DNA of 64,000 nucleotides from an uncultured Candidatus Saccharibacteria bacterium (lineage in GTDB: Bacteria > Patescibacteriota > Minisyncoccia > Phycocordibacterales > UBA5272): the NCBI GenBank assembly GCA_964443675.1, contig CAYUDN010000002.1, positions 2,586 through 66,585 on the forward strand, in the 5' to 3' direction. Below the pieces are notes generated by a model, which saw nothing but the letters and a program-made list of their open reading frames with translations, was not told the origin of the DNA and searched no databases. The translations under genes were made by a program, and so were the position numbers. Positions 1 through 64,000 of this stretch are shown piece after piece; position 1 is the first letter of the stretch; every line of letters starts with the position of its first letter.

Positions 1-246
1 AGCGGTACGTTCAATAAAATCTTTTTCATTGCGGTTAACAATCATAAGATCACCTGTCCACTGTTGTTTAAAAGCACGAGAAGAACCTTCTATAATTCCC
101 ACCAGAAAACCACTCGTCGCAACAAGATTAAGAAAGGTGAGCATCATAATAAACACGATAAGCCCTGTTGCATAACGACTTGACCGCGTAACCTGTCTTA
201 CCGCAAGGAAGAACCCAAGTGATGCAGTGTTTAAAAATCGCTTCAT
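1..246 (-). CDS. ABC-transporter permease (FtsX/MacB-like), N-terminal 82 aa; gene runs off the window edge
   Basis: Reverse frame from ATG (rc of 244-246) reads MKRFLNTASLGFFLAVRQ...LIVFIMMLTFLNLVATSGFLVG, a typical FtsX-permease N-terminal TM1. It lies 8 nt downstream of the HlyD gene on the same strand, consistent with a macA-macB operon. Confidence 0.5.
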   Translation of the reverse strand, partial: MKRFLNTASLGFFLAVRQVTRSSRYATGLIVFIMMLTFLNLVATSGFLVGIIEGSSRAFKQQWTGDLMIVNRNEKDFIERTA

Positions 247-254
247 ATAAATAG

Positions 255-1877
255 TTAGTTAGTTTGCTTTTGTGCTTGTCGTACTGTCGTTGTAGGAGGC
301 ACAAGGATTTCATTTCCAATAAGACCTCTTGTAATCTCAATAAGCCCATCACCACCACGAACACCAAGCCCTACTTCTGTTGGGACTTCCTTACCTTCAC
401 CAAGAATACTTACAGAACCAACTTCTTGGGTGATAACTTTTACATATCGCGCAGGGATAGCAAGTACGTGGGATTTAGATTCAGTAATAATAGAAACATT
501 CGCGGTCATTCCTTGACGTACACGATCATCTTTACCAACAAAAGTAATAACCACTTTATACATTGGTACCGTGCCTTCTACTGTAGCACCAGGGGACATT
601 CTAGTTACTTTTGCAGGAAAGAGCACACTTTTCCCATACGCATCGAGAGTAATATCTACAGGTGCACCGACTTTTACTTTTACAATGTCAACTTCGGGAA
701 CCTTTGCCTCTACCTCAAAACCATCTGTTGCAAGCATAGAGATGACTGTCTTTCCACTTGTTACCGTCTCTCCGATAGAAAGCGCAACATCGCTCACCAC
801 ACCCGCAAACGGTGCAACAATCATGGTTTTACTAAGGCCAGATCTTGCTTGCGCAACCTGAGCTTCTGCCTGAGCAACAAGAGCCTGTTGTGCTTTTATC
901 ACATACGGATCGGTTCCTGCTTTAGTAAGTTCAAGATCTCTCATGGACTGATTGTAAGTATTTTTTGCGGTGATAAGAGAGCTTCGTTTAAGAGTAATGT
1001 CGGAAAACATAGAAGTCATAGAAGACTTAACCGTCGAAAGGGTTGTACGAACACCATCAAGTGAAGGATTGCTTACACTGCAAGAAAGGAGGAGGAGGTT
1101 AGAGATCGTATTCACCAAATCATTAGTGGCAAGTGCAGATTGATACGCAAGATCAAAAGCTTTGTCAATAGAATCATTAGAAGAAATAGAAGTAATTGTT
1201 GTACTTTTTGTTTGGAATGTAGCAAGTACATCTTCAAGACGTGTTCTCTTTTCTTCTAACTCCCCCTGAAGACGCTGGTCACAAGAGGTGAAAGAAAGTT
1301 GATATCTCCCATTGTTAAGCATAAATACTGAGGCAAATTTATTCTTAACCACATCCGCTGTTATTGCATCAACGTTCTGAATAGTGTCAGGAAGAGAGCT
1401 GTACGCCTGATCGAGCGAACTCTTTGCGTTCATTGCCACCTGTTCTTTGAGTGCAATTTCTTCTTTTCGTGCACCTTGCTGTAACTGCTCAAGTTTTGCT
1501 TGCGCATTAGAAAGACTTGCCTCTGCCTGAAGCAAAGAAGCTTGCGCGTCACCAGAAGAAAGAGTTGCCAAGGTTTGCCCTTGATACACCGAGTCTCCAG
1601 CTTTTACCCCAACATAGGCAACAGTTCCCAGTGTCTGAAAAGCAAGGCTTGCATCTTTTGAAGACTGAACCTGTCCAGATACACGAACATACTGCTTCAC
1701 CGTCTGATACTCAACCTGATGGGTATCGCCGATTGTTTTTGGGGAAGAAAACACCACAACACCCAAAATAACAACAAGAATTACAAACAAAAATGCCGTG
1801 TAAGTCTTATGTCGTGCAAAAAAAGTAATAGTGTTCTGATAAAATTGATGAATACGTACAAATAATGCTGAAGTCAT
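255..1877 (-). CDS. HlyD/MacA-family membrane-fusion (periplasmic adaptor) protein
   Basis: 540 aa with an N-terminal TM, long coiled-coil (QAEASLSNAQAKLEQLQQ...), lipoyl/beta-barrel segments, and a strong SD (AAGGAGGTGG) before the ATG. Confidence 0.8.
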   Translation of the reverse strand: MTSALFVRIHQFYQNTITFFARHKTYTAFLFVILVVILGVVVFSSPKTIGDTHQVEYQTVKQYVRVSGQVQSSKDASLAFQTLGTVAYVGVKAGDSVYQGQTLATLSSGDAQASLLQAEASLSNAQAKLEQLQQGARKEEIALKEQVAMNAKSSLDQAYSSLPDTIQNVDAITADVVKNKFASVFMLNNGRYQLSFTSCDQRLQGELEEKRTRLEDVLATFQTKSTTITSISSNDSIDKAFDLAYQSALATNDLVNTISNLLLLSCSVSNPSLDGVRTTLSTVKSSMTSMFSDITLKRSSLITAKNTYNQSMRDLELTKAGTDPYVIKAQQALVAQAEAQVAQARSGLSKTMIVAPFAGVVSDVALSIGETVTSGKTVISMLATDGFEVEAKVPEVDIVKVKVGAPVDITLDAYGKSVLFPAKVTRMSPGATVEGTVPMYKVVITFVGKDDRVRQGMTANVSIITESKSHVLAIPARYVKVITQEVGSVSILGEGKEVPTEVGLGVRGGDGLIEITRGLIGNEILVPPTTTVRQAQKQTN

Positions 1878-1939
1878 AGTATTAAAGAGTATACCACCTC
1901 CTTTTCATAACCCTTACTCGTCGTAACATTGGGATGTAA

Positions 1940-2230
1940 ATGAATCACCCCACGGCAAGCCGACGGGGTGATTCATTTGTTAAAAAAACAGCCGGATTTC
2001 ATTTTTATCAAGGTAATGGAATCCAGAAATATTTTGTTACGGGTCATGCCTATTCTATTTCTCGAGTCAATCCACAACAGCAAACTGTGAAAGTGGTTAA
2101 CCCCTGGGACACATCAAAACCAATAGAAATGAGTTTTGAGCAGTTTAAAGGTACTTTCACTGATATTTCAATCGTTGAAGTTGATGTTGAAAAGTTTTTA
2201 GACTATACAAGCAAGTATGCAGAAAAATAG
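1940..2230 (+). pseudogene. Calpain-like (peptidase C2) C-terminal fragment; 5' part with catalytic Cys is missing
   Basis: Contains GHAYSI and NPW motifs matching the calpain His and Asn catalytic region (GHAYSVT...RNPWG). Only ~60 nt separate it from the HlyD gene, so the Cys-bearing N-terminal half cannot be present. Confidence 0.4.
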
Positions 2231-2298
2231 TCTAAACAAGAGTAGGGTGAATTATTTCTGTGACACCTAAGTTCTAATACTGTCTACGACAGTACACC
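2231..2298. repeat. Cassette 3'-boundary element copy 1 (TCTAAACAAGAGTAGGGT...GTTCTAATACTGTCTACGACAGTACACC)
   Basis: The ~65-nt motif is repeated at 4434-4496 and 6046-6099. Its 3' core GTCTACGACAGTACACC is also at 3024-3053 and 4875-4904. Confidence 0.7.
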
Positions 2299-2382
2299 AA
2301 TCGATAACATCAATAAAATCAAGGGTTATTTTTTCTAGCCTTTCGCAAAAAACGATTAGGTTGGAAATGATACACTATAGAT

Positions 2383-3006
2383 ATGAAAAAAATTATCATT
2401 TTTGATTTTGACGGAGTGATTATTGATAGCTCAAAAGAGGCTTATAAGTTATTAAAAAAGGCATACCCTGATTTAAATCAAGTTCAATTCGAAAGTTTAT
2501 TTAGTGGAAATATATTTTCAGAATTACAAAAGTTTGGCAATCCTCAAATATCAATCGAGGATTTGCAAACGGAATGGAAGAATATTATTTCATTGCAAAA
2601 TGTTCGTCCACCGTTGGTAGAAGGAATAAAAGAAATTATTGAAAAACTAAATAAAGATTTTTTGCTTGTTATTAATACTGCTTCTGAAAAAGAAGTAGCA
2701 GAAAAGTTTCTACTAGAAAATAACCTAGACTACTTCAGTGGAATTTATGGTTCAGAAACCTCTAGAAGTAAGGTTGAGAAATTTAAAGTTATTTTTAGCA
2801 AACATAATTGTGAAGCAAAAGATTGTATTTTTATTACAGATACAATTGGTGATGTTGCTGAATCTTCTTCAGTTGATATAGCAACTATTTTAGTTTCGTG
2901 GGGGTATCAAAGTATTGAACTCTTTAATAGTGTGGGGCCAGATGTTGCTGCTATAGCAAACATACCAGTAGAACTTTTAACCAAGTTAGAAAATTTAACA
3001 AAGTAA
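2383..3006 (+). CDS. HAD-superfamily hydrolase (phosphatase)
   Basis: N-terminal MKKIIIFDFDGVIIDS (DxDG motif I), 207 aa. Confidence 0.8.
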   Translation: MKKIIIFDFDGVIIDSSKEAYKLLKKAYPDLNQVQFESLFSGNIFSELQKFGNPQISIEDLQTEWKNIISLQNVRPPLVEGIKEIIEKLNKDFLLVINTASEKEVAEKFLLENNLDYFSGIYGSETSRSKVEKFKVIFSKHNCEAKDCIFITDTIGDVAESSSVDIATILVSWGYQSIELFNSVGPDVAAIANIPVELLTKLENLTK

Positions 3007-3023
3007 TGTATTTTACTGAATCT

Positions 3024-3053
3024 GAGTTCTAATCCCGTCTACGACAGTACACC
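3024..3053. repeat. Cassette 3'-boundary core copy 2 (GAGTTCTAATCCCGTCTACGACAGTACACC)
   Basis: Exact 30-nt match to copies at 4467-4496 (1 mismatch) and 4875-4904. Confidence 0.7.
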
Positions 3054-3071
3054 GATGAATGATAACTAAAA

Positions 3072-3121
3072 ATCTCCTTGTAAATGAGGAGATTTTTAGC
3101 CTGCCTGTCCTACAAGGCAGG
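3072..3121 (+). terminator. Rho-independent terminator (ATCTCCTTGTAAATGAGGAGATTTTT) followed by a second hairpin CCTGCCTGTCCTACAAGGCAGG
   Basis: 7-bp stem plus T-run. The second hairpin is identical at 4950-4971, and the first has a structural equivalent of different sequence at 4924-4947. Confidence 0.6.
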
Positions 3122-3182
3122 TTACAACATTTTGCTCCCCTTTCGAGAAAAACACTTAGGTTGGAAATGGTATACTTTCGTA

Positions 3183-4433
3183 ATGTTAGAAAAAATATCA
3201 GAAGCTGTAAAAAACACAAATACTGAACTTGAAGATTTGGCTCTTATTGTTGCTAAAGAAATTAGAACTGCAAATGATTTAACCTTTGAACAAAGAAAAG
3301 AGCTTTTAGGATTGGTTAGAAAGTGGTCGAAATATGTGAAAGATAATGGAGTAGATCAATCAGATGTGCTTTCTGTGAGGTATCATTTACTTGAGTTTTC
3401 GAGGAAGAATTTTAAACATAATACTGAATTTGAAAAAGATGTTAAGTTGCAGAGTATTCCCGTGGATAATTTAGAGTTGCCAGATGGTTCGTTATTTAAA
3501 GATTACATAAATAGAAATTTTGAAGGTGGTGACATCTTTAGTGATGAACACACTGCAATCTATGGTGGAATCGCTCGACTTGCTCTTAAGTTACACGCTT
3601 CACAAAGTAATCCTAGTTATGATTTTCGTTTGATTGATTCTGAATTACCAATAAATGATGTTGACGTTATTGTGGATGACAAGAATGTAGGTAATAAATA
3701 TAAATCAGGTATTGCTGGCACAAGGGTCGTTGGAGACCTAGAAGAGTATTTGAAAGCGTATTACCAGACCGTTGAATGCACAATCAACCAAGCATTAATT
3801 TATAAAGGGGAGCTTTTGTATACTGAAAACGCTTTACAAGATAATACGACAGGAGAGCTTCGTTTTATTGAAAAAGATGAAACCCTTTTTAATCCAGATT
3901 CTATGGCCTTAGAAGATGGAAAAATATTTGTTACGGGCAAGGGGTTTTATAGGGCATTAGCTTACCTTCTAAGACATAAAGCACATAAACTTTCTCTTTA
4001 TCAAGATAATCTAGATTTTTTAAAGAAAAGTAAGTACACTTGGGCTTCTCCACTACCAAAGATTTTATTCCTTAAAGATGCAGAGGTCAGAAATAGAGCT
4101 ATTAACGAATGGCATAGTCTTGCTAGGAGTTTAGGGGTGACAACTAGCAGAAATCCTGAAGAATTCTTGGAAGAAATTATTTCTGAAAATCCTAGTATTG
4201 TAAATTACAATTTTAAAACTGAGGAAAATAATGCAGAAGAAATAAGGTGGATAATAAATCAATTTTTGAAATCGGGGGTTAGGAGTGTTATTCCAGACTC
4301 ATACCCAAAGGGAATGAGTAATGAGGTTGTTACTATTGATATACGAGAATTAGATGTCGAGGAACATGATTTGAGTAAGTTTTTTGAAAAAGTAAATTCA
4401 ACATTTAAAAATGCTCATTTTAATATAGTGTAA
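3183..4433 (+). CDS. Hypothetical protein (416 aa), cassette gene
   Basis: ORF with ATG at 3183 immediately after the conserved leader TTAGGTTGGAAATGGTATACT. The longer track ORF from 3084 would read through the repeat/terminator. No family is recognised with confidence. Confidence 0.55.
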   Translation: MLEKISEAVKNTNTELEDLALIVAKEIRTANDLTFEQRKELLGLVRKWSKYVKDNGVDQSDVLSVRYHLLEFSRKNFKHNTEFEKDVKLQSIPVDNLELPDGSLFKDYINRNFEGGDIFSDEHTAIYGGIARLALKLHASQSNPSYDFRLIDSELPINDVDVIVDDKNVGNKYKSGIAGTRVVGDLEEYLKAYYQTVECTINQALIYKGELLYTENALQDNTTGELRFIEKDETLFNPDSMALEDGKIFVTGKGFYRALAYLLRHKAHKLSLYQDNLDFLKKSKYTWASPLPKILFLKDAEVRNRAINEWHSLARSLGVTTSRNPEEFLEEIISENPSIVNYNFKTEENNAEEIRWIINQFLKSGVRSVIPDSYPKGMSNEVVTIDIRELDVEEHDLSKFFEKVNSTFKNAHFNIV

Positions 4434-4496
4434 ACAAGGGTAGAGTAAATTACTTTTGCATCATCTGAGTTCTAACCCCGTCTACGACAGTACACC
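4434..4496. repeat. Cassette 3'-boundary element copy 3
   Basis: AACAAGGGTAGAGTAAATTACTTTTGCATCATCTGAGTTCTAACCCCGTCTACGACAGTACACC. Confidence 0.7.
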
Positions 4497-4586
4497 ACGT
4501 AAATAGAGTAATAAAATCAGTGGTTATTTTTTGTACCTAATCGAGAATGATCGCTAGGTTGGAACCAGAATGATATAATTGAATAT

Positions 4587-4877
4587 ATGTCATTAGAATC
4601 ACCAAACCAAAATCCGCTTTCTGTAAGAGAAAAGTATTTATCAAAAGTCGATAAAGAAGGTTTCGTATATGTCGGTGATTTTTCAACTCAAGAATTAAAA
4701 CGACAATCAAAAAGTATTGCTTCATTTTTGGATGGAGAAGAAGGAACGGAACCAGATATAAATTTAGGTAACGGAATAAGATTTAAAGGATCTTCAGGAA
4801 ATTATTCAGATATGAAAGTGCACGTTGATGACCTTGAAGAGTTTATAAAGAGAGTAAGGAATTACTACGGAGATTAG
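4587..4877 (+). CDS. Hypothetical small protein (96 aa), cassette gene
   Basis: ORF preceded by a TATAAT-like -10 at ~4572. The stop codon TAG overlaps the start of boundary motif copy 4. Confidence 0.45.
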   Translation: MSLESPNQNPLSVREKYLSKVDKEGFVYVGDFSTQELKRQSKSIASFLDGEEGTEPDINLGNGIRFKGSSGNYSDMKVHVDDLEEFIKRVRNYYGD

Positions 4878-4904
4878 TTCTAATCCCGTCTACGACAGTA
4901 CACC
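4875..4904. repeat. Cassette 3'-boundary core copy 4
   Basis: TAGTTCTAATCCCGTCTACGACAGTACACC; overlaps the stop codon of the preceding gene. Confidence 0.7.
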
Positions 4905-4923
4905 AATCAATAAAAACTAAAAG

Positions 4924-4971
4924 TTCCCTTATTAAAGAGGGGGTTTTAGCCTGCCTGTCCTACAAGGCAGG
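4924..4971 (+). terminator. Terminator hairpin (TCCCTTATTAAAGAGGGGGTTTT) plus conserved hairpin CCTGCCTGTCCTACAAGGCAGG
   Basis: Stem-loop plus T-run. Same architecture as 3072-3121, with compensatory changes in the first stem. Confidence 0.55.
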
Positions 4972-5121
4972 TTACATATTTATGTACCCTTTAGCGAATA
5001 ACATGTAAAGTTGGAACTGCTTCATATTTTGCACATCATTTGCATTAAGGTATACAAACACAGATTCATACATGAAATAAACGTTAACTTAACACAAAAC
5101 TAAGTGTAATTTACGATTTTG

Positions 5122-5150
5122 TTGACATATTTACATAAATTTGCTATAAT
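5122..5150 (+). promoter_or_regulatory. Consensus sigma70 promoter TTGACA-17-TATAAT for the Fic gene
   Basis: TTGACA at 5122-5127 and TATAAT at 5145-5150. The ATG at 5165 implies a very short leader. Confidence 0.6.
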
Positions 5151-5164
5151 ACATGGTGTAAGTT

Positions 5165-6040
5165 ATGAAAAAAAATACTAAAAAGCTTCAAAAAATACTT
5201 GATTTAAAACAGAAGTATGACTCTCTTAAAAAAGGGAAGGATTCACTTTTAAACATTATCGAAGAAGTTGAACTTGCTGAGTCTGTGTATAATTCAAATG
5301 CTATAGAAAATTCGACACTAACTTTACCAGATACAGAAAAAATTCTTTTGGACCTTGAAGTGTCAAAGAACTATTCACTCCGTGAAGTCTTTGAAGCAAA
5401 AAACTTAGCGAGGGTATATGAATATATACGAAAGAAGAAAGATTCAATCATTCTTAATCAAGAAACAATATTGTTTATTCACTCATTATTACTAGGTGGT
5501 ATTAATGACGATATTGCTGGAAGGTTTAGAAAAGAGAACGAATATGTGCGAGTTGGAAAACATGTTGCACCCGCACCCGAGCATGTACTACGAATGACAG
5601 AGGTTTTACTTAACGAATACAAATCAGATCATACTACAAATATTTTTTCAAAAATCGCATATTTTCATCTTCAATTTGAAACAATACATCCATTTGTAGA
5701 TGGTAATGGTCGTATTGGTCGCGTGCTTATAAATTTACAACTTCAGGAATTTGGATATCCAAATATTATTATTCGAGATAAAGAGAAACATTTATATTAC
5801 AAAACCTTTTCTTATTTTAGAGACAAGAAATCTACAAAAGAAATGGAGCAAATTATCTACCTTGCTCTTTCTGAAGGGTTGAATAAAAGAATTGCATATT
5901 TAGAAAGTAGAAAAATAGTAACCCTCTCAGAGTATTCCAAGAAAAAGAAAGTACCGTTAGCCAATCTTATTAATCAGGGCAAACGTCAAACAATCGAAGC
6001 TTTTCGAGAAAAAGGGGTTTGGAAAATTGGGGTTAAATAA
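5165..6040 (+). CDS. Fic-family protein (AMPylator / adenylyltransferase-type) with an N-terminal inhibitory motif
   Basis: Canonical Fic motif HPFVDGNGRIGR. The N-terminal SNAIEN matches the (S/T)xxxE(G/N) auto-inhibitory helix motif of class II Fic proteins. Confidence 0.85.
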   Translation: MKKNTKKLQKILDLKQKYDSLKKGKDSLLNIIEEVELAESVYNSNAIENSTLTLPDTEKILLDLEVSKNYSLREVFEAKNLARVYEYIRKKKDSIILNQETILFIHSLLLGGINDDIAGRFRKENEYVRVGKHVAPAPEHVLRMTEVLLNEYKSDHTTNIFSKIAYFHLQFETIHPFVDGNGRIGRVLINLQLQEFGYPNIIIRDKEKHLYYKTFSYFRDKKSTKEMEQIIYLALSEGLNKRIAYLESRKIVTLSEYSKKKKVPLANLINQGKRQTIEAFREKGVWKIGVK

Positions 6041-6045
6041 TACAA

Positions 6046-6099
6046 TCTAAACAAGAGTAGGGTAAGTTACTTCTGTGTCACCTGAGTTCTAATCCCGTC
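6046..6099. repeat. Cassette boundary element copy 5 (truncated; diverges after CCCGTC); right end of the cassette array
   Basis: TCTAAACAAGAGTAGGGTAAGTTACTTCTGTGTCACCTGAGTTCTAATCCCGTC, then unique sequence leading into tpiA. Confidence 0.65.
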
Positions 6100-6172
6100 G
6101 TTGCAGAACAATCATATCGCACAAGATGTAATTTGAGGCGTGTTCTTAAGTCGTGATATACTTGCTTATATT

Positions 6173-6949
6173 ATGGCAAAAAAAATGACGCCGAGTATTG
6201 TCGGCAACTGGAAAGCGACACCAAAAACTCTCGATGAAGGTCTCAAATTCATCAAACAGCTCGAGAAAAAACTTTCAAAAACAAAAATAAAACTCCCAAA
6301 AAAGTCTTACTACTTAGCAGTTCCCGAAGTATTCATTACACCTCTTGGTGAAGAGGCTCTTTCTGGGCATATTGGTGCACAAACATTACACGGAACAACA
6401 CTTGGTCAAACTACCGGTGGTACCACACCAGAACAACTAAAGTCTGCCGGGGCCTCCTTCACCCTTGTTGGCCATAGCGAAGTAAGGAAAAGAGGGGAAA
6501 CCCAAGAAGAACGCAAAGAAAAAGTACTAAAAGCGCTCACCTCCAAACTCACTACCATTCTTTGTGTTGGGGAGCTTACTCGTGACAAAAACGGCAAATA
6601 TCTCGAGGCTCTTGAAAATGATGTAAAAGAAATTCTTCAAGATATTCCACGAGAAAGATTCTCTTATCTTATGATTGCCTACGAACCAATATGGGCAATA
6701 GGGGCATCAGTTCCGGCAACAGCAAATGAGTGCTTTGAAGCAGTAATCGCACTCAGAAGAGCTCTTGCATCACTTGCAGGAATCGACTACGCAAAAAAAG
6801 TACAAATCCTTTATGGTGGCACAGTAAAAGATGACAACGCAAAAGTATTTATTGAAGAAGGTGGAGTGGATGGTCTTCTCATAGGAAGATCATCTCAAGA
6901 ACTTTCTTCTTTCTTGTCGATTATTGAAGACGTACATCGTAACAACTAA
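6173..6949 (+). CDS. tpiA: Triosephosphate isomerase
   Basis: GNWK near the N-terminus, VGHSE, and IAYEPIWAIG active-site motif. Confidence 0.9.
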   Translation: MAKKMTPSIVGNWKATPKTLDEGLKFIKQLEKKLSKTKIKLPKKSYYLAVPEVFITPLGEEALSGHIGAQTLHGTTLGQTTGGTTPEQLKSAGASFTLVGHSEVRKRGETQEERKEKVLKALTSKLTTILCVGELTRDKNGKYLEALENDVKEILQDIPRERFSYLMIAYEPIWAIGASVPATANECFEAVIALRRALASLAGIDYAKKVQILYGGTVKDDNAKVFIEEGGVDGLLIGRSSQELSSFLSIIEDVHRNN

Positions 6950-6977
6950 CAGATACTTTTATTTTTCTTACCTAACC

Positions 6978-8105
6978 ATGAACACTTCTTGGAATGAACA
7001 CAGTGTGCCCGAACTTCATACCCTTAAAGGTAAGCGAGTGCTTATACGTGTTGACTGGAATATGCCAGTACAAGATGGAAAAATCGTTGACCTAAGCAGA
7101 TTCGATGCCACAACACCATTTATCCAAAAACTCATAGCAGTAGGTGCAAAAATTATCCTCATGACCCACTTTGGAGAAAAAGGAGGAACACTTCAGCCTG
7201 TTGCTGAACATGCAACCAAAACATTCCCCTCTATCACTTTCACACCATCATTTGACCTTACTGAATTGCATGCACTTTCTAATACTCTTAAAGAAGGTGA
7301 GGGAATGCTCCTTGAAAATGTTCGTCTTTTTCCTGGAGAAACCGAGAATGACCCTTCCCTTGCTGAAGCTTTTTCTTCTTTAGGTGATGTGTTTATTAAC
7401 GACGCTTTCTCTGTCTCTCACAGAAAACATGCGAGTGTTGTTGGTGTTGCTACACGCAAGCTTTCTTATTTTGGCCCAACATGTATGCGTGAGCTTGAGC
7501 ATCTTTCTAGAATTTTAGACCCCGTACAACCAGCGCTTCTTATTGTTGGTGGAGCAAAAATTTCTACAAAAATATCCCTTATCAAGCGCTATCTCGATAA
7601 AGGGGTTAAAGTATTTGTTGGTGGTGCTATGGTTCATAATATTTGGAAAGAAAAAGGTATAGAAATAGGCAAAAGTCTTTATGACTCAACATACAAACTT
7701 CCAGAAGGTTTTAGTAATCACCCGCTTCTCCTTACCCCAGTAGATGTTGTGCTTTCTAGTGGAGAAACAGTAGAGGTAACAAAAGTTCCAAAGGAAGAAA
7801 TGATTGTTGATTGTGGTAAAAAAACTGCAGAGATGCTCCACGGAATCATAACACTTTCAAATACTGTTATTGCAAATGGACCTCTTGGTCTTTATGAAAA
7901 AGGGTGGCTTCATGGAAGCGAACTTATTTTGACAGACCTTGCTCATGCAAAAGTTGCATCATACATCGGAGGAGGGGACACTGTGACTGTCGCTAATTCG
8001 CTTCACCTTCTTAACAACTTCACTTTCGTCTCGCTTGGTGGAGGGGCAATGCTTGATTTCCTTTCATCTGGTACACTACCTGGTATAGATGCTGTCACAA
8101 AATAA
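6978..8105 (+). CDS. pgk: Phosphoglycerate kinase
   Basis: RVDWNMP N-terminal motif, hinge and C-terminal GGGA(M/S) region, 375 aa. Start taken at ATG 6978 after the tpiA stop. Confidence 0.9.
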   Translation: MNTSWNEHSVPELHTLKGKRVLIRVDWNMPVQDGKIVDLSRFDATTPFIQKLIAVGAKIILMTHFGEKGGTLQPVAEHATKTFPSITFTPSFDLTELHALSNTLKEGEGMLLENVRLFPGETENDPSLAEAFSSLGDVFINDAFSVSHRKHASVVGVATRKLSYFGPTCMRELEHLSRILDPVQPALLIVGGAKISTKISLIKRYLDKGVKVFVGGAMVHNIWKEKGIEIGKSLYDSTYKLPEGFSNHPLLLTPVDVVLSSGETVEVTKVPKEEMIVDCGKKTAEMLHGIITLSNTVIANGPLGLYEKGWLHGSELILTDLAHAKVASYIGGGDTVTVANSLHLLNNFTFVSLGGGAMLDFLSSGTLPGIDAVTK

Positions 8106-8682
8106 CTCCTCATCTGTTATAGTAAGTGCAGGGGATCATGAAGCACTCAAAAAGCTTATTTTACAAGCAAAAAAGGGTGACTCTGGTGCTTTTAGTCAGG
8201 TGTACACAACGCTTTATGTTCCTCTGTACAGATATGTCATCTCCAAAAGTCATGACAGTGAGCTTGCTAATGATGTTTGTCAGCAAACGTTTCTCCAATT
8301 TTTTCAGGCTCTTGCATACTACGAACCAGAAAAATCTCCTCTTGCGTATCTTTTTACAATAGCAAAAAGACTGCTCATCAATCATGGAGAGAAAAAAACG
8401 TTTGAACCCTTTGACGAAGCACTTCTTGAGACTTTTAGCGATGATAAGGAAGATATCCTTGAAACCATTGATATCAAACACCTTTCAGACAAAGTTATCG
8501 AATTCTTGCCATCACTATCGACGGATGAACAAGATGTTATCCGGCTCTACTATTTCTCAGAGTTTACCTATAAAGAAATAAGTGACATTATCGAAAAAGA
8601 AGAGGTCTACATTCGAAAAATCAAAGAGCGAGCACTCAAAAAACTCCGCATTCTCACCAAACATCTCTATGACAACCACTAA
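8089..8682 (+). CDS. ECF-type RNA polymerase sigma-70 family factor
   Basis: Region 2-like segment (FSQVYTTLYVPLYRYV...) and region 4 HTH (LSTDEQDVIRLYYFSEFTYKEISDII...ERALKKLR). The exact start is uncertain. Confidence 0.75.
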   Translation: MLSQNNSSSVIVSAGDHEALKKLILQAKKGDSGAFSQVYTTLYVPLYRYVISKSHDSELANDVCQQTFLQFFQALAYYEPEKSPLAYLFTIAKRLLINHGEKKTFEPFDEALLETFSDDKEDILETIDIKHLSDKVIEFLPSLSTDEQDVIRLYYFSEFTYKEISDIIEKEEVYIRKIKERALKKLRILTKHLYDNH

Positions 8683-9013
8683 TCACGGACAATCACATAT
8701 CGAAATGGCTTTAGCTATGTATAAGGAGAACGTATCGCCGTCAGAACAACGTCTTCAAGTAATACTTTCTCAAATACCAGAGCAACAAAACCTTAAAGAG
8801 GGACGTGCGGTACGTTCCCCGTATAGATGGCTAGCCATTACACAAGTTGCAACACTTTTTGCTATCATAGTTGCAGTGCTTCCTGCTTCAATCGGAGAAA
8901 TCCGTGACGCATATAACAATCCGTACTACGAAACCGATAAGCAAATAGAAGCCTTTGAGCAGCAAATAGATAACGAAGATACTCTCAAAAACCTTGTTGA
9001 TTACTCCTTATAA
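8669..9013 (+). CDS. Small single-TM protein overlapping the sigma-factor stop; candidate anti-sigma factor
   Basis: ATG at 8669 overlaps the sigma stop. One TM helix (WLAITQVATLFAIIVAVLPASI). Position after an ECF sigma gene suggests an anti-sigma role, but no diagnostic motif is present. Confidence 0.35.
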   Translation: MTTTNHGQSHIEMALAMYKENVSPSEQRLQVILSQIPEQQNLKEGRAVRSPYRWLAITQVATLFAIIVAVLPASIGEIRDAYNNPYYETDKQIEAFEQQIDNEDTLKNLVDYSL

Positions 9014-9025
9014 CAACTACTGCCT

Positions 9026-9631
9026 ATGAAATTACACACCAAAAAAATCATCATCTCTTTGTTGCTCGTATTTCCTCTTTCCGGATACGCACTTGATGAT
9101 CAGACAACACTTCAACCATCACAAAAAGAAATAAAAAAGGAGAAAAAAGAAAAACTCTTTTTGAAGAATGACCAAGAAGTAGTTGAGGTACAAGAAGAAA
9201 CTACAGAAGCATCACCCTCTGATGAGATGCAAGACTTTACTTTGTGTTCCCAACAAGCAATAGAAGAAAGGGACACGAGAATCGCTGCCTCAAGAACCCT
9301 CTACAATCAAGCAATGAACAACGCGCTTCAGGAACGCAAACGTAACGAAAAGCTTGCGGTAGCTATTAAACAAGACGATGAAAAAAAGTCTGCAATCAAA
9401 AAATCTGTAGAATCCTACAAAACACTTGCAAAATCAGCTCAAAGTAGTCTCACTTCCGCAAGAAAAGAAGCCTGGAAAAACTTTGAAGATAACCTCGAAG
9501 CATGTAGAACTTTACAAAATCCTAAAGACAAGCAAGCAGATGAAGACGTGCAAGGAGGAGAAACAAATACCCTAAAAGAAGATACCATAAAAGATACCAT
9601 TTTGAACACCATAAAATCTCTTTTCAACTAA
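9026..9631 (+). CDS. Secreted K/E-rich coiled-coil protein, hypothetical
   Basis: Signal peptide MKLHTKKIIISLLLVFPLSGYA, then charged low-complexity sequence. Confidence 0.45.
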   Translation: MKLHTKKIIISLLLVFPLSGYALDDQTTLQPSQKEIKKEKKEKLFLKNDQEVVEVQEETTEASPSDEMQDFTLCSQQAIEERDTRIAASRTLYNQAMNNALQERKRNEKLAVAIKQDDEKKSAIKKSVESYKTLAKSAQSSLTSARKEAWKNFEDNLEACRTLQNPKDKQADEDVQGGETNTLKEDTIKDTILNTIKSLFN

Positions 9632-9648
9632 ATCAATACTACGCACTC

Positions 9649-9688
9649 AGACAATAAAACGAAGGGTAAACCCTTCGTTTTATTGTCT
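9649..9688. terminator. Perfect 18-bp palindromic hairpin (AGACAATAAAACGAAGGGT AAA CCCTTCGTTTTATTGTCT)
   Basis: Perfect inverted repeat with a 3-nt loop, lying between two convergent genes. Confidence 0.7.
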
Positions 9689-9710
9689 TAAAAAACACAA
9701 CCTTCTGATT

Positions 9711-9870
9711 ATACCATCTCCAACTAAGGCTTCCGAGTATATAGGTGTCTATACTTTTTAGCGAAAAACAAGTCGGAACACGAATCATATAGATATATGA
9801 AGAGTGTGAGACGAGGTTTTGCAGCAAAAAGTATAACCACTTGTTCGGAATGGTTAGTTGGAGATGGTAT
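9711..9870. repeat. 160-bp element bounded by a 17-bp perfect inverted repeat (ATACCATCTCCAACTAA / TTAGTTGGAGATGGTAT), extendable to an interrupted 26-bp stem; candidate structured RNA or MITE
   Basis: The arms are at 9711-9727 and 9854-9870. The adjacent GGCTTCCGA / TCGGAATGG extends pairing. Internal complementary segments AACAAGTCGGAA and ACTTGTTCGGAA are present. The right arm overlaps the xth stop codon. Confidence 0.5.
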
Positions 9871-10649
9871 TATATCGCAAGTACAAGCTCTGTTGGTGCA
9901 TGATCACTCCCTTCAAAAGTATCGAGAATTGCTGCGTTGGTTTGTTTTTCTTGAAGCAGCCCACTAAGTGACTTACTCACAAAAATATAATCTATTCTCC
10001 ACCCAACATTCCTTTCTCTCGCTCGCGTCTTTTGGTCCCACCAACTATATCGCACCTCGGTAGGATGAAGTGTTCTAAAGGTATCAATAAAACCTTCTTG
10101 TATCACACGGTCAACCCAAGAACGCTCAACAGGAAGGAATCCTATATGTGTGCTATTTTCTTTTGGTCGCGCAAGGTCGATTTCGTTATGGGCAACATTA
10201 AGATCGCCACAAAAAATAACACGTGGATTTTTTTTCTCAAGACGCTTTACATAGACAAGAAACTCATCATAGTAAGCAAGTTTAAACTTAAAGTGCTCTT
10301 CATCACGACCACCGTTTGGGAAATATGCAGTAACAAAAATAAAGTCATCAAAGTAAAGCGTGAGACATCTTCCTTCTGTGTCAAAAGCTTCTTTTCCTAA
10401 ACCGTACACAACCTTCTTCGGCTCCTTCTTTGTATACACAGCAACACCAGAATACCCTTTGCGTTCTTTTGCACTATCGAAGTACGCATGATACGAGTAA
10501 GGGGAGGTAAGCGCCTCGTCCAGTTGCTCCTTGTTTGCTTTGGTTTCTTGAATAGCAACAATATCTGCATTAAGCGCAAGAAGTCTATCAAATGCACCTT
10601 TTTTGTAACAAGCACGAATGCCGTTTACATTGTAAGAAAGAATTTTCAT
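9870..10649 (-). CDS. xth: Exodeoxyribonuclease III (AP endonuclease)
   Basis: MKILSYNVNGIRA...IQETK...FCGDLNVAH...SDHAP: full set of Xth/APE1 family motifs. Confidence 0.9.
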   Translation of the reverse strand: MKILSYNVNGIRACYKKGAFDRLLALNADIVAIQETKANKEQLDEALTSPYSYHAYFDSAKERKGYSGVAVYTKKEPKKVVYGLGKEAFDTEGRCLTLYFDDFIFVTAYFPNGGRDEEHFKFKLAYYDEFLVYVKRLEKKNPRVIFCGDLNVAHNEIDLARPKENSTHIGFLPVERSWVDRVIQEGFIDTFRTLHPTEVRYSWWDQKTRARERNVGWRIDYIFVSKSLSGLLQEKQTNAAILDTFEGSDHAPTELVLAI

Positions 10650-10778
10650 GAGGAAAAATATGTAAAACGAAGTTTATAAAAAAAAGACAAGAAGTATGTA
10701 ACCGTGATTAGTATAAGTATAACTTCTTGCAGGCAAAAGAAAAAGGCGGGGCAATTGATGCCACGCCATAGGTACACC

Positions 10779-11201
10779 TCATAAGGTGTACACAATATCG
10801 TACAAGGAACCGTTCTTTGTAAAGACAAGATAATGTTCACCTTCCTTAACTTCAAGGATATGTGCAACAACTCCTGTCTTAAGATCCTTGATAGGATGTG
10901 GAATGCGTCCGTTAACAAAAAACCCAGGGTATTGATCGTACCACAAGGAGTACGCTACTGGATTTTCTAGAGGTTCACCCTTCTCACAGATCTTTGTCAC
11001 TGTAACCGTTCCACAAACAAGTTTGAGGGCACGAGGAACAAAGGGACTTACAATAGGGACCCTAACCACCTTAGAGTATGGTGATTCTTTCTCTATACTC
11101 GGCCGAACAAAGTCGCCTACCTGTCCTGCAAAACCAGATGAAAAATCAGACTCCGGCGGAAGTGTAACAGGAAGTCCGCCACCCTCATTTACTTTTGCCA
11201 T
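10779..11201 (-). CDS. Hypothetical protein (140 aa)
   Basis: ORF starting MAKVNEGGG. No recognised family. Confidence 0.4.
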   Translation of the reverse strand: MAKVNEGGGLPVTLPPESDFSSGFAGQVGDFVRPSIEKESPYSKVVRVPIVSPFVPRALKLVCGTVTVTKICEKGEPLENPVAYSLWYDQYPGFFVNGRIPHPIKDLKTGVVAHILEVKEGEHYLVFTKNGSLYDIVYTL

Positions 11202-11277
11202 AGCAAAACTCCTCAAAAGACCAAACAAGATCAACACTACAGTACAACTATCACTTTGTCAACAAACTTCTTAATTC

Positions 11278-13200
11278 TTATCGTTCATTAGTAATTGAAG
11301 TTCCGGTCTCTACATAAATTCTCTTCTTCGCTTCCTTCTCTCCACAAGAAAGATGAACATCAAGTGTGCTCCCTACCTCAACGGTCTTTTGTCCTGATGT
11401 CATCCAATCACCTCCTTCATGCTCTTTCGTGAGAGTGGTAAGGGATTCTTTTATTGTTCTTGATTTAACACCATCCTCTATATCAACTTTTTGTTCCTCA
11501 AAAATCGCATTGAGATCGTTCACCGCCTCACGCTGCACCGCCGAACATCCTGACTTTGAACACACAGGAGAAGCAAAAAGGGTACACGTTGAGGTAGGGA
11601 AGTGTATGGACCAGTTGATTACTGTCTTTTGGTTAGGAAGAAGTGTTCTTGGAGAAATAAGAAGGAACACCTCTGGTGAAGGAAGATTCGTTGCATGAAA
11701 ATATTTAACCACAGGAGAACTTACCCTGTCGCTTCGTAAACAAGTAGCACTATAATTTCCTGTTATAGAAAGAGGCACTCGAACAATTTCTTTGTATACA
11801 CCAGTAGCAACTGCTACACCGGTATCTGTGTTTACCACTTTATATGCATCCGAACCAGAACACTCAAGCTCCATCGCGCCTTGTGTCGAATAATATTCAC
11901 CAACAAGATGAACATGTTTAACTTCTGGCATTACACACACCTGAAGACTCTCACTCCAAACACCTGGTGCGCACGTTGTTCCAAAAGTTCCTTCAGCGAT
12001 TTTTCCGGTAGAATCATATAACTCAACCACATAAGGTTCTTCTCTGTACCGAAGCTCTTTCTGTAAACCACCAGACTGTCCTGAGCCAAGAACAACAACC
12101 ATATCGTTAAGAGGCATACGCGCTTCCACTTGTCCTACACTTTGTTTTGCTGACCAAGCAATATGTATCGGGCAAGACTTTTTATCTCCCTCAATACTAC
12201 AAGATCGACTAAGCACCACATTACCAAAAAGTTGACGACATTTACTTCCATCCCAGATAGGCTTATCACCCTGACAAAGAGCTTTAACGGTTGATGTTGC
12301 AGTAATATCTGGCTCAATACATCTATTAAGAGAATAATTCCATACCGCAGTTGGAGAAGTGCAGTACACAGGGTAACAATTAGTAACATCAACGGCGTCA
12401 CACACAGTAGCACTAACAGAAGAACTATTTGATTTATTTGAAGTAAAAGTATTTACAGAAGAGAGAAAGTCGTTAGTTACCACAACCTGCTCACCACCAA
12501 CAGAATAAACACCTTCTCCTTCTTTGGTACGTAACGGTGTCTGGGCAAACCAGGCAGCAAAACGAGATTCTTTGCTTTTTTTGTTTTTAAAAAGACGCAA
12601 TAGTTCTCTTTCTACTTCTTGTGGAGAAGTTGTCTTGGTAATGTTAGCAACTACAAACATGAGCGACCCTTTTGTGTACCCTTTTGGGGTTACAAAGAAG
12701 ACCGATGAGTACAACTCTTCGCTTGTTGTATTCTTAAAAACAATCTTACAGTCGAAACCATCCTCAACCTCTTCATAAAAAGGGACATCCACTCTCTGTG
12801 TACAAGTAAGATCTCCTTTTGTTGCTTCACTAAAAGGGTACTCCCTAAGAAGGATCTGGTAATTTGCAAGGTTTTGTAACACCTCTGCTTTGGTGGCACT
12901 TTGTGTCACTTCGGCAAAAATAATTCTATGTGCTGGGTTTTGGTTTTCGCACACATATGCAACAGACTCTTCAGTATCACCTTTTTCTCCACAATACACT
13001 CGAACGGTGTTGTCGAACTCTTTTGTAAGCCCCAACGAATAGTGATAGTGAGAAAGTAAAAATCGATCAATTGTGCTACTTGTAGCTTCCAAAGAAGTGG
13101 TAATCATATCTTCCTTTGTTATTACAAAAGAAGATATGTACAACAAGAAAGCTACGAGTACTATACCGCCAAGAGAAAACCACACGATCAACTTGTTCAT
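11278..13200 (-). CDS. Membrane-anchored Cys-rich extracellular protein, hypothetical
   Basis: N-terminal TM anchor (LIVWFSLGGIVLVAFLLYISSFVI) followed by a ~600-aa domain with many Cys residues. Confidence 0.5.
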   Translation of the reverse strand: MNKLIVWFSLGGIVLVAFLLYISSFVITKEDMITTSLEATSSTIDRFLLSHYHYSLGLTKEFDNTVRVYCGEKGDTEESVAYVCENQNPAHRIIFAEVTQSATKAEVLQNLANYQILLREYPFSEATKGDLTCTQRVDVPFYEEVEDGFDCKIVFKNTTSEELYSSVFFVTPKGYTKGSLMFVVANITKTTSPQEVERELLRLFKNKKSKESRFAAWFAQTPLRTKEGEGVYSVGGEQVVVTNDFLSSVNTFTSNKSNSSSVSATVCDAVDVTNCYPVYCTSPTAVWNYSLNRCIEPDITATSTVKALCQGDKPIWDGSKCRQLFGNVVLSRSCSIEGDKKSCPIHIAWSAKQSVGQVEARMPLNDMVVVLGSGQSGGLQKELRYREEPYVVELYDSTGKIAEGTFGTTCAPGVWSESLQVCVMPEVKHVHLVGEYYSTQGAMELECSGSDAYKVVNTDTGVAVATGVYKEIVRVPLSITGNYSATCLRSDRVSSPVVKYFHATNLPSPEVFLLISPRTLLPNQKTVINWSIHFPTSTCTLFASPVCSKSGCSAVQREAVNDLNAIFEEQKVDIEDGVKSRTIKESLTTLTKEHEGGDWMTSGQKTVEVGSTLDVHLSCGEKEAKKRIYVETGTSITNER

Positions 13201-13272
13201 ATTGACAAGTATAACAATACTGCATACTTCTCACCGAACATAACAGGGGATAACAACGGAAGCAACAATACT

Positions 13273-14226
13273 CTATTCTTCTTTTTTCTTACGATGAAAC
13301 TTCTCATACTGATCTCTTAAGAACTTATTCGTTACATTGGTATAAATTTGTGTTGTTGCGATAGACGCATGTCCAAGCATCATCTGCACGGTGCGGAGGT
13401 CAGCACCATTGTAAAGAAGGTCGGTTGCGAACGAGTGACGAATTACGTGCGGAGTACATTTCTTTGCAATACCAACACGTTCTGCATACTTCTCTACAGT
13501 ACGCTCAACACTGCGAGGAGTGAGACGTATTGACTCTTCTTTTTCAATACGAGCATGTGCACGAGGGGAATGATCCACAAACATCGCTTCATCAATATCA
13601 ACACGCTCTTTCAGGTATGCTTTTACTGTTGCAAGTGCACTGCCAGAAATAAACACTACGCGAATCTTCCCACCTTTTCCTCGAATAGAAATTTCACCAG
13701 AAGAAAGATCACAATCTCGATCAAGCGAACAAAGCTCCGAAACACGAAGCCCGGTAGAAAAGAGAAGTTCTAGCATCGCCTTATCTCGAAGTCCCGCAAT
13801 AGTACCCACATCTGGAGCAGAAAGAAGCGATAGAAGCTCTTTCTCAGAAATAAGATCGAGTTCTCTTTGGGAAGTTTTGGCGAGTTCGATCTTCTCTGGA
13901 TCATAGCCTTCCACTCCACGTTTTCGAATATATTTTAGAAAGGCACGAAGAGCGATAAGGTGGTAATTCTGTGTTTTTTTGTCGAGAGTTTCTTGTGCTT
14001 GACCTTTCTTCATCTCTCGTGCAGGGAAACGGTTAAGAAAGATACGATATTCACGCATCATTTGTTCAGTAATTGCGTGTGGTGTTACTACGCTATACTT
14101 CGTCTCTGCAAACTCAAGAAACCTTGTTAAGTAATGGTCGTAGTTACGTACCGTGAGCGCGCTTCTACCTTTTTCGATTTCGATATATTGTAAAAAATCT
14201 TGTTTAAGAGAAAAGAGGGAGGGCAT
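13273..14226 (-). CDS. xerD: Tyrosine site-specific recombinase, XerC/XerD family
   Basis: N-terminal SAM-like core-binding domain. Catalytic domain carries R...HxxR...Y motifs (LRVSELCSL, HVIRHSFATDLL, LGHASIATTQIYTNV). Confidence 0.85.
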   Translation of the reverse strand: MPSLFSLKQDFLQYIEIEKGRSALTVRNYDHYLTRFLEFAETKYSVVTPHAITEQMMREYRIFLNRFPAREMKKGQAQETLDKKTQNYHLIALRAFLKYIRKRGVEGYDPEKIELAKTSQRELDLISEKELLSLLSAPDVGTIAGLRDKAMLELLFSTGLRVSELCSLDRDCDLSSGEISIRGKGGKIRVVFISGSALATVKAYLKERVDIDEAMFVDHSPRAHARIEKEESIRLTPRSVERTVEKYAERVGIAKKCTPHVIRHSFATDLLYNGADLRTVQMMLGHASIATTQIYTNVTNKFLRDQYEKFHRKKKEE

Positions 14227-14296
14227 GGCTAAAGACTAAAATAAAAAAGATTTATCAATACAATCTAAGTATACAATTAAACTATATAAAAAAAGA

Positions 14297-14321
14297 AACC
14301 GAAGGCAAAGCCTTCGGTTTG
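14297..14321 (-). terminator. Hairpin AAACCGAAGGC-AAA-GCCTTCGGTTT with a T-run on the minus strand
   Basis: 11-bp GC-rich stem followed (on the minus strand) by CTTTTTTTATA. Sits after the GHKL ATPase gene. Confidence 0.65.
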
Positions 14322-14334
14322 TTACTCTTTCATG

Positions 14335-15993
14335 TTATCGCTTCATCAGCATCATCTTCACAAAGTCGTCAACTGCCAACTCTGCAAAAGCTTGTGCCGT
14401 CTCTTGTTGGTTGGGAGACATGAGCGCAACACGAAGAGCGGAAATGATAATCTTCTGATAGAGGTCTCGAACCTTTGCGTCAGAAGTGTCTACCATTTCC
14501 ACAAGAGGATGTGTTGGATTGATTTTCAAACACACCGATTCTGGGTTAAAGAACCAAAGCTTCGAACCAAGGTCATCAGACACCACGTGGAGACCAGAAG
14601 AATGTCCGCGAACAACTTTTCGCTCGCTACCTTTCCCAACCACAACAACGGGATGATGTGCCTTTTTCTCGTCTTTTGTTCCTGGTTCTGACTTCTTTGC
14701 AGCACTTTTACCCCTACGAATAGGAGTAACGTTTTTGCCAGTCATTCCAAAACCAGTAACATCGGTTCCTGGGAGATCTACGTGTCCGATGCCAACACTA
14801 CCGAACTTTGCGTTCACAAACAACGAAGCAAAAGGTGAGGTGTCTTTTTTCAGAAAGTCACCAATCTTAAGAAGAGCTTCTTCGACCAGAACCTGGTGAC
14901 GAACAGCTTCTCGTTTTGCCTTCTCATCGTTGTAGTACGTCGACCCGATGGTTTTGTACCAAGTGTCGACAGCACACGCAAGCGCAAGCTGAGCATCACC
15001 TTCTTCAAATCCTTTACGAGAGGACCGAAGGACGAGATTCTCTGCCAAGATTTCACCCTGGAACATTCCAGAAGCAATCGCCGTTTTTGTCTTCTCGTCG
15101 AGCATCCGATAAAACGATCCCTCGTTAAGCCGGTCAGCACGAAGAGGGAGACGGAACGGGTTCGACTGGGAACCGACACCGATACGAAGTGGCCCCTTAT
15201 GGCCTACAGGAGCAAGATAGAACATCACCTCGACTTTTCCTGCTGCTTCGTCGTCAAACACCCACACGGGGAGCTCTTTCCCTTCGAACTTTTTTGCTTT
15301 GAAGGTCTGTTCTGTGCGTTTTCCTTCTTCAATGACAACAACCTTTATGGAAGTTCCCAGAGAAGCGAGTTTTGCACCATACTCAATCTGCACTTCAGAC
15401 TTAAACTGATCGAAGTCAAAGCGACGCTTCACCTTGTCAGTAGTCAATCCGTACATCTTTACTTGAGTACGCCACCACACAGACTCACGGTAGGAGGTGC
15501 CTTTTTGTTTTGGGGTCCTTCCATCTTCGTGAGCAAAAGAAGGTTCTGGTTGGTTGTAAAAAGGCCACCCTTCTTCTTTTGTCTCAAACATCTTCTTACG
15601 ATCAAACTCATACGACTGGTACACATGCCCAGTCGAAGCAGTAATGATTTCAAAAGATGCATGAATAGAGAGCGGACTAACCATCCCAAGACCAAACCGT
15701 CCATAACGATCACCTCTACCGCCTTTTACCGACCTCCCAATCGACTCAAGCGCTTCGTGAACGATTTTGCTGGACATGCCAGCACCGTTGTCAAAAAACG
15801 ACACTTCACCGGAGTCAAGGTCAACAATCAGCAAAATACTTGTTGCACCTCCTGACTCAAGATCAACGGCGTTTTGCAACAACTCCTTGTACACCGGTAC
15901 CGCTGTCGGGTACACCTCAAGTGCTCGTTCCAACAATCCTCCACGATGACCCTTTGCAAAGATCACCTTCTTCCCAGACTTTTCAGCCACCAT
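14335..15993 (-). CDS. Bergerat-fold (GHKL / HATPase_c-type, MORC/sacsin-like) ATPase, 552 aa
   Basis: N-box ELLQNAVD, G1 box DNGAGM, G2 box GRFGLG. SD AAGAGGAG precedes the ATG. Only a 12-nt gap separates it from the upstream gene. Confidence 0.7.
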   Translation of the reverse strand: MVAEKSGKKVIFAKGHRGGLLERALEVYPTAVPVYKELLQNAVDLESGGATSILLIVDLDSGEVSFFDNGAGMSSKIVHEALESIGRSVKGGRGDRYGRFGLGMVSPLSIHASFEIITASTGHVYQSYEFDRKKMFETKEEGWPFYNQPEPSFAHEDGRTPKQKGTSYRESVWWRTQVKMYGLTTDKVKRRFDFDQFKSEVQIEYGAKLASLGTSIKVVVIEEGKRTEQTFKAKKFEGKELPVWVFDDEAAGKVEVMFYLAPVGHKGPLRIGVGSQSNPFRLPLRADRLNEGSFYRMLDEKTKTAIASGMFQGEILAENLVLRSSRKGFEEGDAQLALACAVDTWYKTIGSTYYNDEKAKREAVRHQVLVEEALLKIGDFLKKDTSPFASLFVNAKFGSVGIGHVDLPGTDVTGFGMTGKNVTPIRRGKSAAKKSEPGTKDEKKAHHPVVVVGKGSERKVVRGHSSGLHVVSDDLGSKLWFFNPESVCLKINPTHPLVEMVDTSDAKVRDLYQKIIISALRVALMSPNQQETAQAFAELAVDDFVKMMLMKR

Positions 15994-16005
15994 TACTAAC
16001 TCCTC

Positions 16006-16776
16006 TTAGTTAAGTTCTCGATAGGCACGTTCACTGCACAACCTTGCAAGAAGGTTCTTCAAGTCAAAGATACTCTTTTGTCCTGCTACTTCACGAAGAA
16101 ACCTTCTATCCTCTTCTGTTGTTGAAGCATCACAGTAGAACTGTGCAAAGTCAGTCAAATTTGAAACCAAAGAAGCAAACCTTTCTGCTCTTTTTCTTGC
16201 CTCTTCTTGAGTAACACTTTTCTCAGGAACCTCTGTGTTTGTAACACTAACAGTTTCTGGTTCAGGTTGTTGTACTGCTAGAGAGTCTTGAAGATACCTC
16301 TCCACAACACCTCTAAGCTCAAACAAAGAGTCTTTCTTCTTCTTTATCATGTTCCGAACACTATCCGGAACAGTATCAACGATAAGCTTGAGTTCTTCTC
16401 TATGTCTATCAGGAAGGAAACGGACACCGCGAACATGGAGCAAAAAGCTTTCTCGTACGGTTGCTGTATCAACGAAAAACTCAAGCCCTTTACCAGAAAC
16501 AGCAAAGAGTTGGAGGAGTTCCATTGAAACTTCTTCTTTTGCAACCACTCCAAAAGGAACAGGAATACCACAGAAGTCAAGAAAGATCGCAATCCTCAAA
16601 AGAGTCGACATTACTGCCGTCTCTTCTTTTTCAATGATCTTAACAAGACGGTATCTATGAATACCTACAGCCTTAGCGAACAAAAGAAGTTGGTCTGGTG
16701 TAAGTGCTTTTTGTAGCAAAAACAACCCTTCAAAAATTGACGTCTCAATGGACGTCTCTTGGCGTGCGTTTGTCAC
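16006..16776 (-). CDS. Hypothetical protein (256 aa) co-transcribed with the GHKL ATPase
   Basis: GTG start preceded by AAGGAG with a 7-nt spacer. No recognisable family. Confidence 0.5.
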   Translation of the reverse strand: MTNARQETSIETSIFEGLFLLQKALTPDQLLLFAKAVGIHRYRLVKIIEKEETAVMSTLLRIAIFLDFCGIPVPFGVVAKEEVSMELLQLFAVSGKGLEFFVDTATVRESFLLHVRGVRFLPDRHREELKLIVDTVPDSVRNMIKKKKDSLFELRGVVERYLQDSLAVQQPEPETVSVTNTEVPEKSVTQEEARKRAERFASLVSNLTDFAQFYCDASTTEEDRRFLREVAGQKSIFDLKNLLARLCSERAYRELN

Positions 16777-16848
16777 AATAAATCTCCTTGTAAAAGAACT
16801 CTTTCTTACCCTAACGCAACCCTACCACAAATAAACAAAAAGTCAAAC

Positions 16849-16873
16849 AAACCGTCCTTGTTGAGGACGGTTT
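16849..16873 (-). terminator. Hairpin AAACCGTCC-TTGTTGA-GGACGGTTT
   Basis: 9-bp stem. On the minus strand it is followed by a T-rich tract. Separates the HTH gene from the downstream pair. Confidence 0.55.
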
Positions 16874-16883
16874 AGTATAACTA

Positions 16884-17294
16884 TTATTTTCTTTTTACTT
16901 TCTCCTTTTGATGAAGAAGGTGGTTCCAGTCTTCGTTAGGAAATTGCCTTTTCATAAGAAGAACCCATCGTTCAAAGGAATGCTTAGACCCTTCCTCTGA
17001 AGACACTTCGCCATCTTCGCTTCTGTGAAGCTTCTTTTGTGCAATACACACAAGTGCTTGTAGGTCTTCTTTGGTAATTTCCTTTCTCGAAAGAGTATGG
17101 TTAAACAAAAGAACTTTAATTGCCTCATCTCCAAATACATCAAGAAGACAGTACAAAGCTTGCGTTGAGGCCTTATGTCCAGCAACATCTGATTCGTTAT
17201 GACTCACACTAGAACCAGTGCAACCAAGAAGAGCAGACAGTTCTCGAACTGTAAGACCTAACCTGTGCCTTCTGATAGCTTTAAAGGTACCCAT
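16884..17294 (-). CDS. XRE-family helix-turn-helix transcriptional regulator
   Basis: N-terminal MGTFKAIRRHRLGLTVRELSALLGCTGSSVSHNE (Cro/C1-type HTH). GGAG SD 5 nt upstream of the ATG at 17294. Confidence 0.6.
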   Translation of the reverse strand: MGTFKAIRRHRLGLTVRELSALLGCTGSSVSHNESDVAGHKASTQALYCLLDVFGDEAIKVLLFNHTLSRKEITKEDLQALVCIAQKKLHRSEDGEVSSEEGSKHSFERWVLLMKRQFPNEDWNHLLHQKEKVKRK

Positions 17295-17550
17295 AACTTC
17301 TCCTTTGTATTCAAAAAAACACCAAAGAGAGTGCAAGAGATATACTACACCAAACACTCTCCTTCTCAAAACAAAAAGATATTACTTCCTGAAAGAAAGT
17401 AAACATCGCTCAAGATACCTAATAATACACAATGAAAAAGAGTAACGTATAGTTATTTTTTAAGCTGTATACCAATCCGTGGAACGGTTTACAAAACTTT
17501 ACCAGTGTGTTAGTGTAAAAAGTAAGTGTTCTTAACTACGGAGATAGACC

Positions 17551-18690
17551 ATGTCGAGTGACAAACCTTTTGCAAAGAAGGCGGAACAGTGTTTCAAAAA
17601 AATCCTTAGCGTTCGCAGTCTTTATAACGCTGATGTTATTTACAGAATGGTTAATACTGGTGACGTTGAATGGAAAGACCTTTCTTTTGGAGAAAAAGAA
17701 CTTGAACAGAAAGTTCTTAGTATCTACCTAGCTGAAGCAGAAAAGTGCTTCGAAAAACTTAAGACGGGTGTTACCATCTTTCCTGCCACCGAGATCCAAA
17801 AACTCATCGGAAAGGGTGCAATTTCTTGGGCCATGTTGTCGTTTTCACAGGAAGAACTCGCACATGAACAACAGTCTGTTCATGTAAGAAGAGCGGAGCG
17901 TTTCTTTGCGAAGCTACAACAACGAAAGTCTGTTCAAGAGCATATCAACCTTCTTCGTGGAATGATTAAGGAGCAGGTCATAACATGGCCAATGCTCTCT
18001 TTCACAGAAAAAGACTTCCTAAAGGAGGAAAGGGCTGCTCACCTTGAACTGATTGTTCCTGTCTATAACGATGCAAAAAGTAACGGGTACGAAACCCTTA
18101 AGCATTACACAACAATGCTCAAGGTCAGGAACCTTGTTGATGGCGGAGTCCTTAATTGGGGAGATTTGCCGTTTTCCAAGAAAGACTTCGAGGCTGTTTT
18201 CCAAGCAAAAACAAACAAGAAACCTTCCCGTGTGGGGAGCTCTCTTGTAACACAAATCACTCGAGCGGAACCGTTTAGGGCGAAGGAGCTTGAAAAACGT
18301 ATTTGTGGAATGGTCAATGAGGGGAAATTCGGCTGGGAGGACATTGACACCACAAAAGAGGCACTTAGCAAAGAGGTTTTGAAGAGGGCTGTCCACTATG
18401 CAACTCGTCACTTTGAGTCACTGAAAAGAACTCAGAGTCCGGAACGTCATCTGTTGGCAATCCGATCACTCTTTGATCATGACCTCGTAACATGGGGAGA
18501 CCTTCCTTTCACAGAAAAAGATCTCTACAAACAAGAACGGTGTGCCTACACCAGAATTGCAGAAGATCACTTTTCTGCCATGAAAAGTGGGGTTACTTCT
18601 TCACCTGAAAAGATCCTTAACCTGGTTCGCCAAGGTAAGGTAAGATGGTCCTGGCTTACTTTCAGTGAAGAAGACATGGCATCCGTTTAA
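17551..18690 (+). CDS. Protein composed of seven tandem ~55-aa repeats with a conserved Trp motif, hypothetical
   Basis: Recurrent [VI]xWxxL[SP]F[ST]x[KE][DE][LF] motif: [91 protein letters not shown]. Confidence 0.6.
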
Positions 18691-18848
18691 ACAGCAGCGA
18701 GTGCCTAGAAATGCCGGATTTCCTTTATTATAAAAGGATCTGGCATTTTTTATATAACACATATCAAAAATACTTTTGTACAAGAAAATACAAAAATAGG
18801 GTGAAAAAGAAGGTGGTGGTCCGGTCAAAATCATCAACCAAAAAGGGC

Positions 18849-18877
18849 TTGCTTTTTTCAAAAAAGTATGATAGAAT
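18849..18877 (+). promoter_or_regulatory. Sigma70-type promoter TTGCTT-17-TAGAAT with TG extended -10, upstream of rpsO
   Basis: TTGCTT at 18849-18854, TGATAGAAT at 18869-18877. Confidence 0.55.
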
Positions 18878-18899
18878 ATACCCCATAGTTATTAATAGT

Positions 18900-19163
18900 A
18901 TGCTTACACCGAAGAAAAAGGCTATTGCCATCAAAAACGTTCAGATTCACGAAAAAGACACCGGTTCTCCTGAAGTACAGGTTTCTATTTTGACAAAAAG
19001 AATCAACGAACTTACTGGTCACCTTAAGACACATGCAAAGGATAATCACTCACGTCGAGGACTTATCCAAATGGTTGCTGACCGACGATCACATCTCAAG
19101 TATCTCGAAGGCACCAACAAGAAGCGTTATAACGCACTTGTTACCAAACTTGGTCTTAAGTAA
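18900..19163 (+). CDS. rpsO: 30S ribosomal protein S15
   Basis: 87 aa, ...[36 protein letters not shown]...: close match to the S15 consensus. The track ORF begins further upstream; the ATG at 18900 fits S15 length. Confidence 0.9.
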
Positions 19164-19172
19164 TTACTTTGT

Positions 19173-19200
19173 ATGCGCTGCCTCTTACGAGGCAGCGCAT
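19173..19200 (+). terminator. Hairpin ATGCGCTGCCTC-TTAC-GAGGCAGCGCAT after rpsO
   Basis: 12-bp perfect stem. Confidence 0.6.
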
Positions 19201-19414
19201 ACTACTTTTAAACACCCTTTCTCTAAAGGGGTATAGTATACTAAACTATAGTTTCTTTTTTTAATAATTATCGCTCTTTTGTGAGCAAAGGACGTCTTCT
19301 TATATATTTTTCTGAATATACCTCTAGCAACTTTTATGTTCTTAGTGTTGGCATTAGATACAACACAGCTATATATTCTAAAACCTAAAGGGTAACGTCC
19401 ATAAAATACTTTAT

Positions 19415-20062
19415 ATGTCAGTTATAAAACACAGCGATCAGCGTGTTGCTATTTTTATCGATACACAAAATCTCTATCACAGTGCAAAAAATTTATATAA
19501 TACAAAAGTAAACTTCGGTGCCATCATGGAAACCGCGCTCGCAAAGCGTAAGCTCATCCGCTCTATCGCGTATGTAATTACTACAGAAGCAGGGGACGAG
19601 ACCCAATTTTTCGAAGCACTTACTAAACTTGGCATCGAAACCAAAACCAAAGATCTTCAAATCTTTTATGGTGGCGCCAAAAAGGCAGACTGGGACGTTG
19701 GACTTGCGGTGGACGCAATACGTCTTGCACCAAAAGTTGACACTATAGTACTTGCAACAGGGGATGGGGACTTCGTGCCTCTTGTTACATTCCTCAAAGA
19801 ACACTTTGGAGTGCAAGTAGAAGTCATTTCTTTTGGACGATCCTCTTCCACAAAACTCCGCGAAACCTGTGAAGACTTCATTGATATGTGTGACCATCCA
19901 GAAAAGTACCTCATCGGCTATCGTGTACGAAGACAGGGGAGCGTTGCAAAAAAACAACGACCTCATCCAAAAAAGATTACAAAAAGGGTAACAAAAGAGT
20001 TCTCTGATGAAGATCTTGGTATTTTTAGCGGAGAAACACCACCACCAGAGACACTTGAATAA
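19415..20062 (+). CDS. NYN-domain (LabA/PIN-like) putative ribonuclease
   Basis: VAIFIDTQNL, DVGLAVDA and ATGDGDFVPL motifs typical of NYN/LabA proteins. Confidence 0.8.
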   Translation: MSVIKHSDQRVAIFIDTQNLYHSAKNLYNTKVNFGAIMETALAKRKLIRSIAYVITTEAGDETQFFEALTKLGIETKTKDLQIFYGGAKKADWDVGLAVDAIRLAPKVDTIVLATGDGDFVPLVTFLKEHFGVQVEVISFGRSSSTKLRETCEDFIDMCDHPEKYLIGYRVRRQGSVAKKQRPHPKKITKRVTKEFSDEDLGIFSGETPPPETLE

Positions 20063-20076
20063 CTAAAGACAAAACT

Positions 20077-20964
20077 GTGCACACATCCTCATGTTGCACA
20101 GTTTTTTCTGATACACTACTAACTATCATGGTACCAAAAGTAGAAACCTTCGAACACAATATTGCAGAAGAAATAAAACACAGAGAGGCCTCTCTTACAG
20201 AAATTTCTGCGGCCTCTAATGATGTTGGTAACAACCAAACAGAACTTGATTCCATAAAAAGAAATAAGATTATCATTATAGGATCTCTTACTGTGCTTAT
20301 AGTTACTATTTTTGGATTTGGTGCACTTGGATATATATATCTACAAGACACGACAGCATCAAAAGAAACACCTCAAACCCAAACAACACCAAGTCAGACA
20401 AAGTCCTCAGGTTCACTCGCTTCTCTCTCAAAAACACTAGACGAAGCCATTGGAAGTTACACAAAAAACGTCGACAAAAAAGATCGTGGCTATGTAATTA
20501 CCCTTACTTCCTACACACATGTATTTGCCTACGTGACAAGAAATGAAGACTCTTTTATTGAAGAACTTGCGTCACTTTTTCCTCCACAAAAACAAGCACT
20601 CCAACAACCAAAAGAGACACCAAAACAGCCTGCAAATGTTACTGCCGGCACCTCAACAACAAAAGCAACAACCACCACAGCTACTTCTTCTATAAAAATA
20701 ATCAAAAAACAACCTTCAAGTACCTCAACATCAGTGTCAACAATAACAACTGCGACACAAACACCACAACAAGAACAACCTGTTATAGACCTCCCCTTGG
20801 CGGCAACTTCTTCCTATTCTGATCTTACTATCGCTAACCAAAATATGCGTGTATGGAACAAGGGGGACAAGCAAGTTGTGTATGCTTTTGTTGGCATTAC
20901 CGCCCTTCTTATCTCAGACACACCAGAGGGGATACTTGCTCTCAAAGGTGCTATACTCAAATAA
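20077..20964 (+). CDS. Membrane-anchored S/T/Q-rich low-complexity protein, hypothetical
   Basis: One TM (IIIIGSLTVLIVTIFGFGALGYIYL). Start may be the internal Met at 20128. Stop overlaps the comM start (TAATG). Confidence 0.4.
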   Translation: MHTSSCCTVFSDTLLTIMVPKVETFEHNIAEEIKHREASLTEISAASNDVGNNQTELDSIKRNKIIIIGSLTVLIVTIFGFGALGYIYLQDTTASKETPQTQTTPSQTKSSGSLASLSKTLDEAIGSYTKNVDKKDRGYVITLTSYTHVFAYVTRNEDSFIEELASLFPPQKQALQQPKETPKQPANVTAGTSTTKATTTTATSSIKIIKKQPSSTSTSVSTITTATQTPQQEQPVIDLPLAATSSYSDLTIANQNMRVWNKGDKQVVYAFVGITALLISDTPEGILALKGAILK

Positions 20965-22520
20965 TGAGTGTTGCAACAATAGGCTGTGCCCACATTGTCG
21001 GACTTCACGCAGAGAAAGTAGCGGTTGAGGTCGATGTATCTTCTGGGTTATATGCTTTTTCTATTGTAGGACTTCCTGACAAGGCAATTGACGAAAGTAA
21101 GGATCGGATTATTGCTGCTCTTAAAAATAGTGGCGCAAAGAACCCAAAAACAGAAAACCAAAAAGTTATTGTCTCGCTTAGTCCAGCGAATACCAAAAAA
21201 GAAGGTTCTCATTTTGATATTCCAATTGCTCTTGCATATCTTGTTGCATCTAAACAACTTGCTCCACGACACAAAACAGAATGGTTCGTTGGTGAACTTT
21301 CTTTAACTGGAGAAATACTTCCCATGAAAGGGGTGCTTCTTGTTGCAGAGTTAGCAAAAAGGACAGGTATCTCTGCTCTCTACGTACCAGAAGCAAACCA
21401 AGAAGAGGCTGCGCTTATTGAAGATCTTAATGTGTACGGATGCAAACATCTAAGCGATCTCGTGCTTCATCTTGGGGGAACATTAGAAAAAAACCAAAAA
21501 GTGGTAAGTCTCTCCAAAACACCACCGACTCCTGTAACATACACAACCCCTCAGTACGTAACTGATTTTAAGGATATTAAAGGACAAGAAACAGCAAAAC
21601 GAGCGCTTGCAATCGCAGCTTCCGGTGGCCACAACATTGCGCTCTATGGACCACCAGGAACAGGCAAAACAATGCTTGCACGCGCCTTCACCGGCATTCT
21701 GCCACCACTTAACAAAGAAGAGGCACTTGAGGTTACCCGCATTCATTCTCTGTCTGGAAAAGAAACAACAATTATTACCCATCCACCACTACGCAGTCCT
21801 CACCACACCGCATCGTATGTATCTCTTGTTGGGGGAGGAACAACACCACGACCAGGGGAAGTAACACTCGCACACAAAGGTGTGCTTTTCCTTGATGAGT
21901 TTCCTGAATTTGATAAACAGGTTATAGAGTCACTTCGTGAACCATTAGAAGAAGGGCATATTACTGTTTCTCGTGCAAAAGGCTCTTACACTTTTCCTGC
22001 TTCTTGTACTCTTATTGCATCAATGAACCCTTGTCCTTGTGGGTATCTTGGAAGCAAACACAAACGCTGTGTGTGTAAACCTTCCGATATCGACCGTTAT
22101 GCCCGCAAACTCTCTGGTCCAATCATGGATCGTATTGATATGTGGGTTCCTGTACTTCATGTTGAGTACAAAACACTTTCTGAAAGTGAAGAAGGAGAGG
22201 AAAGTAAAGATATTAAAACAAAAGTAATGAAGGCGCGAAACTTCGCACAACAACGTTTTATTAAAGAAGGAAATCATACGCTTACCAAAAACAAAGACAT
22301 GTCGGCAAAAGATATTGCAAAACATGTTGTTTTGGAGGGGAAAACCTTAGCGCTTATGCAACAACTTGCAACCTCGTACACACTTTCCCCTCGTGCATAT
22401 CACCGTGTTCTTAGGCTTGCAAGAACAATAGCGGATTATCGCGAATCACCACAAGTAGAAGAAGTGGATATTTTAGAAGCTTTTCAGTATCGTCCTAAGT
22501 TATATCAAGATAGACTGTAA
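20964..22520 (+). CDS. comM: Mg-chelatase-like AAA+ ATPase YifB/ComM
   Basis: N-terminal Lon-like domain (VGLPDKAIDESKDRI), Walker A LYGPPGTGKTML, Walker B LFLDEF, and Cys cluster CPCGYLG...CVC. Confidence 0.85.
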   Translation: MSVATIGCAHIVGLHAEKVAVEVDVSSGLYAFSIVGLPDKAIDESKDRIIAALKNSGAKNPKTENQKVIVSLSPANTKKEGSHFDIPIALAYLVASKQLAPRHKTEWFVGELSLTGEILPMKGVLLVAELAKRTGISALYVPEANQEEAALIEDLNVYGCKHLSDLVLHLGGTLEKNQKVVSLSKTPPTPVTYTTPQYVTDFKDIKGQETAKRALAIAASGGHNIALYGPPGTGKTMLARAFTGILPPLNKEEALEVTRIHSLSGKETTIITHPPLRSPHHTASYVSLVGGGTTPRPGEVTLAHKGVLFLDEFPEFDKQVIESLREPLEEGHITVSRAKGSYTFPASCTLIASMNPCPCGYLGSKHKRCVCKPSDIDRYARKLSGPIMDRIDMWVPVLHVEYKTLSESEEGEESKDIKTKVMKARNFAQQRFIKEGNHTLTKNKDMSAKDIAKHVVLEGKTLALMQQLATSYTLSPRAYHRVLRLARTIADYRESPQVEEVDILEAFQYRPKLYQDRL

Positions 22521-22560
22521 TCTAGATACTAGGCTACAAGCTTACAGAGGGTAAATCGTA

Positions 22561-22589
22561 CAAGAGCGACGCCTACGGCGTCGCTCTTG
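22561..22589. terminator. Bidirectional hairpin CAAGAGCGACGCC-TAC-GGCGTCGCTCTTG between convergent comM and the M23 peptidase
   Basis: 12-13-bp GC-rich stem. Confidence 0.6.
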
Positions 22590-22631
22590 TGTTGTGTCTG
22601 GTATCTGTAGTCTGTGTTCTGCGATCTAACT

Positions 22632-23663
22632 TTAGAACGGATTCTTCGCTCCACGAACTTCGAAGTGAAGGTGTGGGCCAGTGGATCGTCCAGTATTACC
22701 AAGTTCTCCAATTTGTTCACCCTGAGCAACGGTTTGTCCAGAAGTTACATACACTGCGCGCAGGTGGGCGTAGACTGTTTGTATTCCTTTCTCATGAGTA
22801 ATAATAATCAACCCACCGTATCCACCATTATAACCACTAGCTTTAGCAACGATTACTTTTCCTTGTGCTGCTGCAAAAATAGGAGTGCCTGGAGTTGCGG
22901 CAATATCAATTCCGTTGTGCCCGTGTATTCCCTGTGTTCTTATACCACCGTTAACAGGACGTGTTAAGAACCCGCTTGGTGTACTTTGTGTATATACATC
23001 AAGAATCTTAGATTTTTTAGTTTTTGTACTCTTGGTAGTCTTTGTAGAAGAAGGAATAATTTCTATTTCTCCGTCTGGAACAATCACTACATCGCCGACT
23101 GCGAGTTTTGCATCTACATCAATACCGTTGTATGTTGCCATATCAGCAACATCTGCTTTATATCGCTTCGCAACAGAAAGCATTGTATCACCTTTACGTA
23201 CTGTGTGCTTAATACCGGTAATAGGAAGGATAATAAGAGTGTCGCCTTTAGCAATTGAACGTGACGTAAGGTTGTTCGCCCACATAATTGTATTCACAGA
23301 AACACTAAAAAGTCTCGCAACCTCTTCAATGGTGTCACCTTTTTTCACCTCATACACACTAATAGTGTCCGAAACAGGGAAGTCAACGTCTTCCGTCGAA
23401 ACACGAAGAGCTCCAGACACCGCCTGAAGAGATTCTTGGTCTTGTGTAAGAGGCACATCAGCTCCTTCTGTTGTTGTGCCGTCAACAACAGTTGGTTTGA
23501 AGAGATCCATGGTCTGAGTTGTCGCAAAAACCTTCTGATTGTCTTCTTTTTCTTTAGAAGAAATAAAAATGGTCTTGAATTTATCAGTAAATGTTGCGAT
23601 AACTCCCGCATGAAGTGAGAACGGAGAAAGAAGCACAAACACACCCATAACACCAAGAAACAT
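22632..23663 (-). CDS. Secreted peptidase M23 with two LysM domains
   Basis: Signal/TM N-terminus. Two LysM repeats (VKKGDTIEEVARLFSVSVNTI..., VRKGDTMLSVAKRYKADVADM...). M23 motifs HxxxD (GIHGHNGIDIAA) and HLHFE. Confidence 0.85.
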   Translation of the reverse strand: MFLGVMGVFVLLSPFSLHAGVIATFTDKFKTIFISSKEKEDNQKVFATTQTMDLFKPTVVDGTTTEGADVPLTQDQESLQAVSGALRVSTEDVDFPVSDTISVYEVKKGDTIEEVARLFSVSVNTIMWANNLTSRSIAKGDTLIILPITGIKHTVRKGDTMLSVAKRYKADVADMATYNGIDVDAKLAVGDVVIVPDGEIEIIPSSTKTTKSTKTKKSKILDVYTQSTPSGFLTRPVNGGIRTQGIHGHNGIDIAATPGTPIFAAAQGKVIVAKASGYNGGYGGLIIITHEKGIQTVYAHLRAVYVTSGQTVAQGEQIGELGNTGRSTGPHLHFEVRGAKNPF

Positions 23664-23914
23664 CTGTGACGCTTTAAGTAAGCGTTTTTGAGGATCTACT
23701 ACGATAGCAGGTAAAGATTAAAGAAACCAAATTCTTAGTACCTTTAAGAAGAAATAAGAGCAGTAAACAAAATAAGTCTTATTTCAAGAATTTTCTCCCT
23801 TTGGGAGGACTTCTCTATAATACCAAAATAATGAGCATGGTTCAAGAAACCAAATTCGCTAAACATGTGGAGAAGTCAGATAAAATACTTATATAGTAAG
23901 GTATACTTTGGTAT

Positions 23915-26900
23915 ATGAGATATCAAGGAGATGGAGAAGATGGGCGTTTTGATAATGCTCGTGATAATGCTCGCCATATAAGAAAAGGAGGTCGAGGGAG
24001 ATCACAAGAAGAAGAACTTCCGAACGGAAGAAAACCAAAAAAGTCATTCCCTAGAGGAGGGCCTGGTGATGTTTTTGGTTCTGGTCCACTAAATACAAAC
24101 GAACAAACTCCTTCAATTCCAACATCGGAACCATCACCAGACCAGATACCACAAAACCACAACCATGATAAAGTGGTGCCGGGAAAAACCACAACAGAAC
24201 CAGTGGCAACCACCGCTCCTCAACAGCAACAAACCGCTGGACACACTGACAGAGGACGGAATGAAAGGCAACCAGGAACATTTCGTAGTAACACAGAAAA
24301 AAGGGGGGCTCCTCTTCGTGTAGACGGTATCCGACCAAACCGTGAACAAGATAAAGAGCTCCAAAAAACAAAAAATAGTCTCCGTACAACACTTAACGCA
24401 CTGGCATCGAGACTTTCTACTTCGATCCAAATGCTTAATGATAACACCCCCGAAGAAATAGATGAGACCTTTAACCATGTTTCTAACGAAATTCTTGGAG
24501 AAATTAAAGGTCTTCTTCATGTACTTAACACAAACTCAACACGTGAAGATATTCAAACTGTTCAAAAAAAAGTTGATGCTCTAAAAAGTGACATTGAGGA
24601 TATTTATACAAAAACATCTCTTCTTGTCGGTTCTCCGATGTTAAGAAAGGCCGCGGCACGAGTTATTGAAAGAGTATCTATACTAGAAACCTTGTCAGGA
24701 TTAAGTGATATAACTATTCCTGACCATGAAGAGCTTCAAGGAAAGGTAGACAGAATCGCTCACTATATCGAATCACCCCTTGAAGAAACAGCTCCAAGAA
24801 TCGTTGCCCTCTTTGTAGAAGAAGTAGAAAATACCCTTTCTTCTCTTGAGCGTGCAGCAATAGCCCAGATTTTTGTTACCCTAAATACAGCTATTACTGG
24901 TATTACTTCTTCCTACCAAAAAGGGGAAATCAAAGAAGATACTTACAAAGAAGCAATTGCTCGAGGAAAAAATATTGAATCAATTCTTGGCGAATACCCA
25001 CTCAACGGAGAAAAACTCCTTAGCAATCTAACACCACTTCTTGAACTTCGTGAAAAAATAACACCAAAAGACATAGCTACAATCAAAGACAGAGTTGCTT
25101 CCTTAGAACCTGGACAAATAAACAACAAAGAGAAGGAAAAGCTTGAGATACTGCAAGCACTTCTCCCTCTTTCGAGAAAGTTTTACACTCTTTCAACAAC
25201 CTACACCTCGTTACTTCCTCATCTACGTGAGGGTGATAAACTAGACGGTCTTCAAGAACAACTTACTTCACTTCTTGCACAACTCGACAAAGAGCCAGAT
25301 CATCAAACCTTAGTTGCGTTCAAAGAACATCTCGAGGAGTTTGATTCACGAATGACGACTCTTAAAAAAAGACTAGAAAAGGGAGAATCCGAAGACGTGA
25401 GTGGAGACAAAAAAATAGCCACACCTCCTGCTGATGTACTACAAAAAAGTACAAGCGTAACTGCTGAAGAAAAAGCGGCACTCCGTAACACCCCTCCGCA
25501 AGACGAGCCATCACAAACAACAAGAGACAGCGCACCACAGACACAAGATCCTTCTACTGTAGCAAAGCAACCAAAAGAGCAAGATTTACCGACTAAAGAA
25601 GTGCCTACTTTTGTAGAAGGAGAACCTAAAACCCCTCAACAAGGAGGAGATGCTGCAAGCGACGTAACCGCTACACCAAACAAAACCGCCGCACAACCAC
25701 CACAAGAACAGATTGTACAGAAGCAAGTAAGGGAAACCTCTTCTTTGTTTGCTTCACTTATTCCACAAATTCAATCAACGCTTCCAGTTCTTACCAAAGA
25801 GAGTCAAGCTACTCTACGTCGCCAACTTGAAGAATGTTTTACATTACGATCATCTGTAACACAAAAAGGAGCCAAAGAAGAGCATCTTGTTGCTTCTTAC
25901 GAAAAAGCTGTTCAAGAACTACGCAGTCTTCTCTCTTCTTTGTCAGAAGAAATAAAAAACTCAAAAGAGCTTAAAAAAGAAAACGCAGAGACCTCTCCGG
26001 TTGCACCTCAAAATCCAAACACTTCTTCCAAAAAAGCAGTATTGCGACCGAAAGAAGGTAATGCTGCTCGAGTAGAAACCAAAGACCCGACACTTATCTA
26101 TAAACAAGCACTCCAAGCAAATCCTTACAGACACCTTGCTACACAAAAAAGAGAAACAGAAGCAATGTTCTCACAACTTTCTGGGGATTCTTTCTATAAC
26201 AAAGGTGCAGAGGTTCGCAAATCACTTAAGTTAAGTGATGCTTATTTTGACAAATATAAAAAGAGTCCTCAGGAATTCGAAGCTACCTACATTGAAAGAA
26301 GAGGTGAATACACAGAAGAACAGAAAGAAGCAATCAATGAAGCACTGATTCGTTTTATTCAAGACCTTTCGGAAAGAAGTAAGCTTTTTATTCATGAAAA
26401 GAAAGAGATTGAAGAAGAGAAAAATGGAACCAAAGAACTTATTCCTCAAGCACAACTCAAGATAGAAGGGTTTAACAAAAAAATAAAAGAACTTAGCGCA
26501 GAAATTCTTCGTCTTGCCAAAAAACTCCCGCTAGAAAAACAAAAATATATAGCGGCAGAGCTTGTTATTGCAAAAGAAGAAGTAAAAGAACTTATTCAAG
26601 AGAATCCTGCAACACCCGCATCTTCTGTTCCTGTTACCGAAGAAGCCTCTTCGAACTCTACACTAACACAAGCAGACGCTACACCGAACAAAGAGCACCA
26701 AGCCCCAGAGGCAACCACAATAACAAAATCACAAGAGGGGGTGCAAGGAGTAGCACAAGAAAAACCACAAGAGGTACCTACTGTTGAGTCGGAACAAAAA
26801 CCAAAAAGTCCTGAGACTCTTAAGACAATGAGAGAGAAGGTAGAAAAACTCCTCAACACCCGTCTTACCCGTATCACTTCCACCATTAAAGAACGAGGTG

Positions 26901-27433
26901 CAGTACTGAGAGCTCTTGCATTTGCTGTTATTACAGGGTCTAGCGCCTTAGGAGTAAAAACATATCAAGATATAACAAAAACTAAACAAGAACAAACAAA
27001 AACTATTGCAGGTCTTACTTCTTGGAGAGATCTTGCACAAGGACCTCTTATAAAAGATTTTCAAAAGGATCTTCTTGATAATAATCTTTCCTTTGCTGAA
27101 ATTATTAAAAAACATGCACCAGGGATTAATCTTAACCCAAACAATCCGAGCGAAATGAGTGCAATAGAGTCAATAGATGTCGACAAGCTCCTTAAAGACC
27201 AGAACTACCTGCAACATCTTTCTAAAGAACAGAGGAACGAGCTTTGCTCTATTGTGATACTGGCACAGACTATTGCACAAAATGTTGACGCAGACAAAGT
27301 AACAAAACCAGGATTCGTTCCTAACAAGTTCTACTTTACCTCACCTTTAATGACATTACGAGATTTTGTTGCGGGGGCAAAAGAAGTCGGAACCAAAAAG
27401 GATCTTGAGGAAGAAAAACTTAAAAAAGTATAA
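23915..27433 (+). CDS. Large (1172 aa) low-complexity coiled-coil protein, hypothetical
   Basis: Long uninterrupted ORF with native codon bias, E/K/Q/T/P-rich with heptad-like segments. No enzymatic motifs seen. Confidence 0.5.
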   Translation: MRYQGDGEDGRFDNARDNARHIRKGGRGRSQEEELPNGRKPKKSFPRGGPGDVFGSGPLNTNEQTPSIPTSEPSPDQIPQNHNHDKVVPGKTTTEPVATTAPQQQQTAGHTDRGRNERQPGTFRSNTEKRGAPLRVDGIRPNREQDKELQKTKNSLRTTLNALASRLSTSIQMLNDNTPEEIDETFNHVSNEILGEIKGLLHVLNTNSTREDIQTVQKKVDALKSDIEDIYTKTSLLVGSPMLRKAAARVIERVSILETLSGLSDITIPDHEELQGKVDRIAHYIESPLEETAPRIVALFVEEVENTLSSLERAAIAQIFVTLNTAITGITSSYQKGEIKEDTYKEAIARGKNIESILGEYPLNGEKLLSNLTPLLELREKITPKDIATIKDRVASLEPGQINNKEKEKLEILQALLPLSRKFYTLSTTYTSLLPHLREGDKLDGLQEQLTSLLAQLDKEPDHQTLVAFKEHLEEFDSRMTTLKKRLEKGESEDVSGDKKIATPPADVLQKSTSVTAEEKAALRNTPPQDEPSQTTRDSAPQTQDPSTVAKQPKEQDLPTKEVPTFVEGEPKTPQQGGDAASDVTATPNKTAAQPPQEQIVQKQVRETSSLFASLIPQIQSTLPVLTKESQATLRRQLEECFTLRSSVTQKGAKEEHLVASYEKAVQELRSLLSSLSEEIKNSKELKKENAETSPVAPQNPNTSSKKAVLRPKEGNAARVETKDPTLIYKQALQANPYRHLATQKRETEAMFSQLSGDSFYNKGAEVRKSLKLSDAYFDKYKKSPQEFEATYIERRGEYTEEQKEAINEALIRFIQDLSERSKLFIHEKKEIEEEKNGTKELIPQAQLKIEGFNKKIKELSAEILRLAKKLPLEKQKYIAAELVIAKEEVKELIQENPATPASSVPVTEEASSNSTLTQADATPNKEHQAPEATTITKSQEGVQGVAQEKPQEVPTVESEQKPKSPETLKTMREKVEKLLNTRLTRITSTIKERGAVLRALAFAVITGSSALGVKTYQDITKTKQEQTKTIAGLTSWRDLAQGPLIKDFQKDLLDNNLSFAEIIKKHAPGINLNPNNPSEMSAIESIDVDKLLKDQNYLQHLSKEQRNELCSIVILAQTIAQNVDADKVTKPGFVPNKFYFTSPLMTLRDFVAGAKEVGTKKDLEEEKLKKV

Positions 27434-27442
27434 CATTACACT

Positions 27443-27730
27443 ATGAACTTCGATGAACTCTACCAACAACTTGTACAAGACTTTAACCTCTCTGACCTTG
27501 AAGAAGCAGATAAAGAGGAGATGCTTCTTGAGATTGCAAAAGCGATACAGAAGCAGTTTCTTTTTGATGTGTACGAAATTATAGGAGAAAAGTCTTTTGA
27601 CGCACTACAAGCGTCAGCAACGATGGGAGAAGAATTCTATGCCACAACCCTTAAGCATATCCTTCCTAACTACGAAGAGGTGTTCCAAGAATCAAGAAAG
27701 AAAGTAGTGGAAGCGTTCAATAAGGAGTAG
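27443..27730 (+). CDS. Small acidic hypothetical protein (95 aa)
   Basis: ORF directly after the large protein, followed by a terminator. Confidence 0.3.
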   Translation: MNFDELYQQLVQDFNLSDLEEADKEEMLLEIAKAIQKQFLFDVYEIIGEKSFDALQASATMGEEFYATTLKHILPNYEEVFQESRKKVVEAFNKE

Positions 27731-27757
27731 ATACTTCACATTTAGTAAGTAGAGGTT

Positions 27758-27798
27758 GGAATACAAGAGGGGCACCTACGGTGCCCCTCTTGTATTCC
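27758..27798 (+). terminator. Hairpin GGAATACAAGAGGGGCACC-TACG-GTGCCCCTCTTGTATTCC
   Basis: 18-bp stem. Shares the CAAGAG...CCTACGG...CTCTTG pattern with the hairpin at 22561. Confidence 0.65.
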
Positions 27799-27841
27799 TT
27801 ACTCCTCATTCTTTATTCCTTCATGCTACACTACTCCTACC

Positions 27842-29779
27842 ATGCCCAAATCTGTATCTCTTAACCAAGCACAACAAGACGCGGTTCTTTGTACTGAAGG
27901 GCCGCTTCTTATCGTAGCTGGTGCTGGTGCAGGCAAAACAAAAACCCTCACCGAGCGTATTGTAACCATTATCAAGAAGGGCGCTGACCCTCGCAACATT
28001 CTTGCGGTTACTTTTACCAACAAGGCCGCCAAAGAAATGCGTGAACGTATTATCGGAAGATTAGAAGAGGAGCATGTGATTGAAAAAGAAAATCCTTATC
28101 ATCACACTCCGGTGATTAAAACTTTTCACTCCCTTGGTCTTATGATGCTTTCTGAACAGTCAGACAAGCTTGGTCTTCTTCGGCATCCAACTATTTTGGA
28201 TCAAAGCGACTCTTTGTCTATTATCAAACGCGCAGTAGAACAACTCGGCCTTGATCCAAAGATCAATGACCCTTCTAAGATTCGCACTATTATTAGTAGA
28301 GAAAAAGGAGACTTCGTAAGCCAATCTGAATATCAGAAAAAAGTTGCAACAGCACAAATGGATATTGTAGCAACAGTATGGCGTATCTACGAAGAAGAGC
28401 TAAAGCGTCAACGAGCAGTTGATTTTGATGATCTTATTGTACGAGCAGTGTACATGCTTGAAGAATACGAAGAAATCAGAAAATACTATCAGCACCGCTT
28501 CAAATATATTCATGTTGATGAGTACCAAGATACCAACGGTGCACAATATGCCTTCATAAAACTTCTCGTGAACAATGACACTAACAATATCTGTGTAGTG
28601 GGGGATACGGATCAGAATATTTATAGTTGGCGTGGCGCAAACATTCGCAACATTCTTAACTTCGAAAAAGACTTTCCTGGGAGTAAGGTAGTGCTTCTCG
28701 AAGAGAACTACCGCTCAACAGGTAACATCTTAGCACTTGCAAATACCGCAATCAAAAAGAACACCGTACGCACCGAAAAAAATCTTTTCACCTCACAAGG
28801 AGAAGGGGACAAGATAGACATCAAACCATGTTGGGACGAAGAAAGCGAAGCGCAAATGCTCGCACGTTCTTGTAAGTCACTCATAAAAGAAGGTGTTAAT
28901 CCAGAAGAAATCGCAATACTCTATAGAGCTAACTTCCAGTCACGTATTCTAGAGGAAGGATTTCTAAAAGAAAATGTTCCTTACAATCTTCTTGGTACCA
29001 AATTCTTCGAGCGTAAGGAGATCAAAGATGTAATGAGTTATCTTCGTGCTGCACTTAATCGAGAATCACAAGCAGACCTTCGTCGAGTATTCGAAACCCC
29101 TAAACGTGGTATTGGTAAAGTAACCATCGCGAAGCTTTTTGCAGGAGAAGAGCTCTCTGGCAAAGTGAGCGAAAAAATCAACCACGTCTTCACTTTTCTT
29201 GATACTATTATCGAACGACTAAAAACAGAACCACTTTCCCATGTTATTTCTATGATTATTGTTGATTCTGGTATGGAAAAAGAAATGCTTGAAGGGTCAA
29301 GTGAAGATAGGGAACGACTCGAAAACGCTCGAGAGCTTGTATCACTTACTGTTCGTTATGATGGACGAGATGGTATGGAAGCGCTCACTGAATTCTTAGA
29401 AGAAACCTCTCTTCAGTCCGATCAAGACAATGATACCAAAGAAAAGAACGGTGTGCGTCTCATGACCATCCACGCAAGCAAAGGACTTGAGTTCAACTAT
29501 GTCTTTGTGACAGGACTTGAGCAAGATCTTTTCCCTCACAAAAATATTGGCAATCGTAAAAGAAGTAAAGAAGAGGAGGAAGAAGAGCGCAGACTTTTCT
29601 ATGTTGCAGTTACTCGTGCACGAACCCATCTCACTCTTTCATACGCTGAACTTCGTACTATTTTTGGACAAAAACAAATTAATGCACCGAGTGAATTCTT
29701 AGAAGACGTTGATGAAGCAATTAGTGAACATCACGATTTGTATTACAAAGAAGGCGGTGGCGCAGTAGTGTATATTTAA
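27842..29779 (+). CDS. UvrD/PcrA/Rep-family ATP-dependent DNA helicase
   Basis: Motif I AGAGAGKTKTL, AVTFTNKAAKEMRERI, motif II VDEYQDTN, GDTDQNIYSWRGA and C-terminal motifs. Confidence 0.9.
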   Translation: MPKSVSLNQAQQDAVLCTEGPLLIVAGAGAGKTKTLTERIVTIIKKGADPRNILAVTFTNKAAKEMRERIIGRLEEEHVIEKENPYHHTPVIKTFHSLGLMMLSEQSDKLGLLRHPTILDQSDSLSIIKRAVEQLGLDPKINDPSKIRTIISREKGDFVSQSEYQKKVATAQMDIVATVWRIYEEELKRQRAVDFDDLIVRAVYMLEEYEEIRKYYQHRFKYIHVDEYQDTNGAQYAFIKLLVNNDTNNICVVGDTDQNIYSWRGANIRNILNFEKDFPGSKVVLLEENYRSTGNILALANTAIKKNTVRTEKNLFTSQGEGDKIDIKPCWDEESEAQMLARSCKSLIKEGVNPEEIAILYRANFQSRILEEGFLKENVPYNLLGTKFFERKEIKDVMSYLRAALNRESQADLRRVFETPKRGIGKVTIAKLFAGEELSGKVSEKINHVFTFLDTIIERLKTEPLSHVISMIIVDSGMEKEMLEGSSEDRERLENARELVSLTVRYDGRDGMEALTEFLEETSLQSDQDNDTKEKNGVRLMTIHASKGLEFNYVFVTGLEQDLFPHKNIGNRKRSKEEEEEERRLFYVAVTRARTHLTLSYAELRTIFGQKQINAPSEFLEDVDEAISEHHDLYYKEGGGAVVYI

Positions 29780-29787
29780 AACAACAA

Positions 29788-29813
29788 GGGCGGACGTCTA
29801 CCGACGTCCGCCT
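29788..29813. terminator. Hairpin GGGCGGACGTC-TACC-GACGTCCGCC between convergent genes
   Basis: 10-11-bp GC stem. Confidence 0.6.
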
Positions 29814-29819
29814 GTTCAC

Positions 29820-30251
29820 TTATCCTTTCCTCTTCTTCCACCACACCTTCATAAGAAGGTAACATGATGCAGGAAGATCAAAGATGAGAAACCATGCAAA
29901 AAACAAAAGGAACATTACAGACAAAAACATATACATCCTTCTAACAAAAAAACTTTTTATCGATGGCTGGGTATCCTTGATACTCTCAGCAATCACTAGA
30001 ATAATGCTGGAGAAAAACCCTTCTGGTACTTGCACCTTTAGGTCAGTATGTAGCACTTCTCCAATAATCCAGTGACGAAAGAAGAGTGAAAATACCCCAA
30101 GAGATACCACAAGCAACGTCACAGTGATGTGGTTTTCTATCGAAAAAAACGGGTGCAACTTTTCAAGCTGAGTAAGAACAGCTCTGTATAGCAACAAACT
30201 CACCATACACAAGAACAACACCGCAAGAATGTTTTTCGTGGTACGCCACAT
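29820..30251 (-). CDS. Small integral membrane protein (about 4 TM), hypothetical
   Basis: Hydrophobic segments separated by short loops; lies downstream of the lipoprotein gene on the same strand. Confidence 0.4.
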   Translation of the reverse strand: MWRTTKNILAVLFLCMVSLLLYRAVLTQLEKLHPFFSIENHITVTLLVVSLGVFSLFFRHWIIGEVLHTDLKVQVPEGFFSSIILVIAESIKDTQPSIKSFFVRRMYMFLSVMFLLFFAWFLIFDLPASCYLLMKVWWKKRKG

Positions 30252-30363
30252 ATCGTATCCTCCAAACAGAAGTTCAACCTTTCACACTCTATACCAGAGT
30301 ATGGCAGAAGTCAAAACAAACATCGCCCCACCGAAGTGGAGCGATATTGTCCGGAAAGAGTAC

Positions 30364-31542
30364 TTACATCTTCCTCTTTCCGAACTCATAAAGAGCAACC
30401 AGGTTCACGTGCGTCTTATCCGCATAGAACCTGATGTTCTTTGGGTATGCACGGGTCATCCCTCCCCGCATACCAGTATTAACCCATCTGGCAGTTGCTT
30501 TGTATGCATGCCCTGGGGAGTGGTGGGCAGCGGCAACAAACATCACCATTTCGTCCTGGAAGCTGTTGTGCTTCGCAAGAAGAGTGGTAACACCTTTGTC
30601 ACTCAAGAACCCTGTCATTCGCAGAATGTTGTGCACCGCAAAGTACACCGCAGCAACATGATGCTGATCTCCTTCGAGATACACCACCGAGTCCGGGATC
30701 TTAACACCACCATCACGAACGAATCCGTTCACAATAGAGGCACCTTCTGTTGCTTCTTCATCTTTCCGAAGAGCAAAGGAGGTGAACTGATAGAACCCAA
30801 GCGACAGCATATCGTCATGCTTGGCAGGGGTATGCATCAGGTACGAAACCCCAGCATTCCGAAGCAGCATGTCCAGGTAAGGAACATTGAGTCGTGCGTC
30901 ACCGGGCAAAAGCTCTGTCATGCCGTACGCAATGAAGTCCTTCCCTGTAAGGTTCCTCACAATCTGCTTTGCGAGTTCGCAGCGGCGTGCATCAACGGGG
31001 TGCTTCTTATTCTTTGCGTACCGTGCACAGAGCTTCTGCCAATCAATGGACTTCTTAGCATCCTTTACAACACTGTCGGTAACAAAGATAAATTCAGAAA
31101 GAGTGCTCTTCTTCCTGTCACTTTGCATGTACCGGTCAAGGACGTAAGAAGTCTTCCCAAGAGTCGAATCCGACACGTTCTTGCGAAGAACCTTGTCGTT
31201 CCACATTGATGCCATGACAGCATCAAAGGACACATCAACAAAGCGGGGAAGCACAGCTCCTTGTTTGGGAAGTCCGAGGTGTGTGGCATAGAAGTCACTA
31301 ACCTTGGAACGAACCTGAAGGAGTGGCGCAAGGTCGATATGCACCTTTTGATTCTTTGTGGCCTCCTTCACTCCGTTGGCGGCAGCTGAAGCTGCCTCAC
31401 GCATCTCGTCTCGTGTTTGAGGACGAGAAGCGGTCGACGAAGGTATGGATGGCGACGAAACAGTAGAACCTTCTTGTTTTGAGCAACCAACCAAGGTCAC
31501 CACAACAAGAAGAAGGTGCAGGGCGTAATTGCGAATGTTCAC
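30364..31542 (-). CDS. Lipoprotein, hypothetical (GC-elevated gene)
   Basis: GTG start with GAGGAG SD gives MNIRNYALHLLLVVVTLVGCSKQ (signal peptide plus lipobox LVGC). The track ORF starts 27 codons upstream without a signal peptide. GC about 48-50% by eye. Confidence 0.5.
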   Translation of the reverse strand: MNIRNYALHLLLVVVTLVGCSKQEGSTVSSPSIPSSTASRPQTRDEMREAASAAANGVKEATKNQKVHIDLAPLLQVRSKVSDFYATHLGLPKQGAVLPRFVDVSFDAVMASMWNDKVLRKNVSDSTLGKTSYVLDRYMQSDRKKSTLSEFIFVTDSVVKDAKKSIDWQKLCARYAKNKKHPVDARRCELAKQIVRNLTGKDFIAYGMTELLPGDARLNVPYLDMLLRNAGVSYLMHTPAKHDDMLSLGFYQFTSFALRKDEEATEGASIVNGFVRDGGVKIPDSVVYLEGDQHHVAAVYFAVHNILRMTGFLSDKGVTTLLAKHNSFQDEMVMFVAAAHHSPGHAYKATARWVNTGMRGGMTRAYPKNIRFYADKTHVNLVALYEFGKRKM

Positions 31543-31644
31543 AACATCTCCTCTATCTAAAAGAATGGGTAAAAACAAACAACAATCAATATCTATTATA
31601 TCACAAAACTTGATAAAAGTCAATGACTGTGCTACACTCCTTAC

Positions 31645-32439
31645 ATGTATTCTCCTCGTCCAAAAAAGTCCCTTGGTCAGAACTTCTTAACCTCAATTCC
31701 TGCACGCAAAAAAATGATAGAAGCGGGGGAAGTTACTTCGCGTGACACAGTGCTTGAAATTGGTCCAGGAAAGGGATTTCTTACTGAGGAGATTCTTCTT
31801 ACTGGTGCAAATGTGGTAGCACTTGAAAAGGATCAGGAACTTATTCCTTTTCTTCAAGAAAAGTTTAAGAGTAGCAGTAACTTCTCTTTACTTCATGGCG
31901 ACGTGCTTACTTTTGACCCAAACAATGAAAGGCAGCTCACTTCGACCTACAAAGTTGTTGCTAATATTCCTTACTACATAACAGGTGCAATCCTCTCTCA
32001 TTTTCTTGCACACAAACACAAACCAACATGTATGGCAGTGCTTGTACAAAAAGAAGTGGCAGAACGTATCTGCGCTCACAACAACAAAGAGTCCCTTCTT
32101 TCTCTTTCTGTCAAAGTGTACGGTACCCCAAAACTTTTTTATAAAGTGAACAAAGGAAGCTTCAATCCTATTCCAAAAGTCGACTCAGCAATTCTCCAGA
32201 TTAAAGACATTTCTTCGAACAACTTCCACAACAACACTCATGAAGCAACATTTTTCCGTCTTATCCATGCAGCATTCGCACACAAACGCAAGTTCGCGCT
32301 TTCTAATATTGAAGTAGTATTTAAGGGACGAGATATTCGCACACTATTCCAACAACTATCTCTTAGCGAGAAAGTTCGTGCTGAAGATGTTACACTCCCT
32401 GTATGGCTTTCTCTTTCTTTGAAGCTTTCTACACAATAG
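31645..32439 (+). CDS. rsmA: 16S rRNA (adenine1518/1519-N6)-dimethyltransferase
   Basis: SLGQNFL, EIGPGKGFLT (SAM-binding), VVANIPYYIT. Confidence 0.9.
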   Translation: MYSPRPKKSLGQNFLTSIPARKKMIEAGEVTSRDTVLEIGPGKGFLTEEILLTGANVVALEKDQELIPFLQEKFKSSSNFSLLHGDVLTFDPNNERQLTSTYKVVANIPYYITGAILSHFLAHKHKPTCMAVLVQKEVAERICAHNNKESLLSLSVKVYGTPKLFYKVNKGSFNPIPKVDSAILQIKDISSNNFHNNTHEATFFRLIHAAFAHKRKFALSNIEVVFKGRDIRTLFQQLSLSEKVRAEDVTLPVWLSLSLKLSTQ

Positions 32440-33779
32440 TAGTTATTCTACTTGTGTATTTTTTTCTAAAAAAAAGCACTCACTACTTTGGCAAACGACT
32501 TGTTCTCCATTGGGTACTCTTTGGGTTCTTAGTGAATGCTTTTGGTCTCTCTTGGTTGTATACAACCTACCCAATATCGTGGCTACCGGAAGGGTGGGTA
32601 CTACAACTTACAGGAATCTTTACTCTTCATATGATTCTTTCGATAAGTGTTACTCCTGCGTATGCACTCCTTGCGCTTTTGAACAAACCGTACCCACAAA
32701 CATTTCTTCCTTTTGTGTTTGGTGGACTCCTTACCGTTGCGGAAGGGATACGTTCACTTCTTTTATCATTACTATATCTCGGAGAAGGAACAACTGTTGG
32801 TTTTCATTTTAATGCCGGCACCATTGGGAATGCGCTCTCGAGTACACCTCTTGTGGAATTCGCATACTTTGGAGGAACCTTTGCGCTCACTTTCACACTT
32901 GGATACTTAGTCTATTGTCTTTGTGATAAAAAAAGGTACGTCTTCTATGTGTGGCATATTTTTGCAGTTGCGATTTTTCTTGCAGTCACCCACTATCTTA
33001 TTCCAGTAACCACCCCTCCACAAAAGATCACTGTGGGGGTTATCACTGTTGACACACCAGACGAGGCAACTGAAGAAAAAGTTTTTCTTTCTTACACAAA
33101 GAGCATCTCTCGTGTCTATGAACTCACAAACCTTTTTGCTTCTTCATCTCCAACAATCATAGTGTATCCAGAAGATACACGCTTCATTGACACCCTTCCA
33201 AAAGAAACCAGCAAAGAAATCAGGGGGGTATTCCCGACAACGCTTTTTGTTGATGGTTCTGTATATCCACACTCAGGTAAGTTTTCTAATGTATCGGTAT
33301 TTATGTATCCAACCAAAGAGAAGTTTGTTGCTCGTGGCAAAGAGTTCCTTATGCCATTCAATGAATACATTCCTTACTTTTTCTCGCACCTTATCACTCT
33401 CTTTATTCCTCAAAAGGAGATAGCTACCTACAAAGCAAAACATACCTTTATCCCACTTCATACAACAAAAGTAATTACCGTTAACGGTCTTCGAGTAGCA
33501 ACACTTATTTGCTCTGAACTACTTTCTTATGAAGTGTTGTCTTCTCTAAAACAAGAACGTCCTGATATTGTTCTCTATCAATCTAGACTACAAATTTTCC
33601 ATAACAACCCTTGGTTTGTAATGCACTTGAGATCTTTTTCAAAAGTTGCCGCAGCGCAACTTCGTACCACAATGGTAAGCAGTTCTAACGGCGCTCCTTC
33701 CTATTTTATTTCACCGCACGGAACTATTATTGATAGTTTGCCTCCCGGTTTCTCTGCAACGCTCTACACCATCAAATAG
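32403..33779 (+). CDS. lnt: Apolipoprotein N-acyltransferase-like protein (multi-TM N-terminus plus CN-hydrolase domain)
   Basis: About 6 N-terminal TM helices. The C-terminal domain carries Cys in ATLICSELLS, resembling the Lnt catalytic ICYE context. Overlaps the rsmA end. Confidence 0.6.
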   Translation: MAFSFFEAFYTIVVILLVYFFLKKSTHYFGKRLVLHWVLFGFLVNAFGLSWLYTTYPISWLPEGWVLQLTGIFTLHMILSISVTPAYALLALLNKPYPQTFLPFVFGGLLTVAEGIRSLLLSLLYLGEGTTVGFHFNAGTIGNALSSTPLVEFAYFGGTFALTFTLGYLVYCLCDKKRYVFYVWHIFAVAIFLAVTHYLIPVTTPPQKITVGVITVDTPDEATEEKVFLSYTKSISRVYELTNLFASSSPTIIVYPEDTRFIDTLPKETSKEIRGVFPTTLFVDGSVYPHSGKFSNVSVFMYPTKEKFVARGKEFLMPFNEYIPYFFSHLITLFIPQKEIATYKAKHTFIPLHTTKVITVNGLRVATLICSELLSYEVLSSLKQERPDIVLYQSRLQIFHNNPWFVMHLRSFSKVAAAQLRTTMVSSSNGAPSYFISPHGTIIDSLPPGFSATLYTIK

Positions 33780-33818
33780 TAACTGTAAGTAATCCACTCT
33801 TTTAAAAAGAATGGATGA

Positions 33819-34775
33819 GTGCCTATAGTCTTCTTGCGATATACTACAAAGTATATGGAACCAAATGCAATGACAACTAAAAAAGCGCTTCTTGTGGTCG
33901 GGGTGCTTATCTTTTTATTACTTACAACAATGGTGATTCCTGCCAAATACATTGGGGTTACCCCTCAAAAAACAACAGGGATTATTCTTTTGGATGATGG
34001 AGCGATTACCGCTTTAGCCAAAGACAAGAACCGTAACGGAAACCCTGATTGGAGAGATTTACTAAAAGATAACACAAATATCCAAGAACCTCTTACAGCC
34101 CAAACACCAATAGACCCCGCCACCCAAAAAGAACTTGATGACCCCAACAATCTCACCGCATCTTTCGCTAAGAACCTATATACTGCAGCCACCTATGCTA
34201 GCCAAAATGGTGGACTCACCGAAGATGAACAAGCAGCGCTTGCAAGTCAGTTAATTGAGGGGGAGGGTGCCAAAATAACTGTGAAGGTGTACACACTGAA
34301 GGATCTTCATCTTGTAAAGAACGAATCAGAAACATTCATCACTTCTTACGGTAACAATCTTGGCGTTCTCTACAAAAAAGCTGTTGATGAGAAACTTAAC
34401 TCGGACGATACCGTAATACTTAAAGCGTACACAACAAACCAAGACTCTTCTGTTTTGGAAGCGCTCGTAGTAAAAAAGAATAGTTTAGAGACAATGATTT
34501 CTAAACTTATCACTCTTGATGTACCGTACTCTGCAGCAATTTACCATCTTCGTATGCTAAACGAACTCTCAAAGTATAAAAGTGTTGTAGAAAATCTTTC
34601 CACAGCAGAAATCGATCCTATGCGCGCAGCAATAGCAACTAGAGAATATTTTCCGGCACTGAAAAGCGTGAATGGTTCTTTTATTGCAATTGTTGAGTAT
34701 TTTATTAACCAAAAGATCACCTTTACACCGAGCGATCCTGGTGCAATTCTTATGAAAGGGTATACTTCTAAATAA
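33819..34775 (+). CDS. Membrane-anchored hypothetical protein
   Basis: N-terminal TM (ALLVVGVLIFLLLTTMVIPA), then an extracytoplasmic domain. Confidence 0.4.
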   Translation: MPIVFLRYTTKYMEPNAMTTKKALLVVGVLIFLLLTTMVIPAKYIGVTPQKTTGIILLDDGAITALAKDKNRNGNPDWRDLLKDNTNIQEPLTAQTPIDPATQKELDDPNNLTASFAKNLYTAATYASQNGGLTEDEQAALASQLIEGEGAKITVKVYTLKDLHLVKNESETFITSYGNNLGVLYKKAVDEKLNSDDTVILKAYTTNQDSSVLEALVVKKNSLETMISKLITLDVPYSAAIYHLRMLNELSKYKSVVENLSTAEIDPMRAAIATREYFPALKSVNGSFIAIVEYFINQKITFTPSDPGAILMKGYTSK

Positions 34776-34784
34776 TACATCTGT

Positions 34785-36488
34785 ATGAAAAAATATTTAA
34801 ACGTCTTCCTTGTTTTAGGACTAATCTCTTCTTTCATAGGACAAGTTTTTGCATCTGGCGCGATTGCTGGAGCTACAGAAATTACCCAACTACTAAATAA
34901 CGGGGAGCTTCTTGGTGTCAACGTATCTTCTGGAGCAACAGCAATTTCTTCAAATATCTCTGCTGTGGATGCCACCATCGGAAGACCTCTTGTTACCATG
35001 ATGATAAACACCGCTCAACAAAAAGCAGCAAAAGATATTGTTAGTTGGGCAAACGGTGGTTTTAAGGGTGATCCTCTTATTATAAGTGACCCTGGTAAAT
35101 ATATTGGTGACGCAGCTCTCGCTCAAGTTAAGCTTGGATTAGGAAGCCTTCCAAAAAACAGCCCATATTCAGATAGTATTTTTAATAGCCTGGTCGGACA
35201 ATACAAAGACTCTGAAGATCTTGGTGCAAAAATAAACTCTATCACGCAATCAAATATTCCTTCCCTTGTCCAAAAAAACTTTTGTACTGATAGCTCTCTT
35301 ACAGAAAACGCGGTAGCATCTCTTGGGGGAGATATGGCTTCTATTGATCCGAAAGCTCTTCAACAAAAAAAGAAGGAGTTAAAAGACTATGCTTGTAACG
35401 GAAACCCGAACACTGATCAGAAGCTTGCTGCACGTCTGACTGATATTCAATCACAAAACGCTTCTGTTGGTGGATGGGACTCCTGGCTTGCAAAGACCGG
35501 TGGAGATAACGCATACACCAAAAAAGTTCTTGCGACTAACGAAATCAATGCAAAAGCAGCAGCAGAAAAAGATAAGGCACAAAAAGAAATCTACCAAGGA
35601 GCAGGTCCTGTAAGTCAAACCAAATGTCTTAAAACTTCTACAGTAACCAAAACAGGCGAAACTCCTATTTGTGAACCTGGACAAAAGGTCACCCTAACAC
35701 CAGGTAAAACTGTTGCAAGCTCACTTGATAGATCGGCAAACTCTGGTATTGACCGTCTTACTCGTCTCCAAGGAGAGGGTCTTGCTGCGTTTATAATGGA
35801 AAAAGCTATGTCCAGCTTAGTAAGCGGACTTAACTCTGCTTTTAATGGAAGTCAAGGTGGATCATCTTCTGGTTCTAACAACAACCAAACAACTACTGTA
35901 ACCTCTAAATCTCCTCCGACTCAAGACCTTGCTGGAGACGAAGACACAAAAACAGCAATAACTTCTCCTGTTTTTAAAATGCTTGAAAATTCTCAAAGCA
36001 CTTTTGACAGCTTGGAGTCTGTTGATACAGAGTACCTAGCAGAAGTGAACACCTATGCCACAAAGATAGCATCAGGAAAGTCTTGTTATGATTCTCTCAT
36101 CGAAAACAAAACAGTTACTCCTGATAACCCGCAAGTTGTTGCAGCATACTCATTTTATGAAGACCGTCAAAATAGAATCGATATTGTTAAAAGCGCTCTC
36201 ACTCAAGAATTAAAAAAGTTAGCAAATGCAACACAGCTTATAACCACTACAAAAACAAAGCTCAAAGAAACCAACTCTTCTGAAGAAATTAACACCCTTT
36301 ATAACAACTACACTAAAGAAGTAGAAAAAGGGGAGTATCCAACGATAGAGACTTTAGGAAAAAGAAAGGGGGAGTACTCAAAAACAAAAGCGGATATTAA
36401 AAACGATAAAGATGTCGACACTTATCAAACAACTTGTAACCAGATGGGAGGTAATAGTAATGATAATGGCGGGGCAGGTGGAGCATAG
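34785..36488 (+). CDS. Secreted protein (567 aa), first gene of the T4SS-like cluster
   Basis: Signal peptide MKKYLNVFLVLGLISSFIGQVFASG; Cys pairs; no recognised catalytic motif. Confidence 0.5.
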   Translation: MKKYLNVFLVLGLISSFIGQVFASGAIAGATEITQLLNNGELLGVNVSSGATAISSNISAVDATIGRPLVTMMINTAQQKAAKDIVSWANGGFKGDPLIISDPGKYIGDAALAQVKLGLGSLPKNSPYSDSIFNSLVGQYKDSEDLGAKINSITQSNIPSLVQKNFCTDSSLTENAVASLGGDMASIDPKALQQKKKELKDYACNGNPNTDQKLAARLTDIQSQNASVGGWDSWLAKTGGDNAYTKKVLATNEINAKAAAEKDKAQKEIYQGAGPVSQTKCLKTSTVTKTGETPICEPGQKVTLTPGKTVASSLDRSANSGIDRLTRLQGEGLAAFIMEKAMSSLVSGLNSAFNGSQGGSSSGSNNNQTTTVTSKSPPTQDLAGDEDTKTAITSPVFKMLENSQSTFDSLESVDTEYLAEVNTYATKIASGKSCYDSLIENKTVTPDNPQVVAAYSFYEDRQNRIDIVKSALTQELKKLANATQLITTTKTKLKETNSSEEINTLYNNYTKEVEKGEYPTIETLGKRKGEYSKTKADIKNDKDVDTYQTTCNQMGGNSNDNGGAGGA

Positions 36489-36499
36489 GGTAAGACAAT

Positions 36500-36600
36500 A
36501 GATAACAGACACGCTTCGCTAAAGATAAAAGAAAGGGTGGCCGCTTCGCGGCCACCCTTTCTGTATTCTATAAGCGAAGCGATCTGTTGTCTATAGCGAA
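36500..36600. repeat. Intergenic palindromic element copy 1 (nested hairpins around GAAAGGGTGGCCGCTTCGCGGCCACCCTTTC)
   Basis: The central 13-bp perfect GC-rich stem is at 36531-36561. The outer pairing CGCTTCGCT / AGCGAAGCG is at 36512-36520 and 36573-36581. Related copies lie at 40455-40575 and 41085-41165. Confidence 0.65.
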
Positions 36601-36711
36601 GCATGTTTGTTGTCTGTATTCTATATATCTACGCTCTATTATTTCTTTTTCCGTCTTTCACCCAACACCTGCTACCTATTACCTATCACCTATTCATGCT
36701 ACACTACAATC

Positions 36712-39648
36712 ATGCGAAAATTCTCGGTTTTTCTTTGTATCATAACTCTTTCTATCGCTCTTTTTGGTGGGTTTTCTACAATAAAAACATCTGGTGTTGT
36801 TTCAGCTCAAACAAGAGAAAACTTAAATAAATCTACTTATACACACGAAATCGCACAACAACAAGTTCTAAACTTGTTTGATTCTTACCAAAATAATGCA
36901 ATAAACTTTTTAATAGAACAGACAAAAGGATTTACTTCGCAACAAGGAATGGCGGAGGCGAAGGCGCTTGAGGAACTCAAACCAAAACTTACTGCGCTTA
37001 TTTTACAATCTAAAAATATTTATTTAGAAAACTATGATAAATCCTTACCGCCTTGGACAGCACAAATAAACGCAATATCAAAATTACAAGCTTTTTTTGG
37101 TCCCGGTTTTGCAAATTTACGAGTAACATCTAAAGCTGCTGGACTTCTTGCGGTCACTGAAACCTTTAAAGGTAACATAAGGACTGAATTAGAGATAGCG
37201 AAAGCCGTAGAAAGAGGGGAAGGAAGTGGAAACCTAACTTCAAGCACAACTTCTGTAGAGAATGCTGCGAAAACAGTTGCTGCTATTAAAGAAAAATCCG
37301 ATAAAGGAAAATGTACTTTTTGGAACTGGACCATCTCTGATTGTATTTCTGAAGGAGTAACTTGGATTATTAAAGTTGTTTTCCTTCAAATCGCCGGATA
37401 TCTTGTATGGCTCACCGCCAACATGTTCAACTACGCCATGCAATTCGGGGTGCTTGAATTTGCAAAATGGGCACCTAATACTCTTTATCCAATATGGATG
37501 ATAGTAAGGCAAACCATTTCCTTGGTCTTACTTTTTATTGGTATCTATGTGGGGATTTTGTATATCACTGGAGATAACCGTGGTAATTTTGAGCGTTATC
37601 TTCCTTGGTTTGTTATCTTTGCTTTATTTGTTAACTTCTCCTACCCTCTTACAAGAACAGCTATTGATATTTCTAATATCGTAACACTCAAAATGTATGC
37701 AGCAACAATGGGAGAACAAGCGTTATCTGCTAGTATTACCTCCAAAGATACTGCGGGTTTTTTGATCCTACAACGACTCGGTCTTGATAATCTTATTACA
37801 AGCGCAACAGCAGACAGTGCATCAAAAGCGGGAACGAATCTCTATAATTCTATAGACTCTATTCCTGGTGCACTTATTGCGGTAGTGTTTGTGTTCTATA
37901 CCGCATATGTCTTTTTTATGGTAACAGCACTTCTTGTTATGAGAACTGTTGCTCTTGTGTTTATTACCATCGCCTCTCCAATACTTCTTATTGATTCTGT
38001 TATTCCTCTTCTTGGTGATAAAGCAAAAACTGTTCGAGGATTGTTTGTTTCACAACTTTTTGTGGCTCCAGTGTTTGTTATTTTACTTTCGATAACTCTT
38101 AGTTTTATGCAGGTCTTTAGTACACTTAACACTTCATTAACAGGAGCAGCAAAAGGTTCCGGGGAAAGCTCAATAGTTACCTTCTTCAATATCTTGATCA
38201 TGCTCGTAATGCTCACTATTACAGTAAAAGTAACAAAAAGTACCGCCGGCTCTCTTGGGGAACAAGCAACGGAATGGATGGGAAAGGTTGGAGGGTTTGC
38301 AACAGGGGGTGTTGGGGCGCTTGGCCGACAAACACTTGGAAGAGCGGCTGCCAAGTTACGTGACAGCAAGTGGGTAGAAAGGAATCAGAATTCGTTTATT
38401 GGAAGACGAGCGTACGACCTTAGTAACTCCGTTGCGAAGAGTAGCTTTGATCTTCGTAACTCTTCTGTGGTTGCAAAAGGTGCTGGTATGCTTGGTTCAC
38501 AAGGTGGACTCTTTAAGGGTGGAATGGGGCAGGGCGCAAAAACAAACTTTGATGACACTTCCAAAAAACGACAAGAAAAAATCGATGCACGTCTTACAAG
38601 AATCCAAACAAGACATGAGCGCGACGAATATGAAAAGGATGACAAAGGAAAAATTGTCTATGATGCAAACGGCCTTCCAAAAATGAAACACAGAAAGGGG
38701 GATGTTGATCAAGCTGGTGTTGAAGCACGAGACCGTTATGTAGAAAACAAGGGTTCACTTTTTGGTCTTAGTGGTCTCACTGCAAAACAAAAAGAGGAAA
38801 TGGATCAAAAACTCATCGATCAAAAAGAAAAAGAGAGGATGGAAGAATATGGAAAACTAAAAACAAAAGAACAGAAAGCAGCTTACATCGCCAACCTTTC
38901 TCAAGAACTAGAAAAAATAAAAAAAACAAAAGGAGAAGAAAACCTTACTTCTGTTGATGCACGAACTGTCGTAAGTGTACTTCAAAAACTTACCAAACAA
39001 GAAAAAGACAAGCTTGATTCTGGGGCTGCTTACCGTGAAGCGTATAACGAATACAAAAACCTAGAAGACCTTGGGGATGGTGGCAGAAAGATGCGAGAAT
39101 TCTTTGGCAACCAACCAAAAGAAGTGCAAGATTACATTCTTGCAAAAGATCATGGTGAAGCGTTAAAAGATAACGAAAAAATAACAAAACAAAACGAAGA
39201 CAAGGCTTACAGAGAAGCAACTCTACAAAACCAACGAGATGCGGTACAAGCACAAAGAGAATCAACAGAAGTACAAAGAAAGCTCACTGAGGCGCTTAAT
39301 AATAAACAAAACGAGGAAGCAGGAGGAACAACACCTTCTGATAAAGACACAAGAAGGGACAACCCTAACTTCGATACAAGTGGAATGACCTTAGAAACAG
39401 AACGTGCTGCGGAAGCGCGTGTTAGTGGCAAAAAAGAGGAAGAACCTGTTGGAAAACCTGTAAGCTTTGCTTCTACTTCTTCTGGTGGATATGGTGCAAC
39501 GACAGTTACTTTTACCCCACCACAAACTTTTGCTTCACGAATGCAAAAACGAGGAGGCCAGGGGTCGCCTTCGACAGTAACAACTACCACTCCTCCAAAA
39601 AATAATCCTAATACAGAGGCGGAACCGGTAGAGGAGGAAGTTGTGTAG
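36712..39648 (+). CDS. VirB6/TrbL-like polytopic membrane protein with a long charged C-terminal tail
   Basis: Signal peptide, N-terminal extracytoplasmic domain, cluster of about 6-7 TM helices (aa ~240-560), then K/E/Q-rich tail. Architecture and position next to VirB3/VirB4 fit Gram-positive VirB6 analogues. Start taken at ATG 36712. Confidence 0.5.
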   Translation: MRKFSVFLCIITLSIALFGGFSTIKTSGVVSAQTRENLNKSTYTHEIAQQQVLNLFDSYQNNAINFLIEQTKGFTSQQGMAEAKALEELKPKLTALILQSKNIYLENYDKSLPPWTAQINAISKLQAFFGPGFANLRVTSKAAGLLAVTETFKGNIRTELEIAKAVERGEGSGNLTSSTTSVENAAKTVAAIKEKSDKGKCTFWNWTISDCISEGVTWIIKVVFLQIAGYLVWLTANMFNYAMQFGVLEFAKWAPNTLYPIWMIVRQTISLVLLFIGIYVGILYITGDNRGNFERYLPWFVIFALFVNFSYPLTRTAIDISNIVTLKMYAATMGEQALSASITSKDTAGFLILQRLGLDNLITSATADSASKAGTNLYNSIDSIPGALIAVVFVFYTAYVFFMVTALLVMRTVALVFITIASPILLIDSVIPLLGDKAKTVRGLFVSQLFVAPVFVILLSITLSFMQVFSTLNTSLTGAAKGSGESSIVTFFNILIMLVMLTITVKVTKSTAGSLGEQATEWMGKVGGFATGGVGALGRQTLGRAAAKLRDSKWVERNQNSFIGRRAYDLSNSVAKSSFDLRNSSVVAKGAGMLGSQGGLFKGGMGQGAKTNFDDTSKKRQEKIDARLTRIQTRHERDEYEKDDKGKIVYDANGLPKMKHRKGDVDQAGVEARDRYVENKGSLFGLSGLTAKQKEEMDQKLIDQKEKERMEEYGKLKTKEQKAAYIANLSQELEKIKKTKGEENLTSVDARTVVSVLQKLTKQEKDKLDSGAAYREAYNEYKNLEDLGDGGRKMREFFGNQPKEVQDYILAKDHGEALKDNEKITKQNEDKAYREATLQNQRDAVQAQRESTEVQRKLTEALNNKQNEEAGGTTPSDKDTRRDNPNFDTSGMTLETERAAEARVSGKKEEEPVGKPVSFASTSSGGYGATTVTFTPPQTFASRMQKRGGQGSPSTVTTTTPPKNNPNTEAEPVEEEVV

Positions 39649-39690
39649 TGTTTTGTGTACAATTGTGAGCGGTACGTTATACTTACTCTT

Positions 39691-40437
39691 ATGGATACTC
39701 CTTCCTATATTGCTAAAAATACTGAGGAACTTTTTGACAAAGCTCCTAGTTATATACAAAACCTTATCCTTAACGGAGAAGTTGACGCTGTTGTGCTTAC
39801 TCTTGCAAACAACTACAAGCTAACTGTTACAGAACAAGCAAAACTTTCAGATATTATTAGTTTTATTTTGATTGGAGCAATAGAGCCTGGTAACGTTGTA
39901 GAAGCACTACAAGATATGGTTGAAACAACTCCAGAAACAGCACTTCATATCGCAGAAGACCTAGAACATTCTATCTTAGAAAAAGCACGTCTTTCTCTTT
40001 TTAAACCACAAGGTGATGTAAAAGTACTTGAGTATCAAGGAGAAAAAACAAAAGATGAACTACGAAAAGAAATTCTTGATACTACTAAACGTGACTCTGG
40101 CCTTAAGAATAACCAAGCAACGCCTAACCCAAGCGCAAAAAAAACAACAGTCATTGCTCCAGGGTCACGCTCCCAACTTCTCGAACAACTTCAAGTGCTT
40201 AGCTCTATCCCTAACGATGAAGAAATCGCTGCACGTCTTTCCCATATTCAAGAACAAATAGAAACCATAAAAAAACAAGAGGAGGATAATAGTCTTAATT
40301 CACAAATAGCCCTCAAAAGCTTTATGTTTGGAGAAAAAGGTAAAGAAATTGCAGACCCAACAATCAAAAGAGCTACCTACAGTGTTGCACCAACACATTA
40401 TAATGTTGATCCTTACAGAGAAATAGCAGAAGAGTAA
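39691..40437 (+). CDS. Hypothetical cytoplasmic protein in the T4SS-like cluster
   Basis: ORF with Met at 39691 (track start 39655 overlaps the VirB6-like stop). Confidence 0.4.
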   Translation: MDTPSYIAKNTEELFDKAPSYIQNLILNGEVDAVVLTLANNYKLTVTEQAKLSDIISFILIGAIEPGNVVEALQDMVETTPETALHIAEDLEHSILEKARLSLFKPQGDVKVLEYQGEKTKDELRKEILDTTKRDSGLKNNQATPNPSAKKTTVIAPGSRSQLLEQLQVLSSIPNDEEIAARLSHIQEQIETIKKQEEDNSLNSQIALKSFMFGEKGKEIADPTIKRATYSVAPTHYNVDPYREIAEE

Positions 40438-40454
40438 GGGTTAAAAACAGGTAC

Positions 40455-40575
40455 GCTTCGCTATTAGACAACAGATGAAAGACTCGCTTCTCTAAAGAGC
40501 ACAGATAAAGGATGACCGCTTCGCGGCCACCCTATGTATTTGTCTGTAGTCTGTATTCTATTAGCGAAGTAAGTC
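40455..40575. repeat. Intergenic palindromic element copy 2 (degenerate: GGATGACCGCTTCGCGGCCACCC)
   Basis: ACGCTTCGCTATTAGACAACAGA ... GGATGACCGCTTCGCGGCCACCC ... TATTCTATTAGCGAAG. Two mismatches in the 5' half of the stem relative to copies 1 and 3. Confidence 0.6.
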
Positions 40576-40632
40576 TATCACCTATGTTCTGGTATCTATT
40601 TATCTGTTATCTGTCCATGATATACTTACTTT

Positions 40633-41058
40633 ATGCAATTTCGAGTACCACAATTCATTGATATTGAAGATAAAGTAATCGGACCTTTAACTCTAAAGCA
40701 GTTTGGGTACACTTTAGGTGCAGGAGGTTTCTCATTCCTTATTTGGACCTTTATCCCTATTCATTTTTTGGCGGTTATTTTTATTATTCCAGTAGCAGGA
40801 CTCTTTCTTGCTCTTGCTTTTGTGCAATTTAATAACAGGCCTTTTGGTGCTCTTCTTGAAAGCGCTTTCTCTTATTTTACTAGTGCAAAAATATACACAT
40901 GGAAACAACCTGAACCAGAAAAAATGGAAACTTCTGTTGATCACGTGATCGCATCCACACAAAAAGAAATGATTATAGAAAAAACAAATAGGGATAGAAT
41001 ACATGACATTTCTCTTGGTCTTGATGTGTTCGAAAAAAGTAATGCAAAAGAAGAGTAG
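40633..41058 (+). CDS. VirB3/PrgI-like small membrane protein
   Basis: 141 aa. N-terminal FIDIEDKVIGPLTLKQFGY followed by two TM helices. Position immediately upstream of VirB4. Confidence 0.45.
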   Translation: MQFRVPQFIDIEDKVIGPLTLKQFGYTLGAGGFSFLIWTFIPIHFLAVIFIIPVAGLFLALAFVQFNNRPFGALLESAFSYFTSAKIYTWKQPEPEKMETSVDHVIASTQKEMIIEKTNRDRIHDISLGLDVFEKSNAKEE

Positions 41059-41084
41059 GGGGTAGAAAATAGATACACTTCATT

Positions 41085-41165
41085 ACAGACAACAGAATAC
41101 AGACAAATACACAGGGTGGCCGCTTCGCGGCCACCCTGTGTATTCTGTAAGCGAAGCGGTCTTTT
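41085..41165. repeat. Intergenic palindromic element copy 3 (CACAGGGTGGCCGCTTCGCGGCCACCCTGTG)
   Basis: Perfect 13-bp stem at 41110-41140, followed by GTATTCTGTAAGCGAAGCG as in copy 1. Confidence 0.65.
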
Positions 41166-41216
41166 ATCTGTGTTCTATATATCTACCATCTTATTCTTCT
41201 TCTTTCCTCTTTTCTC

Positions 41217-41858
41217 TTGTATACTACAACAAGTATGGCACAAGGAGCATCAAGTCAACAATTCGTACCAATAGAACGTGTTCGTGATGGGGTAGTCGTC
41301 TTAAAAACCGGAGAACTTCGTTCGGTTCTTATTACCAACTCTCTTAACCTTGGACTAAAAAGTGAAGACGAGCAACAGGCGGTACTTGTTCAGTTCCAAA
41401 ACTTTCTCAACTCTCTTGATTTTCCTGTTCAATTTTTTATTGAATCAAGAAAACTTAACATAAAACCTTATATAGAAATGCTTCAAGAAAGAAGTAAGGA
41501 GGTAAAAGAGGATCTTCTTAAAATTCAAATACATGAGTACATGGGATTTATTACCAAGTTTACCGAGGAAAGCAATATTATGACAAAACACTTTTTTATT
41601 GTTGTTCCTTACTTCAACCCTTCTGCACAAGACATTTCTCCTACTTCTGTGTTTTCTGGAACACTCAAAAACAATATGGGTAAAAGTGACGTTTTTGAAA
41701 CAGCAAGAACACAACTAGAGCAAAGAACTCTCACGGTAATACAAGGACTTTCTCGTTTTGGTATACGAGCACAACGTCTTGGTACAGAGGAAGTTATAGA
41801 GCTTTTTTATAAACTTTTTAATCCAAGCGAAGGTACACATAATGCACCTAAAGTATAA
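41217..41858 (+). CDS. VirB4/TrbE N-terminal domain, separated from the ATPase part by a single in-frame TAA
   Basis: VVLKTGELRSVLITNSLNLGLKSEDEQQAVLVQFQNFLNSLDFPVQFFIE resembles the CagE/TrbE/VirB4 N-terminal domain. Same reading frame as 41862-43688, with TAA at 41856-41858. Confidence 0.7.
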   Translation: MYTTTSMAQGASSQQFVPIERVRDGVVVLKTGELRSVLITNSLNLGLKSEDEQQAVLVQFQNFLNSLDFPVQFFIESRKLNIKPYIEMLQERSKEVKEDLLKIQIHEYMGFITKFTEESNIMTKHFFIVVPYFNPSAQDISPTSVFSGTLKNNMGKSDVFETARTQLEQRTLTVIQGLSRFGIRAQRLGTEEVIELFYKLFNPSEGTHNAPKV

Positions 41859-41861
41859 TAT

Positions 41862-43688
41862 ATGGGACTCTTTGATTTTTTATCACCAAAAACAACAACA
41901 CCATCAGCTTCTCCTGTAACTCCCGTTCTTCCTGAGCAGGTGTACAAAATCGCAGAAATGCAATTAAAGGATATTATTGCACCAAGCGCTCTTGAAATAC
42001 AATCAAAATCTCTTAACCTTGGCACTACTATTGTTCGTTCTTTTTTTGTTATCTCGTATCCTCGTTTTCTTACCGATAGCTGGCTAAGTCCTATAATTAA
42101 CTTGGATAAAGTTTTTGATATAGCTATTCATGTTACCCCACTTAACACAGGGGAGGTTATGAAAACTTTTCAACGTAAAGTTGCAGAAGTAGAAAGCCAG
42201 ATCATGTCTAGAGACGAAAAAGGTCTTGTTCGTGACCCTTCTTTAGATGTTGCGTATCAAGACCTTGAAGATCTTCGTGACGGACTTATTCAAGCGCAAG
42301 AAAAAATGTTTGAAGTTTCTTTATACATAACTCTCTATGGAACAACTAACGAAGAGCTTGATAAAGCTGAAAATGAAATAAAAAATATTCTCGAAAGTAG
42401 ACTTGTATATGTAAAACCAGCCCTTTTCCAACAAGACACAACATTTCTCTCCACACTTCCTCTTGGTGTAGATACTGTTCAAATAAAAAACAAACTTAAC
42501 ACTTCACCACTTTCTTCTTTCTTTCCGTTTGTTTCTTTTGATCTTTCATCTGATAGGGGTATTTTGTACGGACTAAACCGCCACAACGGAAGTCTTATTC
42601 TTTTTGATCGATTCTCTCTTGAAAACTATAACTCTATAGTGTTCGCAAAGTCGGGTTCTGGAAAAAGCTACTTCACTAAACTAGAAATCTTACGTACACT
42701 CATGTTCGACACAGAGGTAATCATCATCGACCCTGAACGTGAGTACGAGTTCCTTGCAGAATCTGTTGGTGGTCGATATTTTGACATCTCTTTGGTCGGT
42801 GAACACCACATTAACCCATTTGATCTTCCTCACCCAACAGAAGATGAATCACCTTCTGAGGTGCTTCGTTCAAATATTGTAAACCTTGTAGGACTCTTCC
42901 GTGTCATGCTTGGAGGTCTTACCCCTGAAGAAGATGCAATTATTGATCAAGCTATTACCGAAACGTACGCACTCAAAGATATTAATGGGGATACAGACTT
43001 CACACAACTCGAACCACCCCTTCTTTCTGATTTTGAAATGGTGCTTACTGGTATAGACGGCTCAGAAAGTCTTGTTCAAAGACTAAGCAAATACACCAAA
43101 GGTACTTGGTCTGGATTTCTTAACCAGCCATCTAATGTTGATATCAATAAAAAACTTGTTTGTTTTTCTATTCGAGACATGGAAGATGAACTTAAGCCTG
43201 TTGCAATGTATCTTATTACTCACTTTATTTGGAACGCAGTACGTAAAACATTACGTAAACGTCTTCTTGTGGTAGATGAAGCGTGGATCATGATGAAAAA
43301 TGACGACACAGCATCATTCCTTTTTGGTCTCGCAAAACGTGGTCGTAAATATTATCTTGGACTTGCAACTATTACTCAAGACGTAGGAGACTTTCTTAAA
43401 TCTCCATACGGACTTCCAATTATTACCAACTCTTCTATTCAAATCCTTCTTAAACAATCTCCTTCTTCTATTGATATTGTTCAAAAAACCTTCAACTTAA
43501 CCGATGAAGAAAAGTTCCTCCTTCTAGAATCTGGAGTAGGGGAAGGAATTTTCTTTGCAGGTCTTAAACACGTAGCCATCAAAGTGGTTGCTTCTTATAC
43601 CGAAGACCAGATTATTACAAGTGATCCTTCACAACTCCTTAAGATTCAACAAATGAAAGACGAAGTTGCTCAGTCAAAATCAGTATGA
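41862..43688 (+). CDS. VirB4/TrbE-family type IV secretion ATPase (C-terminal ATPase portion)
   Basis: Walker A FAKSGSGKSYFTK, Walker B LLVVDEAWIMM, and C-terminal motifs typical of VirB4. Confidence 0.85.
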   Translation: MGLFDFLSPKTTTPSASPVTPVLPEQVYKIAEMQLKDIIAPSALEIQSKSLNLGTTIVRSFFVISYPRFLTDSWLSPIINLDKVFDIAIHVTPLNTGEVMKTFQRKVAEVESQIMSRDEKGLVRDPSLDVAYQDLEDLRDGLIQAQEKMFEVSLYITLYGTTNEELDKAENEIKNILESRLVYVKPALFQQDTTFLSTLPLGVDTVQIKNKLNTSPLSSFFPFVSFDLSSDRGILYGLNRHNGSLILFDRFSLENYNSIVFAKSGSGKSYFTKLEILRTLMFDTEVIIIDPEREYEFLAESVGGRYFDISLVGEHHINPFDLPHPTEDESPSEVLRSNIVNLVGLFRVMLGGLTPEEDAIIDQAITETYALKDINGDTDFTQLEPPLLSDFEMVLTGIDGSESLVQRLSKYTKGTWSGFLNQPSNVDINKKLVCFSIRDMEDELKPVAMYLITHFIWNAVRKTLRKRLLVVDEAWIMMKNDDTASFLFGLAKRGRKYYLGLATITQDVGDFLKSPYGLPIITNSSIQILLKQSPSSIDIVQKTFNLTDEEKFLLLESGVGEGIFFAGLKHVAIKVVASYTEDQIITSDPSQLLKIQQMKDEVAQSKSV

Positions 43689-44656
43689 AAATAAAAAAAA
43701 AATTACTTTTTGTTTTTTTAACCACCTCAACTTCTTTTCTTTTTGTTTTTGCTCAAATATCATCAACAATATCATTATCACCAGAAAACCCAGAACCAAA
43801 TAGTACTGTAGAACTCACTCTTGAAAGTTACTCCTTTGACACAGGAACAGCTATGATTACTTGGAAAGTAAACAATAAGATTGTTGCGCAAGGGCAGGGT
43901 GTTGATTCTTACTCACTACCAACAGGTTCTGTTGGTCAATCTACAAAAGTTACCGTGAGCGCAATAACAGGGGACGGTAGTGCAATAGAACAAGAAGTAG
44001 TAGTTACTCCGTCTTCTGTTTCTCTTTTATACGAAGCACCAAAAAGTTATACACCTCTTTTATATAAAGGAAGATCTCTTCCTGGTGACGGAGCTCTTTT
44101 TACTGTTACCGCCTTTCCTCAAATAAGTGAAAATAATACTATTGTTCCACCTTCTTCTTTAGCATACACCTGGTATCTAAATGACTCCATAATGCAAAGT
44201 TACTCTGGGGTAGGTAAACAGTCTGCAGAACTTCGTATTGATTACTTAAGATCAAAAAATACTGTACGTGTTATTGTTCGTAGTCAAAAAGGAAATATTG
44301 CTTCAAAAACAATTACTGTACAACCACATGAACCAATGCCTCTTCTTTATCTTTATGATCCGATTTTTGGTTCCATGTTTACACAACTTGTAGGAAAACG
44401 TTTCGAAACAATAAAAGATTTTACTCTATCTCTTGAACCTTTTTATGTAACACAGGAAGATGAGGGTGACTCATCGGAATATACATGGTTTTTGGATGGA
44501 CTACTTTCTACACCAAGTGATGGGAGGGTTCTTGGGTTCCACCCAAAAGAAAATAGTTACGGAATAAAAAATTTAACTATTAAAGTGTATGGTGCTGATA
44601 GAAGACTTCAACAAACAGAATTAGAAACTGAGATTCTTTTTGATACAAGAAAATAA
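43685..44656 (+). CDS. Secreted beta-rich protein, hypothetical T4SS-associated
   Basis: Signal peptide MKIKKKLLFVFLTTSTSFLFVFAQ. Start overlaps the VirB4 stop (ATGA). Confidence 0.5.
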   Translation: MKIKKKLLFVFLTTSTSFLFVFAQISSTISLSPENPEPNSTVELTLESYSFDTGTAMITWKVNNKIVAQGQGVDSYSLPTGSVGQSTKVTVSAITGDGSAIEQEVVVTPSSVSLLYEAPKSYTPLLYKGRSLPGDGALFTVTAFPQISENNTIVPPSSLAYTWYLNDSIMQSYSGVGKQSAELRIDYLRSKNTVRVIVRSQKGNIASKTITVQPHEPMPLLYLYDPIFGSMFTQLVGKRFETIKDFTLSLEPFYVTQEDEGDSSEYTWFLDGLLSTPSDGRVLGFHPKENSYGIKNLTIKVYGADRRLQQTELETEILFDTRK

Positions 44657-44670
44657 CACTTTATATCTTT

Positions 44671-45495
44671 ATGATAAACGTTTCTTATACAGCCCTCGAA
44701 CAATCTTCACTCACCACACTAGGAATACAGTCAGTTTCTTTTAATAGTGGTAATACTTCTTTCTTTTCTGTTATTAGTTTTTTAATGATGCTTTCTTTTA
44801 TTGCGGTTGTTGGTGTTGCTTCTATCATGATAGTAAAAGGGGGAATGTTGCGTATGAAGGCTTCGGAAGAGTCAATACGTTCTTCTAACGAAGTGTTTAG
44901 ACGTGTGGTATTTGGTGTTCTTGGTGTTTTTAGTTTGTTTATTATTATTACCACTATTAATAGTGGGTTAATTACTGGAGATATTGACTTGGGTAAGTTA
45001 AGGGTGGGGTCGTCAGTCGGAACACCATCTACTGCGACTAAAGAAGCTGCTCAACCTCCAGCAAAAGCCGCAAATGCACCGAGCACAGGTTCAGCAAGTT
45101 GGACAAAAGCAATTCAGCAAGACCCAGAAATAAGAGCGCAGCTAAAAAATAACTCCATCTCTGTTAACAAACCAGCATGCACGAGTGAAGGAGCTTCTAG
45201 TTGTACAACTGTTGGAGGGTTACATAAAGACACAATAGATATGCTTATTTCTTTAAGGAAATCTTGTAGCGGAGAAATAGAAATAACAGGGGGAACAGAA
45301 AATGGACACAGGTCTCACGGTATTGATAAAACACCTGTTGATCTTAGTATAAAGGATGGAACACTGAATGCTTGTATTGAAAAGTTTTCAACCGGTCCAA
45401 ATGTTGGAACTTGGTGTAAAAGAACCTTTACCTCTTTTGGATATATTTTTTGTGACGAGAATAGTGCAACACCGCACTGGCATGTGTATAAGTAA
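44671..45495 (+). CDS. Membrane-anchored (two-TM N-terminal module) protein with a C-terminal putative peptidoglycan peptidase-like domain
   Basis: The N-terminal 110 aa are identical to the N-terminus of the 46833 gene. The C-terminus has GG...SH...D and HWH, reminiscent of VanY/M15-type zinc peptidases (weak). Confidence 0.5.
   Translation: MINVSYTALEQSSLTTLGIQSVSFNSGNTSFFSVISFLMMLSFIAVVGVASIMIVKGGMLRMKASEESIRSSNEVFRRVVFGVLGVFSLFIIITTINSGLITGDIDLGKLRVGSSVGTPSTATKEAAQPPAKAANAPSTGSASWTKAIQQDPEIRAQLKNNSISVNKPACTSEGASSCTTVGGLHKDTIDMLISLRKSCSGEIEITGGTENGHRSHGIDKTPVDLSIKDGTLNACIEKFSTGPNVGTWCKRTFTSFGYIFCDENSATPHWHVYK
44691..45011. repeat. 321-bp direct repeat copy A (identical, one mismatch, to 46847-47167)
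   Basis: Nucleotide-level identity covering the shared N-terminal module of two genes. Confidence 0.85.
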
Positions 45496-45535
45496 CAACA
45501 TTACAGCTATATAATAACCTGCTATACTTACTAGT

Positions 45536-46831
45536 ATGGAAAGTTCTAGTAATAAAAGGATTCTTATTTTGGTTGGTTTTACTCTTTTTTTTGTTATCAT
45601 TGTTCTCGTTTGGTATTTTTTCTATGCAAAACCAGTAATAGACCCAACAAACAACACCACAAGAGATGTAAAGAAAGTTAAAGATCTACCTCCTGGTTTT
45701 CAGTTTATAGAAAAAATCTGGAAAGGTGATCAAACCACAACAACAAAAACAGAAATCATAGATCCTCTCAGTAAACCACTTATTCATGTATGGGATCGTG
45801 GAGCAACAGGAATGTACTTCACCTCCATTCCAATACTTCAAGAAATTAACGCCACAACAACAGAAGGTACAACAACAATTACTGTAAAGAAAACAATTCA
45901 CGCAACATCAAGCGTTCTTATGTTTGTGGACACATTAACAGGGTATGTGTATGGATATGTATTAGATACAGGGAAAATATTCCAAATTACCAACACTTCT
46001 CTTCCTGGAATATCTGATGCGTACATTTGGAACAGTGGTAGAAAAATAATTCTACGTTATATAGATCAAGAAAAAAATAATATTGTCGGAGTTATTGCAA
46101 CTATTGGGACTATTAATCAAAACACAGAACCTTTACCTTTACAAAATATCAAATACCTTAACTCAGAAGTTACTTCTGTTGCGGTTAATAAAACAAAAAC
46201 AGAAGCATCATATATGGTAAGCACAGAAAAAGGAAGTTCTGTGTATACCACAGACGGCGACACTTCTCGTTTTGTTGTTTCTTCTCCTTTTAAAGAATGG
46301 GATCTTTCTTATGGTGGTAATACACTTTACGTAACACCAAAACCTTCTGCGTATGTAGAAGGAAGTACTTTTTCTCTTCCGTATTTTACCTCTGAAATAA
46401 ACAATAAAACAGGTCTTCTGTCTAACCCTGGTGTTTTTGGTGTACTGCTTAGTAGTATGTGGACAGATGACGGGTTACGTACTTTCTTTTCTTCTCATGG
46501 GAATATTTCTGTGCTTCCAATAAAAACACTTGCTACTAAATGTGTTTGGGGTCGCACCTCGTTTGTTGTATGCGCAGTACCAAGAGAACTTCCTGGATAC
46601 ACAGAAGGTCTTCCTGATGATTGGTATCAAGGAAGATACTCTTTTTCTGATGATCTTTTTATTGTTAACCAAAACAATAATGAAAAGTACATGTTATATT
46701 CTTTCTCACAAGAGGATGGAGATTTTGATATTTCTTCTATAGAAACAAATATCGATAACACATTGTATAGTTTTATTAATCAAACAGATCAAAATCTCTG
46801 GCTTCTTAACTCTAACTTACTTGGTGACTAA
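45536..46831 (+). CDS. N-terminally anchored extracytoplasmic protein, hypothetical
   Basis: TM anchor ILILVGFTLFFVIIVLVWYFF; T/N-rich extracellular domain. Confidence 0.45.
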   Translation: MESSSNKRILILVGFTLFFVIIVLVWYFFYAKPVIDPTNNTTRDVKKVKDLPPGFQFIEKIWKGDQTTTTKTEIIDPLSKPLIHVWDRGATGMYFTSIPILQEINATTTEGTTTITVKKTIHATSSVLMFVDTLTGYVYGYVLDTGKIFQITNTSLPGISDAYIWNSGRKIILRYIDQEKNNIVGVIATIGTINQNTEPLPLQNIKYLNSEVTSVAVNKTKTEASYMVSTEKGSSVYTTDGDTSRFVVSSPFKEWDLSYGGNTLYVTPKPSAYVEGSTFSLPYFTSEINNKTGLLSNPGVFGVLLSSMWTDDGLRTFFSSHGNISVLPIKTLATKCVWGRTSFVVCAVPRELPGYTEGLPDDWYQGRYSFSDDLFIVNQNNNEKYMLYSFSQEDGDFDISSIETNIDNTLYSFINQTDQNLWLLNSNLLGD

Positions 46832-46832
46832 A

Positions 46833-47816
46833 ATGATTGAATACAAAGCCCTCGAACAATCTTCACTCACCACACTAGGAATACAGTCAGTTTCTTTTAA
46901 TAGTGGTAATACTTCTTTCTTTTCTGTTATTAGTTTTTTAATGATGCTTTCTTTTATTGCGGTTGTTGGTGTTGCTTCTATCATGATAGTAAAAGGGGGA
47001 ATGTTGCGTATGAAGGCTTCGGAAGAGTCAATACGTTCTTCTAACGAAGTGTTTAGACGTGTGGTATTTGGTGTTCTTGGTGTTTTTAGTTTGTTTATTA
47101 TTATTACCACTATTAATAGTGGGTTAATTACTGGAGATATTGATTTGGGTAAGTTAAGGGTGGGGTCTGGTGATGCTATAACAACAAACAACCTCACCAC
47201 TAAAGAGGTAACAACTTCTTCCAAATCTACCTCTGGAGCAGTTAATGCAGGGTGTCAGAGCAAAGAAATAGTAATTCAAAATATTCAAAACAATGATGCG
47301 TGTAAAGGGGTAAGCTGTTCTGCGTTATTTGGTTGTAATTATTCTTCCTATTTAGCAACCATAGAAAAATATACATCTGGTGATCAAGAGTTAAGAAAAA
47401 TGGCAATTGTAACACTTTGTAAAGAATCAAAAGGTGTACTAACAGCAAATAATAAAAACCCTGACGGAACCTATGATTGTGGTGTTATGCAAATCAACCA
47501 AAAAGATCCTTGTCCTGCTTCGTATGATGTAGATGCTAATATTCAACAAGGAATTAATAAACTACGTTCTCTTAAAAATAATACAAACCAGACATATCCT
47601 GGTTTTCCACGGTGGGGAGGTGTTTTTGCTTCATATAATTGCTGTAGTAATGGAACAGCACCGAACAGTGCAAGTAATGATTGCAACACATCTTCTGGTT
47701 TTCCTGGAAGTGTTCCTAAATGGGGTTGTCCTATTAATCCTGGGGATGGACAATTTAATATGTGCACCGTAAAAAATTACACCTGTGACCTTGTAAAATG
47801 TATGGAGCAGTTATAG
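46833..47816 (+). CDS. Membrane-anchored lytic transglycosylase (VirB1-like SLT domain) sharing its N-terminal module with the 44671 gene
   Basis: SLT family-1 signature: catalytic ES in CKESKG and GVMQIN downstream. N-terminal two-TM module identical to the 44671 protein. ATG at 46833 (track start 46821 is TTG). Confidence 0.6.
   Translation: MIEYKALEQSSLTTLGIQSVSFNSGNTSFFSVISFLMMLSFIAVVGVASIMIVKGGMLRMKASEESIRSSNEVFRRVVFGVLGVFSLFIIITTINSGLITGDIDLGKLRVGSGDAITTNNLTTKEVTTSSKSTSGAVNAGCQSKEIVIQNIQNNDACKGVSCSALFGCNYSSYLATIEKYTSGDQELRKMAIVTLCKESKGVLTANNKNPDGTYDCGVMQINQKDPCPASYDVDANIQQGINKLRSLKNNTNQTYPGFPRWGGVFASYNCCSNGTAPNSASNDCNTSSGFPGSVPKWGCPINPGDGQFNMCTVKNYTCDLVKCMEQL
46847..47167. repeat. 321-bp direct repeat copy B
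   Basis: See copy A at 44691-45011. Confidence 0.85.
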
Positions 47817-48530
47817 CTATCTGAGATGTGCTAATTTGTTCTTCATATACACATCAAGAACATAACTTATTATATTACTCACTGTCCAGTAAAGTGCTAG
47901 TGCAGCGGGAAGGAAGAGTGCTGAAATAGTTAAAATAGCAGGAAGCACATACACCATCTGAACTTTCATAGATTTCATAAAGTGATCCTGGAAAGATTCC
48001 TCTTTTCCTTCTGTCTTCGAACCTATATCAACTGTTTGACGCTTTGCAAGCATGAACGCTGAAACACCAGACAAAATAGCAATGATGGTATTTTTTTGAG
48101 TAACATCAAAAAGACCAAACGCATGAGTATGTAGTGTTTCAGGGAAACTAACAAAAGAATATATTGACTGTGGGTCATTAAATAACCCTTTAGAAAACAC
48201 AAAGTAAAGTGCGAAAAATATTGGTATTTGTAACACCACTACAAAAATACTAGAAAAAGGATTAATGCTATTTTTTTTATATATCTCCACCATTTGTTTA
48301 GAAGCAAGGGCTGGATCCTTTTTTTGCACTTCTTTTATTTTTTCAAACTCTGGTTGTATTTTCTTCATCATGTACTGTGTACGAAGCGCTGACAAATTAA
48401 GAGGAAGAAGTATTCCTTTTACAATAAGAGTAACCAGTACAATAGCGGTACCAATATCATGAAGAGGGACCACTGTAAGGACAATAACAATAAGATTATA
48501 AATTGGTTCGTAGAAAAAAGTATGGAACAT
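47817..48530 (-). CDS. yidC: Membrane protein insertase YidC/Oxa1 (short form)
   Basis: Multi-TM protein with the conserved TM1/loop region (IVLVTLIVKGILLPLNL...KIQPEFEKIKE). Lies in the rpmH-rnpA-yidC arrangement. Confidence 0.85.
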   Translation of the reverse strand: MFHTFFYEPIYNLIVIVLTVVPLHDIGTAIVLVTLIVKGILLPLNLSALRTQYMMKKIQPEFEKIKEVQKKDPALASKQMVEIYKKNSINPFSSIFVVVLQIPIFFALYFVFSKGLFNDPQSIYSFVSFPETLHTHAFGLFDVTQKNTIIAILSGVSAFMLAKRQTVDIGSKTEGKEESFQDHFMKSMKVQMVYVLPAILTISALFLPAALALYWTVSNIISYVLDVYMKNKLAHLR

Positions 48531-48532
48531 AA

Positions 48533-48847
48533 TTACTGTAGTGTAGCAAATGCCTGCATTAGTTGATACTGTAGTTGTTCATAAGAAGAAGTTAGACAAG
48601 TACTTTTTGGGTATATTAAAAAGTGTCCTATTTTAGACGGTTGTACTCGCTCAAGAACACTATACACCCTTCTTCTTATTTTTGAACGTAGTACTGCTTT
48701 TTTTATTGTTTTTTTAGAAATAACACAAGCGTATTTAACTTCATTACCTTGTATATACGCCACGTCACATACTGTACCACGAAAAAAGACTTTAGGACGT
48801 TGTCCAGAAAAGTCTTGTTTCGTAAGTCTTTTTGTTTTTGGTACCAT
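48533..48847 (-). CDS. rnpA: Ribonuclease P protein component
   Basis: 104-aa basic protein (KKTIKKAVLRSKIRRR, cf. RnpA KKxxxAVxRNRIKR), positioned between rpmH and yidC. Confidence 0.65.
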   Translation of the reverse strand: MVPKTKRLTKQDFSGQRPKVFFRGTVCDVAYIQGNEVKYACVISKKTIKKAVLRSKIRRRVYSVLERVQPSKIGHFLIYPKSTCLTSSYEQLQYQLMQAFATLQ

Positions 48848-48880
48848 ATACGCAAAAACGTATCTCTTTACTAATAGAGA

Positions 48881-49015
48881 TTACACGGAAAGTTTCTTTC
48901 TTCCTATGGTTCGACGTCGAGAAAGCGTTTTACGACCTCCTTTTGATGCCATACGAACAAGGAAACCATGTGTTGTTGCTCGTTTCTTTTTCTTTGGATT
49001 GTATGTAATTGACAT
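48881..49015 (-). CDS. rpmH: 50S ribosomal protein L34
   Basis: Reverse-strand translation [44 protein letters not shown] matches the L34 consensus. Not in the ORF track because it is under 60 aa. The track + ORF 48906-49175 is rejected. Confidence 0.85.
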
Positions 49016-49126
49016 GGCGCCATTCTACAACAAAAAAACTTTAAAAGCAAACAAATCTTTTTACAGCACCTTAACTATATCGTCAAGTTGTTTTGATTTA
49101 TTTGACGTGTATACTAACAGATACCT

Positions 49127-50464
49127 ATGGACTACTCACAACTTTGGAATAGTGCTTTATCTCAGATCGAGATAGAACTTTCTCGAGTTAATTTTAATAC
49201 ATGGTTCAAAAACACAAGAATCATTGACTATAAAGAAGGGGAGGTAACTATTGGTGTTCCTAATGAGTTCGTAAAGGATTGGCTTAATCAAAAATATCAC
49301 AAATTTATTCTTCGTATTTTACGCACCATACACGAAGGTGTTCGTTCTGTTGTGTTTACTGTCGTCAAACCAGAAACCTTGCAGAAAAAATCTCAAACTA
49401 TTTCTATAGTAGGACAACCACTTCCTCTTAATGATCTTTATATTAATAAAGATGACGGCCTTAACCCACGATACACCTTTGAAAATTTCATTGTTGGCTC
49501 TTTTAACGAAGTTGCTTACGCTTGTTCACAAGCAGTAATTAATGGACTTGGTATTATTTATAACCCTCTCTTTATTTATGGAAACACCGGGCTTGGAAAA
49601 ACTCACCTTCTTCAAGCAGTAGGGAATACAATAAAGAAAAAATATCCTGAACGAAAAATTTTCTATACCTCTCTTGAGAAGTACTACATGGATTATGTAA
49701 ACGCTACAAATCTTAATAAAATAAATAGCTTTAAAGAAAAATATCGTAAATTTGATGTTTTTATAATGGATGATATTCAGTTTATTAATGGAAAAGAAAG
49801 AACACAAGATGAATTATTCCATCTTTTTAACTCTCTTTATGAGATGAATAAACAGATTATCTTTTCTTCAGATAAACACCCTAATCTTATTCAAGGACTT
49901 GAGGATCGTCTTAGATCACGTTTTAATCACGGAATGATTGTTGACGTGAATATCCCTTCCATGGAATCAAGACTTGCTATTCTTCAAATAAAAACAAAAG
50001 AATATCGAGAAAAAATTCCACACGAAGTATTGCAATATATCGCTGAGTCAATTCAAGGTAACATTCGTGAACTAGAAGGAGTTATGACTTCTATCCTTGG
50101 ACATATTCAAGTAAAACAACAAGTAGTCACCCTTCTTGATGTAAAAAACCTTCTCAAAAACTCAGTACGTGCTAAGAAAAGTATTTCTATTCCTGAAATA
50201 GTAAAGATTATTTCTGATTATTACCATATTCCTGATGTATATATTTACAACAAAACAAGACGAAAGGATGTAGTAAAACCACGACAAATTGTAATGTACA
50301 TCTTGCGTGAAGATTTTGATATCTCATACCCAATGATTGGAGACAGATTAGGAGGAAGAGACCACACCACAGTAATACACTCGTATGAAAAAATTAAAGG
50401 GATGGTTAAAGAAAACCCACAACTTAGTAGAGAAATAGAAGACATTAGAGCAATGTTGGTGTAA
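49127..50464 (+). CDS. dnaA: Chromosomal replication initiator DnaA
   Basis: AAA+ Walker A NPLFIYGNTGLGKTHLL, sensor motifs, and C-terminal DNA-binding domain (...VMYILREDFDISYPMIGDRLGGRDHTTV). Confidence 0.95.
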   Translation: MDYSQLWNSALSQIEIELSRVNFNTWFKNTRIIDYKEGEVTIGVPNEFVKDWLNQKYHKFILRILRTIHEGVRSVVFTVVKPETLQKKSQTISIVGQPLPLNDLYINKDDGLNPRYTFENFIVGSFNEVAYACSQAVINGLGIIYNPLFIYGNTGLGKTHLLQAVGNTIKKKYPERKIFYTSLEKYYMDYVNATNLNKINSFKEKYRKFDVFIMDDIQFINGKERTQDELFHLFNSLYEMNKQIIFSSDKHPNLIQGLEDRLRSRFNHGMIVDVNIPSMESRLAILQIKTKEYREKIPHEVLQYIAESIQGNIRELEGVMTSILGHIQVKQQVVTLLDVKNLLKNSVRAKKSISIPEIVKIISDYYHIPDVYIYNKTRRKDVVKPRQIVMYILREDFDISYPMIGDRLGGRDHTTVIHSYEKIKGMVKENPQLSREIEDIRAMLV

Positions 50465-50789
50465 AAATATCTTTACTACACCACGATAAAGAATAATTAT
50501 TATTATTTTACTACCTTATATGGCAAAGCTTAACATCTTTGTATTGTAGACTCTTTTATAGGTATGTGAATAACTATGTGGATAAATAAAGAACAGTATA
50601 TGAATAACTCTTTTTTTATTCACAGCACCTTTAGTAAAAAACCCACCTTGTACACAACTAAGACTAGGTAATAAAGGTTCCAGTTAATATGAATTAATAA
50701 AAAAATCCTTATATAATAATACTTTTATACTATTTCCACACCATCCACAGACCTATACTTAGTATTATATTTTATATATACTAGTAACT
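50465..50789. other. Putative oriC: AT-rich dnaA-dnaN intergenic region with DnaA boxes
   Basis: TGTGAATAA (50565-50573), TGTGGATAA (50577-50585, perfect reverse complement of TTATCCACA), TTATTCACA (50616-50624), TTTCCACAC / ATCCACAG (50733-50750). Very AT-rich tract 50750-50789 is a possible DUE. Confidence 0.55.
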
Positions 50790-51878
50790 ATGAAATTCGA
50801 ATGCAAAGGAGAGGTATTTATTAAAGCGGTACAGCAAGTAGCACGTGCACGTAGTAAAACACAGTCACAACAATCACTTCAAGATATACATTTAGAAATA
50901 ACAAACCATCTTCTCACTCTTCGTGCAACTAACTTGGAATTATTTTGCGAAAAGAGTATTCCTGTAAAAGGGGTTGTGAACGGAGCTTGTTTACTGCAAG
51001 GAGAAACATTACTCCGTATTCTTTCTACCTTTAGTACAAGAGATACAACATTTACTTGCGAGATTGTTGGAGGTGTTTTTGTTATTACTACTGAAAAAGG
51101 TGTTATTGAGATCAAAACAACCCCTTACGAAGATTTTCCAACACTTCCATCACAAGGTGAACTTATTGGAACACTTCCAAAAGAAACAATTATCTCTCTT
51201 ATTAAAGAAGTTTCTTTTTGTTCCGCGACAACAGATATTAAGCCAGAAATTTCTTCTGTGTTTGTGTACACAAAGGATACCTCTATTATTAGTGTTTCAA
51301 CTGATTCATATCGTTTAGCAGAAAAGGTTGTTCCTAATGAAAAAGATCTTGATTTCTCGTTTCTTTTACCAGAAAAGCATATAGGGGAAGTTCTTCAAAT
51401 TATTAACGAAGAAGAGGGTGATATAACTCTTTCAAGAAGTAATAATATTGTAACGTTAACAGGACAAACAGTAACATTATCTATTCATACTATTACAGGT
51501 CATTTCCCTGATTATAAACAACTTTTTCCAAAAGAATTTACAACCACAGTAACTATACCAAAAGAGGATCTACAAAAAGCACTCACTCTAACAACATTTT
51601 TTAATGATCAGTATTCTGAAGTGGAGTGTATGTTTACAGGGGATGTATGTACAGTACATAGTAAAAGTGAAAAAGTTGGACAAGTTACCCACTCTGTTTC
51701 TATTACTAAAGAGGGTGAAGATATTGAAGTGAAGTATAATAACCGTTTTTTCTTAGAGGTTTTTCCTTATATAGAAGGGGACATGATTACCTGTTCATTT
51801 ACAACATCGAACCGTCCAATGTTTATACAAGGCAATAAAGATATTACATTTACATATCTTTTAATGCCGCTTAGATAA
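50790..51878 (+). CDS. dnaN: DNA polymerase III beta subunit (sliding clamp)
   Basis: 362 aa, three-domain clamp; typical N-terminal MKFECKGEVFIKAVQQV. Confidence 0.95.
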   Translation: MKFECKGEVFIKAVQQVARARSKTQSQQSLQDIHLEITNHLLTLRATNLELFCEKSIPVKGVVNGACLLQGETLLRILSTFSTRDTTFTCEIVGGVFVITTEKGVIEIKTTPYEDFPTLPSQGELIGTLPKETIISLIKEVSFCSATTDIKPEISSVFVYTKDTSIISVSTDSYRLAEKVVPNEKDLDFSFLLPEKHIGEVLQIINEEEGDITLSRSNNIVTLTGQTVTLSIHTITGHFPDYKQLFPKEFTTTVTIPKEDLQKALTLTTFFNDQYSEVECMFTGDVCTVHSKSEKVGQVTHSVSITKEGEDIEVKYNNRFFLEVFPYIEGDMITCSFTTSNRPMFIQGNKDITFTYLLMPLR

Positions 51879-51880
51879 TC

Positions 51881-52108
51881 ATGGAAAACAATCTTTTTAC
51901 AAAATATCTTACTTATATACATGCTTCAGAAAAAGAAAAAAAGGCACTATGTGACGAGATTTGTAAAAAAACTGGAGTAGATATTACTCCAGAAGAGATT
52001 CAGTTACAAAAGAAAAAAGTAACCTTAAGAATATCTTCTGTTAAAAGAAGTATTTTACTACAAAGAAAATTAGAAGAACTTCTTATTTCTCTTGGATATT
52101 CGTTATAA
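51881..52108 (+). CDS. Small hypothetical protein (75 aa) downstream of dnaN
   Basis: Short ORF in the conserved post-dnaN position. Sequence not diagnostic. Confidence 0.3.
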   Translation: MENNLFTKYLTYIHASEKEKKALCDEICKKTGVDITPEEIQLQKKKVTLRISSVKRSILLQRKLEELLISLGYSL

Positions 52109-52133
52109 AAATTAACTACAGTTCAATTATTAT

Positions 52134-54311
52134 TTACTGAACTGTAGTGGTTGCTATTTCTACTACCGGTGATTGTATGGTGTTTTGTTGTAATGTTTGA
52201 TTACAAGGAAGTGAATTAGTAGTCATCCATTTCTGTAACGCGTTTTCCCATAAATAGTACTGAGAATCAGAGGTAGGTGATAATGGGTAGTTTCCATTAG
52301 GTGAGTCTTTTATTACAGAAGCAAGAATAGTATGCACTCCATTTTCTGAACAATAAACACCTCTTAGGATTGGTTTTGTTGCGGTGTTAGGAAGAGGTTC
52401 TGGAAAGTATTCTATTTGTGTTCCTGATAATGCTTCATTCATTGCTTTTCTCCATACAGGAGCAAGAACAAACCCTGCAGTTCTTTTGTCTATCGGAGTA
52501 TTATCATTGTTACCAGCCCACATACCGATAACTAGAGAAGGTGTGTATCCAATAACCCACACATCACGATAATCGTTAGTGGTACCAGTCTTAACAGCAA
52601 CAGGTCTATCTTTGAAGTATAGGGCAGAATTTGCCCCATAGGAAGGTGTTCTTGCTACATTGTCACTTAGTACACTAGAAATTAAAGAAGTAGTGTTTTC
52701 TGGAAGAACTTCCGTTTCTGAAAGAGTGAACTTTTGCAAAATACTATCATCTTGATCACGGATTTCAAGAATCCCTTGCTGTTTGTGATAAATTCCATTA
52801 TTAGCAAAAACTCCATATGCGTTAGTGAGTTCAAGAAGAGTTACTTCTCCTCCACCAAGCACTAATGATAAACCGTATCGAGCTGGATCATTAATAGTGG
52901 TAAGCCCCATTGATTGCGCAAGAGAAACAGTAGAAGATAGACCTGTCAGATAGAGTAGTTTTACTGCTGGTATGTTAAGTGATTGTGCAAGAGCATCTCG
53001 AAGTGATATAGGCCCTCTAAATTTACCGTCATAATTTTCTGGCATGTAACACATGGAATCATCTGTTCCTTGTAAAGGTTTTCCGTATGCGTCACACAGT
53101 GAACTGAATTGTGTAGGGATATCAAAAAGAACTGTTTCTGGTGTATATCCTTGAGAAAATGCTTGTGCGTAGACAATGGGTTTAAAGGAAGAACCTGGTT
53201 GTCGTGGTGCTGTTGCAATATTGAATTGTCCTGGTATTTCTGTATCAAAAAAATCCCTTGACCCAACCATAGCAAGGATTTGTCCTGTTCTTGGATCTAT
53301 TGCCACAAGGGCAGAGTTACGAGCTTTATATTTTTTTTCATTTTCTAAAGCTCCTTCTTTTACAATATCTTCAAGTTTTTTCTGTAAATCATAATCAATA
53401 GTAGTAATTACTTTTAACCCTCCATTTTGTACCATATCTACCCCATACTTATCCTCTAAATATTCTCTTATATACATAACAAAATGCATCGCTTTTCCAC
53501 TATTTGAAACATCTTTTGAAAAAGTTACCTGCTCTTTTTGTGAAATATCTTTTTGTTCTTTGGTGATATACCCAAGTTCGTACATACGCTCAAGAACAAG
53601 ATTTTTTCTTTTTTCTAAAGCGTCTTTATGTTTTCCGTATGGTGAATAATATGTTGGAGCTTGTGGAAGTGCTGCTAAATACGCAGCTTCTGTTAAAGTG
53701 ACTTCTTTTGCGTGTTTACCAAAATAGGTAAGAGAAGCTTCTTCTACACCATAAATTGTTCCACCGTATGGACTTTCGTTGAGATAGATTTGTAGAATTG
53801 TGTCTTTAGAAAGTTCACGGTCTAATTTTATAGACAAAAGAATCTCTTTTATTTTACGAGAAACAGTTTTTTCTCTTGTGAGAAGTGCATTTTTGATAAC
53901 TTGTTGATCTATTGTTGAACCTCCTTGACTGTAACCACCAGAAGTAATGTTTACAAATATTGCTCTAATAAAAGAAGTTGGTCTAAAACCGTAATGTTCA
54001 TAAAAGTGAGCATCTTCAATAGAGATAGTTGCTTGTTGTATATAACTGTTAATATCTTCAATAGGGACTACTGTTCTTCGTACATTGTCATGTATGTTGT
54101 ATAACACTGTTTTTCCTGTTCTGTCGTAAATTTTTGTTGAATTTGCAATATTTCGGTTTTCGAAATTGTTAAAATCAGGAAGTTGTATAGAGGCAAGCCA
54201 TGCAACAAACAAAGCAACAGCAACTACTACAAAAGAAAAAAGTACTAAAAATAACTCCTTAAAAAGTCTTCTAACCGCTCGTTTTTTTCTCTGCACATGA
54301 TAATCCGACAT
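52134..54311 (-). CDS. Class A penicillin-binding protein (PBP1A; transglycosylase/transpeptidase)
   Basis: GT51 motif ISIEDAHFYEHYGF, transpeptidase SxxK (PGSSFKP), SxN and KTG(T) motifs. Start taken at Met 54311 just before the TM anchor. Confidence 0.9.
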   Translation of the reverse strand: MSDYHVQRKKRAVRRLFKELFLVLFSFVVVAVALFVAWLASIQLPDFNNFENRNIANSTKIYDRTGKTVLYNIHDNVRRTVVPIEDINSYIQQATISIEDAHFYEHYGFRPTSFIRAIFVNITSGGYSQGGSTIDQQVIKNALLTREKTVSRKIKEILLSIKLDRELSKDTILQIYLNESPYGGTIYGVEEASLTYFGKHAKEVTLTEAAYLAALPQAPTYYSPYGKHKDALEKRKNLVLERMYELGYITKEQKDISQKEQVTFSKDVSNSGKAMHFVMYIREYLEDKYGVDMVQNGGLKVITTIDYDLQKKLEDIVKEGALENEKKYKARNSALVAIDPRTGQILAMVGSRDFFDTEIPGQFNIATAPRQPGSSFKPIVYAQAFSQGYTPETVLFDIPTQFSSLCDAYGKPLQGTDDSMCYMPENYDGKFRGPISLRDALAQSLNIPAVKLLYLTGLSSTVSLAQSMGLTTINDPARYGLSLVLGGGEVTLLELTNAYGVFANNGIYHKQQGILEIRDQDDSILQKFTLSETEVLPENTTSLISSVLSDNVARTPSYGANSALYFKDRPVAVKTGTTNDYRDVWVIGYTPSLVIGMWAGNNDNTPIDKRTAGFVLAPVWRKAMNEALSGTQIEYFPEPLPNTATKPILRGVYCSENGVHTILASVIKDSPNGNYPLSPTSDSQYYLWENALQKWMTTNSLPCNQTLQQNTIQSPVVEIATTTVQ

Positions 54312-54366
54312 TTGTCTATAGTACCATAAACTTAAATAAAAGATACCTCTATGGTAGTATAACAAT

Positions 54367-55560
54367 ATGGAAAAAATAATCACTGATGAAAAACGTATAG
54401 AAGAACTTCTCACAAGAGGTGTTGAAGATATTTTTGTAAAAGAGGACCTAAAAAAAGCTCTTCTTTCTGGTAAACAACTTCGTATTAAATTTGGTATTGA
54501 TCCAACCGGAGCTCGTATTCATATAGGGAGAGCTGTTCCACTTCGTAAACTTCGAGAATTTCAAAGATTAGGTCATCAAATTGTTTTAATTATTGGTGAT
54601 TTTACGGCGCAAGTTGGTGACGCTTCCGATAAAACCGATAAACGTCCAATGCTTACAAGGGCACAAATCGATGAAAATCTTAAAGATTACAAGAGTCAGA
54701 TTTCTAAAATTCTTGATATTACAAAAACAGAGTTTGTGTACAATAATGACTGGCTCTCTAAATTAACTTTTGGTGATCTTACTACTCTTGCGGAATGTTT
54801 TTCTGTACAACAAATGCTTGCACGTCGTAATTTTAAAGATCGTTACGATAATGGTGTAGAAATATCTCTTCGTGAATTCTTATACCCGATTATGCAAGGG
54901 TATGATTCTGTTGCAGTTAAAGCAGATGTTGAAGTTGGTGGTTTTGATCAGTTGTTTAACTTAAAAGCAGGAAGAGTGATTCAGGAATATTATGGCATGG
55001 AAAAGCAAAATATTGTTACCTTTCAAATGCTTGAAGGAACAGATGGAAGAAAAATGTCCACTTCATGGGGGAATATTATTTCGATCGTTGATGACCCTTC
55101 TACTATATTTGGAAAAGTGATGGCGGTTAATGATGAGTTATTGATCAAGTACTTTTTACTTTGCACAGATCTTTCTCTTGAAGAAATCCAAAACATAGAA
55201 CTTGATTTACAAAAAGGAGTTAATCCTAAAGAAATTAAAATGCGCCTCGCTCTTGAATTAGTAACTCTTTATCATAATGAAAAAGAAGCAGCACTCGCTA
55301 AACATTCTTGGGTAGAGGCTTTTGAAAAAGGTGGTATCCCTGATGAGGTTCCAACGATTACTGTGGAAGATGGAAAAGAGCTTGGTGATATTCTTGTTGG
55401 AGAGGGGGTTGTTTCTTCAAAAACAGACTGGCGTCGCCTTGTACAAGATACTGCAGTTACTGATATGGAAAAAGGTGTTATTACTGACAATAAAGTGATT
55501 GCTTACAATGGAATCTTTAAAATTGGTAAAAAAAGATTTGTAAAAATAGTTGTAAGTTAG
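54367..55560 (+). CDS. tyrS: Tyrosine--tRNA ligase
   Basis: HIGH-type motif (ARIHIGRAV), GGFDQ, KMSTS, C-terminal S4-like RNA-binding segment. TrpRS is not fully excluded. Confidence 0.8.
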   Translation: MEKIITDEKRIEELLTRGVEDIFVKEDLKKALLSGKQLRIKFGIDPTGARIHIGRAVPLRKLREFQRLGHQIVLIIGDFTAQVGDASDKTDKRPMLTRAQIDENLKDYKSQISKILDITKTEFVYNNDWLSKLTFGDLTTLAECFSVQQMLARRNFKDRYDNGVEISLREFLYPIMQGYDSVAVKADVEVGGFDQLFNLKAGRVIQEYYGMEKQNIVTFQMLEGTDGRKMSTSWGNIISIVDDPSTIFGKVMAVNDELLIKYFLLCTDLSLEEIQNIELDLQKGVNPKEIKMRLALELVTLYHNEKEAALAKHSWVEAFEKGGIPDEVPTITVEDGKELGDILVGEGVVSSKTDWRRLVQDTAVTDMEKGVITDNKVIAYNGIFKIGKKRFVKIVVS

Positions 55561-55594
55561 GTGTTAGATAACAGGTTACAGGTGTTAGGAATAC

Positions 55595-55637
55595 AAAAAA
55601 TGCGCGACCACTTTATGGTCGTGCATTTTCTGTTTCT
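55595..55637. terminator. Hairpin ATGCGCGACCA-CTTTA-TGGTCGTGCAT plus T-rich tract
   Basis: 11-bp stem with one mismatch, followed by TTTTCTGTTTCT. Lies between tyrS (+) and the minus-strand ruv operon. Confidence 0.55.
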
Positions 55638-55669
55638 AATATCTAAAGTCTAATACCTAACATCTTGTC

Positions 55670-55861
55670 TTACCAGTACCCCTCATCGTTTGCAGCGAAT
55701 GCGATATCGATCTCATCTGCTTCTTCATCTTCTTCATCTTTTGATGCAGAAAAATCATCCTCTTCTTCGACTTCAATAAACACATCTTCTTCTTCAAAGA
55801 CCGCCTCGAGTGCGTCTGGATTTAAATCTCCTCCTTTTGGTTCTTCTTCTTCGATAAGCAT
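55670..55861 (-). CDS. Small highly acidic protein (63 aa), hypothetical
   Basis: MLIEEEEPKGGDLNPDALEAVFEEEDVFIEVEEEDDFSASKDEEDEEADEIDIAFAANDEGYW lies downstream of ruvC on the same strand. The opposite strand reads as poly-Ser, so the true coding strand is uncertain. Confidence 0.3.
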   Translation of the reverse strand: MLIEEEEPKGGDLNPDALEAVFEEEDVFIEVEEEDDFSASKDEEDEEADEIDIAFAANDEGYW

Positions 55862-55941
55862 ACGTACTGTAGAAATATTACTCTAAATGTATCAAAAAGA
55901 TATCATCTAATAAAAATCTATGCAAGTGTAGCTATAAACAC

Positions 55942-56451
55942 CTATAAAAGTCCTTGTAAAACAAGACTATTTTTCTTATTTGCGCTATGGGTAAGCGCTA
56001 TTGCGATTGCATCTATTTCATCATCAAGTGTTTTTGAGACAATTTTTTGTTTAAGAATTCTTTCAACCATAAGGGCAACATCTTCTTTTGATGCGCGTCC
56101 GTTTCCTGTAATCGCTAGTTTAATTTGCGGAGGGGAATATTCATGAAGTTTTGCTTGATGAATGTGTGCAAGGTAGATACAAAGTCCACGAACTTCGGCA
56201 ACAGTAATAACAGTCTTTTGGTTTTTTGTAAAAAAAAGTGTCTCAATAGCAATATCGTGTGGTTGGTATTTTTTGAGTATAGAAGTAAGTTCTTTACCAA
56301 TATGTAGAAGACGCTCTTCAAAGGAATTGGTTCGTGTAGTGATAATACAAGTAGAATACACTAAAGTCTCTTGAGTTCCTTCTTTGTCGATAATTGCGAT
56401 ACCAAGACGGTCAAAACCAGGATCAATACCAATAATACGAAGAGGTGACAT
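55942..56451 (-). CDS. ruvC: Crossover junction endodeoxyribonuclease RuvC
   Basis: MSPLRIIGIDPGFDRLGIAII... RNase H-like fold motifs. Start at Met 56451, adjacent to the ruvB stop. Confidence 0.85.
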   Translation of the reverse strand: MSPLRIIGIDPGFDRLGIAIIDKEGTQETLVYSTCIITTRTNSFEERLLHIGKELTSILKKYQPHDIAIETLFFTKNQKTVITVAEVRGLCIYLAHIHQAKLHEYSPPQIKLAITGNGRASKEDVALMVERILKQKIVSKTLDDEIDAIAIALTHSANKKNSLVLQGLL

Positions 56452-56452
56452 G

Positions 56453-57436
56453 TTATTTTTTAAACTTTTCCATTGCTTTTGATGTAGCTTTTCTTCCTCG
56501 TGGCGTTCTTTCAATCATTCCAATTTGGAGAAGGTATGGTTCTGTAACATCCGCAATAGTTGCTTCCTCTTCTCCTGTTGCTGCAGCAAGAGTATTAAGT
56601 CCAACAGGTCCCCCATTGAACACATTTACAAGACACTCAAGAATAATTCTTTCAGAAATACCAACACCAAATTCATCAATTTCAAGCAAAGAGAGAGCTA
56701 TATCAACAACCTCCTTATCTATTTCTGCTTTATGTACTTGTGCATAATCTCGAGCACGTTTGAGATAATAGTTAGCAATACGTGGAGTGAAGCGAGAACG
56801 TTTTGCGATTTCGTGAGCCGCATCTACAGGAAGATCTGTTCCGAGAAGTTTCGCGTTATTGGTAACAATGGTAGCTATTTCTTGTTCTGTGTAGTATTGC
56901 AAACGATATACTCCACCAGAAAAACGTGATCGAAGCGGTGCAGAGAGTAACGATATGCGAGTTGTGGCGCCGATTAAAGTAAAAGGAGGAAGATCTAGTT
57001 GTATTGTTCTTGCTGTTGGACCTTTACCAATTACAATATCAAGCTTACCTGACTCCATCGCAGGGTAAAGCACCTCTTCAATCATTTTATTAAGACGATG
57101 AATTTCATCAATGAACAACACATCACCAGGAGAAAGATTGGTGAGTATTGCTGCAAGGTCTCCAACCTTCATAATCGCAGGCCCACTAGAAAGCTTTAGA
57201 TTACTTCCAAGCTCTTTTGCAATAAGATGAGCAAGAGTTGTTTTACCAAGTCCTGGTGGACCATAAAGAAGAATGTGCTCTGGTGGAGTTTTGCGCTCCT
57301 TTGCTGCAGTAAGAAGAATATGGAGGTTTTTTTTGATAACTTCCTGACCAATATAATCAACAAAAGACTCCGGTCGGAGTGCGCTATCGAGATGTCTTGT
57401 TTCTTCAAGAGAAATAGTATGAGGTGTGTCTTTCAT
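56453..57436 (-). CDS. ruvB: Holliday junction branch-migration ATPase RuvB
   Basis: Walker A LYGPPGLGKTTLA, Walker B VLFIDEIHRL, sensor and winged-helix C-terminus. Confidence 0.95.
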   Translation of the reverse strand: MKDTPHTISLEETRHLDSALRPESFVDYIGQEVIKKNLHILLTAAKERKTPPEHILLYGPPGLGKTTLAHLIAKELGSNLKLSSGPAIMKVGDLAAILTNLSPGDVLFIDEIHRLNKMIEEVLYPAMESGKLDIVIGKGPTARTIQLDLPPFTLIGATTRISLLSAPLRSRFSGGVYRLQYYTEQEIATIVTNNAKLLGTDLPVDAAHEIAKRSRFTPRIANYYLKRARDYAQVHKAEIDKEVVDIALSLLEIDEFGVGISERIILECLVNVFNGGPVGLNTLAAATGEEEATIADVTEPYLLQIGMIERTPRGRKATSKAMEKFKK

Positions 57437-57457
57437 GGAAAGGAAAATAGAGAGGTG

Positions 57458-57485
57458 TTGACAAAAGTTTATAGTATGCTATAAT
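57458..57485 (+). promoter_or_regulatory. Near-consensus sigma70 promoter TTGACA-16-TATAAT with no ORF downstream (orphan)
   Basis: TTGACA at 57458-57463, TATAAT at 57480-57485. The next ~240 nt on the + strand have no ORF; the next gene (pilB) is on the opposite strand. Confidence 0.5.
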
Positions 57486-57734
57486 CGTCTCATCGCTTGT
57501 GAAAGTGCTACTCTGTTGAAACAATAAGAACCTATATATCTCTAAACAGCCGAGGCTTTCCTCACTTTCTAATTTGAAGGACGATCTGGTTGCACTCGTT
57601 GTCTCTGTGTCTATCCTTACAAAGGAAAGATCTTCACCAAGGGGTTGCTTAGAGGTATATGGGTTTTTCTTTTTGTATAAAGCTTTATTATGTTGTTTTT
57701 ATAAAAGCACCACAAGTCTTTATTAAAAGTAACA

Positions 57735-59465
57735 CTATTCTGAGCCGTAAAGATCAACTACGTGACTAATCTCATCGAAAGAAGTCACCCCGTCTAACAT
57801 TTTTAGTATAGCATCTTCACGAAGTGATGGAATTTTTTGATTTTTTGCAGCAGTACGAACCTCTCTTTCACTAGGGTTAGATACAAGTGTCATTTCTATT
57901 TCTGGTGTCATTACTACCGCCTCAAATATTCCAATGCGGCCTTTGTATCCAGTACCACCACAGGCATCACATCCAGGTGAGTGGTAGAGGGTGTATACCG
58001 GTGAAGGTGTGTGTCCGTTCATAGAACTAGACTTACCAGATGTTTTCATATCTCCTAGTATTGTGGTGATAACACGAGATTCTTTTTCGTTGGATTCATA
58101 CACTTCTTTACACTCAGTGCAAAGTTTACGCACAAGACGTTGTGCAAGTGCAATAGAAAGAGCCCCAGCGATTACTTTTGGATTAACTCCAAGATCGATA
58201 AGTCTTGGAATGGTGCCTGCTGCGTTATTGGTGTGAAGAGTGGAGAACACTAAGTGACCAGTAAGGGCAGCGTTCACTGCGACTTTTGCGGTGTCTTCGT
58301 CACGGATTTCACCAACCATAATCACATCAGGATCTTGTCGAAGTGCTGCACGAAGTCCGGCCACAAAGGTATACCCTTTATCTTCTTCTACTTGTGTTTG
58401 GGTTAGTCCTTCAAGATGATACTCAACAGGATCTTCAATGGTAATAATTTTTACTTCAGGGTTGTAGACATGATGAAGGAATGCATAAAGAGTGGTTGTT
58501 TTACCTGATCCTGTTGGGCCTGTGGTGAGAATAATACCGTGTGGTTTACCAAGTGCATACATAACCGCTTCACGCAAGGTGTCAGGAAAGGCGATTTTAC
58601 CAAGATCGCTTACTGTGTTACGTGGATCAAGAATACGCATTACAAAACTTTCCCCGTAGTTACCAGGCACAAGAGAAACACGGATATCAACCTCCACTTC
58701 ACCAAGGTTAACACTGAACCTTCCGTCTTGAGCTTGTGAAGAATTTGAAAGTTTAAGACCAGAGAGAAGTTTGAGTCGGCTGGTAATATTTTTTTGAAGG
58801 GAAGTAGTAATAAAAGCAATATCTTCAAGTGCTCCGTTGATGCGATATCGTAAACGCACCTTATCTTCTTCTGGTTCGATATGAATGTCACTTGCCGAAA
58901 ACTTAAGCGCCCCAGCCATAATAAGCTCAATAAGTCTTGTGGTTTTGTAAAGAATCTGTGCACCAACCATTTGATCAAAAAAAGCAGTGAGTTCTTGCGT
59001 TGTTTCGAAATGTTGCATGAGTTCATGCATTTTTTCTTCAGTAAGCTCAAGCATGCCACTTTCTACTTTTGAAGCATGAGTAAGATCTTGATAGCGTGCA
59101 AGCACATGGTCTAAAGATGCATGAGAACAAAGGAAAAGAAGAAGCTTTGTTCCTTTATCTTCTATTGGTTTAAGAACAGGTTCTAGTTTTTCAAGAGAAG
59201 GGGAGACGGTTGCGATATAAAGTTTGCGACCAACAAGTTTAAAAGCAACCACACCCGCATCACGCGCTTCTTCTTCGTGAAGATACTGCATTGCGTCTGG
59301 TTCTGGTGCAATACCACGAAGATCGATGTAGGGGAGGTTATATTTATCAGAAAGAACTTTTATTAATTCCTCCTCCTCTTCTTTATGAAGAGCAAGGAGT
59401 TTCTCATTTTGTTTTTCATCATCAAAGAGTATTGTCATGTTTGTAGTATAGCTCAAAGAACACAA
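57735..59465 (-). CDS. Type II/IV secretion / type IV pilus assembly ATPase (GspE/PilB family)
   Basis: N-terminal T2SSE_N-like domain, Walker A ILTTGPTGSGKTTTL, Asp box, Walker B, His box, and the tetracysteine motif (CxxC...CxxC). Confidence 0.9.
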   Translation of the reverse strand: MCSLSYTTNMTILFDDEKQNEKLLALHKEEEEELIKVLSDKYNLPYIDLRGIAPEPDAMQYLHEEEARDAGVVAFKLVGRKLYIATVSPSLEKLEPVLKPIEDKGTKLLLFLCSHASLDHVLARYQDLTHASKVESGMLELTEEKMHELMQHFETTQELTAFFDQMVGAQILYKTTRLIELIMAGALKFSASDIHIEPEEDKVRLRYRINGALEDIAFITTSLQKNITSRLKLLSGLKLSNSSQAQDGRFSVNLGEVEVDIRVSLVPGNYGESFVMRILDPRNTVSDLGKIAFPDTLREAVMYALGKPHGIILTTGPTGSGKTTTLYAFLHHVYNPEVKIITIEDPVEYHLEGLTQTQVEEDKGYTFVAGLRAALRQDPDVIMVGEIRDEDTAKVAVNAALTGHLVFSTLHTNNAAGTIPRLIDLGVNPKVIAGALSIALAQRLVRKLCTECKEVYESNEKESRVITTILGDMKTSGKSSSMNGHTPSPVYTLYHSPGCDACGGTGYKGRIGIFEAVVMTPEIEMTLVSNPSEREVRTAAKNQKIPSLREDAILKMLDGVTSFDEISHVVDLYGSE

Positions 59466-59498
59466 TACAAAGAGTGGAAACCTGTAAAGAAAAGAGTA

Positions 59499-59526
59499 TT
59501 GACAAATCTATATTTTTTGATATAAT
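59499..59526 (+). promoter_or_regulatory. Consensus sigma70 promoter TTGACA-16-TATAAT upstream of a GC-rich secreted-protein gene
   Basis: TTGACA at 59499-59504, TATAAT at 59521-59526. Confidence 0.55.
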
Positions 59527-59581
59527 AGTAGTTAGAGCTGACACATGGGTGTTAGCAAAAACTTTACAAAGGAACATCACC

Positions 59582-60325
59582 ATGTTTGCAACCCGTTTGC
59601 TTTTCACCACTCTCCTTTCTTTGGTTTCTGTGGCGACTTTCGCTCAGAATTTCCAATCTGTGCCGAGCGGGAATGGGGGGATTTACTACTGGCAGACGTC
59701 GCCTGGACCTTCGGTTTCCCAAGTGACACTGATTCGAGAGATTCAACCACAACTCCCGTTCTTGTACCAGCGACAAATGCCTCAACTTTGGGGACAGGGT
59801 GGTATCCAACCTGGATGCCAACTGGTACGAGCGGATCTTTGGAGTCGTATTGCTAATGGTGCCAAGGAAGCATTCTTGGATTCATTGGTGGGAGGGCTTA
59901 CAGGTGCGGTCTCTGATCGCATCAACCGCACAGGTGGACACTGGACCAATATCGGTCTTCATTCTGGACTCGCGGTTGGATTCCTTCAAGGGTCCAGGGA
60001 GCAGTACACGGTGATTTGTCCTAAGGTTGACGACCAAAAACCTGTCATCGGTCAAGGTTCTTGTGTGGTTGGTGGAGAGAACATTGGTAACACCTCTGAG
60101 GAGACTTGTCTCCGTATCAGGAAGCGTTTGACCAAAAATTCCTCTCAGAAGACCTACGATGGTCCACCAAAGGTTGTGAACGATCACACTTGCGCGGTTC
60201 TCGACGAGAAACAGCGTGTCCTTGCTGACTTTCTCGACAAGAACCGCAACCCAAAAGGGATAATGGTTACTTCCGATGAGAGATGTAAAGAGGAGAGGGA
60301 AAACTTCTCCAACAGTTTTCGATAA
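59582..60325 (+). CDS. Secreted protein, GC-rich paralogue 1 (hypothetical)
   Basis: Signal peptide MFATRLLFTTLLSLVSVATFA. C-terminal CAVLDEKQRVLADFLDKNRNPKG...CKEERENF shared with the next gene. Atypical GC3-rich codon usage. Confidence 0.5.
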   Translation: MFATRLLFTTLLSLVSVATFAQNFQSVPSGNGGIYYWQTSPGPSVSQVTLIREIQPQLPFLYQRQMPQLWGQGGIQPGCQLVRADLWSRIANGAKEAFLDSLVGGLTGAVSDRINRTGGHWTNIGLHSGLAVGFLQGSREQYTVICPKVDDQKPVIGQGSCVVGGENIGNTSEETCLRIRKRLTKNSSQKTYDGPPKVVNDHTCAVLDEKQRVLADFLDKNRNPKGIMVTSDERCKEERENFSNSFR

Positions 60326-60343
60326 AACCTATCGACGACACCC

Positions 60344-60375
60344 AGACCCTGCCACAAAGCAGGGTCTTGACTTTT
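60344..60375 (+). terminator. Hairpin AGACCCTGC-CACAAA-GCAGGGTCT plus TTTTTT; overlaps the promoter of the next gene
   Basis: 9-bp stem and T-run. TTGACT...TATACT promoter-like elements immediately follow or overlap. Confidence 0.6.
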
Positions 60376-60469
60376 TTAATATTTCGTGTATACTTATATA
60401 TAAGTTTCCTAAAGTTTAATACTTAAGGAAAACGAAGTTCTCTATAACCGCTCAAAATCGGAGGAATCC

Positions 60470-61291
60470 ATGAGCATTTTCAAAACCCTGATTCTTGCTG
60501 CACTTGTTGCCGTTTCGGCAAACATCCACGCTAACGCCGTGGTTCCGCCTTTGGCAGCGGCAAGTGCTCCAACGCTTTCCGCTGCAGCAGAGGCTCGTGA
60601 CTCTGTCATGGAGGTTTGTCTCAAGATCAAAAAACTGCGCGATACCGCAAAAAGTGACAAGGTTGCGGTGGTCGACAAGGGGCCTCTTTTGCAAGAAGCA
60701 TTGGAATCCGAGCGCCGTCTTGGACTCTCTTGTTCTGGTAGCGGGAAAGCGGCAGCAAAACCACACCCTTCCTCGGACAACGCTGCGGTGCTTGCACAGC
60801 TTCGGTTGGACCTTCAGCAGGCTCGCGAAGCATTGGCTTTGAAGACGAAAACTGACGAGCAGGAGTCTCAAAAGGTCAAAGGGTTGGTTTCCGCGACCGG
60901 TGACAAACTGGTTGAGTGCGGGACCCAGTCGCGAATTGTGTATGTCGGCAACGACGGACAGATGTATGCGACCTGTAAAGGAACCGCAGACGAAATCTTT
61001 CGTGCCCCTCCTCCAGCACCGGTCCCAGCTCCGCACGTGGTCGTAGTTCAACCAGCGAACATCCACCAACTCGGTGGTGTTGCAGTGGTGTCACAAACGA
61101 CGCCTACTCCGACCATTCAACCACAACCCCTGAACTACCCTTGTAAGGTGGTTGATAAGAACAAGAAAGTTCTCGCTGATTTTCTTGACAAGAATGCCAA
61201 CCCATACGGTTTGGTGGCGAAGACAGACATTCAATGCAAGGAAGCGCGTGAACGCTTCATTCAGGAGAATCGTTACATTTTCCTGTATTAA
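60470..61291 (+). CDS. Secreted protein, GC-rich paralogue 2 (hypothetical)
   Basis: Signal peptide MSIFKTLILAALVAVSANIHA. Strong SD GGAGG. C-terminal CKVVDKNKKVLADFLDKNANPYG...CKEARERF paralogous to the preceding gene. Confidence 0.5.
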   Translation: MSIFKTLILAALVAVSANIHANAVVPPLAAASAPTLSAAAEARDSVMEVCLKIKKLRDTAKSDKVAVVDKGPLLQEALESERRLGLSCSGSGKAAAKPHPSSDNAAVLAQLRLDLQQAREALALKTKTDEQESQKVKGLVSATGDKLVECGTQSRIVYVGNDGQMYATCKGTADEIFRAPPPAPVPAPHVVVVQPANIHQLGGVAVVSQTTPTPTIQPQPLNYPCKVVDKNKKVLADFLDKNANPYGLVAKTDIQCKEARERFIQENRYIFLY

Positions 61292-61310
61292 ACCCCTTTG
61301 TTGGGGTGAA

Positions 61311-61343
61311 AAGACGCCCTTAAAAAGGCGTCTTCTTTTTTCT
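61311..61343 (+). terminator. Hairpin AAGACGCC-CTTAAAAA-GGCGTCTT plus TCTTTTTTCT
   Basis: 8-bp stem followed by a T-run. Confidence 0.65.
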
Positions 61344-61419
61344 AAAAACAGCACTTGACAAGTGGGTAGTATTTATAGTATAATATAGAGACTTTATTGT
61401 AAAAAGTAGTATTAAGAAT

Positions 61420-63990
61420 ATGAAAAAAATTATTAACAAATATTTTGTCACAGCAACCCTCTTTGTAGGAGTTTTGTTTGTTCAGGGTACTTTTCTTGTA
61501 AATGCCGAGTATGACGGCTGGGGAACCGATGTAGTCGACACCAACAACAACGGATGGGGTATTTCTACTGTTGATACATCTAACAATGGTTGGGGAATCT
61601 CTACCGTTGACACTTCTAATAACGGATGGGGTATTTCTACCGTCGACACCAACAACAATGGATGGGGTGTTTCTACTGTTGATACATCTAACAATGGTTG
61701 GGGGATCTCTACTGTTGATACTTCTAATAACGGATGGGGTATTTCTACCGTCGACACCAACAACAACGGATGGGGTGTTTCTACTGTTGATACATCTAAT
61801 AACGGTTGGGGGAATACTACAATCAACACAAGTGGATGGGGTAATACCACTATTCCTTCATATTCTTATACTCCTTCTTACTCCTACACACCTTTTGGTT
61901 TTTCTGGTACCACATACGGAAACACTGTTACTAATATTGTATGTTCAACAGGAACTCTTGTGAACGGTCAGTGTGTTAATACTGTTACAGGTAATATTGT
62001 TACCGTTACTTCTTGTCCTTCAGGAACAGTGGTGAATGGTTCAAATTGTGTGAGCACTGTTAATGGAACTATTGTTACTCGTATTAGTTGCCCTTCAGGA
62101 ACAACACTTAATGGTAACTCTTGTATTAAAACAGTGAGTGGTACTGTTGTTACACAGATTATTTGTCCTTCTGGATCTTCTCTTGTGAATGATAAGTGTA
62201 TCAGTACAGTAACTGGAACAATGGTTACGGTTACTAGTTGTCCAACAGGGACAACACTCAGTGGTACTAATTGTATTAGTAATGTGAATGGTACTGTGGT
62301 GACTCGTGTTAACTGTCCAACAGGAACCACTCTTACGAATGGTCAATGTGTTAACAATGTTAACGGAACAGTGGTTACTAATATCATCTGTCCTTCTGGA
62401 TCAACTCTTACTAACGGTCAGTGTATTAATAATGTGAACGGCACCGTAGTTACAGTAACCAATTGTCCATCAGGTACCACTCTTAGCGGCAATCAGTGTA
62501 TCAACAATATTAACGGTACCGTTGTTACTAACATCAACTGTCCAACAGGAACCACGCTTACCAACGGTCAATGTGTTAACAATGTTAACGGAACAGTGGT
62601 TACTAATATCATCTGCCCTTCTGGGTCAACTCTTACTAATGGTCAGTGTCTTAACACAATTACCGGGGCTGTGGTTACTACTACAGTATGTCCTTCTGGA
62701 TCTTCTCTTGTGAACGGTCAATGTATCACTACAATCACCCCACCAGTAACAACTGTTACTAACTGTCCTTTTAACACCGTATATCGCAACGGATCTTGTC
62801 AGCAGATTGTTAACCCTCCAGTAGTGGTTAACCAGACCTGTTGGGATGGTTCAGTAATTTCTGCTTCGGCAACCTGTGCACCTCAGTACAAAATGTGCGC
62901 CAACGGTACAAGTGTTCCTGTGCATCAACCATGTTATACCACACCAGTATCGACACCAACCTTTGTTACCCCAACAGTGATTACCTTTAACAATGTGGTA
63001 ACTAGTATTGCTACCCAAATTACTTCAACCAGTGGTCGCTGTAATGGAATCGGTCTTGTTGCAAACAACGCCCGCTCAACAGGATGGTTTGAGTATGGAG
63101 ATTCTCCTTCTCTTGGTAAAACAACCGCTTCTGCTGTTATTGGTTCTGCCCCAACTTCTCCTTTCTCAAATGTGCTCGCTAACCTTAAACCTTCAACAAG
63201 ATATTATTGTCGTGCGGTTATGCAGAATGAACATGGTCTTGTAAAAGGTGAAATTGTAAGTTTTGTTACCACAACTAAAGAGGTGAAGTACGTGCAACCT
63301 GTTGTGGTAAAACCTGTAACAACCACAACTACTAAAAAAGTAGTTACAAAAAAGAATGACATTACCTGTTCTGATGGAAGTACTGTTGTAGTAAAGAATG
63401 AAGCAACAGCAACACTTCTTGCTGAAGGTCAGAAACTTATCGCTCTTCAAATTGAAAAAGTTGACGGTAAACTTGCACAAGGTAACACTGTTCACTATAA
63501 AGTGATGTACCGAAACCTTTCAGAAGTTCGTGTGCATAATGTGGTAGTAAAAGTAACTCTTCCTCAAGAGGTGTCATTTGGTGGTGCAACCGCAGGTAAC
63601 TTCGATGAAGGAACAAGAACCCTTACTCTTAACCAAGAAGGCGTTGATCCTTACACTGACAATGCAATTCTTATCACAGGAGTAGTTACAAAAGATGCTC
63701 CCCTTGGAAAAACAATCGTTGCAAATGTATATACACAATACACCGTTCCTGGAACTCCTACCCAAGATGAGGTGAGCGCCTATGTTGTCGGTTCAATTGT
63801 TCCTGATACCACAATCAACAATCAGGATACAGGAGCAAAGAAAGTTGTTGGTGTTGCTTCTGCACATAGCTTTATGCCAAATAGTCTTATTGAATGGCTT
63901 GCGCTTATCGCTATACTCTTTATCATCTTTATTTTAGGAAGAAGTATCTATGCTTCTTATAAGGATGATGAGGGTGATAAACACCATTAG
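61420..63990 (+). CDS. Large surface protein with two tandem-repeat families and a C-terminal TM anchor
   Basis: Signal peptide. About 8 copies of the 13-aa repeat NNGWGISTVDTS(N). About 11-16 copies of a 25-aa Cys-pair repeat (CPSGTTLTNGQCVNNVNGTVVTNII). C-terminal hydrophobic anchor LIEWLALIAILFIIFILG followed by charged residues. Confidence 0.6.
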   Translation: MKKIINKYFVTATLFVGVLFVQGTFLVNAEYDGWGTDVVDTNNNGWGISTVDTSNNGWGISTVDTSNNGWGISTVDTNNNGWGVSTVDTSNNGWGISTVDTSNNGWGISTVDTNNNGWGVSTVDTSNNGWGNTTINTSGWGNTTIPSYSYTPSYSYTPFGFSGTTYGNTVTNIVCSTGTLVNGQCVNTVTGNIVTVTSCPSGTVVNGSNCVSTVNGTIVTRISCPSGTTLNGNSCIKTVSGTVVTQIICPSGSSLVNDKCISTVTGTMVTVTSCPTGTTLSGTNCISNVNGTVVTRVNCPTGTTLTNGQCVNNVNGTVVTNIICPSGSTLTNGQCINNVNGTVVTVTNCPSGTTLSGNQCINNINGTVVTNINCPTGTTLTNGQCVNNVNGTVVTNIICPSGSTLTNGQCLNTITGAVVTTTVCPSGSSLVNGQCITTITPPVTTVTNCPFNTVYRNGSCQQIVNPPVVVNQTCWDGSVISASATCAPQYKMCANGTSVPVHQPCYTTPVSTPTFVTPTVITFNNVVTSIATQITSTSGRCNGIGLVANNARSTGWFEYGDSPSLGKTTASAVIGSAPTSPFSNVLANLKPSTRYYCRAVMQNEHGLVKGEIVSFVTTTKEVKYVQPVVVKPVTTTTTKKVVTKKNDITCSDGSTVVVKNEATATLLAEGQKLIALQIEKVDGKLAQGNTVHYKVMYRNLSEVRVHNVVVKVTLPQEVSFGGATAGNFDEGTRTLTLNQEGVDPYTDNAILITGVVTKDAPLGKTIVANVYTQYTVPGTPTQDEVSAYVVGSIVPDTTINNQDTGAKKVVGVASAHSFMPNSLIEWLALIAILFIIFILGRSIYASYKDDEGDKHH
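61525..61855 (+). repeat. Tandem 39-bp coding repeats (13-aa NNGWG(I/V)STVDTS units)
   Basis: Near-identical 39-nt units visible directly in the nucleotide sequence (…aacaatggttggggaatctctaccgttgacacttct…). Confidence 0.8.
61940..62760 (+). repeat. Tandem ~75-bp coding repeats (25-aa Cys-x-SGTTL-x-NGQC units)
   Basis: Recurrent tgtcc(t/a)tc(t/a)gg...aacggtcagtgt... units. Protein repeats CPSGSTLTNGQCINNVNGTVVTV etc. Confidence 0.75.
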
Positions 63991-64000
63991 TCATCCGCGT

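Follow-up and report, generated by a model that had tools for sequence, protein, structure and literature searches.

TrsD is the most abundant T4SS component in Patescibacteria, and its gene usually adjoins virB4 in the vicinity of dnaA (Quiñonero-Coronel et al. 2025, Microb Genom, PMC12102498). That study reported 2,272 TrsD homologues in Patescibacteria, of which 1,664 adjoin virB4, found TrsD to be remotely homologous to the VirB4 N-terminus, and listed a trsD homologue as essential in Ca. Southlakia epibionticum (PMC12102498). It also placed the T4SS of Patescibacteria close to the replication origin, near dnaA/dnaN/ksgA (PMC12102498). Guglielmini et al. (2014) do not name TrsD in their main text.

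Comparable pairs are encoded on Gram-positive plasmids of the pGO1/pSK41/pIP501 type (TrsD/TraD with the VirB4 proteins TrsE/TraE; NF041427). An example is L. plantarum pWCFS103, where a protein of ~220 aa is encoded directly before a VirB4 of 620–670 aa. Elsewhere VirB4 is a single chain, as in TrwK of R388 (PDB 7O41/8RTB), the CD1110 family and the VirB4 of Mycoplasma ICEs. A fused TrsD–VirB4 of 797 aa also occurs in the same phylum as our locus, in three MAGs of Candidatus Colwellbacteria (MBI3088895.1, MBI2506916.1).

Here we examine a trsD–virB4 locus in a 64,000-nucleotide stretch of Patescibacteria DNA, referred to below as the window, in which a sequence-only reading had described a virB4 interrupted by one in-frame stop codon. 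We find that the apparent stop in virB4 is the normal trsD–virB4 gene boundary. The two ORFs are, with high confidence, two genuine and anciently separate genes of a chromosomal monoderm-type (MPF_FATA-like) T4SS in a genome of the Patescibacteria (Paceibacteria). Such an arrangement has been described before, and the window holds one more instance of it: it shares with the published pair (PMC12102498) the order PrgI/VirB3–TrsD–VirB4, a stand-alone TrsD of ~210 aa, a chromosomal position beside dnaA/dnaN/ksgA and a Paceibacteria-type genome, and nothing substantive sets it apart.

Results

The trsD–virB4 junction and its neighbourhood

Both ORFs lie on the forward strand and share one frame (positions 41217 and 41862 are each divisible by 3): trsD occupies 41235–41858 (207 aa) and virB4 41862–43688 (608 aa). 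The lone in-frame stop is the TAA at 41856–41858, which ends trsD; it is followed by a 3-nt spacer, TAT (41859–41861; stop and spacer together 41856–41861), and by the virB4 ATG at 41862, and the next stop comes only at 43688. Frame arithmetic and sequence thus bear out the earlier description of two same-frame ORFs with a single TAA, then TAT and ATG, at their junction. That description had the first ORF begin at 41217, where the mechanically called start codon is a TTG. The frame is correct, but the TTG is probably not used, because the deposited 207-aa protein and all orthologues begin at the ATG at 41235 (MAQGASSQQF…).

Three independent Logan assemblies, built from different SRA runs, show an identical junction (…AAAGTATAATATATGGGA…). 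A nearby synonymous SNP in one of them indicates that it does not stem from the same reads. A sequencing or assembly error that created a false stop is conceivable a priori in any metagenome-assembled genome, and nothing further speaks for it here; against the agreement of these assemblies and the recurrence of the architecture in 78 other genomes, we give it practically no credence. Rfam and tRNA scans of the window returned no matches, so no RNA element of these kinds explains the junction.

Upstream of trsD, the forward-strand gene at 40633–41058 is prgI, which encodes a VirB3-like small membrane protein (Pfam PrgI PF12666, E 1e-8, 36 bits against a cut-off of 27), and the order PrgI–TrsD–VirB4 is repeated in independent contigs. 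A terminator-like scan and folding revealed a perfect GC-rich hairpin of 18–19 bp between prgI and trsD (41105–41145), terminator- or REP-like in character (dG −44.9 kcal/mol, z −8.1). The locus contains three copies of this hairpin, at 36536, 40511 and 41115, where 0 are expected by chance. Downstream, the ATG of the next gene in the operon (43685–44656, forward strand, 323 aa, weak Ig-like Pfam matches) overlaps the virB4 stop as ATGA. The T4SS cluster ends with a tentative VirB1-like lytic transglycosylase (46833–47816, forward strand), whose weak Pfam SLT match (E 9.8e-4, 19.1 bits) falls below the cut-off of 21.3. Next to the cluster is the origin region (47817–51878), comprising yidC (47817–48530, reverse strand; Pfam 60KD_IMP), dnaA (49127–50464; Bac_DnaA) and dnaN (50790–51878; DNA_pol3_beta).

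The locus thus has the VirB4, TrsD and PrgI/VirB3 cluster near dnaA/dnaN that marks the chromosomal, MPF_FATA-derived T4SS of Patescibacteria, and the neighbouring T4SS genes are intact. The Gram-positive systems are conjugation machines that reside on plasmids and include a relaxase. The window system, by contrast, lies on the chromosome close to the origin, and none of the window genes scanned was recognised as a relaxase.

The 207-aa protein is a probable member of the TrsD family

The upstream protein is probably a member of the TrsD/TraD (TraC-like) family, as judged by remote homology, fold, synteny and an existing PF26593 record. PF26593 (TraC-like) is recorded in precomputed annotations for the exact 207-aa protein and for all 120 of its best homologues; our own Pfam scan used a copy that lacks this entry and gave only a sub-threshold PNK3P match. 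The NCBIfam model NF041427 (TrsD/TraD) is matched over positions 16–200 of 201 with E 5.8e-8, at a score of 32.8 bits that lies far under the curated cut-off of 200. With tblastn, annotated trsD genes were matched at 30% identity (E 2e-6).

Homologues of this protein number 3931, and the best 120 of these are all 202–218 aa long. Clustering at 50% left 2141 representatives, nearly all of them stand-alone, with the fused form appearing only once among the top 150. We considered whether homologues of 280–440 aa might be truncated fusions and rejected this, as their extensions are low-complexity tails without similarity to VirB4. Long disordered tails have been acquired by TrsD in many lineages.

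The AF2 model of TrsD has a pLDDT of 88.8. When it was searched against the PDB with Foldseek, the top 14 matches were all TrwK/VirB4 (probability 1.00, TMq 0.53–0.63). Sequence searches of the PDB with TrsD, as a single sequence and as a 98-sequence profile, gave nothing meaningful, and TrwK was recovered by the fold search only. The Foldseek output carries no TrwK residue range, and the proposed correspondence of TrsD to the N-terminal domain is drawn from profile coordinates. Homology to the N-terminal part of VirB4 is seen in the profiles, in the fold and in a fused protein (P0202) that aligned over residues 4–210.

TrsD and VirB4 jointly span single-chain VirB4 profiles

The 608-aa protein is a T4SS ATPase of the VirB4 family. 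Its RecA-like C-terminal domain carries Walker A (GSGKS, residues 265–269, nt 42654–42668) and Walker B (VVDEAW, residue 470, nt 43269–43286), and its score against NCBIfam NF045971 (VirB4-like, CD1110 family) passes the curated threshold (374.5 bits, cut-off 325, E 1e-111). In the PDB, 4ag5, the C-terminal domain of TpsVirB4, is matched over residues 230–587 (E 4.8e-41), and TrwK residues 445–741 are also matched. Pfam returned P-loop_TraG (3e-25), AAA_10, DUF87 and TraC_F_IV.

What this polypeptide lacks is a TrsD-equivalent N-terminal segment, and hence a complete N-terminal domain: its match begins at position 183 of 752 in the CD1110 profile and at 292 of 894 in VirB4_plasma. Matches to the missing profile positions come from the 207-aa ORF upstream. 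On both fused profiles the two proteins are collinear and do not overlap, TrsD covering CD1110 positions 2–119 and VirB4 183–733, and likewise VirB4_plasma positions 103–233 and 292–893. By these alignments, TrsD would be the counterpart of the first ~120–180 residues in the N-terminal domain of a single-chain VirB4, and the 608-aa protein to the remainder.

In the sequence-only reading, the stop separated the N-terminal domain from the ATPase domain. Our data shift this position: the split lies inside the VirB4 N-terminal domain, because the second ORF keeps ~230–250 residues before Walker A that match the distal N-terminal region of VirB4/TraC (TraC_F_IV at residues 124–202; the CD1110 match, positions 183–733, from residue 31).

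Single-chain VirB4 proteins such as TrwK are therefore covered collinearly by the two window proteins. The window VirB4 has the same Walker A/B ATPase domain, and the modelled fold of TrsD matches that of TrwK; the difference is that the first ~120–180 positions form a separate polypeptide, and identity to TrwK is ~17–18%. The Gram-positive plasmid pair shows TrsD identities of 27–30% over 85–97% of the length and a VirB4 identity of 26% over 586 columns. In Firmicutes plasmids, the annotated trsD immediately precedes virB4, either in a different frame or with an overlap, and the split falls at the equivalent position. The Colwellbacteria fusion is 43% identical to the window TrsD and 54% to its VirB4, and it differs in being a single ORF with a linker in place of the first ~34 VirB4 residues.

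Orthologous loci are uniformly split

We compared the locus with 78 others from distinct GTDB species of Patescibacteria, whose TrsD is 54–78% identical to that of the window. The stop is at the same place in all 78, and the two genes are always separate. A stand-alone TrsD of ~200 aa directly upstream of virB4 is thus found in the window, in 78/78 informative loci and in the Firmicutes plasmids. In the comparators, the downstream ORF is 599–612 aa long and starts at a homologous ATG (query residue 1 in 73/78), with a conserved MGLFDFL… N-terminus. Between the trsD stop and the virB4 ATG, 73 of 79 loci have 1–14 nt, most often 4 or 5 nt, and the distribution peaks sharply at 1–7 nt; in six orthologous loci the distance is 30–491 nt.

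The frame relation varies as well. Only 17 of the 78 comparators have the two genes in frame and 61 have them out of frame, so that a shared frame is not more common than chance, which would give 26. Since spacer length and frame vary freely in relatives, the in-frame TAA-TAT-ATG of the window, with its 3-nt spacer, appears to be an accident of this lineage.

Both genes are under strong purifying selection: pN is 0.13–0.32 for trsD and 0.05–0.19 for virB4, compared with a pS of ~0.7 at which synonymous sites are saturated. These results bear directly on whether a recent nonsense mutation broke a single virB4, with the T4SS now being pseudogenised. Two ORFs in frame with a single stop between them are what such a mutation would leave, and single-chain VirB4 proteins of ~750–800 aa do exist in other lineages (the CD1110 family and the Colwellbacteria fusion). 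However, a fresh lesion accords poorly with a stop at the same position in 78/78 species, 61 of them out of frame, with thousands of stand-alone homologues of ~210 aa, with a conserved downstream ATG and MGLFDFL, or with purifying selection on both ORFs beside intact T4SS neighbours. We consider it extremely improbable. A pseudogene would also be expected to show a lesion missing from orthologues and relaxed selection; here the stop is present in all comparators and pN is far below pS. The sequence-only reading had itself named orthologues uniformly split at the same site as the observation that would speak against a lesion, and this is what the comparison returned.

Programmed readthrough or recoding of the stop, yielding a fused TrsD–VirB4 of ~815 aa, deserves separate consideration. 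Here the two ORFs share a frame and are parted by no more than TAA-TAT, and the natural fusion in Colwellbacteria implies that a fused protein is functionally tolerable. That fusion, however, lacks the ~34 residues at the start of the VirB4 ORF instead of reading through them. Moreover, the in-frame relation is not conserved, its 17/78 lying below the one-third expected by chance, and neither is the spacer codon. Few bacterial termination signals are as efficient as TAA followed by T, so the TAA-T context is not a leaky one. Folding of 41800–41930 left the junction unstructured (z +0.81), with no stimulatory RNA structure downstream. We regard readthrough as very improbable.

The reading of this virB4 as interrupted is therefore not supported, given a split in 78/78 species with variable spacers and mostly different frames, a junction reproduced in three assemblies, and purifying selection. 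Of the four explanations first offered for the stop, the separately translated gene pair stands, and nonsense mutation with pseudogenisation, sequencing error and readthrough fall away.

Expression of the pair

No Shine-Dalgarno sequence precedes virB4, in agreement with the earlier remark that no obvious ribosome-binding site lies before 41862. The accompanying expectation that a stably split pair would have separate ribosome-binding sites does not apply here, as this genome has almost no Shine-Dalgarno motifs, with cores at only 3/44 window genes.

A −10-like hexamer, TATACT (41220–41225, forward strand), ends 9 nt upstream of the trsD ATG and is a putative promoter. In 63/80 orthologous loci, a comparable hexamer precedes trsD, its end 6–13 nt away; in the window, one ends 6–14 nt before the ATG in 19/44 genes, compared with ~2% expected. 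This −10-only motif comes from a custom analysis, separate from a sigma-70 consensus scan that required both −35 and −10 elements; the latter detected no promoter at either trsD or virB4, and its site count was lower than for shuffled sequence. The TATACT box could give rise to a leaderless or near-leaderless bicistronic trsD–virB4 mRNA. A literature search on leaderless translation in Patescibacteria found nothing directly relevant.

Because virB4 lacks both a Shine-Dalgarno sequence and a −10 box at the proper spacing, we infer that it may be translated by termination–reinitiation, that is, by translational coupling at an ATG a few nucleotides past the trsD stop. A different route, in which the gene pair is real and virB4 is translated independently, through its own internal promoter or leaderless start or by direct binding of 70S/30S ribosomes to an A/U-rich start, seems to us rather unlikely. 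A TATAAT hexamer does lie just before the virB4 ATG (41854–41859), and the start region is A/T-rich and unstructured; yet this hexamer ends 2 nt from the ATG, which is too close for transcription to start at or before the ATG when hexamers in the window end 6–14 nt upstream, and the orthologues have no consistently placed −10-like box before virB4. The spacer distribution cuts both ways. Its sharp peak at 1–7 nt is as expected of coupled cistrons, whereas the six loci with 30–491 nt must express virB4 without tight coupling, which is impossible over such distances, so that virB4 appears to be independently translatable in some lineages. For the window we favour termination–reinitiation, after which TrsD and VirB4 would most likely combine in trans to form a single functional VirB4 unit docked on PrgI/VirB3 at the membrane.

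Discussion

It is tempting to speculate that TrsD could be a separately tunable subunit in these Paceibacteria lacking Shine-Dalgarno sites, with leaderless trsD and reinitiation at virB4 setting the TrsD:VirB4 ratio, and with TrsD acting in trans as an adaptor for docking to the membrane and PrgI. We hold this to be possible, if doubtful; if true, the split would be a regulatory feature of an essential Patescibacteria T4SS and not a neutral fission.

The value of the present analysis is foremost that of a correction. In Patescibacteria, automated and by-eye scans will repeatedly report the trsD–virB4 pair as a virB4 that is broken; the T4SS of the window is intact. To the published description we add the match between the predicted TrsD fold and TrwK and the collinear mapping of the two proteins, which support a model in which TrsD may supply the missing VirB4 N-terminal subdomain in trans. 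Finally, the −10 box conserved ahead of trsD, together with the short distance from stop to start, points to a possible route by which the pair could be expressed in a genome almost without Shine-Dalgarno sequences.

The two ORFs correspond to one single-chain VirB4

TAA (41856–41858) and the TAT that follows fill the whole gap between the first ORF and the virB4 ATG at 41862, and in the window sequence both ORFs lie in one frame. The sequence-only reading described this accurately, and placed the stop between the N-terminal and ATPase domains of a single virB4. The break falls within the N-terminal domain, because the second ORF keeps ~230–250 residues before Walker A. TTG 41217, the mechanical start of the first ORF, is unlikely to be used, judging from the deposited product and all orthologues, which start at ATG 41235 and give a 207-aa protein (trsD, 41235–41858, + strand).

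Profile and structural matches identify the second ORF (virB4, 41862–43688, + strand, 608 aa) as a VirB4-type ATPase. With the NCBIfam CD1110 VirB4-like profile it scores above the curated cut-off (374.5 bits against 325) while covering only positions 183–733 of 752, and it carries Walker A (GSGKS, residue 265) and Walker B (VVDEAW, residue 470). Residues 230–587 align to the Thermoanaerobacter VirB4 C-terminal domain (4ag5, E 4.8e-41) and to residues 445–741 of TrwK, the VirB4 of plasmid R388; a TraC_F_IV match lies upstream of Walker A at residues 124–202.

The first ORF matches the starts of the fused profiles (CD1110 positions 2–119, VirB4_plasma positions 103–233). Over its full length it also matches positions 16–200 of 201 of the TrsD/TraD model (E 5.8e-8, well under that model's curated cut-off), and precomputed annotation gives its product the Pfam family PF26593 "TraC-like". 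An AlphaFold2 model built from a 98-sequence alignment was confident (pLDDT 88.8, pTM 0.79). When this model was compared with the PDB using Foldseek, the top 14 matches were all TrwK/VirB4 chains of the R388 type IV secretion system (T4SS; E 1.5e-4 to 1.5e-3, probability 1.00, TMq 0.53–0.63), with only noise below them. Given the profile coordinates and the TrwK fold match of the first ORF, the two proteins are jointly collinear with single-chain VirB4.

The split is conserved and both genes are under selection

Our comparison set comprised 80 loci with relatives of the first ORF (54–78% identity) from species-representative genomes, all of them Patescibacteria MAGs, mostly labelled Paceibacterota, Nomurabacteria, Parcubacteria or "Saccharibacteria". 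In all 78 informative loci the stop of the first ORF falls at an equivalent place, so the TAA is not a lesion of virB4; the stop itself is TAA in 74/79 loci (window included). Downstream, the comparators carry an ORF of 599–612 aa with a homologous ATG and a conserved N-terminus (MGLFDFL, MALLDFL and similar).

Three independent assemblies, made from different sequencing runs, contain this junction letter for letter, and one of them has a synonymous SNP close by; sequencing error is thereby excluded as the source of the TAA. The comparative and multi-assembly evidence likewise rules out a recent nonsense mutation in a single virB4 gene. Pairwise codon comparisons show both ORFs to be functional genes: synonymous change is saturated (pS ~0.7) and non-synonymous change low, with pN of 0.13–0.32 in the first ORF and of 0.05–0.19 in the second. 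A genuine pair of separate genes, one of the options the sequence-only reading had listed, is what these orthologues and this selection support.

Fused forms are rare

A word-indexed protein search with the first ORF returned 3931 homologues, the best 120 all 202–218 aa long and 71–100% identical. Exhaustive searching of 50%-identity representatives gave 2141 TrsD homologues (192 at E ≤ 1e-30), almost throughout of ~200–250 aa. These wider searches agree with the orthologue comparison, and a fused form appeared just once among the top 150 cluster representatives: P0202, a 797-aa TrsD–VirB4 fusion traced to three Candidatus Colwellbacteria MAGs (P0202/P0271/P0272; MBI3088895.1, MBI2506916.1), in which a linker stands in place of the first ~34 VirB4 residues.

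C-terminal tails of 80–240 aa occur on ~30/150 TrsD representatives (e.g. P0139, P0151, P0164, P0178, P0240). These tails, and the extra length of homologues of 280–440 aa, are low-complexity and Pro/Ala/Glu/Gln-rich; the extra length is no ATPase sequence and the tails showed no similarity to VirB4, which rules these proteins out as VirB4 fusions.

Firmicutes plasmids carry the same pair

A tblastn search of plasmids with the first ORF matched 274 records, for the most part conjugative Firmicutes plasmids. The matches, many of them in genes annotated as "TrsD/TraD family conjugative transfer protein", had 27–30% identity and spanned 85–97% of the query. On L. plantarum pWCFS103, 11 nt separate a 219-aa trsD from the gene that follows in a different frame and encodes a VirB4-type ATPase of 672 aa; on a Pontibacillus plasmid, the genes for the TrsD homologue and for a CD1110-family VirB4 overlap by 11 nt. 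Pairwise alignments have equivalent start and end positions in both halves, and the plasmid split is therefore the same as that in the window.

Expression of the pair

Upstream of the 44 long ORFs in the 64-kb window, Shine-Dalgarno cores are rare (3/44), and a −10-like hexamer (TATACT/TACACT/TATAAT) ends 6–14 nt before the ATG in 19/44, against ~2% expected. Examples lie at 41220–41225, 36697–36702 and 45523–45528. On this evidence, leaderless or near-leaderless mRNAs would be the norm for this Paceibacteria genome; no account of such an arrangement in Patescibacteria turned up in a brief search of the literature. TATACT at 41220–41225 ends 9 nt before the trsD ATG, and a comparable box precedes trsD by 6–13 nt in 63/80 orthologous loci. 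Before virB4 no box stands at the right distance: the TATAAT there ends 2 nt from the ATG. We infer that one bicistronic, leaderless or near-leaderless mRNA would carry both genes.

Programmed readthrough of the trsD stop, also raised by the sequence-only reading, is very unlikely. trsD and virB4 share a frame in only 17/78 comparators, fewer than the third that chance would give, so that the in-frame arrangement in the window is incidental. Folding shows no RNA structure around the junction (z +0.81) that could stimulate readthrough; the stop context is TAA-T, an efficient termination context; and the Colwellbacteria fusion skips the first ~34 VirB4 residues rather than reading through them.

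The one point still in doubt is whether translation of virB4 depends on that of trsD. Spacers of 1–14 nt occur in 73/79 loci (modes 4 and 5 nt), and the stop–start spacing peaks sharply at 1–7 nt, which favours termination–reinitiation after the trsD stop as the way in which virB4 is translated. Independent initiation is possible, as six lineages with spacers of 30–491 nt show (loci L063, L066, L076, L080, L060, L069).

A hairpin at 41105–41145, between prgI and trsD, has 18–19 bp (dG −44.9, z −8.1). The perfect, GC-rich palindrome GGTGGCCGCTTCGCGGCCACC is present in three copies (36536–36556, 40511–40531, 41115–41135), one copy having 2 mismatches. The last of the three forms the hairpin just described. 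All sit between genes of the T4SS cluster, where chance alone would give 0 copies, and they could be REP-like elements or terminators that lack a T-tract.

Genomic setting

The T4SS cluster is chromosomal, with an origin-proximal layout across 31645–51878 as reported for Patescibacteria. It is adjoined by yidC (47817–48530, − strand), dnaA (49127–50464) and dnaN (50790–51878). At 43685–43688 the virB4 stop and the next gene's start overlap as ATGA, another junction of this operon that is tightly coupled. The large cluster ORFs in 32403–40437 and 43685–46831 (458, 306, 567, 1013, 260, 323, 274 and 431 aa) gave no significant Pfam/NCBIfam match, with weak matches only for the 567-aa (TrbJ-like) and 323-aa (Ig-like) ORFs; presumably they are VirB6/VirB8/pilin-like components too divergent for these profiles.

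Quiñonero-Coronel et al. 2025 (PMC12102498) report remote homology of TrsD to the VirB4 N-terminus. Among T4SS components of Patescibacteria they rank it first in abundance, counting 2,272 homologues, of which 1,664 are associated with virB4, and the one in Ca. Southlakia epibionticum appears there as essential. The same study finds dnaA/dnaN/ksgA often close to T4SS clusters. The window agrees with its description, with prgI (40633–41058) upstream of trsD, and dnaA/dnaN and a KsgA-type rRNA methyltransferase gene (31645–32439) nearby. What looked like an "interrupted virB4" is the usual trsD–virB4 pair of the Patescibacteria T4SS, described before, and its split is a known feature. Acting in trans, TrsD would provide the N-terminal subdomain held in cis by single-chain VirB4 proteins, consistent with the natural Colwellbacteria fusion.

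Follow-up and report, generated by a model that had tools for sequence, protein, structure and literature searches.

The locus lies in a window of 64,000 nucleotides (the whole stretch of DNA that was analyzed), and all features described below are on its forward strand. The T4SS core context spans 40633..43688 and, based on Pfam/NCBIfam, comprises a PrgI/VirB3-like gene (40633-41058), a TrsD/TraC-like VirB4 N-terminal homologue (41217-41858), and the VirB4 ATPase (41862-43688), in an order that was also found in the other loci reaching far enough upstream. After these genes the window carries yidC-rnpA-rpmH-dnaA-dnaN, which agrees with the published origin-proximal Patescibacterial T4SS (PMC12102498), and the locus is this known system. 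The Patescibacterial T4SS, which was essential for epibiotic growth in the one species tested, has no recognisable relaxase or coupling proteins and possesses pilins that are unknown in other monoderm systems (PMC10633639, PMC12102498, PMC12857230). For Saccharibacteria, genes downstream of virB4 that encode a peptidase and a lysozyme homologue were also reported as essential to epibiotic growth (PMC12102498, citing Wang et al. 2023). Close relatives of the window genome carry the labels Nomurabacteria or Paceibacterota.

The four genes considered here, 323aa-A-431aa-B, form a fast-evolving block. Directly upstream of gene A, a secreted Ig-like/beta-sandwich protein of 323 aa (43685..44656) was recognized from weak Ig/BiPBP_C matches; it is only 42-59% identical between genomes whose VirB4 proteins are 86-93% identical. 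Gene A (44671..45495, 274 aa), defined by its ORF, orthologs, and synteny, encodes a pilin-like hairpin, a low-complexity linker, and a Cys-containing C-terminal head; its full-length orthologs share 35-53% identity, and synteny is conserved at every related locus. It is followed by an intervening gene of 431 aa (45536..46831) with an N-terminal TM helix and no family match in Pfam/NCBIfam, whose length is conserved (428-449 aa) in loci with genes called. Gene B (46833..47816, 327 aa; ORF and Pfam), the true start of which is the ATG at 46833 and not the TTG at 46821, has a similar layout of pilin-like hairpin and linker followed by a Cys-rich SLT lytic-transglycosylase head. Searches of NCBIfam with the A, B, 431-aa, and 323-aa proteins gave nothing useful.

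Genes A and B share a direct repeat, the copies of which lie 2.16 kb apart. Comparison of the window with itself showed that 44691..45011 in gene A and 46847..47167 in gene B, both interpreted below as gene-conversion tracts, align over 321 nt at an offset of 2156 with a single mismatch (C/T at 44988/47144), which is synonymous, GAC and GAT both encoding Asp. Chance cannot be the source of a near-identical repeat of this length in 64 kb. Copy 1 begins 20 nt past the ATG of gene A and copy 2 begins 14 nt past that of gene B, and both end within the low-complexity linker, at codon 114 of gene A and codon 112 of gene B. Beyond either end, identity drops at once to a background of ~25-30%, and the flanks and downstream sequence are unrelated. 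The one-nucleotide difference and the complete downstream divergence of the two genes, both proposed by the sequence-only reading, were thus recovered in the alignment of the two loci, the heads of A and B being unrelated to each other. No further module copies or stand-alone pilins were found in the window beyond the two copies.

The shared module contains a two-helix transmembrane hairpin (residues ~31-96, 44761..44958 in gene A), which was delineated by AlphaFold, charge distribution, and profiles. In the AlphaFold models of both proteins, helices 31-62 and 66-96 form this hairpin with a pLDDT of ~90. K/R residues number 0 in the N tail and 6 in the loop, a positive-inside distribution from which an N-out/C-out topology with a cytoplasmic loop (KGGMLRMKASEESIRSSNEVFRR) is predicted; the module has 0 Cys, compared with 6 in head A and 14 in head B. 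A search with the module profile retrieved 14,469 proteins at E<=1e-3, and among the best 143 of these matches, 89 had PF18895 (T4SS_pilin) and 6 had TrbC/VirB2 (PF04956). When the module was aligned by hhalign with Pfam-verified stand-alone array pilins, a value of 90% (E 1.6e-6) was obtained, versus 0.1% for the PrgI control. PF18895 scored above its curated cut-off in the modules of one relative with head A (P0171, 33.2 bits) and of four proteins with other heads (P0144, 38.4 bits; P0180, 32.6 bits; P0161 and P0192), and just under it in three distant relatives with head B (P0044, P0048, and P0049). Neither window protein matched PF18895 at E<=0.1, both remaining below the Pfam gathering score, and no signal peptide was found in the window module, both proteins opening directly at a conserved YxxLE motif; a signal peptide is present in the distant relatives L044 and P0049. 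In Moranbacteria-like loci, a pilin-SLT fusion stands first in an array of stand-alone pilins. At the profile level, the module is thus shown to be a divergent VirB2-like T4SS pilin hairpin of the PF18895 superfamily, an assignment that is transitive for the window module and concerns two-TM hairpins, which are low-information sequences. The two-TM anchor noted previously is therefore retained as a two-helix hairpin, but its generic character is corrected to a divergent VirB2-like pilin domain, and homology together with gene context suggests that it may dock to the T4SS.

Head A (residues ~143-274, 45097..45492), which was defined by alignments A2, A5, and A7 and modeled with pLDDT >90, is a putative LAS-type zinc peptidase. 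Among 50 sequences, H216 (45316-45318), D224 (45340-45342), and H269 (45475-45477) are invariant and E210, H213, and H271 are each at least 90% conserved, which gives the His-x(n)-Asp plus His-x-His zinc-ligand signature, with H-x7-D in place of the usual shorter LAS spacing. In hhalign, head A matched a pilin-fused LAS-type cluster (P0161) at 80-85% with 57 sequences, the H/D and HxH motifs being aligned, and at 37% with a shallower alignment of 17 sequences; this cluster in turn matches the zinc motif of the hedgehog N-domain in PDB (E ~1e-3). When family members were searched one by one against Pfam, only 1/17 matched M15/LAS and not significantly (E 0.15), and head A profiles found no annotated relative among PDB sequences or in an index of 5.8 billion proteins. 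When the full-length gene A model was compared with PDB and BFVD by Foldseek, the matches were all to histidine kinases or random helices; they were driven by the hairpin and are uninformative for the head. The zinc-peptidase assignment made in the sequence-only reading thus gains the invariant H216/D224/H269(/H271) and the profile link to the LAS-type cluster, but draws no backing from Pfam, PDB sequences, or Foldseek; with moderate support, head A, which belongs to an unannotated family, is probably a LAS/M15-like zinc peptidase.

The other head was assigned more directly. Head B (47253..47813) is an SLT/GH23-like domain according to PF01464, Foldseek, and invariant residues: it contains the predicted catalytic E198-S199 (47424-47429; E198 invariant, S199 near-invariant), CG[VL]MQIN and SYN motifs, and 14 Cys. 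PF01464 matched 32/32 members of the gene B family (best E 1e-12), the window protein itself scoring 19.1 bits (E 9.6e-4), just under the cut-off of 21.3, and Foldseek against PDB found c-type and g-type lysozymes and MltF (probability 0.9-1.0, E 0.04-0.5). The initial identification of an SLT lytic transglycosylase, as judged from family and fold matches, is solid.

Various heads occur on the same module family in relatives, including VanY, LAS-like, SLT, lysozyme-like, and NlpC/P60/CHAP types. In the L007 lineage, the gene-A equivalent bears a VanY head (E 1e-10), and its module is 100% identical to that of its SLT partner. A third type (the P0053 cluster), which takes the A position in L019 and L021, is a Cys/His head that resembles NlpC/P60 by eye; however, its hhalign value against a verified NlpC/P60/CHAP cluster was 0.3% and its Pfam match reached no better than E 0.027, so it was left unclassified. 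The view of a modular system, with other heads to be expected in relatives, is supported by these several head types on one module family.

Comparison across genomes revealed how the two modules are related. In 23/23 genomes with both genes, the two module copies of a genome are mutual nearest relatives; their identity ranges from 81.6 to 100% at the nucleotide level (median 99.4%), although bubble merging in short-read assemblies may slightly overstate perfect identity, whereas identity to the modules of other genomes reaches 43-72% at best. The window, L001-L004, and L006 each have their own shared tract of 299-424 nt with 0-5 mismatches. In less homogenised pairs, differences are mostly synonymous, and internal blocks of identity with diverged edges form mosaic tracts. 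Tract ends vary among genomes, and tracts are limited to the sole homologous stretch, which begins just past the start codon and extends as far as the linker. Across loci, the two heads and the middle gene are each orthologous and keep the same order and a spacing of ~2.2 kb. Between genomes, module identity is ~57% for DNA, and for protein it is 30-54% where DnaA is 89-96% identical; the module is among the fastest-diverging segments between genomes, yet near-identical within each genome, and the earlier description of it as constant holds only within a genome. These data show domain-restricted concerted evolution of genes A and B by recurrent gene conversion, so that the recombination first suspected from one pair recurs across a whole clade, which is a stronger result than was claimed. 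Two lineages (L041 and L042) have escaped homogenisation: both heads are kept, but the modules have diverged (30% aa or undetectable). Gene B is absent in L005. In a close relative, L023, the module with an SLT head occupies the gene-A position, and head A and the middle gene are missing, as would be expected after a deletion by recombination between direct repeats.

Several explanations that dispense with conversion were considered. Short-read metagenome assemblies can merge near-identical repeats, and many related contigs break at the module: at least 12 of 46 public contigs stop inside the gene B module or linker, and the L007 contig begins exactly past the repeat. Such breaks typically mark a repeat that the assembler did not resolve, and they also count among the evidence for concerted evolution. 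A collapsed, duplicated, or chimeric repeat, the artefact against which the sequence-only reading had cautioned, is nevertheless effectively refuted and hardly conceivable, since 23 independent genomes, produced by different projects with different assemblers, show the same architecture with genome-specific tracts, identities grade continuously from 81.6 to 100% and most differences are synonymous, the window and L006 keep mismatches, and each copy lies in frame in a different conserved gene. A single recent duplication or domain shuffling in this genome, or one per lineage, without ongoing conversion could not be distinguished from conversion by the window pair alone; however, the modules cluster by genome in 23/23 cases although the heads, the middle gene, and the ~2.2 kb spacing are orthologous, which would demand more than 20 independent identical re-fusions, and the variable tract ends and mosaic blocks also speak against this scenario, making it highly improbable. 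Purifying selection on the protein, or selection on the nucleotide sequence for an embedded RNA or regulatory element, might likewise be invoked without recombination, as the copies differ mostly at synonymous sites and the protein appears constrained. But synonymous sites are identical within genomes while identity between genomes is 30-54% for protein and ~57% for DNA, no sequence element is conserved between genomes, and L041 and L042 tolerate diverged modules; selection alone is thus exceedingly improbable.

Two further alternatives accept recombination but differ in what it serves. The module might be a generic two-TM anchor of housekeeping hydrolases that have no relation to the T4SS and are homogenised neutrally, considering that the window proteins miss PF18895, that identity is dispensable in L041/L042 and gene B in L005, and that nearby direct repeats undergo RecA-dependent conversion without any selection. 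Against it stand the matches to T4SS pilins by profile and hhalign, checked by a negative control, the fusion gene placed first in pilin arrays of Moranbacteria-like loci, and strict synteny with VirB4/PrgI in all loci, and we consider it rather unlikely, although its neutral-conversion part is compatible with the best explanation as well. It is also conceivable that the repeats are a substrate for reversible deletion or amplification and hence for programmed, phase-variation-like head switching, as L023 has exactly the expected deletion product and other heads are found in place of head A in L007, L019, and L021. However, once direct repeats have recombined, the deleted segment can be regained only from a silent donor copy, and most genomes retain all three genes, which makes such switching very unlikely. 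The locus yielded no recombinase, inverted repeats, or silent cassettes, and their absence speaks against a shufflon-like or phase-variation system.

The explanation that we regard as probable is that A and B are T4SS wall hydrolases on a common VirB2-like pilin hairpin, the modules of which are homogenised by recurrent gene conversion. They would be two extracytoplasmic peptidoglycan hydrolases of a chromosomal oriC-proximal T4SS in an ultrasmall Paceibacteria-type CPR bacterium, each hung, via a disordered linker, from an N-terminal VirB2-like hairpin with both termini outside and a basic loop in the cytoplasm. Recurrent intrachromosomal homologous recombination between the direct repeats would keep the module copies near-identical despite fast divergence between species. 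The pilin-like hairpin may route both enzymes into one T4SS or pilus assembly pathway, where they may serve, in the manner of VirB1, to breach the cell's own wall or that of the host; such a VirB1-type role in T4SS assembly is suggested by gene context and analogy with the literature (PMC12102498). Homogenisation might keep both enzymes compatible with a fast-evolving partner, or else be a neutral by-product of close repeats; the diverged modules of L041/L042 and the loss of gene B in L005 indicate that module identity is not obligatory, which weakens a strong selective reading. No stand-alone pilin gene is present at the locus in the window lineage. As a tentative variant, on balance unlikely, A and B could be enzyme-bearing minor pilins in a conjugative-type pilus, or at its tip or base, forming an 'armed pilus' that confronts the host wall with a peptidase and a lytic transglycosylase for epibiotic attack or attachment; gene conversion would then be favoured, as both must fit the same filament or translocon interface, which evolves rapidly.

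The literature searched describes neither pilin-hydrolase fusions nor gene conversion in Patescibacteria. In classical bacterial gene conversion, such as that of tufA/tufB and rRNA operons, paralogues are closer within than between genomes, synonymous sites included; however, whole functionally equivalent genes are homogenised there, whereas in A/B only a 5' domain of 300-420 nt is, and the catalytic functions differ. Nystedt et al. (2008, cited in PMC12102498) reportedly described concerted evolution of the Bartonella Trw T4SS with its tandem trwL/trwJ pilus genes. As in A/B, paralogues for T4SS surface or pilus components are homogenised by recombination inside each genome while species diverge fast, but Trw involves whole tandem gene copies and A/B one common domain with otherwise non-homologous parts. 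The zinc motif of LAS/MEROPS M15 enzymes (VanY, VanX, phage L-Ala-D-Glu peptidases, and the hedgehog N-domain) aligns with the His...Asp and His-x-His of head A via the related pilin-fused cluster, and a VanY head fills the gene-A position in the L007 lineage; head A lacks a significant Pfam, PDB, or Foldseek match and differs in its unusual H-x7-D spacing and extra conserved cysteines, and its membership is putative.

VirB1-like hydrolases of Gram-positive MPF-FATA T4SSs (PrgK of pCF10, TraG of pIP501, and TcpG) resemble A/B in being membrane-anchored and extracytoplasmic, in being encoded in the T4SS cluster beside VirB4/PrgI-type genes, and in combining SLT and peptidase activities (PMC12857230, PMC12102498). 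They carry several catalytic domains in one protein behind a simple N-terminal TM segment, unlike A/B, which are two genes with one head each on VirB2-like two-helix hairpins evolving in concert. Patescibacterial VirB2-like pilins and their arrays (PF18895; Wang et al. 2023, PMC10633639; Quinonero-Coronel et al. 2025, PMC12102498) belong to the same domain family at the profile level and likewise lie in a T4SS locus near dnaA with several pilin-type genes per locus. The published arrays consist of stand-alone pilins that are highly divergent within a genome (mean 25%, maximum 54% identity; PMC12102498), whereas A/B have enzyme heads on pilin domains that are near-identical within a genome, and the window module differs from published pilins in being without a signal peptide and below the Pfam threshold.

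Practically, short-read assemblies break up at this locus because of the repeat, and head A has been left as an unannotated protein family. The A/B pair represents an unusually clean natural case of domain-limited concerted evolution, in which a fast-diverging domain of ~100 residues stays identical in front of two unrelated catalytic parts in more than 20 species, and the escape genomes (L041 and L042), the deletion genome (L023), and the head-replacement genomes (L007, L019, and L021) provide natural controls. With regard to the role of the Patescibacterial T4SS, hydrolases carried on a pilin scaffold offer a testable idea of how peptidoglycan, the cell's own or the host's, may be passed.

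Comparison of the window with itself revealed a 321-nt repeat, at 44691-45011 and 46847-47167 (offset 2156), within two neighbouring putative wall-hydrolase genes, gene A (44671-45495, 274 aa) and gene B (46833 to 47816, 327 aa). The sole mismatch between the copies, at 44988/47144, changes GAC to GAT and leaves Asp in both proteins. Gene B starts at the ATG at 46833 and not at the TTG at 46821 proposed by the ORF finder, which homologues do not use. The tract begins 20 nt past the start codon in gene A and 14 nt in gene B, and ends inside a low-complexity linker at codon 114 or 112, respectively. Identity is at background directly beyond either end, and upstream DNA, the first few codons, and all downstream sequence are unrelated, which bears out the near-identical 5' modules with sharp boundaries described in the sequence-only reading. 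Neither a third module copy nor a further pilin-like ORF was found in the 64-kb window. The interpretation given there, of recent gene conversion or recombination and of a modular system fusing a constant membrane-targeting and T4SS-docking module to alternative heads, holds in part and can be made sharper.

Gene A orthologues were found on six other contigs with an identical gene order in all; they share merely 35-53% identity with the window protein, and five of the six contigs have their own A/B tract of 299-424 nt with 0-5 mismatches. A survey scanning one genome per species yielded 46 loci (T4SS loci of related genomes are designated L001-L052), and the 23 genomes with both genes were compared. 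In all 23, the nearest neighbour of the module was its own paralogue, with nucleotide identities of 81.6-100% (median 99.4%), compared with 43-72% for the best match to any other genome and a between-genome median of 56.7%. Own-pair identities were continuous (100, 99, 98, 97, 95, 92, 87, 84, and 82%), and differences in the less homogenised pairs were mostly synonymous and grouped at tract edges with blocks of perfect identity between them, a pattern that conversion tracts of varying length would yield. The 5' end of the tract lies 13-21 nt past the ATG in most genomes (96 nt in L006), and the 3' end varies by genome from codon 110 to 146. Distant lineages in which the genes are arranged differently show homogenisation as well, including L044 (Moraniibacteriota; gene B before gene A, modules 92.9% identical over 397 nt, signal peptide included), L051 (the two genes adjacent, modules 97.3% identical), and the L007 lineage (100% over at least 101 residues). 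An A-type-head gene at L043:7716-7820 is partly masked by an N/X run in the stored record, and its module is not comparable.

A collapsed or duplicated repeat in the assembly had been raised as an alternative origin of the shared module. At least 12 of the 46 public contigs terminate within the module or linker of gene B (L018, L022, L024, L028, L029, L031-L033, L035, L036, L039, and L040), and the L007 contig starts exactly past the repeat, as would follow if short-read assemblers failed on the repeat. The recurrence of genome-specific shared modules in all 23 genomes compared effectively refutes this origin, and the A/B modules undergo concerted evolution that is neither an artefact nor a one-off event, in agreement with the gene conversion or recombination first suggested. 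Among database "proteins" of the head A family, many are truncated, at 80-240 aa. The contig CAZNZQ010000005.1 (53,032 bp) carries the same truncated gene-B fragment at both ends in opposite orientations (L032 and L033), which could reflect either misassembly at the repeat or a terminal inverted duplication.

Several loci served as natural controls. L041 (3324-6566) and L042 (4622-7834) retain both heads, ~2.2 kb apart as usual, and their N-terminal hairpins have diverged to 30% amino acid identity or none detectable; both appear to have escaped homogenisation, suggesting that it can lapse. Gene B is absent from L005. In L023, a close relative of the window (VirB4 87%, DnaA 89% identical), a single gene (L023:6989-7987; Candidatus Nomurabacteria RYN_392, JAQBRF010000002.1) with an A-type 5' end and an SLT head occupies the A position directly 3' of a 322-aa gene, and both head A and the ~430-aa gene (431-aa in the window) are missing, the product expected from crossing-over between two direct repeats.

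The "two-TM anchor" of the sequence-only reading holds, and its identity can be made more precise. AlphaFold predicts it in both proteins as a confident helical hairpin (31-62/66-96 in A), with a disordered linker after it. Six K/R fall in the inter-helix loop and none in the N tail, and Cys residues (6 in head A, 14 in head B) are absent from the module; hence the predicted topology is N-out/C-out with extracytoplasmic heads. Neither window protein reaches any Pfam pilin model. A search of 1.84 billion representative proteins with a profile built from 31 modules retrieved 14,469 at E<=1e-3, and among the top 143 matches PF18895 (T4SS_pilin) was present in 89 and TrbC/VirB2 in 6. PF18895 also exceeded its cut-off in the modules of retrieved proteins, namely the A-head relative P0171 as well as P0144, P0161, P0180, and P0192, which bear other heads. 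By hhalign, the module matched stand-alone pilins of Moranbacteria-like arrays, those tested being called T4SS_pilin or TrbC by Pfam, at 90% (E 1.6e-6) over both helices, compared with 0.1% for the two-TM control PrgI; these arrays begin with a pilin-SLT fusion gene. Based on these profile matches and the fusion-headed arrays, we conclude that the module is a divergent VirB2-like pilin domain whose signal peptide has been lost in the window's clade. In the Moranbacteria-like loci L045-L052 (e.g., L046:6389-9549), the genes directly after the pilin-SLT fusion encode 2-5 stand-alone T4SS_pilin/TrbC proteins as well as di-pilin proteins. Such loci are the published "VirB2 arrays", here with a hydrolase fusion as their first gene.

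The SLT lytic transglycosylase head proposed for gene B was confirmed by SLT matches in 32/32 family members, an invariant E198, a near-invariant S199, a conserved CGLMQIN motif, and Foldseek matches to lysozymes and MltF. The zinc-peptidase-like assignment of head A holds in part. Its predicted fold is confident (pLDDT above 90), and no relatives were found by Pfam, PDB-sequence, or Foldseek searches. Among 50 sequences, H216, D224, and H269 were invariant and E210, H213, and H271 nearly so. Moreover, hhalign paired GH.SH....VD/HWH of head A with SLHYxGRAxD/HIH of the pilin-fused cluster P0161, P0180, and P0192, at 80-85% using 57 sequences and 37% using 17; this cluster matches the hedgehog N-domain zinc motif in PDB (E about 1e-3) and, weakly, Peptidase_M15_3. 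In the L007 lineage, the head of the A-position gene is clearly VanY (M15B). Taken together, these observations make a LAS/M15-type zinc peptidase the best reading of head A and a reasonably probable one. Alternative heads on the module were indeed found in relatives: besides VanY, an unclassified head with conserved Cys/His sits on a homogenised module in the A position of L019 (1569-2396) and L021 (4292-5164). It resembles the P0053, P0074, and P0081 cluster, and a relationship to NlpC/P60 was sought and could not be shown. Elsewhere in CPR genomes, the module family is fused to SLT, a second lysozyme-like domain, VanY, LAS-like heads, NlpC/P60/CHAP, and other Cys-rich domains, or occurs alone or as tandem multi-pilin proteins.

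Upstream of gene A lie a PrgI/VirB3-like gene (40633-41058), a TrsD/TraC-like VirB4 N-terminal homologue (41217-41858), VirB4 (41862-43688), and a 323-aa secreted Ig-like protein (43685-44656) with faint Ig/beta-sandwich matches; a 431-aa protein with an N-terminal TM helix (45536-46831) separates A from B. A VirB6-like protein is encoded at 36607-39648. The minus-strand yidC, rnpA, and rpmH follow downstream, then dnaA and dnaN. The locus is the MPF-FATA-like T4SS, lacking a relaxase and situated near the origin, that has been reported from Patescibacteria (PMC12102498), and such a system is essential for epibiotic growth in Southlakia epibionticum (PMC10633639). The separate VirB4 N-terminal gene, 3 nt 5' of VirB4, is likewise as reported for Patescibacteria. 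The 323-aa and 431-aa proteins have no family match, yet almost every related locus has them in the same position. Evolution is far more rapid in the downstream half of the T4SS cluster than in its ATPase. Amino acid identities between other genomes and the window were 86-93% for VirB4, 89-96% for DnaA (49127-50464), and 62-76% for YidC, whereas across the block 43685-47816 they were 42-59% for the 323-aa protein, 32-61% for head A, 42-56% for the 431-aa protein, 41-52% for head B, and 30-54% for the module, which is therefore constant inside one genome but not between genomes. Close relatives of the window carry the labels Candidatus Nomurabacteria or Paceibacterota, and many TPA_asm MAGs with a Paceibacteria-type locus (L008-L051) are titled "uncultured Candidatus Saccharibacteria" or "Bdellovibrionales", labels that look unreliable. 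Two long ORFs elsewhere in the window overlap on opposite strands (30229-31209, plus; 30364-31623, minus).

T4SS-linked membrane-anchored hydrolases (PrgK, TraG), patescibacterial VirB2-like pilin arrays, and concerted evolution in the Bartonella Trw T4SS are already known; in published arrays, the pilins of one genome are described as highly divergent (mean 25% identity), in direct contrast to the near-identical A/B modules. No description of pilin-hydrolase fusions or their domain-limited concerted evolution was found in the literature searched. Sequence is repeatedly exchanged between the two direct repeats, which lie 2.16 kb apart, and only inside the homologous stretch, probably by ordinary homologous (RecA-type) gene conversion, and crossing-over products between them exist in nature. 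Homogenisation may be a neutral consequence of repeat proximity, and the escape lineages argue against a strict requirement for module identity; alternatively, it may be selected, keeping both enzymes compatible with a fast-evolving partner. The pilin-like hairpin would direct the two enzymes to the T4SS or pilus pathway, where they may act as VirB1-like wall-breaching factors.

Follow-up and report, generated by a model that had tools for sequence, protein, structure and literature searches.

Genomic islands stand out by a locally atypical composition and codon usage, have sharp boundaries and carry secreted proteins, and the same features are seen in two adjacent genes, here called A and B, in the 64-kb stretch of DNA analysed in this study (the window). 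A second described phenomenon that resembles the A/B locus is the recombination-associated GC enrichment of bacterial genomes, which is treated by Lassalle et al. (2015; PMC4450053) and is attributed to GC-biased gene conversion (gBGC). Loci of this kind share with A and B the occurrence of intragenic recombination in a GC-raised locus and a rise of GC at all three codon positions. At the protein level, the glycine-zipper lipoproteins (Pfam PF13441 Gly-zipper_YMGG; SlyB/Pcp-like) have a Gly-rich amphipathic segment of the G-x-x-x-G type in common with the A-type proteins, and proteins carrying SLH, LPXTG, PEP-CTERM or T9SS CTD anchors resemble both A and B in that a variable passenger is combined with a short conserved C-terminal module that is common to neighbours.

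A preliminary description of the window had read genes A and B as a foreign island of paralogous secreted proteins, acquired horizontally and later provided with native promoters, or else as a product of strong selection for unusual composition. The analysis reported here upheld the description of exported, Cys-containing partial paralogues with an unusual composition and with their own promoters and terminators; the foreign island was not upheld, since the locus was found in conserved synteny among its relatives.

Organization of the A/B locus

The A/B cassette lies between a pilus ATPase gene and a gene for a giant surface protein, and its features are as follows (window coordinates).

57735..59438, minus strand: pilB, type IV pilus / T2SS-E family ATPase (Pfam T2SSE, E=1e-115, plus MshEN)
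59499..59526, plus strand: promoter-like site of gene A (TTGACA, 16-nt spacer with TG, TATAAT; 12/12 consensus)
59582..60325, plus strand: gene A, A-type cassette gene, 247 aa (ORF)
60344..60367, plus strand: intrinsic-terminator-like hairpin of gene A (9-bp stem, then T-run)
60367..60394, plus strand: promoter-like site of gene B (TTGACT, 16-nt spacer, TATACT; 10/12 consensus)
60470..61291, plus strand: gene B, B-type cassette gene, 273 aa (ORF; orthologue alignments)
61311..61334, plus strand: intrinsic-terminator-like hairpin of gene B
61355..61384, plus strand: promoter-like site of the surface-protein gene (TTGACA, 18-nt spacer, TATAAT; 12/12 consensus)
61420..63990, plus strand: giant surface protein gene, 856 aa (ORF; tandem repeats)

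The left flank, pilB, is divergent from gene A and has a GC3 of 0.28; pilB also flanks the cassette in L001, L006, L012, L015 and L017. The surface-protein gene on the right, likewise with a GC3 of 0.28, encodes a signal peptide, NNGWG[IV]STVDT tandem repeats, about 12 Cys-bracketed 25-aa repeats and a C-terminal TM anchor, and its orthologues lie 3' of the cassette in all related loci. The cassette neighbours are pilB, ruvB, ruvC, tsaE and polA. The assignment of a separate promoter and a separate terminator to each cassette gene agreed with the sites listed above, and six promoter-like sites were counted in the cassette region, as compared with 2.1 +/- 1.2 in shuffles.

Base composition within the window

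Genes A and B had GC contents of 0.497 and 0.526 and GC3 values of 0.496 and 0.522, respectively, as compared with a mean GC of 0.388 (sd 0.039) and a mean GC3 of 0.296 (sd 0.073) in the other 45 ORFs of the window. Both were thus outliers (z = 2.7 to 3.5), ranking third (A) and first (B) in GC3 among the 47 ORFs, and the reported contrast between two genes of about 50% GC and the remaining genes was confirmed by this comparison. The GC3 expected from their own amino acids and the codon usage of the window was just 0.288 for A and 0.271 for B, and the shift is therefore synonymous rather than a consequence of amino-acid content alone. All five codons that had been singled out as preferred were used more often in A and B than in the window, namely CTG (0.15 vs 0.03), GCG (0.29 vs 0.15), CCG (0.19 vs 0.10), TCG (0.14 vs 0.07) and GGG (0.26 vs 0.17), and the compositional boundaries of the A/B segment were sharp. 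Four other ORFs of the window (14335-15993, 17551-18690, 29820-30251 and 30364-31623) also had a raised GC3 of 0.42-0.52; genome composition is therefore somewhat heterogeneous, which counts against the explanation that we prefer below.

Export signals and a shared C-terminal module

Both proteins have a basic start and then a hydrophobic stretch with an 11-residue hydropathy of 2.2 to 2.8, small-x-small cleavage motifs occur close to residues 21-22, and a crude feature check predicted signal peptides at residues 1-22 of A and 1-21 of B, as had been proposed. Export signals of the orthologues were either SPase-I-type signal peptides or lipoprotein lipoboxes, and such features were detected in 16 of the 17 cassette proteins checked; the exception, a lipoprotein of L006, has a GSGC Cys motif that was missed by the lipobox pattern used. 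The A and B products are probably exported through Sec. Cys positions were conserved in the alignments of orthologues; disulfides probably stabilise the proteins, whose site of action is probably the cell surface or the extracellular space.

The body of A contains a Gly-zipper-like segment at residues 97-137 (59870-59992) and several Cys pairs. A-type orthologues were found in L005, L017, L018, L021 and L015; the L015 gene at the position equivalent to gene A carries a precomputed PF13441 match and a lipobox, and the A-type and Gly-zipper genes of this lineage have LGGC or VGGC lipoboxes. The body of B is composed of helical regions with Cys50 and Cys88, a long helix (residues 104-139), a conserved core of the form ATGDKL..C150..GNDG..C169..HQLGG (60893-61075) and a Pro-rich linker. 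Both proteins end in a 2-Cys module, which spans C204-R247 in A (60191-60322; module HMM E=1.2e-17) and C225-C256 and onward in B (61142-61288; module HMM E=1.2e-18). The two copies are identical at 22 of 42 residues (BLASTP E = 8e-14), corroborating the shared C-terminal module of the preliminary description, and an HMM scan of all six frames detected no further copy elsewhere in the 64 kb. The module is hydrophilic and ends in ...ENFSNSFR or ...ENRYIFLY.

Pfam and NCBIfam scans of A and B gave nothing significant, and searches of PDB profiles with the A and B alignments gave nothing below E = 0.05. An AF2 model of B had a mean pLDDT of 57, with values of about 70-81 for the helical hairpin and the module in 10-residue blocks, and a Foldseek search with this model against the PDB returned only meaningless matches (best E 0.88). 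The model of A, calculated from 2 sequences, was unusable (pLDDT 36). With no protein-family, PDB or fold match there is therefore no functional handle on these proteins, and this also counts against our preferred explanation. A and B define a new family of exported proteins that is very restricted in its distribution and has the C-terminal module in common.

Distribution and synteny of the cassette

An exhaustive profile search of 1.84 billion representative proteins yielded 12 matches. The contigs of 11 matches were read, and all 11 were found to sit in the one locus, as were P0014 and P0005 from word-index searches. The twelfth match, P0009, is a 577-aa repeat protein that shares only a YVGNDG motif and looks unrelated. 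In a separate search of species genomes, the one match outside the clade, in L011, a "beta proteobacterium" MAG, lies antisense to a histidine-kinase gene and was rejected as spurious. The common order of the locus is pilB on the minus strand, one to three exported-protein genes (A-type, B-type), the giant surface protein gene on the plus strand, tsaE and polA. All related contigs that were read (L001-L009, L012-L021, L023 and L024) carried the cassette, in each case between pilB and the surface-protein gene. The pilB proteins of these lineages, one of which is labelled Candidatus Saccharibacteria, are 68-84% identical. The gene B tree was broadly congruent with the pilB tree, the window lineage (W) and L001 being sisters and L012 the most distant member in both.

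The family amounts to about 20 sequences among roughly 15 billion. No homologue outside the clade was detected among the 1.84e9 representative proteins and 185,579 species genomes searched, a metagenome scan added no new locus, and a scan of viral contigs revealed no viral copy. The window contained neither tRNA genes nor Rfam matches, no integrase or other mobility gene was present near the cassette, and att-like repeats in the flanks were limited to chance-level matches of 12-14 nt.

These findings bear directly on the proposal that the genes were acquired horizontally and captured their promoters afterwards. A recent strain- or species-specific island of this kind would account for the atypical GC and GC3 and for the sharp compositional boundaries, but it is at odds with the conserved synteny of the cassette in each of the ten or more related lineages that were read, with the congruence of the B and pilB trees and with the lack of a tRNA, integrase, flanking repeat, viral copy or donor in the searches described above. 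Recent acquisition is accordingly very improbable, conserved synteny across the lineage being an observation that the preliminary description had itself named as refuting its reading.

Composition across lineages

The module-bearing gene was GC-richer at third positions than its flanks in 10 of 10 lineages. The difference in GC3 ranged from +0.13 to +0.53 in nine of them (mean +0.34; sign test p = 0.004), and in the tenth, L023, the gene had a GC3 of 0.46 vs 0.26 and 0.17 in its flanks. The highest GC3 of a cassette gene was 0.85, as compared with 0.29-0.35 in its flanks, and GC contents of up to 70% were reached. The rise in GC extended to all three codon positions, and in the most GC-rich orthologues the linkers had become Ala/Thr-rich. 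The cassette spacers, 110-260 bp in length, had a lower GC (mostly 0.29-0.47) than the cassette genes next to them; an apparent exception, L006 1360-2140 (GC 0.51), holds uncalled coding sequence.

Across the clade, the GC3 of pilB ranges from 0.28 to 0.63, and its four-fold sites are 43-50% identical between lineages, as compared with 31-33% expected at saturation. From this near-saturation it follows that about half of any ancestral compositional excess would have decayed in each lineage, so that the four-fold GC of 0.72-0.89 in the B genes of L001 and L006 would require an ancestral value greater than 1. The sisters W (four-fold GC 0.43-0.46) and L001 (0.72-0.81), which differ by 0.23 in GC3, likewise could not both have arisen from one passively decaying value. 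This amelioration calculation, a rough two-parameter estimate, suggests that passive decay of one old transfer cannot give the observed GC values.

The estimate bears on another origin, namely a single ancient transfer from an unsampled high-GC donor into the ancestor of the clade, after which amelioration proceeded slowly and unevenly. High-GC Actinobacteria are the organisms on which Saccharibacteria live, and such a transfer would be consistent with this life style, with an atypical composition at all codon positions and with the other GC-raised accessory genes found in the window and in L012. We nevertheless consider it improbable, because no homologue was found outside the clade, a GC3 of 0.75-0.85 is no passive remnant when pilB four-fold sites are near saturation, the sister lineages are unequal in GC3, the spacers have more AT than the genes and the promoters are of the sigma-70 consensus type. 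High GC is a property of the coding sequences alone and has been kept across deeply diverged lineages; the unusual composition therefore gives the impression of active upkeep, and not of a recent arrival of foreign DNA. The other possibility raised initially, namely that the composition is under strong selection, survives and is where the evidence points, the cause of the bias being a matter of interpretation.

Folding of the cassette mRNAs

The minimum free energies of the cassette mRNAs were compared with those of synonymous-codon shuffles in which protein and codon usage are preserved, and the mRNAs were found to fold more stably than the shuffles, with z from -2.8 to -5.9 on just 16-30 shuffles per gene. 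The values were -4.7 for gene A and -3.4 for gene B of the window and -2.9 to -5.9 for five B orthologues. The excess persisted under 40-codon local shuffles, and dinucleotide shuffles gave z = -4.2 and -3.1. The mean z of 25 further window genes was -0.72 (sd 1.39), and a GC-rich housekeeping control, pilB of L015, gave a z near 0. Selection on the mRNA is spoken against by two genes of normal GC (27842-29779 and 36607-39648), which also had z near -4, and by the cassette genes of the GC-richer relative L015, which showed no folding excess (z = +1.0 and -1.4).

An explanation of the bias by high expression or translational selection alone was rejected, because the equally well-promoted surface-protein gene is AT-rich and because orthologues with a GC3 of 0.75-0.85 also replace T-ending codons. 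A discrete RNA element was ruled out, as the folding excess is diffuse along the CDS. The strong predicted folding could also mean that structured RNAs or antisense genes are encoded by the GC-rich segments, in place of proteins or in addition to them, and long antisense ORFs do exist, the antisense strand having been picked by gene callers in L001 and L006. This interpretation is scarcely credible in view of the diffuse excess, the lack of an Rfam match and the conservation of the sense proteins, which across lineages have signal peptides, the same Cys positions and indels that stay in frame; spurious ORFs opposite high-GC3 genes are typically rich in Arg, Gly and Leu, and so are the antisense ORFs of this locus. 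In practical terms, gene callers mis-annotate the A/B locus by choosing antisense ORFs in its GC-rich stretches.

Recombination at the locus

Comparison of the window with the near-identical strain L005 revealed 1 difference in 822 nt of gene B and 1 in pilB, vs 40 in gene A. The differences in gene A were mostly clustered in two patches; the module, at 19% divergence, is one of them, and gene A is clearly a recombination mosaic between near-identical strains. Gene B, the GC-richer of the pair, showed no recombination in the single strain pair available. The L005 contig diverges from the window exactly at the promoter-like site of the surface-protein gene. The A and B modules of the window share two indels that no other A-type or B-type module has. 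Recent gene conversion between A and B in the window was rejected, because the modules are only 59% identical at the DNA level and have synonymous differences inside the shared VLADFLDKN; window A was closer to B than L005 A at 10 vs 3 sites, which was not significant.

The cassette could also be a hot-spot of recombination at which GC-biased gene conversion, alone or together with the exchange of alleles between clade members that differ in genomic GC, produces the composition with no need for selection on the mRNA. The mosaic structure of gene A, the concerted evolution of the two window modules and the wide range of pilB GC3 in the clade are in keeping with this possibility, as is the rise of GC at all three codon positions together with the Ala/Thr-rich linkers, which indicates a composition-wide pressure rather than pure codon selection. 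GC falls at CDS boundaries, however, which conversion tracts should ignore unless the spacers are strongly constrained, and an excess of folding over synonymous shuffles is not predicted. The near-identity of gene B in the sole strain pair also argues against it, and the usual effects of gBGC in bacteria are far smaller than a change in GC3 of up to +0.5. We therefore regard conversion without mRNA selection as rather unlikely.

Discussion

Taken together, these data incline us, by a modest measure, to the view that A and B constitute a native, vertically inherited cassette of one CPR clade, the GC-richness of which is maintained by mRNA-folding selection or by gBGC. According to this explanation, the cassette would belong to a single clade of ultra-small (CPR) bacteria rather than having been imported, and each protein would be built from a subfamily-specific body and the shared C-terminal module of about 45 residues. 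The body would be a Gly-zipper-like segment in the A-type, and in the B-type a helical or coiled-coil region with a small Cys-clamped beta-hairpin core, while the module may fold as a beta-hairpin and a helix closed by one Cys-Cys pair. We infer that the module could serve as a common docking or anchoring domain that brings A and B to one partner, for which the cell envelope, the adjacent giant surface protein and the host surface are candidates. The likeliest cause of the GC bias would be selection for GC-rich, strongly folded and hence long-lived transcripts, with GC-biased gene conversion at a recombination-prone surface-protein locus as the main alternative or a co-contributor. The more general proposition, that gene-specific base composition in an AT-rich reduced CPR genome is set by transcript selection and not by ancestry, is offered as a tentative one.

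The A/B cassette provides a clean counter-example to the rule that atypical composition equals horizontal transfer, as its anomaly is syntenic, clade-wide, coding-only and too strong for an unameliorated remnant. If the GC-richness and the folding are selected, transcript-level selection would reshape whole genes in ultra-small symbionts, the structure and lifetime of mRNAs would be tuned by wholesale synonymous recoding of a few genes, and a "foreign-looking" composition in such genomes could be a native regulatory trait. The 2-Cys C-terminal module, if it is indeed a docking domain, would be a new one that defines a clade-specific family of surface proteins. Situated beside a pilus ATPase gene and a giant surface-protein gene, the family may plausibly belong to cell-surface machinery that is specific to an episymbiont lineage. 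Some Saccharibacteria are now genetically manipulable.

Comparison with known systems

Unlike genomic islands, which occur sporadically, the A/B cassette is found at the same position in all related lineages read and is devoid of mobility genes, tRNA, flanking repeats and donor homologues; it is GC-richer, not AT-richer, than its host, and its anomaly outlasts a near-saturated synonymous divergence. Unlike the PF13441/PF13488 families, gene A of the window matches 0 Pfam families at E <= 1, its product has an SPase-I-type signal peptide (...VATFAQ/NF) without the lipobox of the glycine-zipper lipoproteins, and it adds extra Cys pairs and the C-terminal module. This module differs from the C-terminal sorting and anchor domains in having one Cys-Cys pair and neither a Pfam or NCBIfam match nor a hydrophobic helix or basic tail. 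As for type IV pilus components, the N-termini of A and B are of the ordinary Sec type, neither protein has a Pfam match, and the adjacency of pilB is the sole link. With respect to bacteriocin and polymorphic-toxin pairs, no toxin or leader domain was found by Pfam and NCBIfam and no candidate immunity gene was evident, and the usual polymorphic-toxin layout is reversed, the conserved part of A and B being C-terminal. Finally, unlike gBGC as usually described, the A/B effect, with a GC3 shift of +0.13 to +0.53, is much larger than is usual in bacteria, and the excess of GC is confined to coding sequences and coupled with an excess of mRNA folding.

Genomic Context and Base Composition of Genes A and B

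The chromosome segment in the window (39% GC) holds dnaA and dnaN, recognized from ORF translations (dnaN also by its orthologue in the related contig L001), together with ruvB and a pilB-type ATPase gene (Pfam T2SSE, E = 1e-115). The coordinates and description of genes A and B in the preliminary description, which had reported a GC-rich pair with its own promoter and terminator for each gene, were correct, and a promoter-like site and a hairpin were seen for each. To one side of the pair lies pilB (minus strand), and to the other the plus-strand gene of a repeat-rich surface protein of 856 aa.

59499-59526, +, promoter-like site of gene A (12/12 consensus matches)
59582-60325, +, gene A, ORF of 247 aa
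60344-60367, +, terminator-like hairpin of gene A
60367-60394, +, promoter-like site of gene B (10/12 consensus matches)
60470-61291, +, gene B, ORF of 273 aa
61311-61334, +, terminator-like hairpin of gene B
61420-63990, +, giant surface protein, with repeats and a C-terminal TM anchor

The GC content of A and B was 0.497 and 0.526 and their GC3 0.496 and 0.522, confirming the unusual composition; the other 45 ORFs of the window averaged 0.388 (sd 0.039) and 0.296 (sd 0.073), respectively. Only 0.288 (A) and 0.271 (B) would be expected for GC3 from the amino acids and the codon usage of the window. A-ending codons are strongly avoided in the pair (GTA 0.29 to 0.04, ATA 0.22 to 0.04, AGA 0.28 to 0.04), and C is preferred in two-fold families. 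By GC3, B ranked first and A third among the 47 ORFs, and four other ORFs reached 0.42-0.52, so that the genome is not perfectly homogeneous in composition. These four, at 14335-15993(-), 17551-18690(+), 29820-30251(-), and 30364-31623(-), comprise an HATPase_c_3 protein, a lipoprotein-like 419-aa ORF, and two ORFs matching no family.

Architecture of the Predicted Exported Proteins

At both N-termini a basic residue is accompanied by a hydrophobic core, and small-x-small motifs lie close to residues 21-22, as expected of the signal peptides claimed earlier. The common C-terminal module also held up, the two copies agreeing at 22 of 42 residues (E = 8e-14). Its pattern is C-x-[VI]-x-[VI]-[DN]-G-K-[VL]-V-A-D-[FY]...N-P-[YE]-G...G-[EA]-G-P-[KR]-C...[RK]-F. 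A-type proteins, found in the window, its near-identical strain L005, L017, L018, L021, and L015, carry the module together with a Gly-zipper-like segment, Cys pairs, and either a signal peptide or a lipobox. In B-type proteins the signal peptide is followed by a two-Cys helical hairpin and a long helix; next come an invariant core (..GDKL..C..S..GNDG..C.G..D…P.A..HQLGG), a linker rich in Pro, and finally the module. The module also ends four otherwise unrelated proteins of the same locus (P0008, P0010, P0012, and P0013), some of which are TM-anchored and some lipoproteins. An AF2 model of the module gave a beta-hairpin and a helix (pLDDT ~69-80). A of the window has no Pfam match, and no PDB, fold, or NCBIfam match was found; in L015, the gene at the corresponding position carries a precomputed match to PF13441. 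From architecture and context, we infer that A and B are exported, disulfide-stabilised, surface-associated proteins and that the module is a common docking or anchoring domain.

Distribution and Synteny

Word-index searches returned four relatives of B and one of A, and an exhaustive HMMER profile search across 1.84 billion representative proteins gave only 12 matches at E <= 1e-3. We read the contigs of 11 of these 12 proteins, leaving out the apparently unrelated P0009, as well as those of two word-index finds, P0014 and P0005. One locus order was observed in every contig read, namely pilB(-), one to three exported-protein genes(+) (the cassette), and the giant surface-protein gene(+), followed by tsaE and polA on contigs that extend far enough. 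A MAG labelled "uncultured Candidatus Saccharibacteria bacterium" is the source of one of them. Pairwise protein identity between lineages was 68-84% for pilB versus 24-57% for B, which makes the clade old and B fast-evolving, and the pilB and B trees recover the same main groupings (window and L001 as sisters, L012 most distant). The sole match outside the clade runs antisense to a gene for a histidine kinase and was dismissed as spurious. None of the viral contigs searched had a relative, and neither tRNA genes nor Rfam elements, integrases, or flanking repeats were found. The preliminary description had suggested horizontal acquisition, while naming conserved synteny across the lineage as grounds for rejecting it; since every relative read has the same order, that origin is not supported, and on this evidence the pair is not foreign DNA. 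Its alternative, selection for unusual composition, stands.

GC-Richness across Lineages

The module-bearing gene was GC-richer than both flanks in each of the ten lineages (sign test over nine loci, p = 0.004).

GC3 of the module-bearing gene and of its flanks
Lineage; module-bearing gene; flanks
window; 0.52; 0.28
L001; 0.75; 0.27-0.29
L006; 0.85; 0.29-0.35
L008; 0.48; 0.25
L012; 0.65; 0.34-0.37
L015; 0.75; 0.40-0.63
L017; 0.71; 0.22-0.28
L018; 0.44; 0.31
L019/L020; 0.71; 0.23
L023; 0.46; 0.17-0.26

GC was also raised in the other cassette occupants (A-type genes, small Cys-rich lipoproteins, and a DUF4407 protein), whereas the spacers are AT-richer than the adjoining genes, mostly 0.29-0.47 GC; the seeming exception, L006 1360-2140 (0.51 GC), holds uncalled coding sequence. 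The pilB GC3 of L015 is 0.63, versus 0.28-0.37 in other clade members, so genomic GC varies widely within the clade. Outside the cassette, two L012 accessory genes have a GC of 0.53-0.56 versus ~0.44, at 1187-1795(+) and 15179-15721(+): a PGAP1-like hydrolase between ruvC and ruvB, and a small protein whose N-terminus is hydrophobic.

Passive amelioration was considered as a cause. Four-fold sites of pilB are 43-50% identical between lineages, versus 31-33% expected from composition alone, and by a rough estimate each lineage should retain only about half of an ancestral compositional excess. With only half surviving, the four-fold GC of 0.72-0.89 in the B genes of L001 and L006 would need an ancestor of more than 100% GC, and no single passively decaying start value fits the sisters window (0.43-0.46) and L001 (0.72-0.81). 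Passive amelioration is thus ruled out at the precision of that estimate, and some directional force must maintain or raise GC in the cassette coding sequences.

Recombination and mRNA Folding

Between the window and L005, one of 822 sites differs in gene B and one site at the pilB end, whereas gene A has 40 differing sites, mostly in two patches, 59689-59771 and 60183-60287. The latter is the module of A, with 19% divergence and many synonymous changes; judged from these alignments, gene A is a mosaic of imported tracts. The modules of A and B in the window have two indels in common, an insertion of one residue and a deletion of three, which are absent from every other A-type or B-type module, and they group together in the module tree. 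Their DNA is only 59% identical, so any conversion is old, or both modules tracked a common partner. L005 matches the window through gene B as far as its terminator and then diverges abruptly at 61356, in the -35 box of the surface-protein promoter and ~30 nt before its contig end; either a breakpoint between the strains or a branch in the assembly graph could account for this.

Folding energy gave z = -4.2 (B) and -3.1 (A) against dinucleotide shuffles, and -3.4 (B) and -4.7 (A) against shuffles in which synonymous codons were permuted, keeping protein and codon usage. B orthologues gave -3.8 (L001), -3.6 (L006), -2.9 (L017), -4.9 (L012), and -5.9 (L008), and none of 30 synonymous shuffles matched the native energy. 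The excess persisted with shuffling inside 40-codon blocks (z = -2.8 to -5.2) and is spread diffusely along the CDS. Controls (pilB, ruvB, dnaA, dnaN, surface-protein gene segments, polA, and the GC-rich L015 pilB) ranged from -1.9 to +0.7, and 25 further window genes averaged -0.72 (sd 1.39), one falling below -3. Two genes of normal GC, 27842-29779(+) (z = -4.2/-3.7) and 36607-39648(+) (z = -4.6), also fold strongly against synonymous shuffles, so the signal is not exclusive to GC-rich genes. Excess folding was also seen in the lipoprotein-like (z = -4.5/-2.2) and HATPase (z = -2.4) ORFs. The cassette genes of L015, a GC-richer relative, are GC-richer than their own pilB, yet lack the excess.

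The GC bias may come from selection for a stable or structured transcript, as favored by the excess folding and the confinement of GC-richness to coding sequences. GC-biased gene conversion, proposed for bacteria (PMC4450053), would fit the recombination evidence and the shift at all codon positions: GC1 and GC2 are also raised, and linkers are Ala/Thr-rich in the most GC-rich orthologues, which points to a broad pressure and not pure codon selection. We place mRNA-level selection slightly ahead of gene conversion as a proposed, unproven mechanism.

Neighbouring Genes

In GC-rich cassette stretches, public gene calls picked long antisense ORFs (L001 8446-8982(-) and L006 1425-2123(-)). The opposite plus strand (L001 8467-8826(+) and L006 1317-1946(+)) encodes mutually homologous small Cys-rich lipoproteins with clear signal peptides and an LGGC lipobox (L001) or a GSGC Cys motif (L006), which are probably the real genes. 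The giant surface protein of the window has ~7 tandem 36-nt repeats (NNGWG[IV]STVDT[SN]) and ~12 Cys-bracketed 25-aa repeats (CPxGTxLxNGxCxNxVNGTVVT). The Cys repeats and the anchor recur in its orthologues, whose N-terminal Tyr/Gly-rich tandem repeats are entirely different (GYGTSYGST, GGYSYDY, VDYGxYGSG, and YDTGTTYPT). A type-IV-secretion-like cluster at 40633-43688(+) encodes a PrgI family protein (E = 1e-08) and a VirB4/TraG-type P-loop ATPase (E = 3e-25), surrounded by large ORFs matching no family. Adjoining it, 44671-45495(+) and 46821-47816(+) encode paralogous membrane proteins (BLASTP E = 5e-73) with ~110 identical N-terminal residues (TM region) and unrelated C-termini, a layout of conserved anchor and variable heads.

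Comparison with Known Systems

The locus resembles genomic islands in composition only, three of their four defining features being absent. The description that fits best is that of a conserved surface-protein cassette that evolves fast, recombines, and has GC-richness as a maintained trait, its proteins forming a new clade-restricted exported family with a new C-terminal module. No HMM places them in any described family. In layout, the cassette proteins are similar to Gly-zipper lipoproteins and to surface proteins with C-terminal anchor domains.
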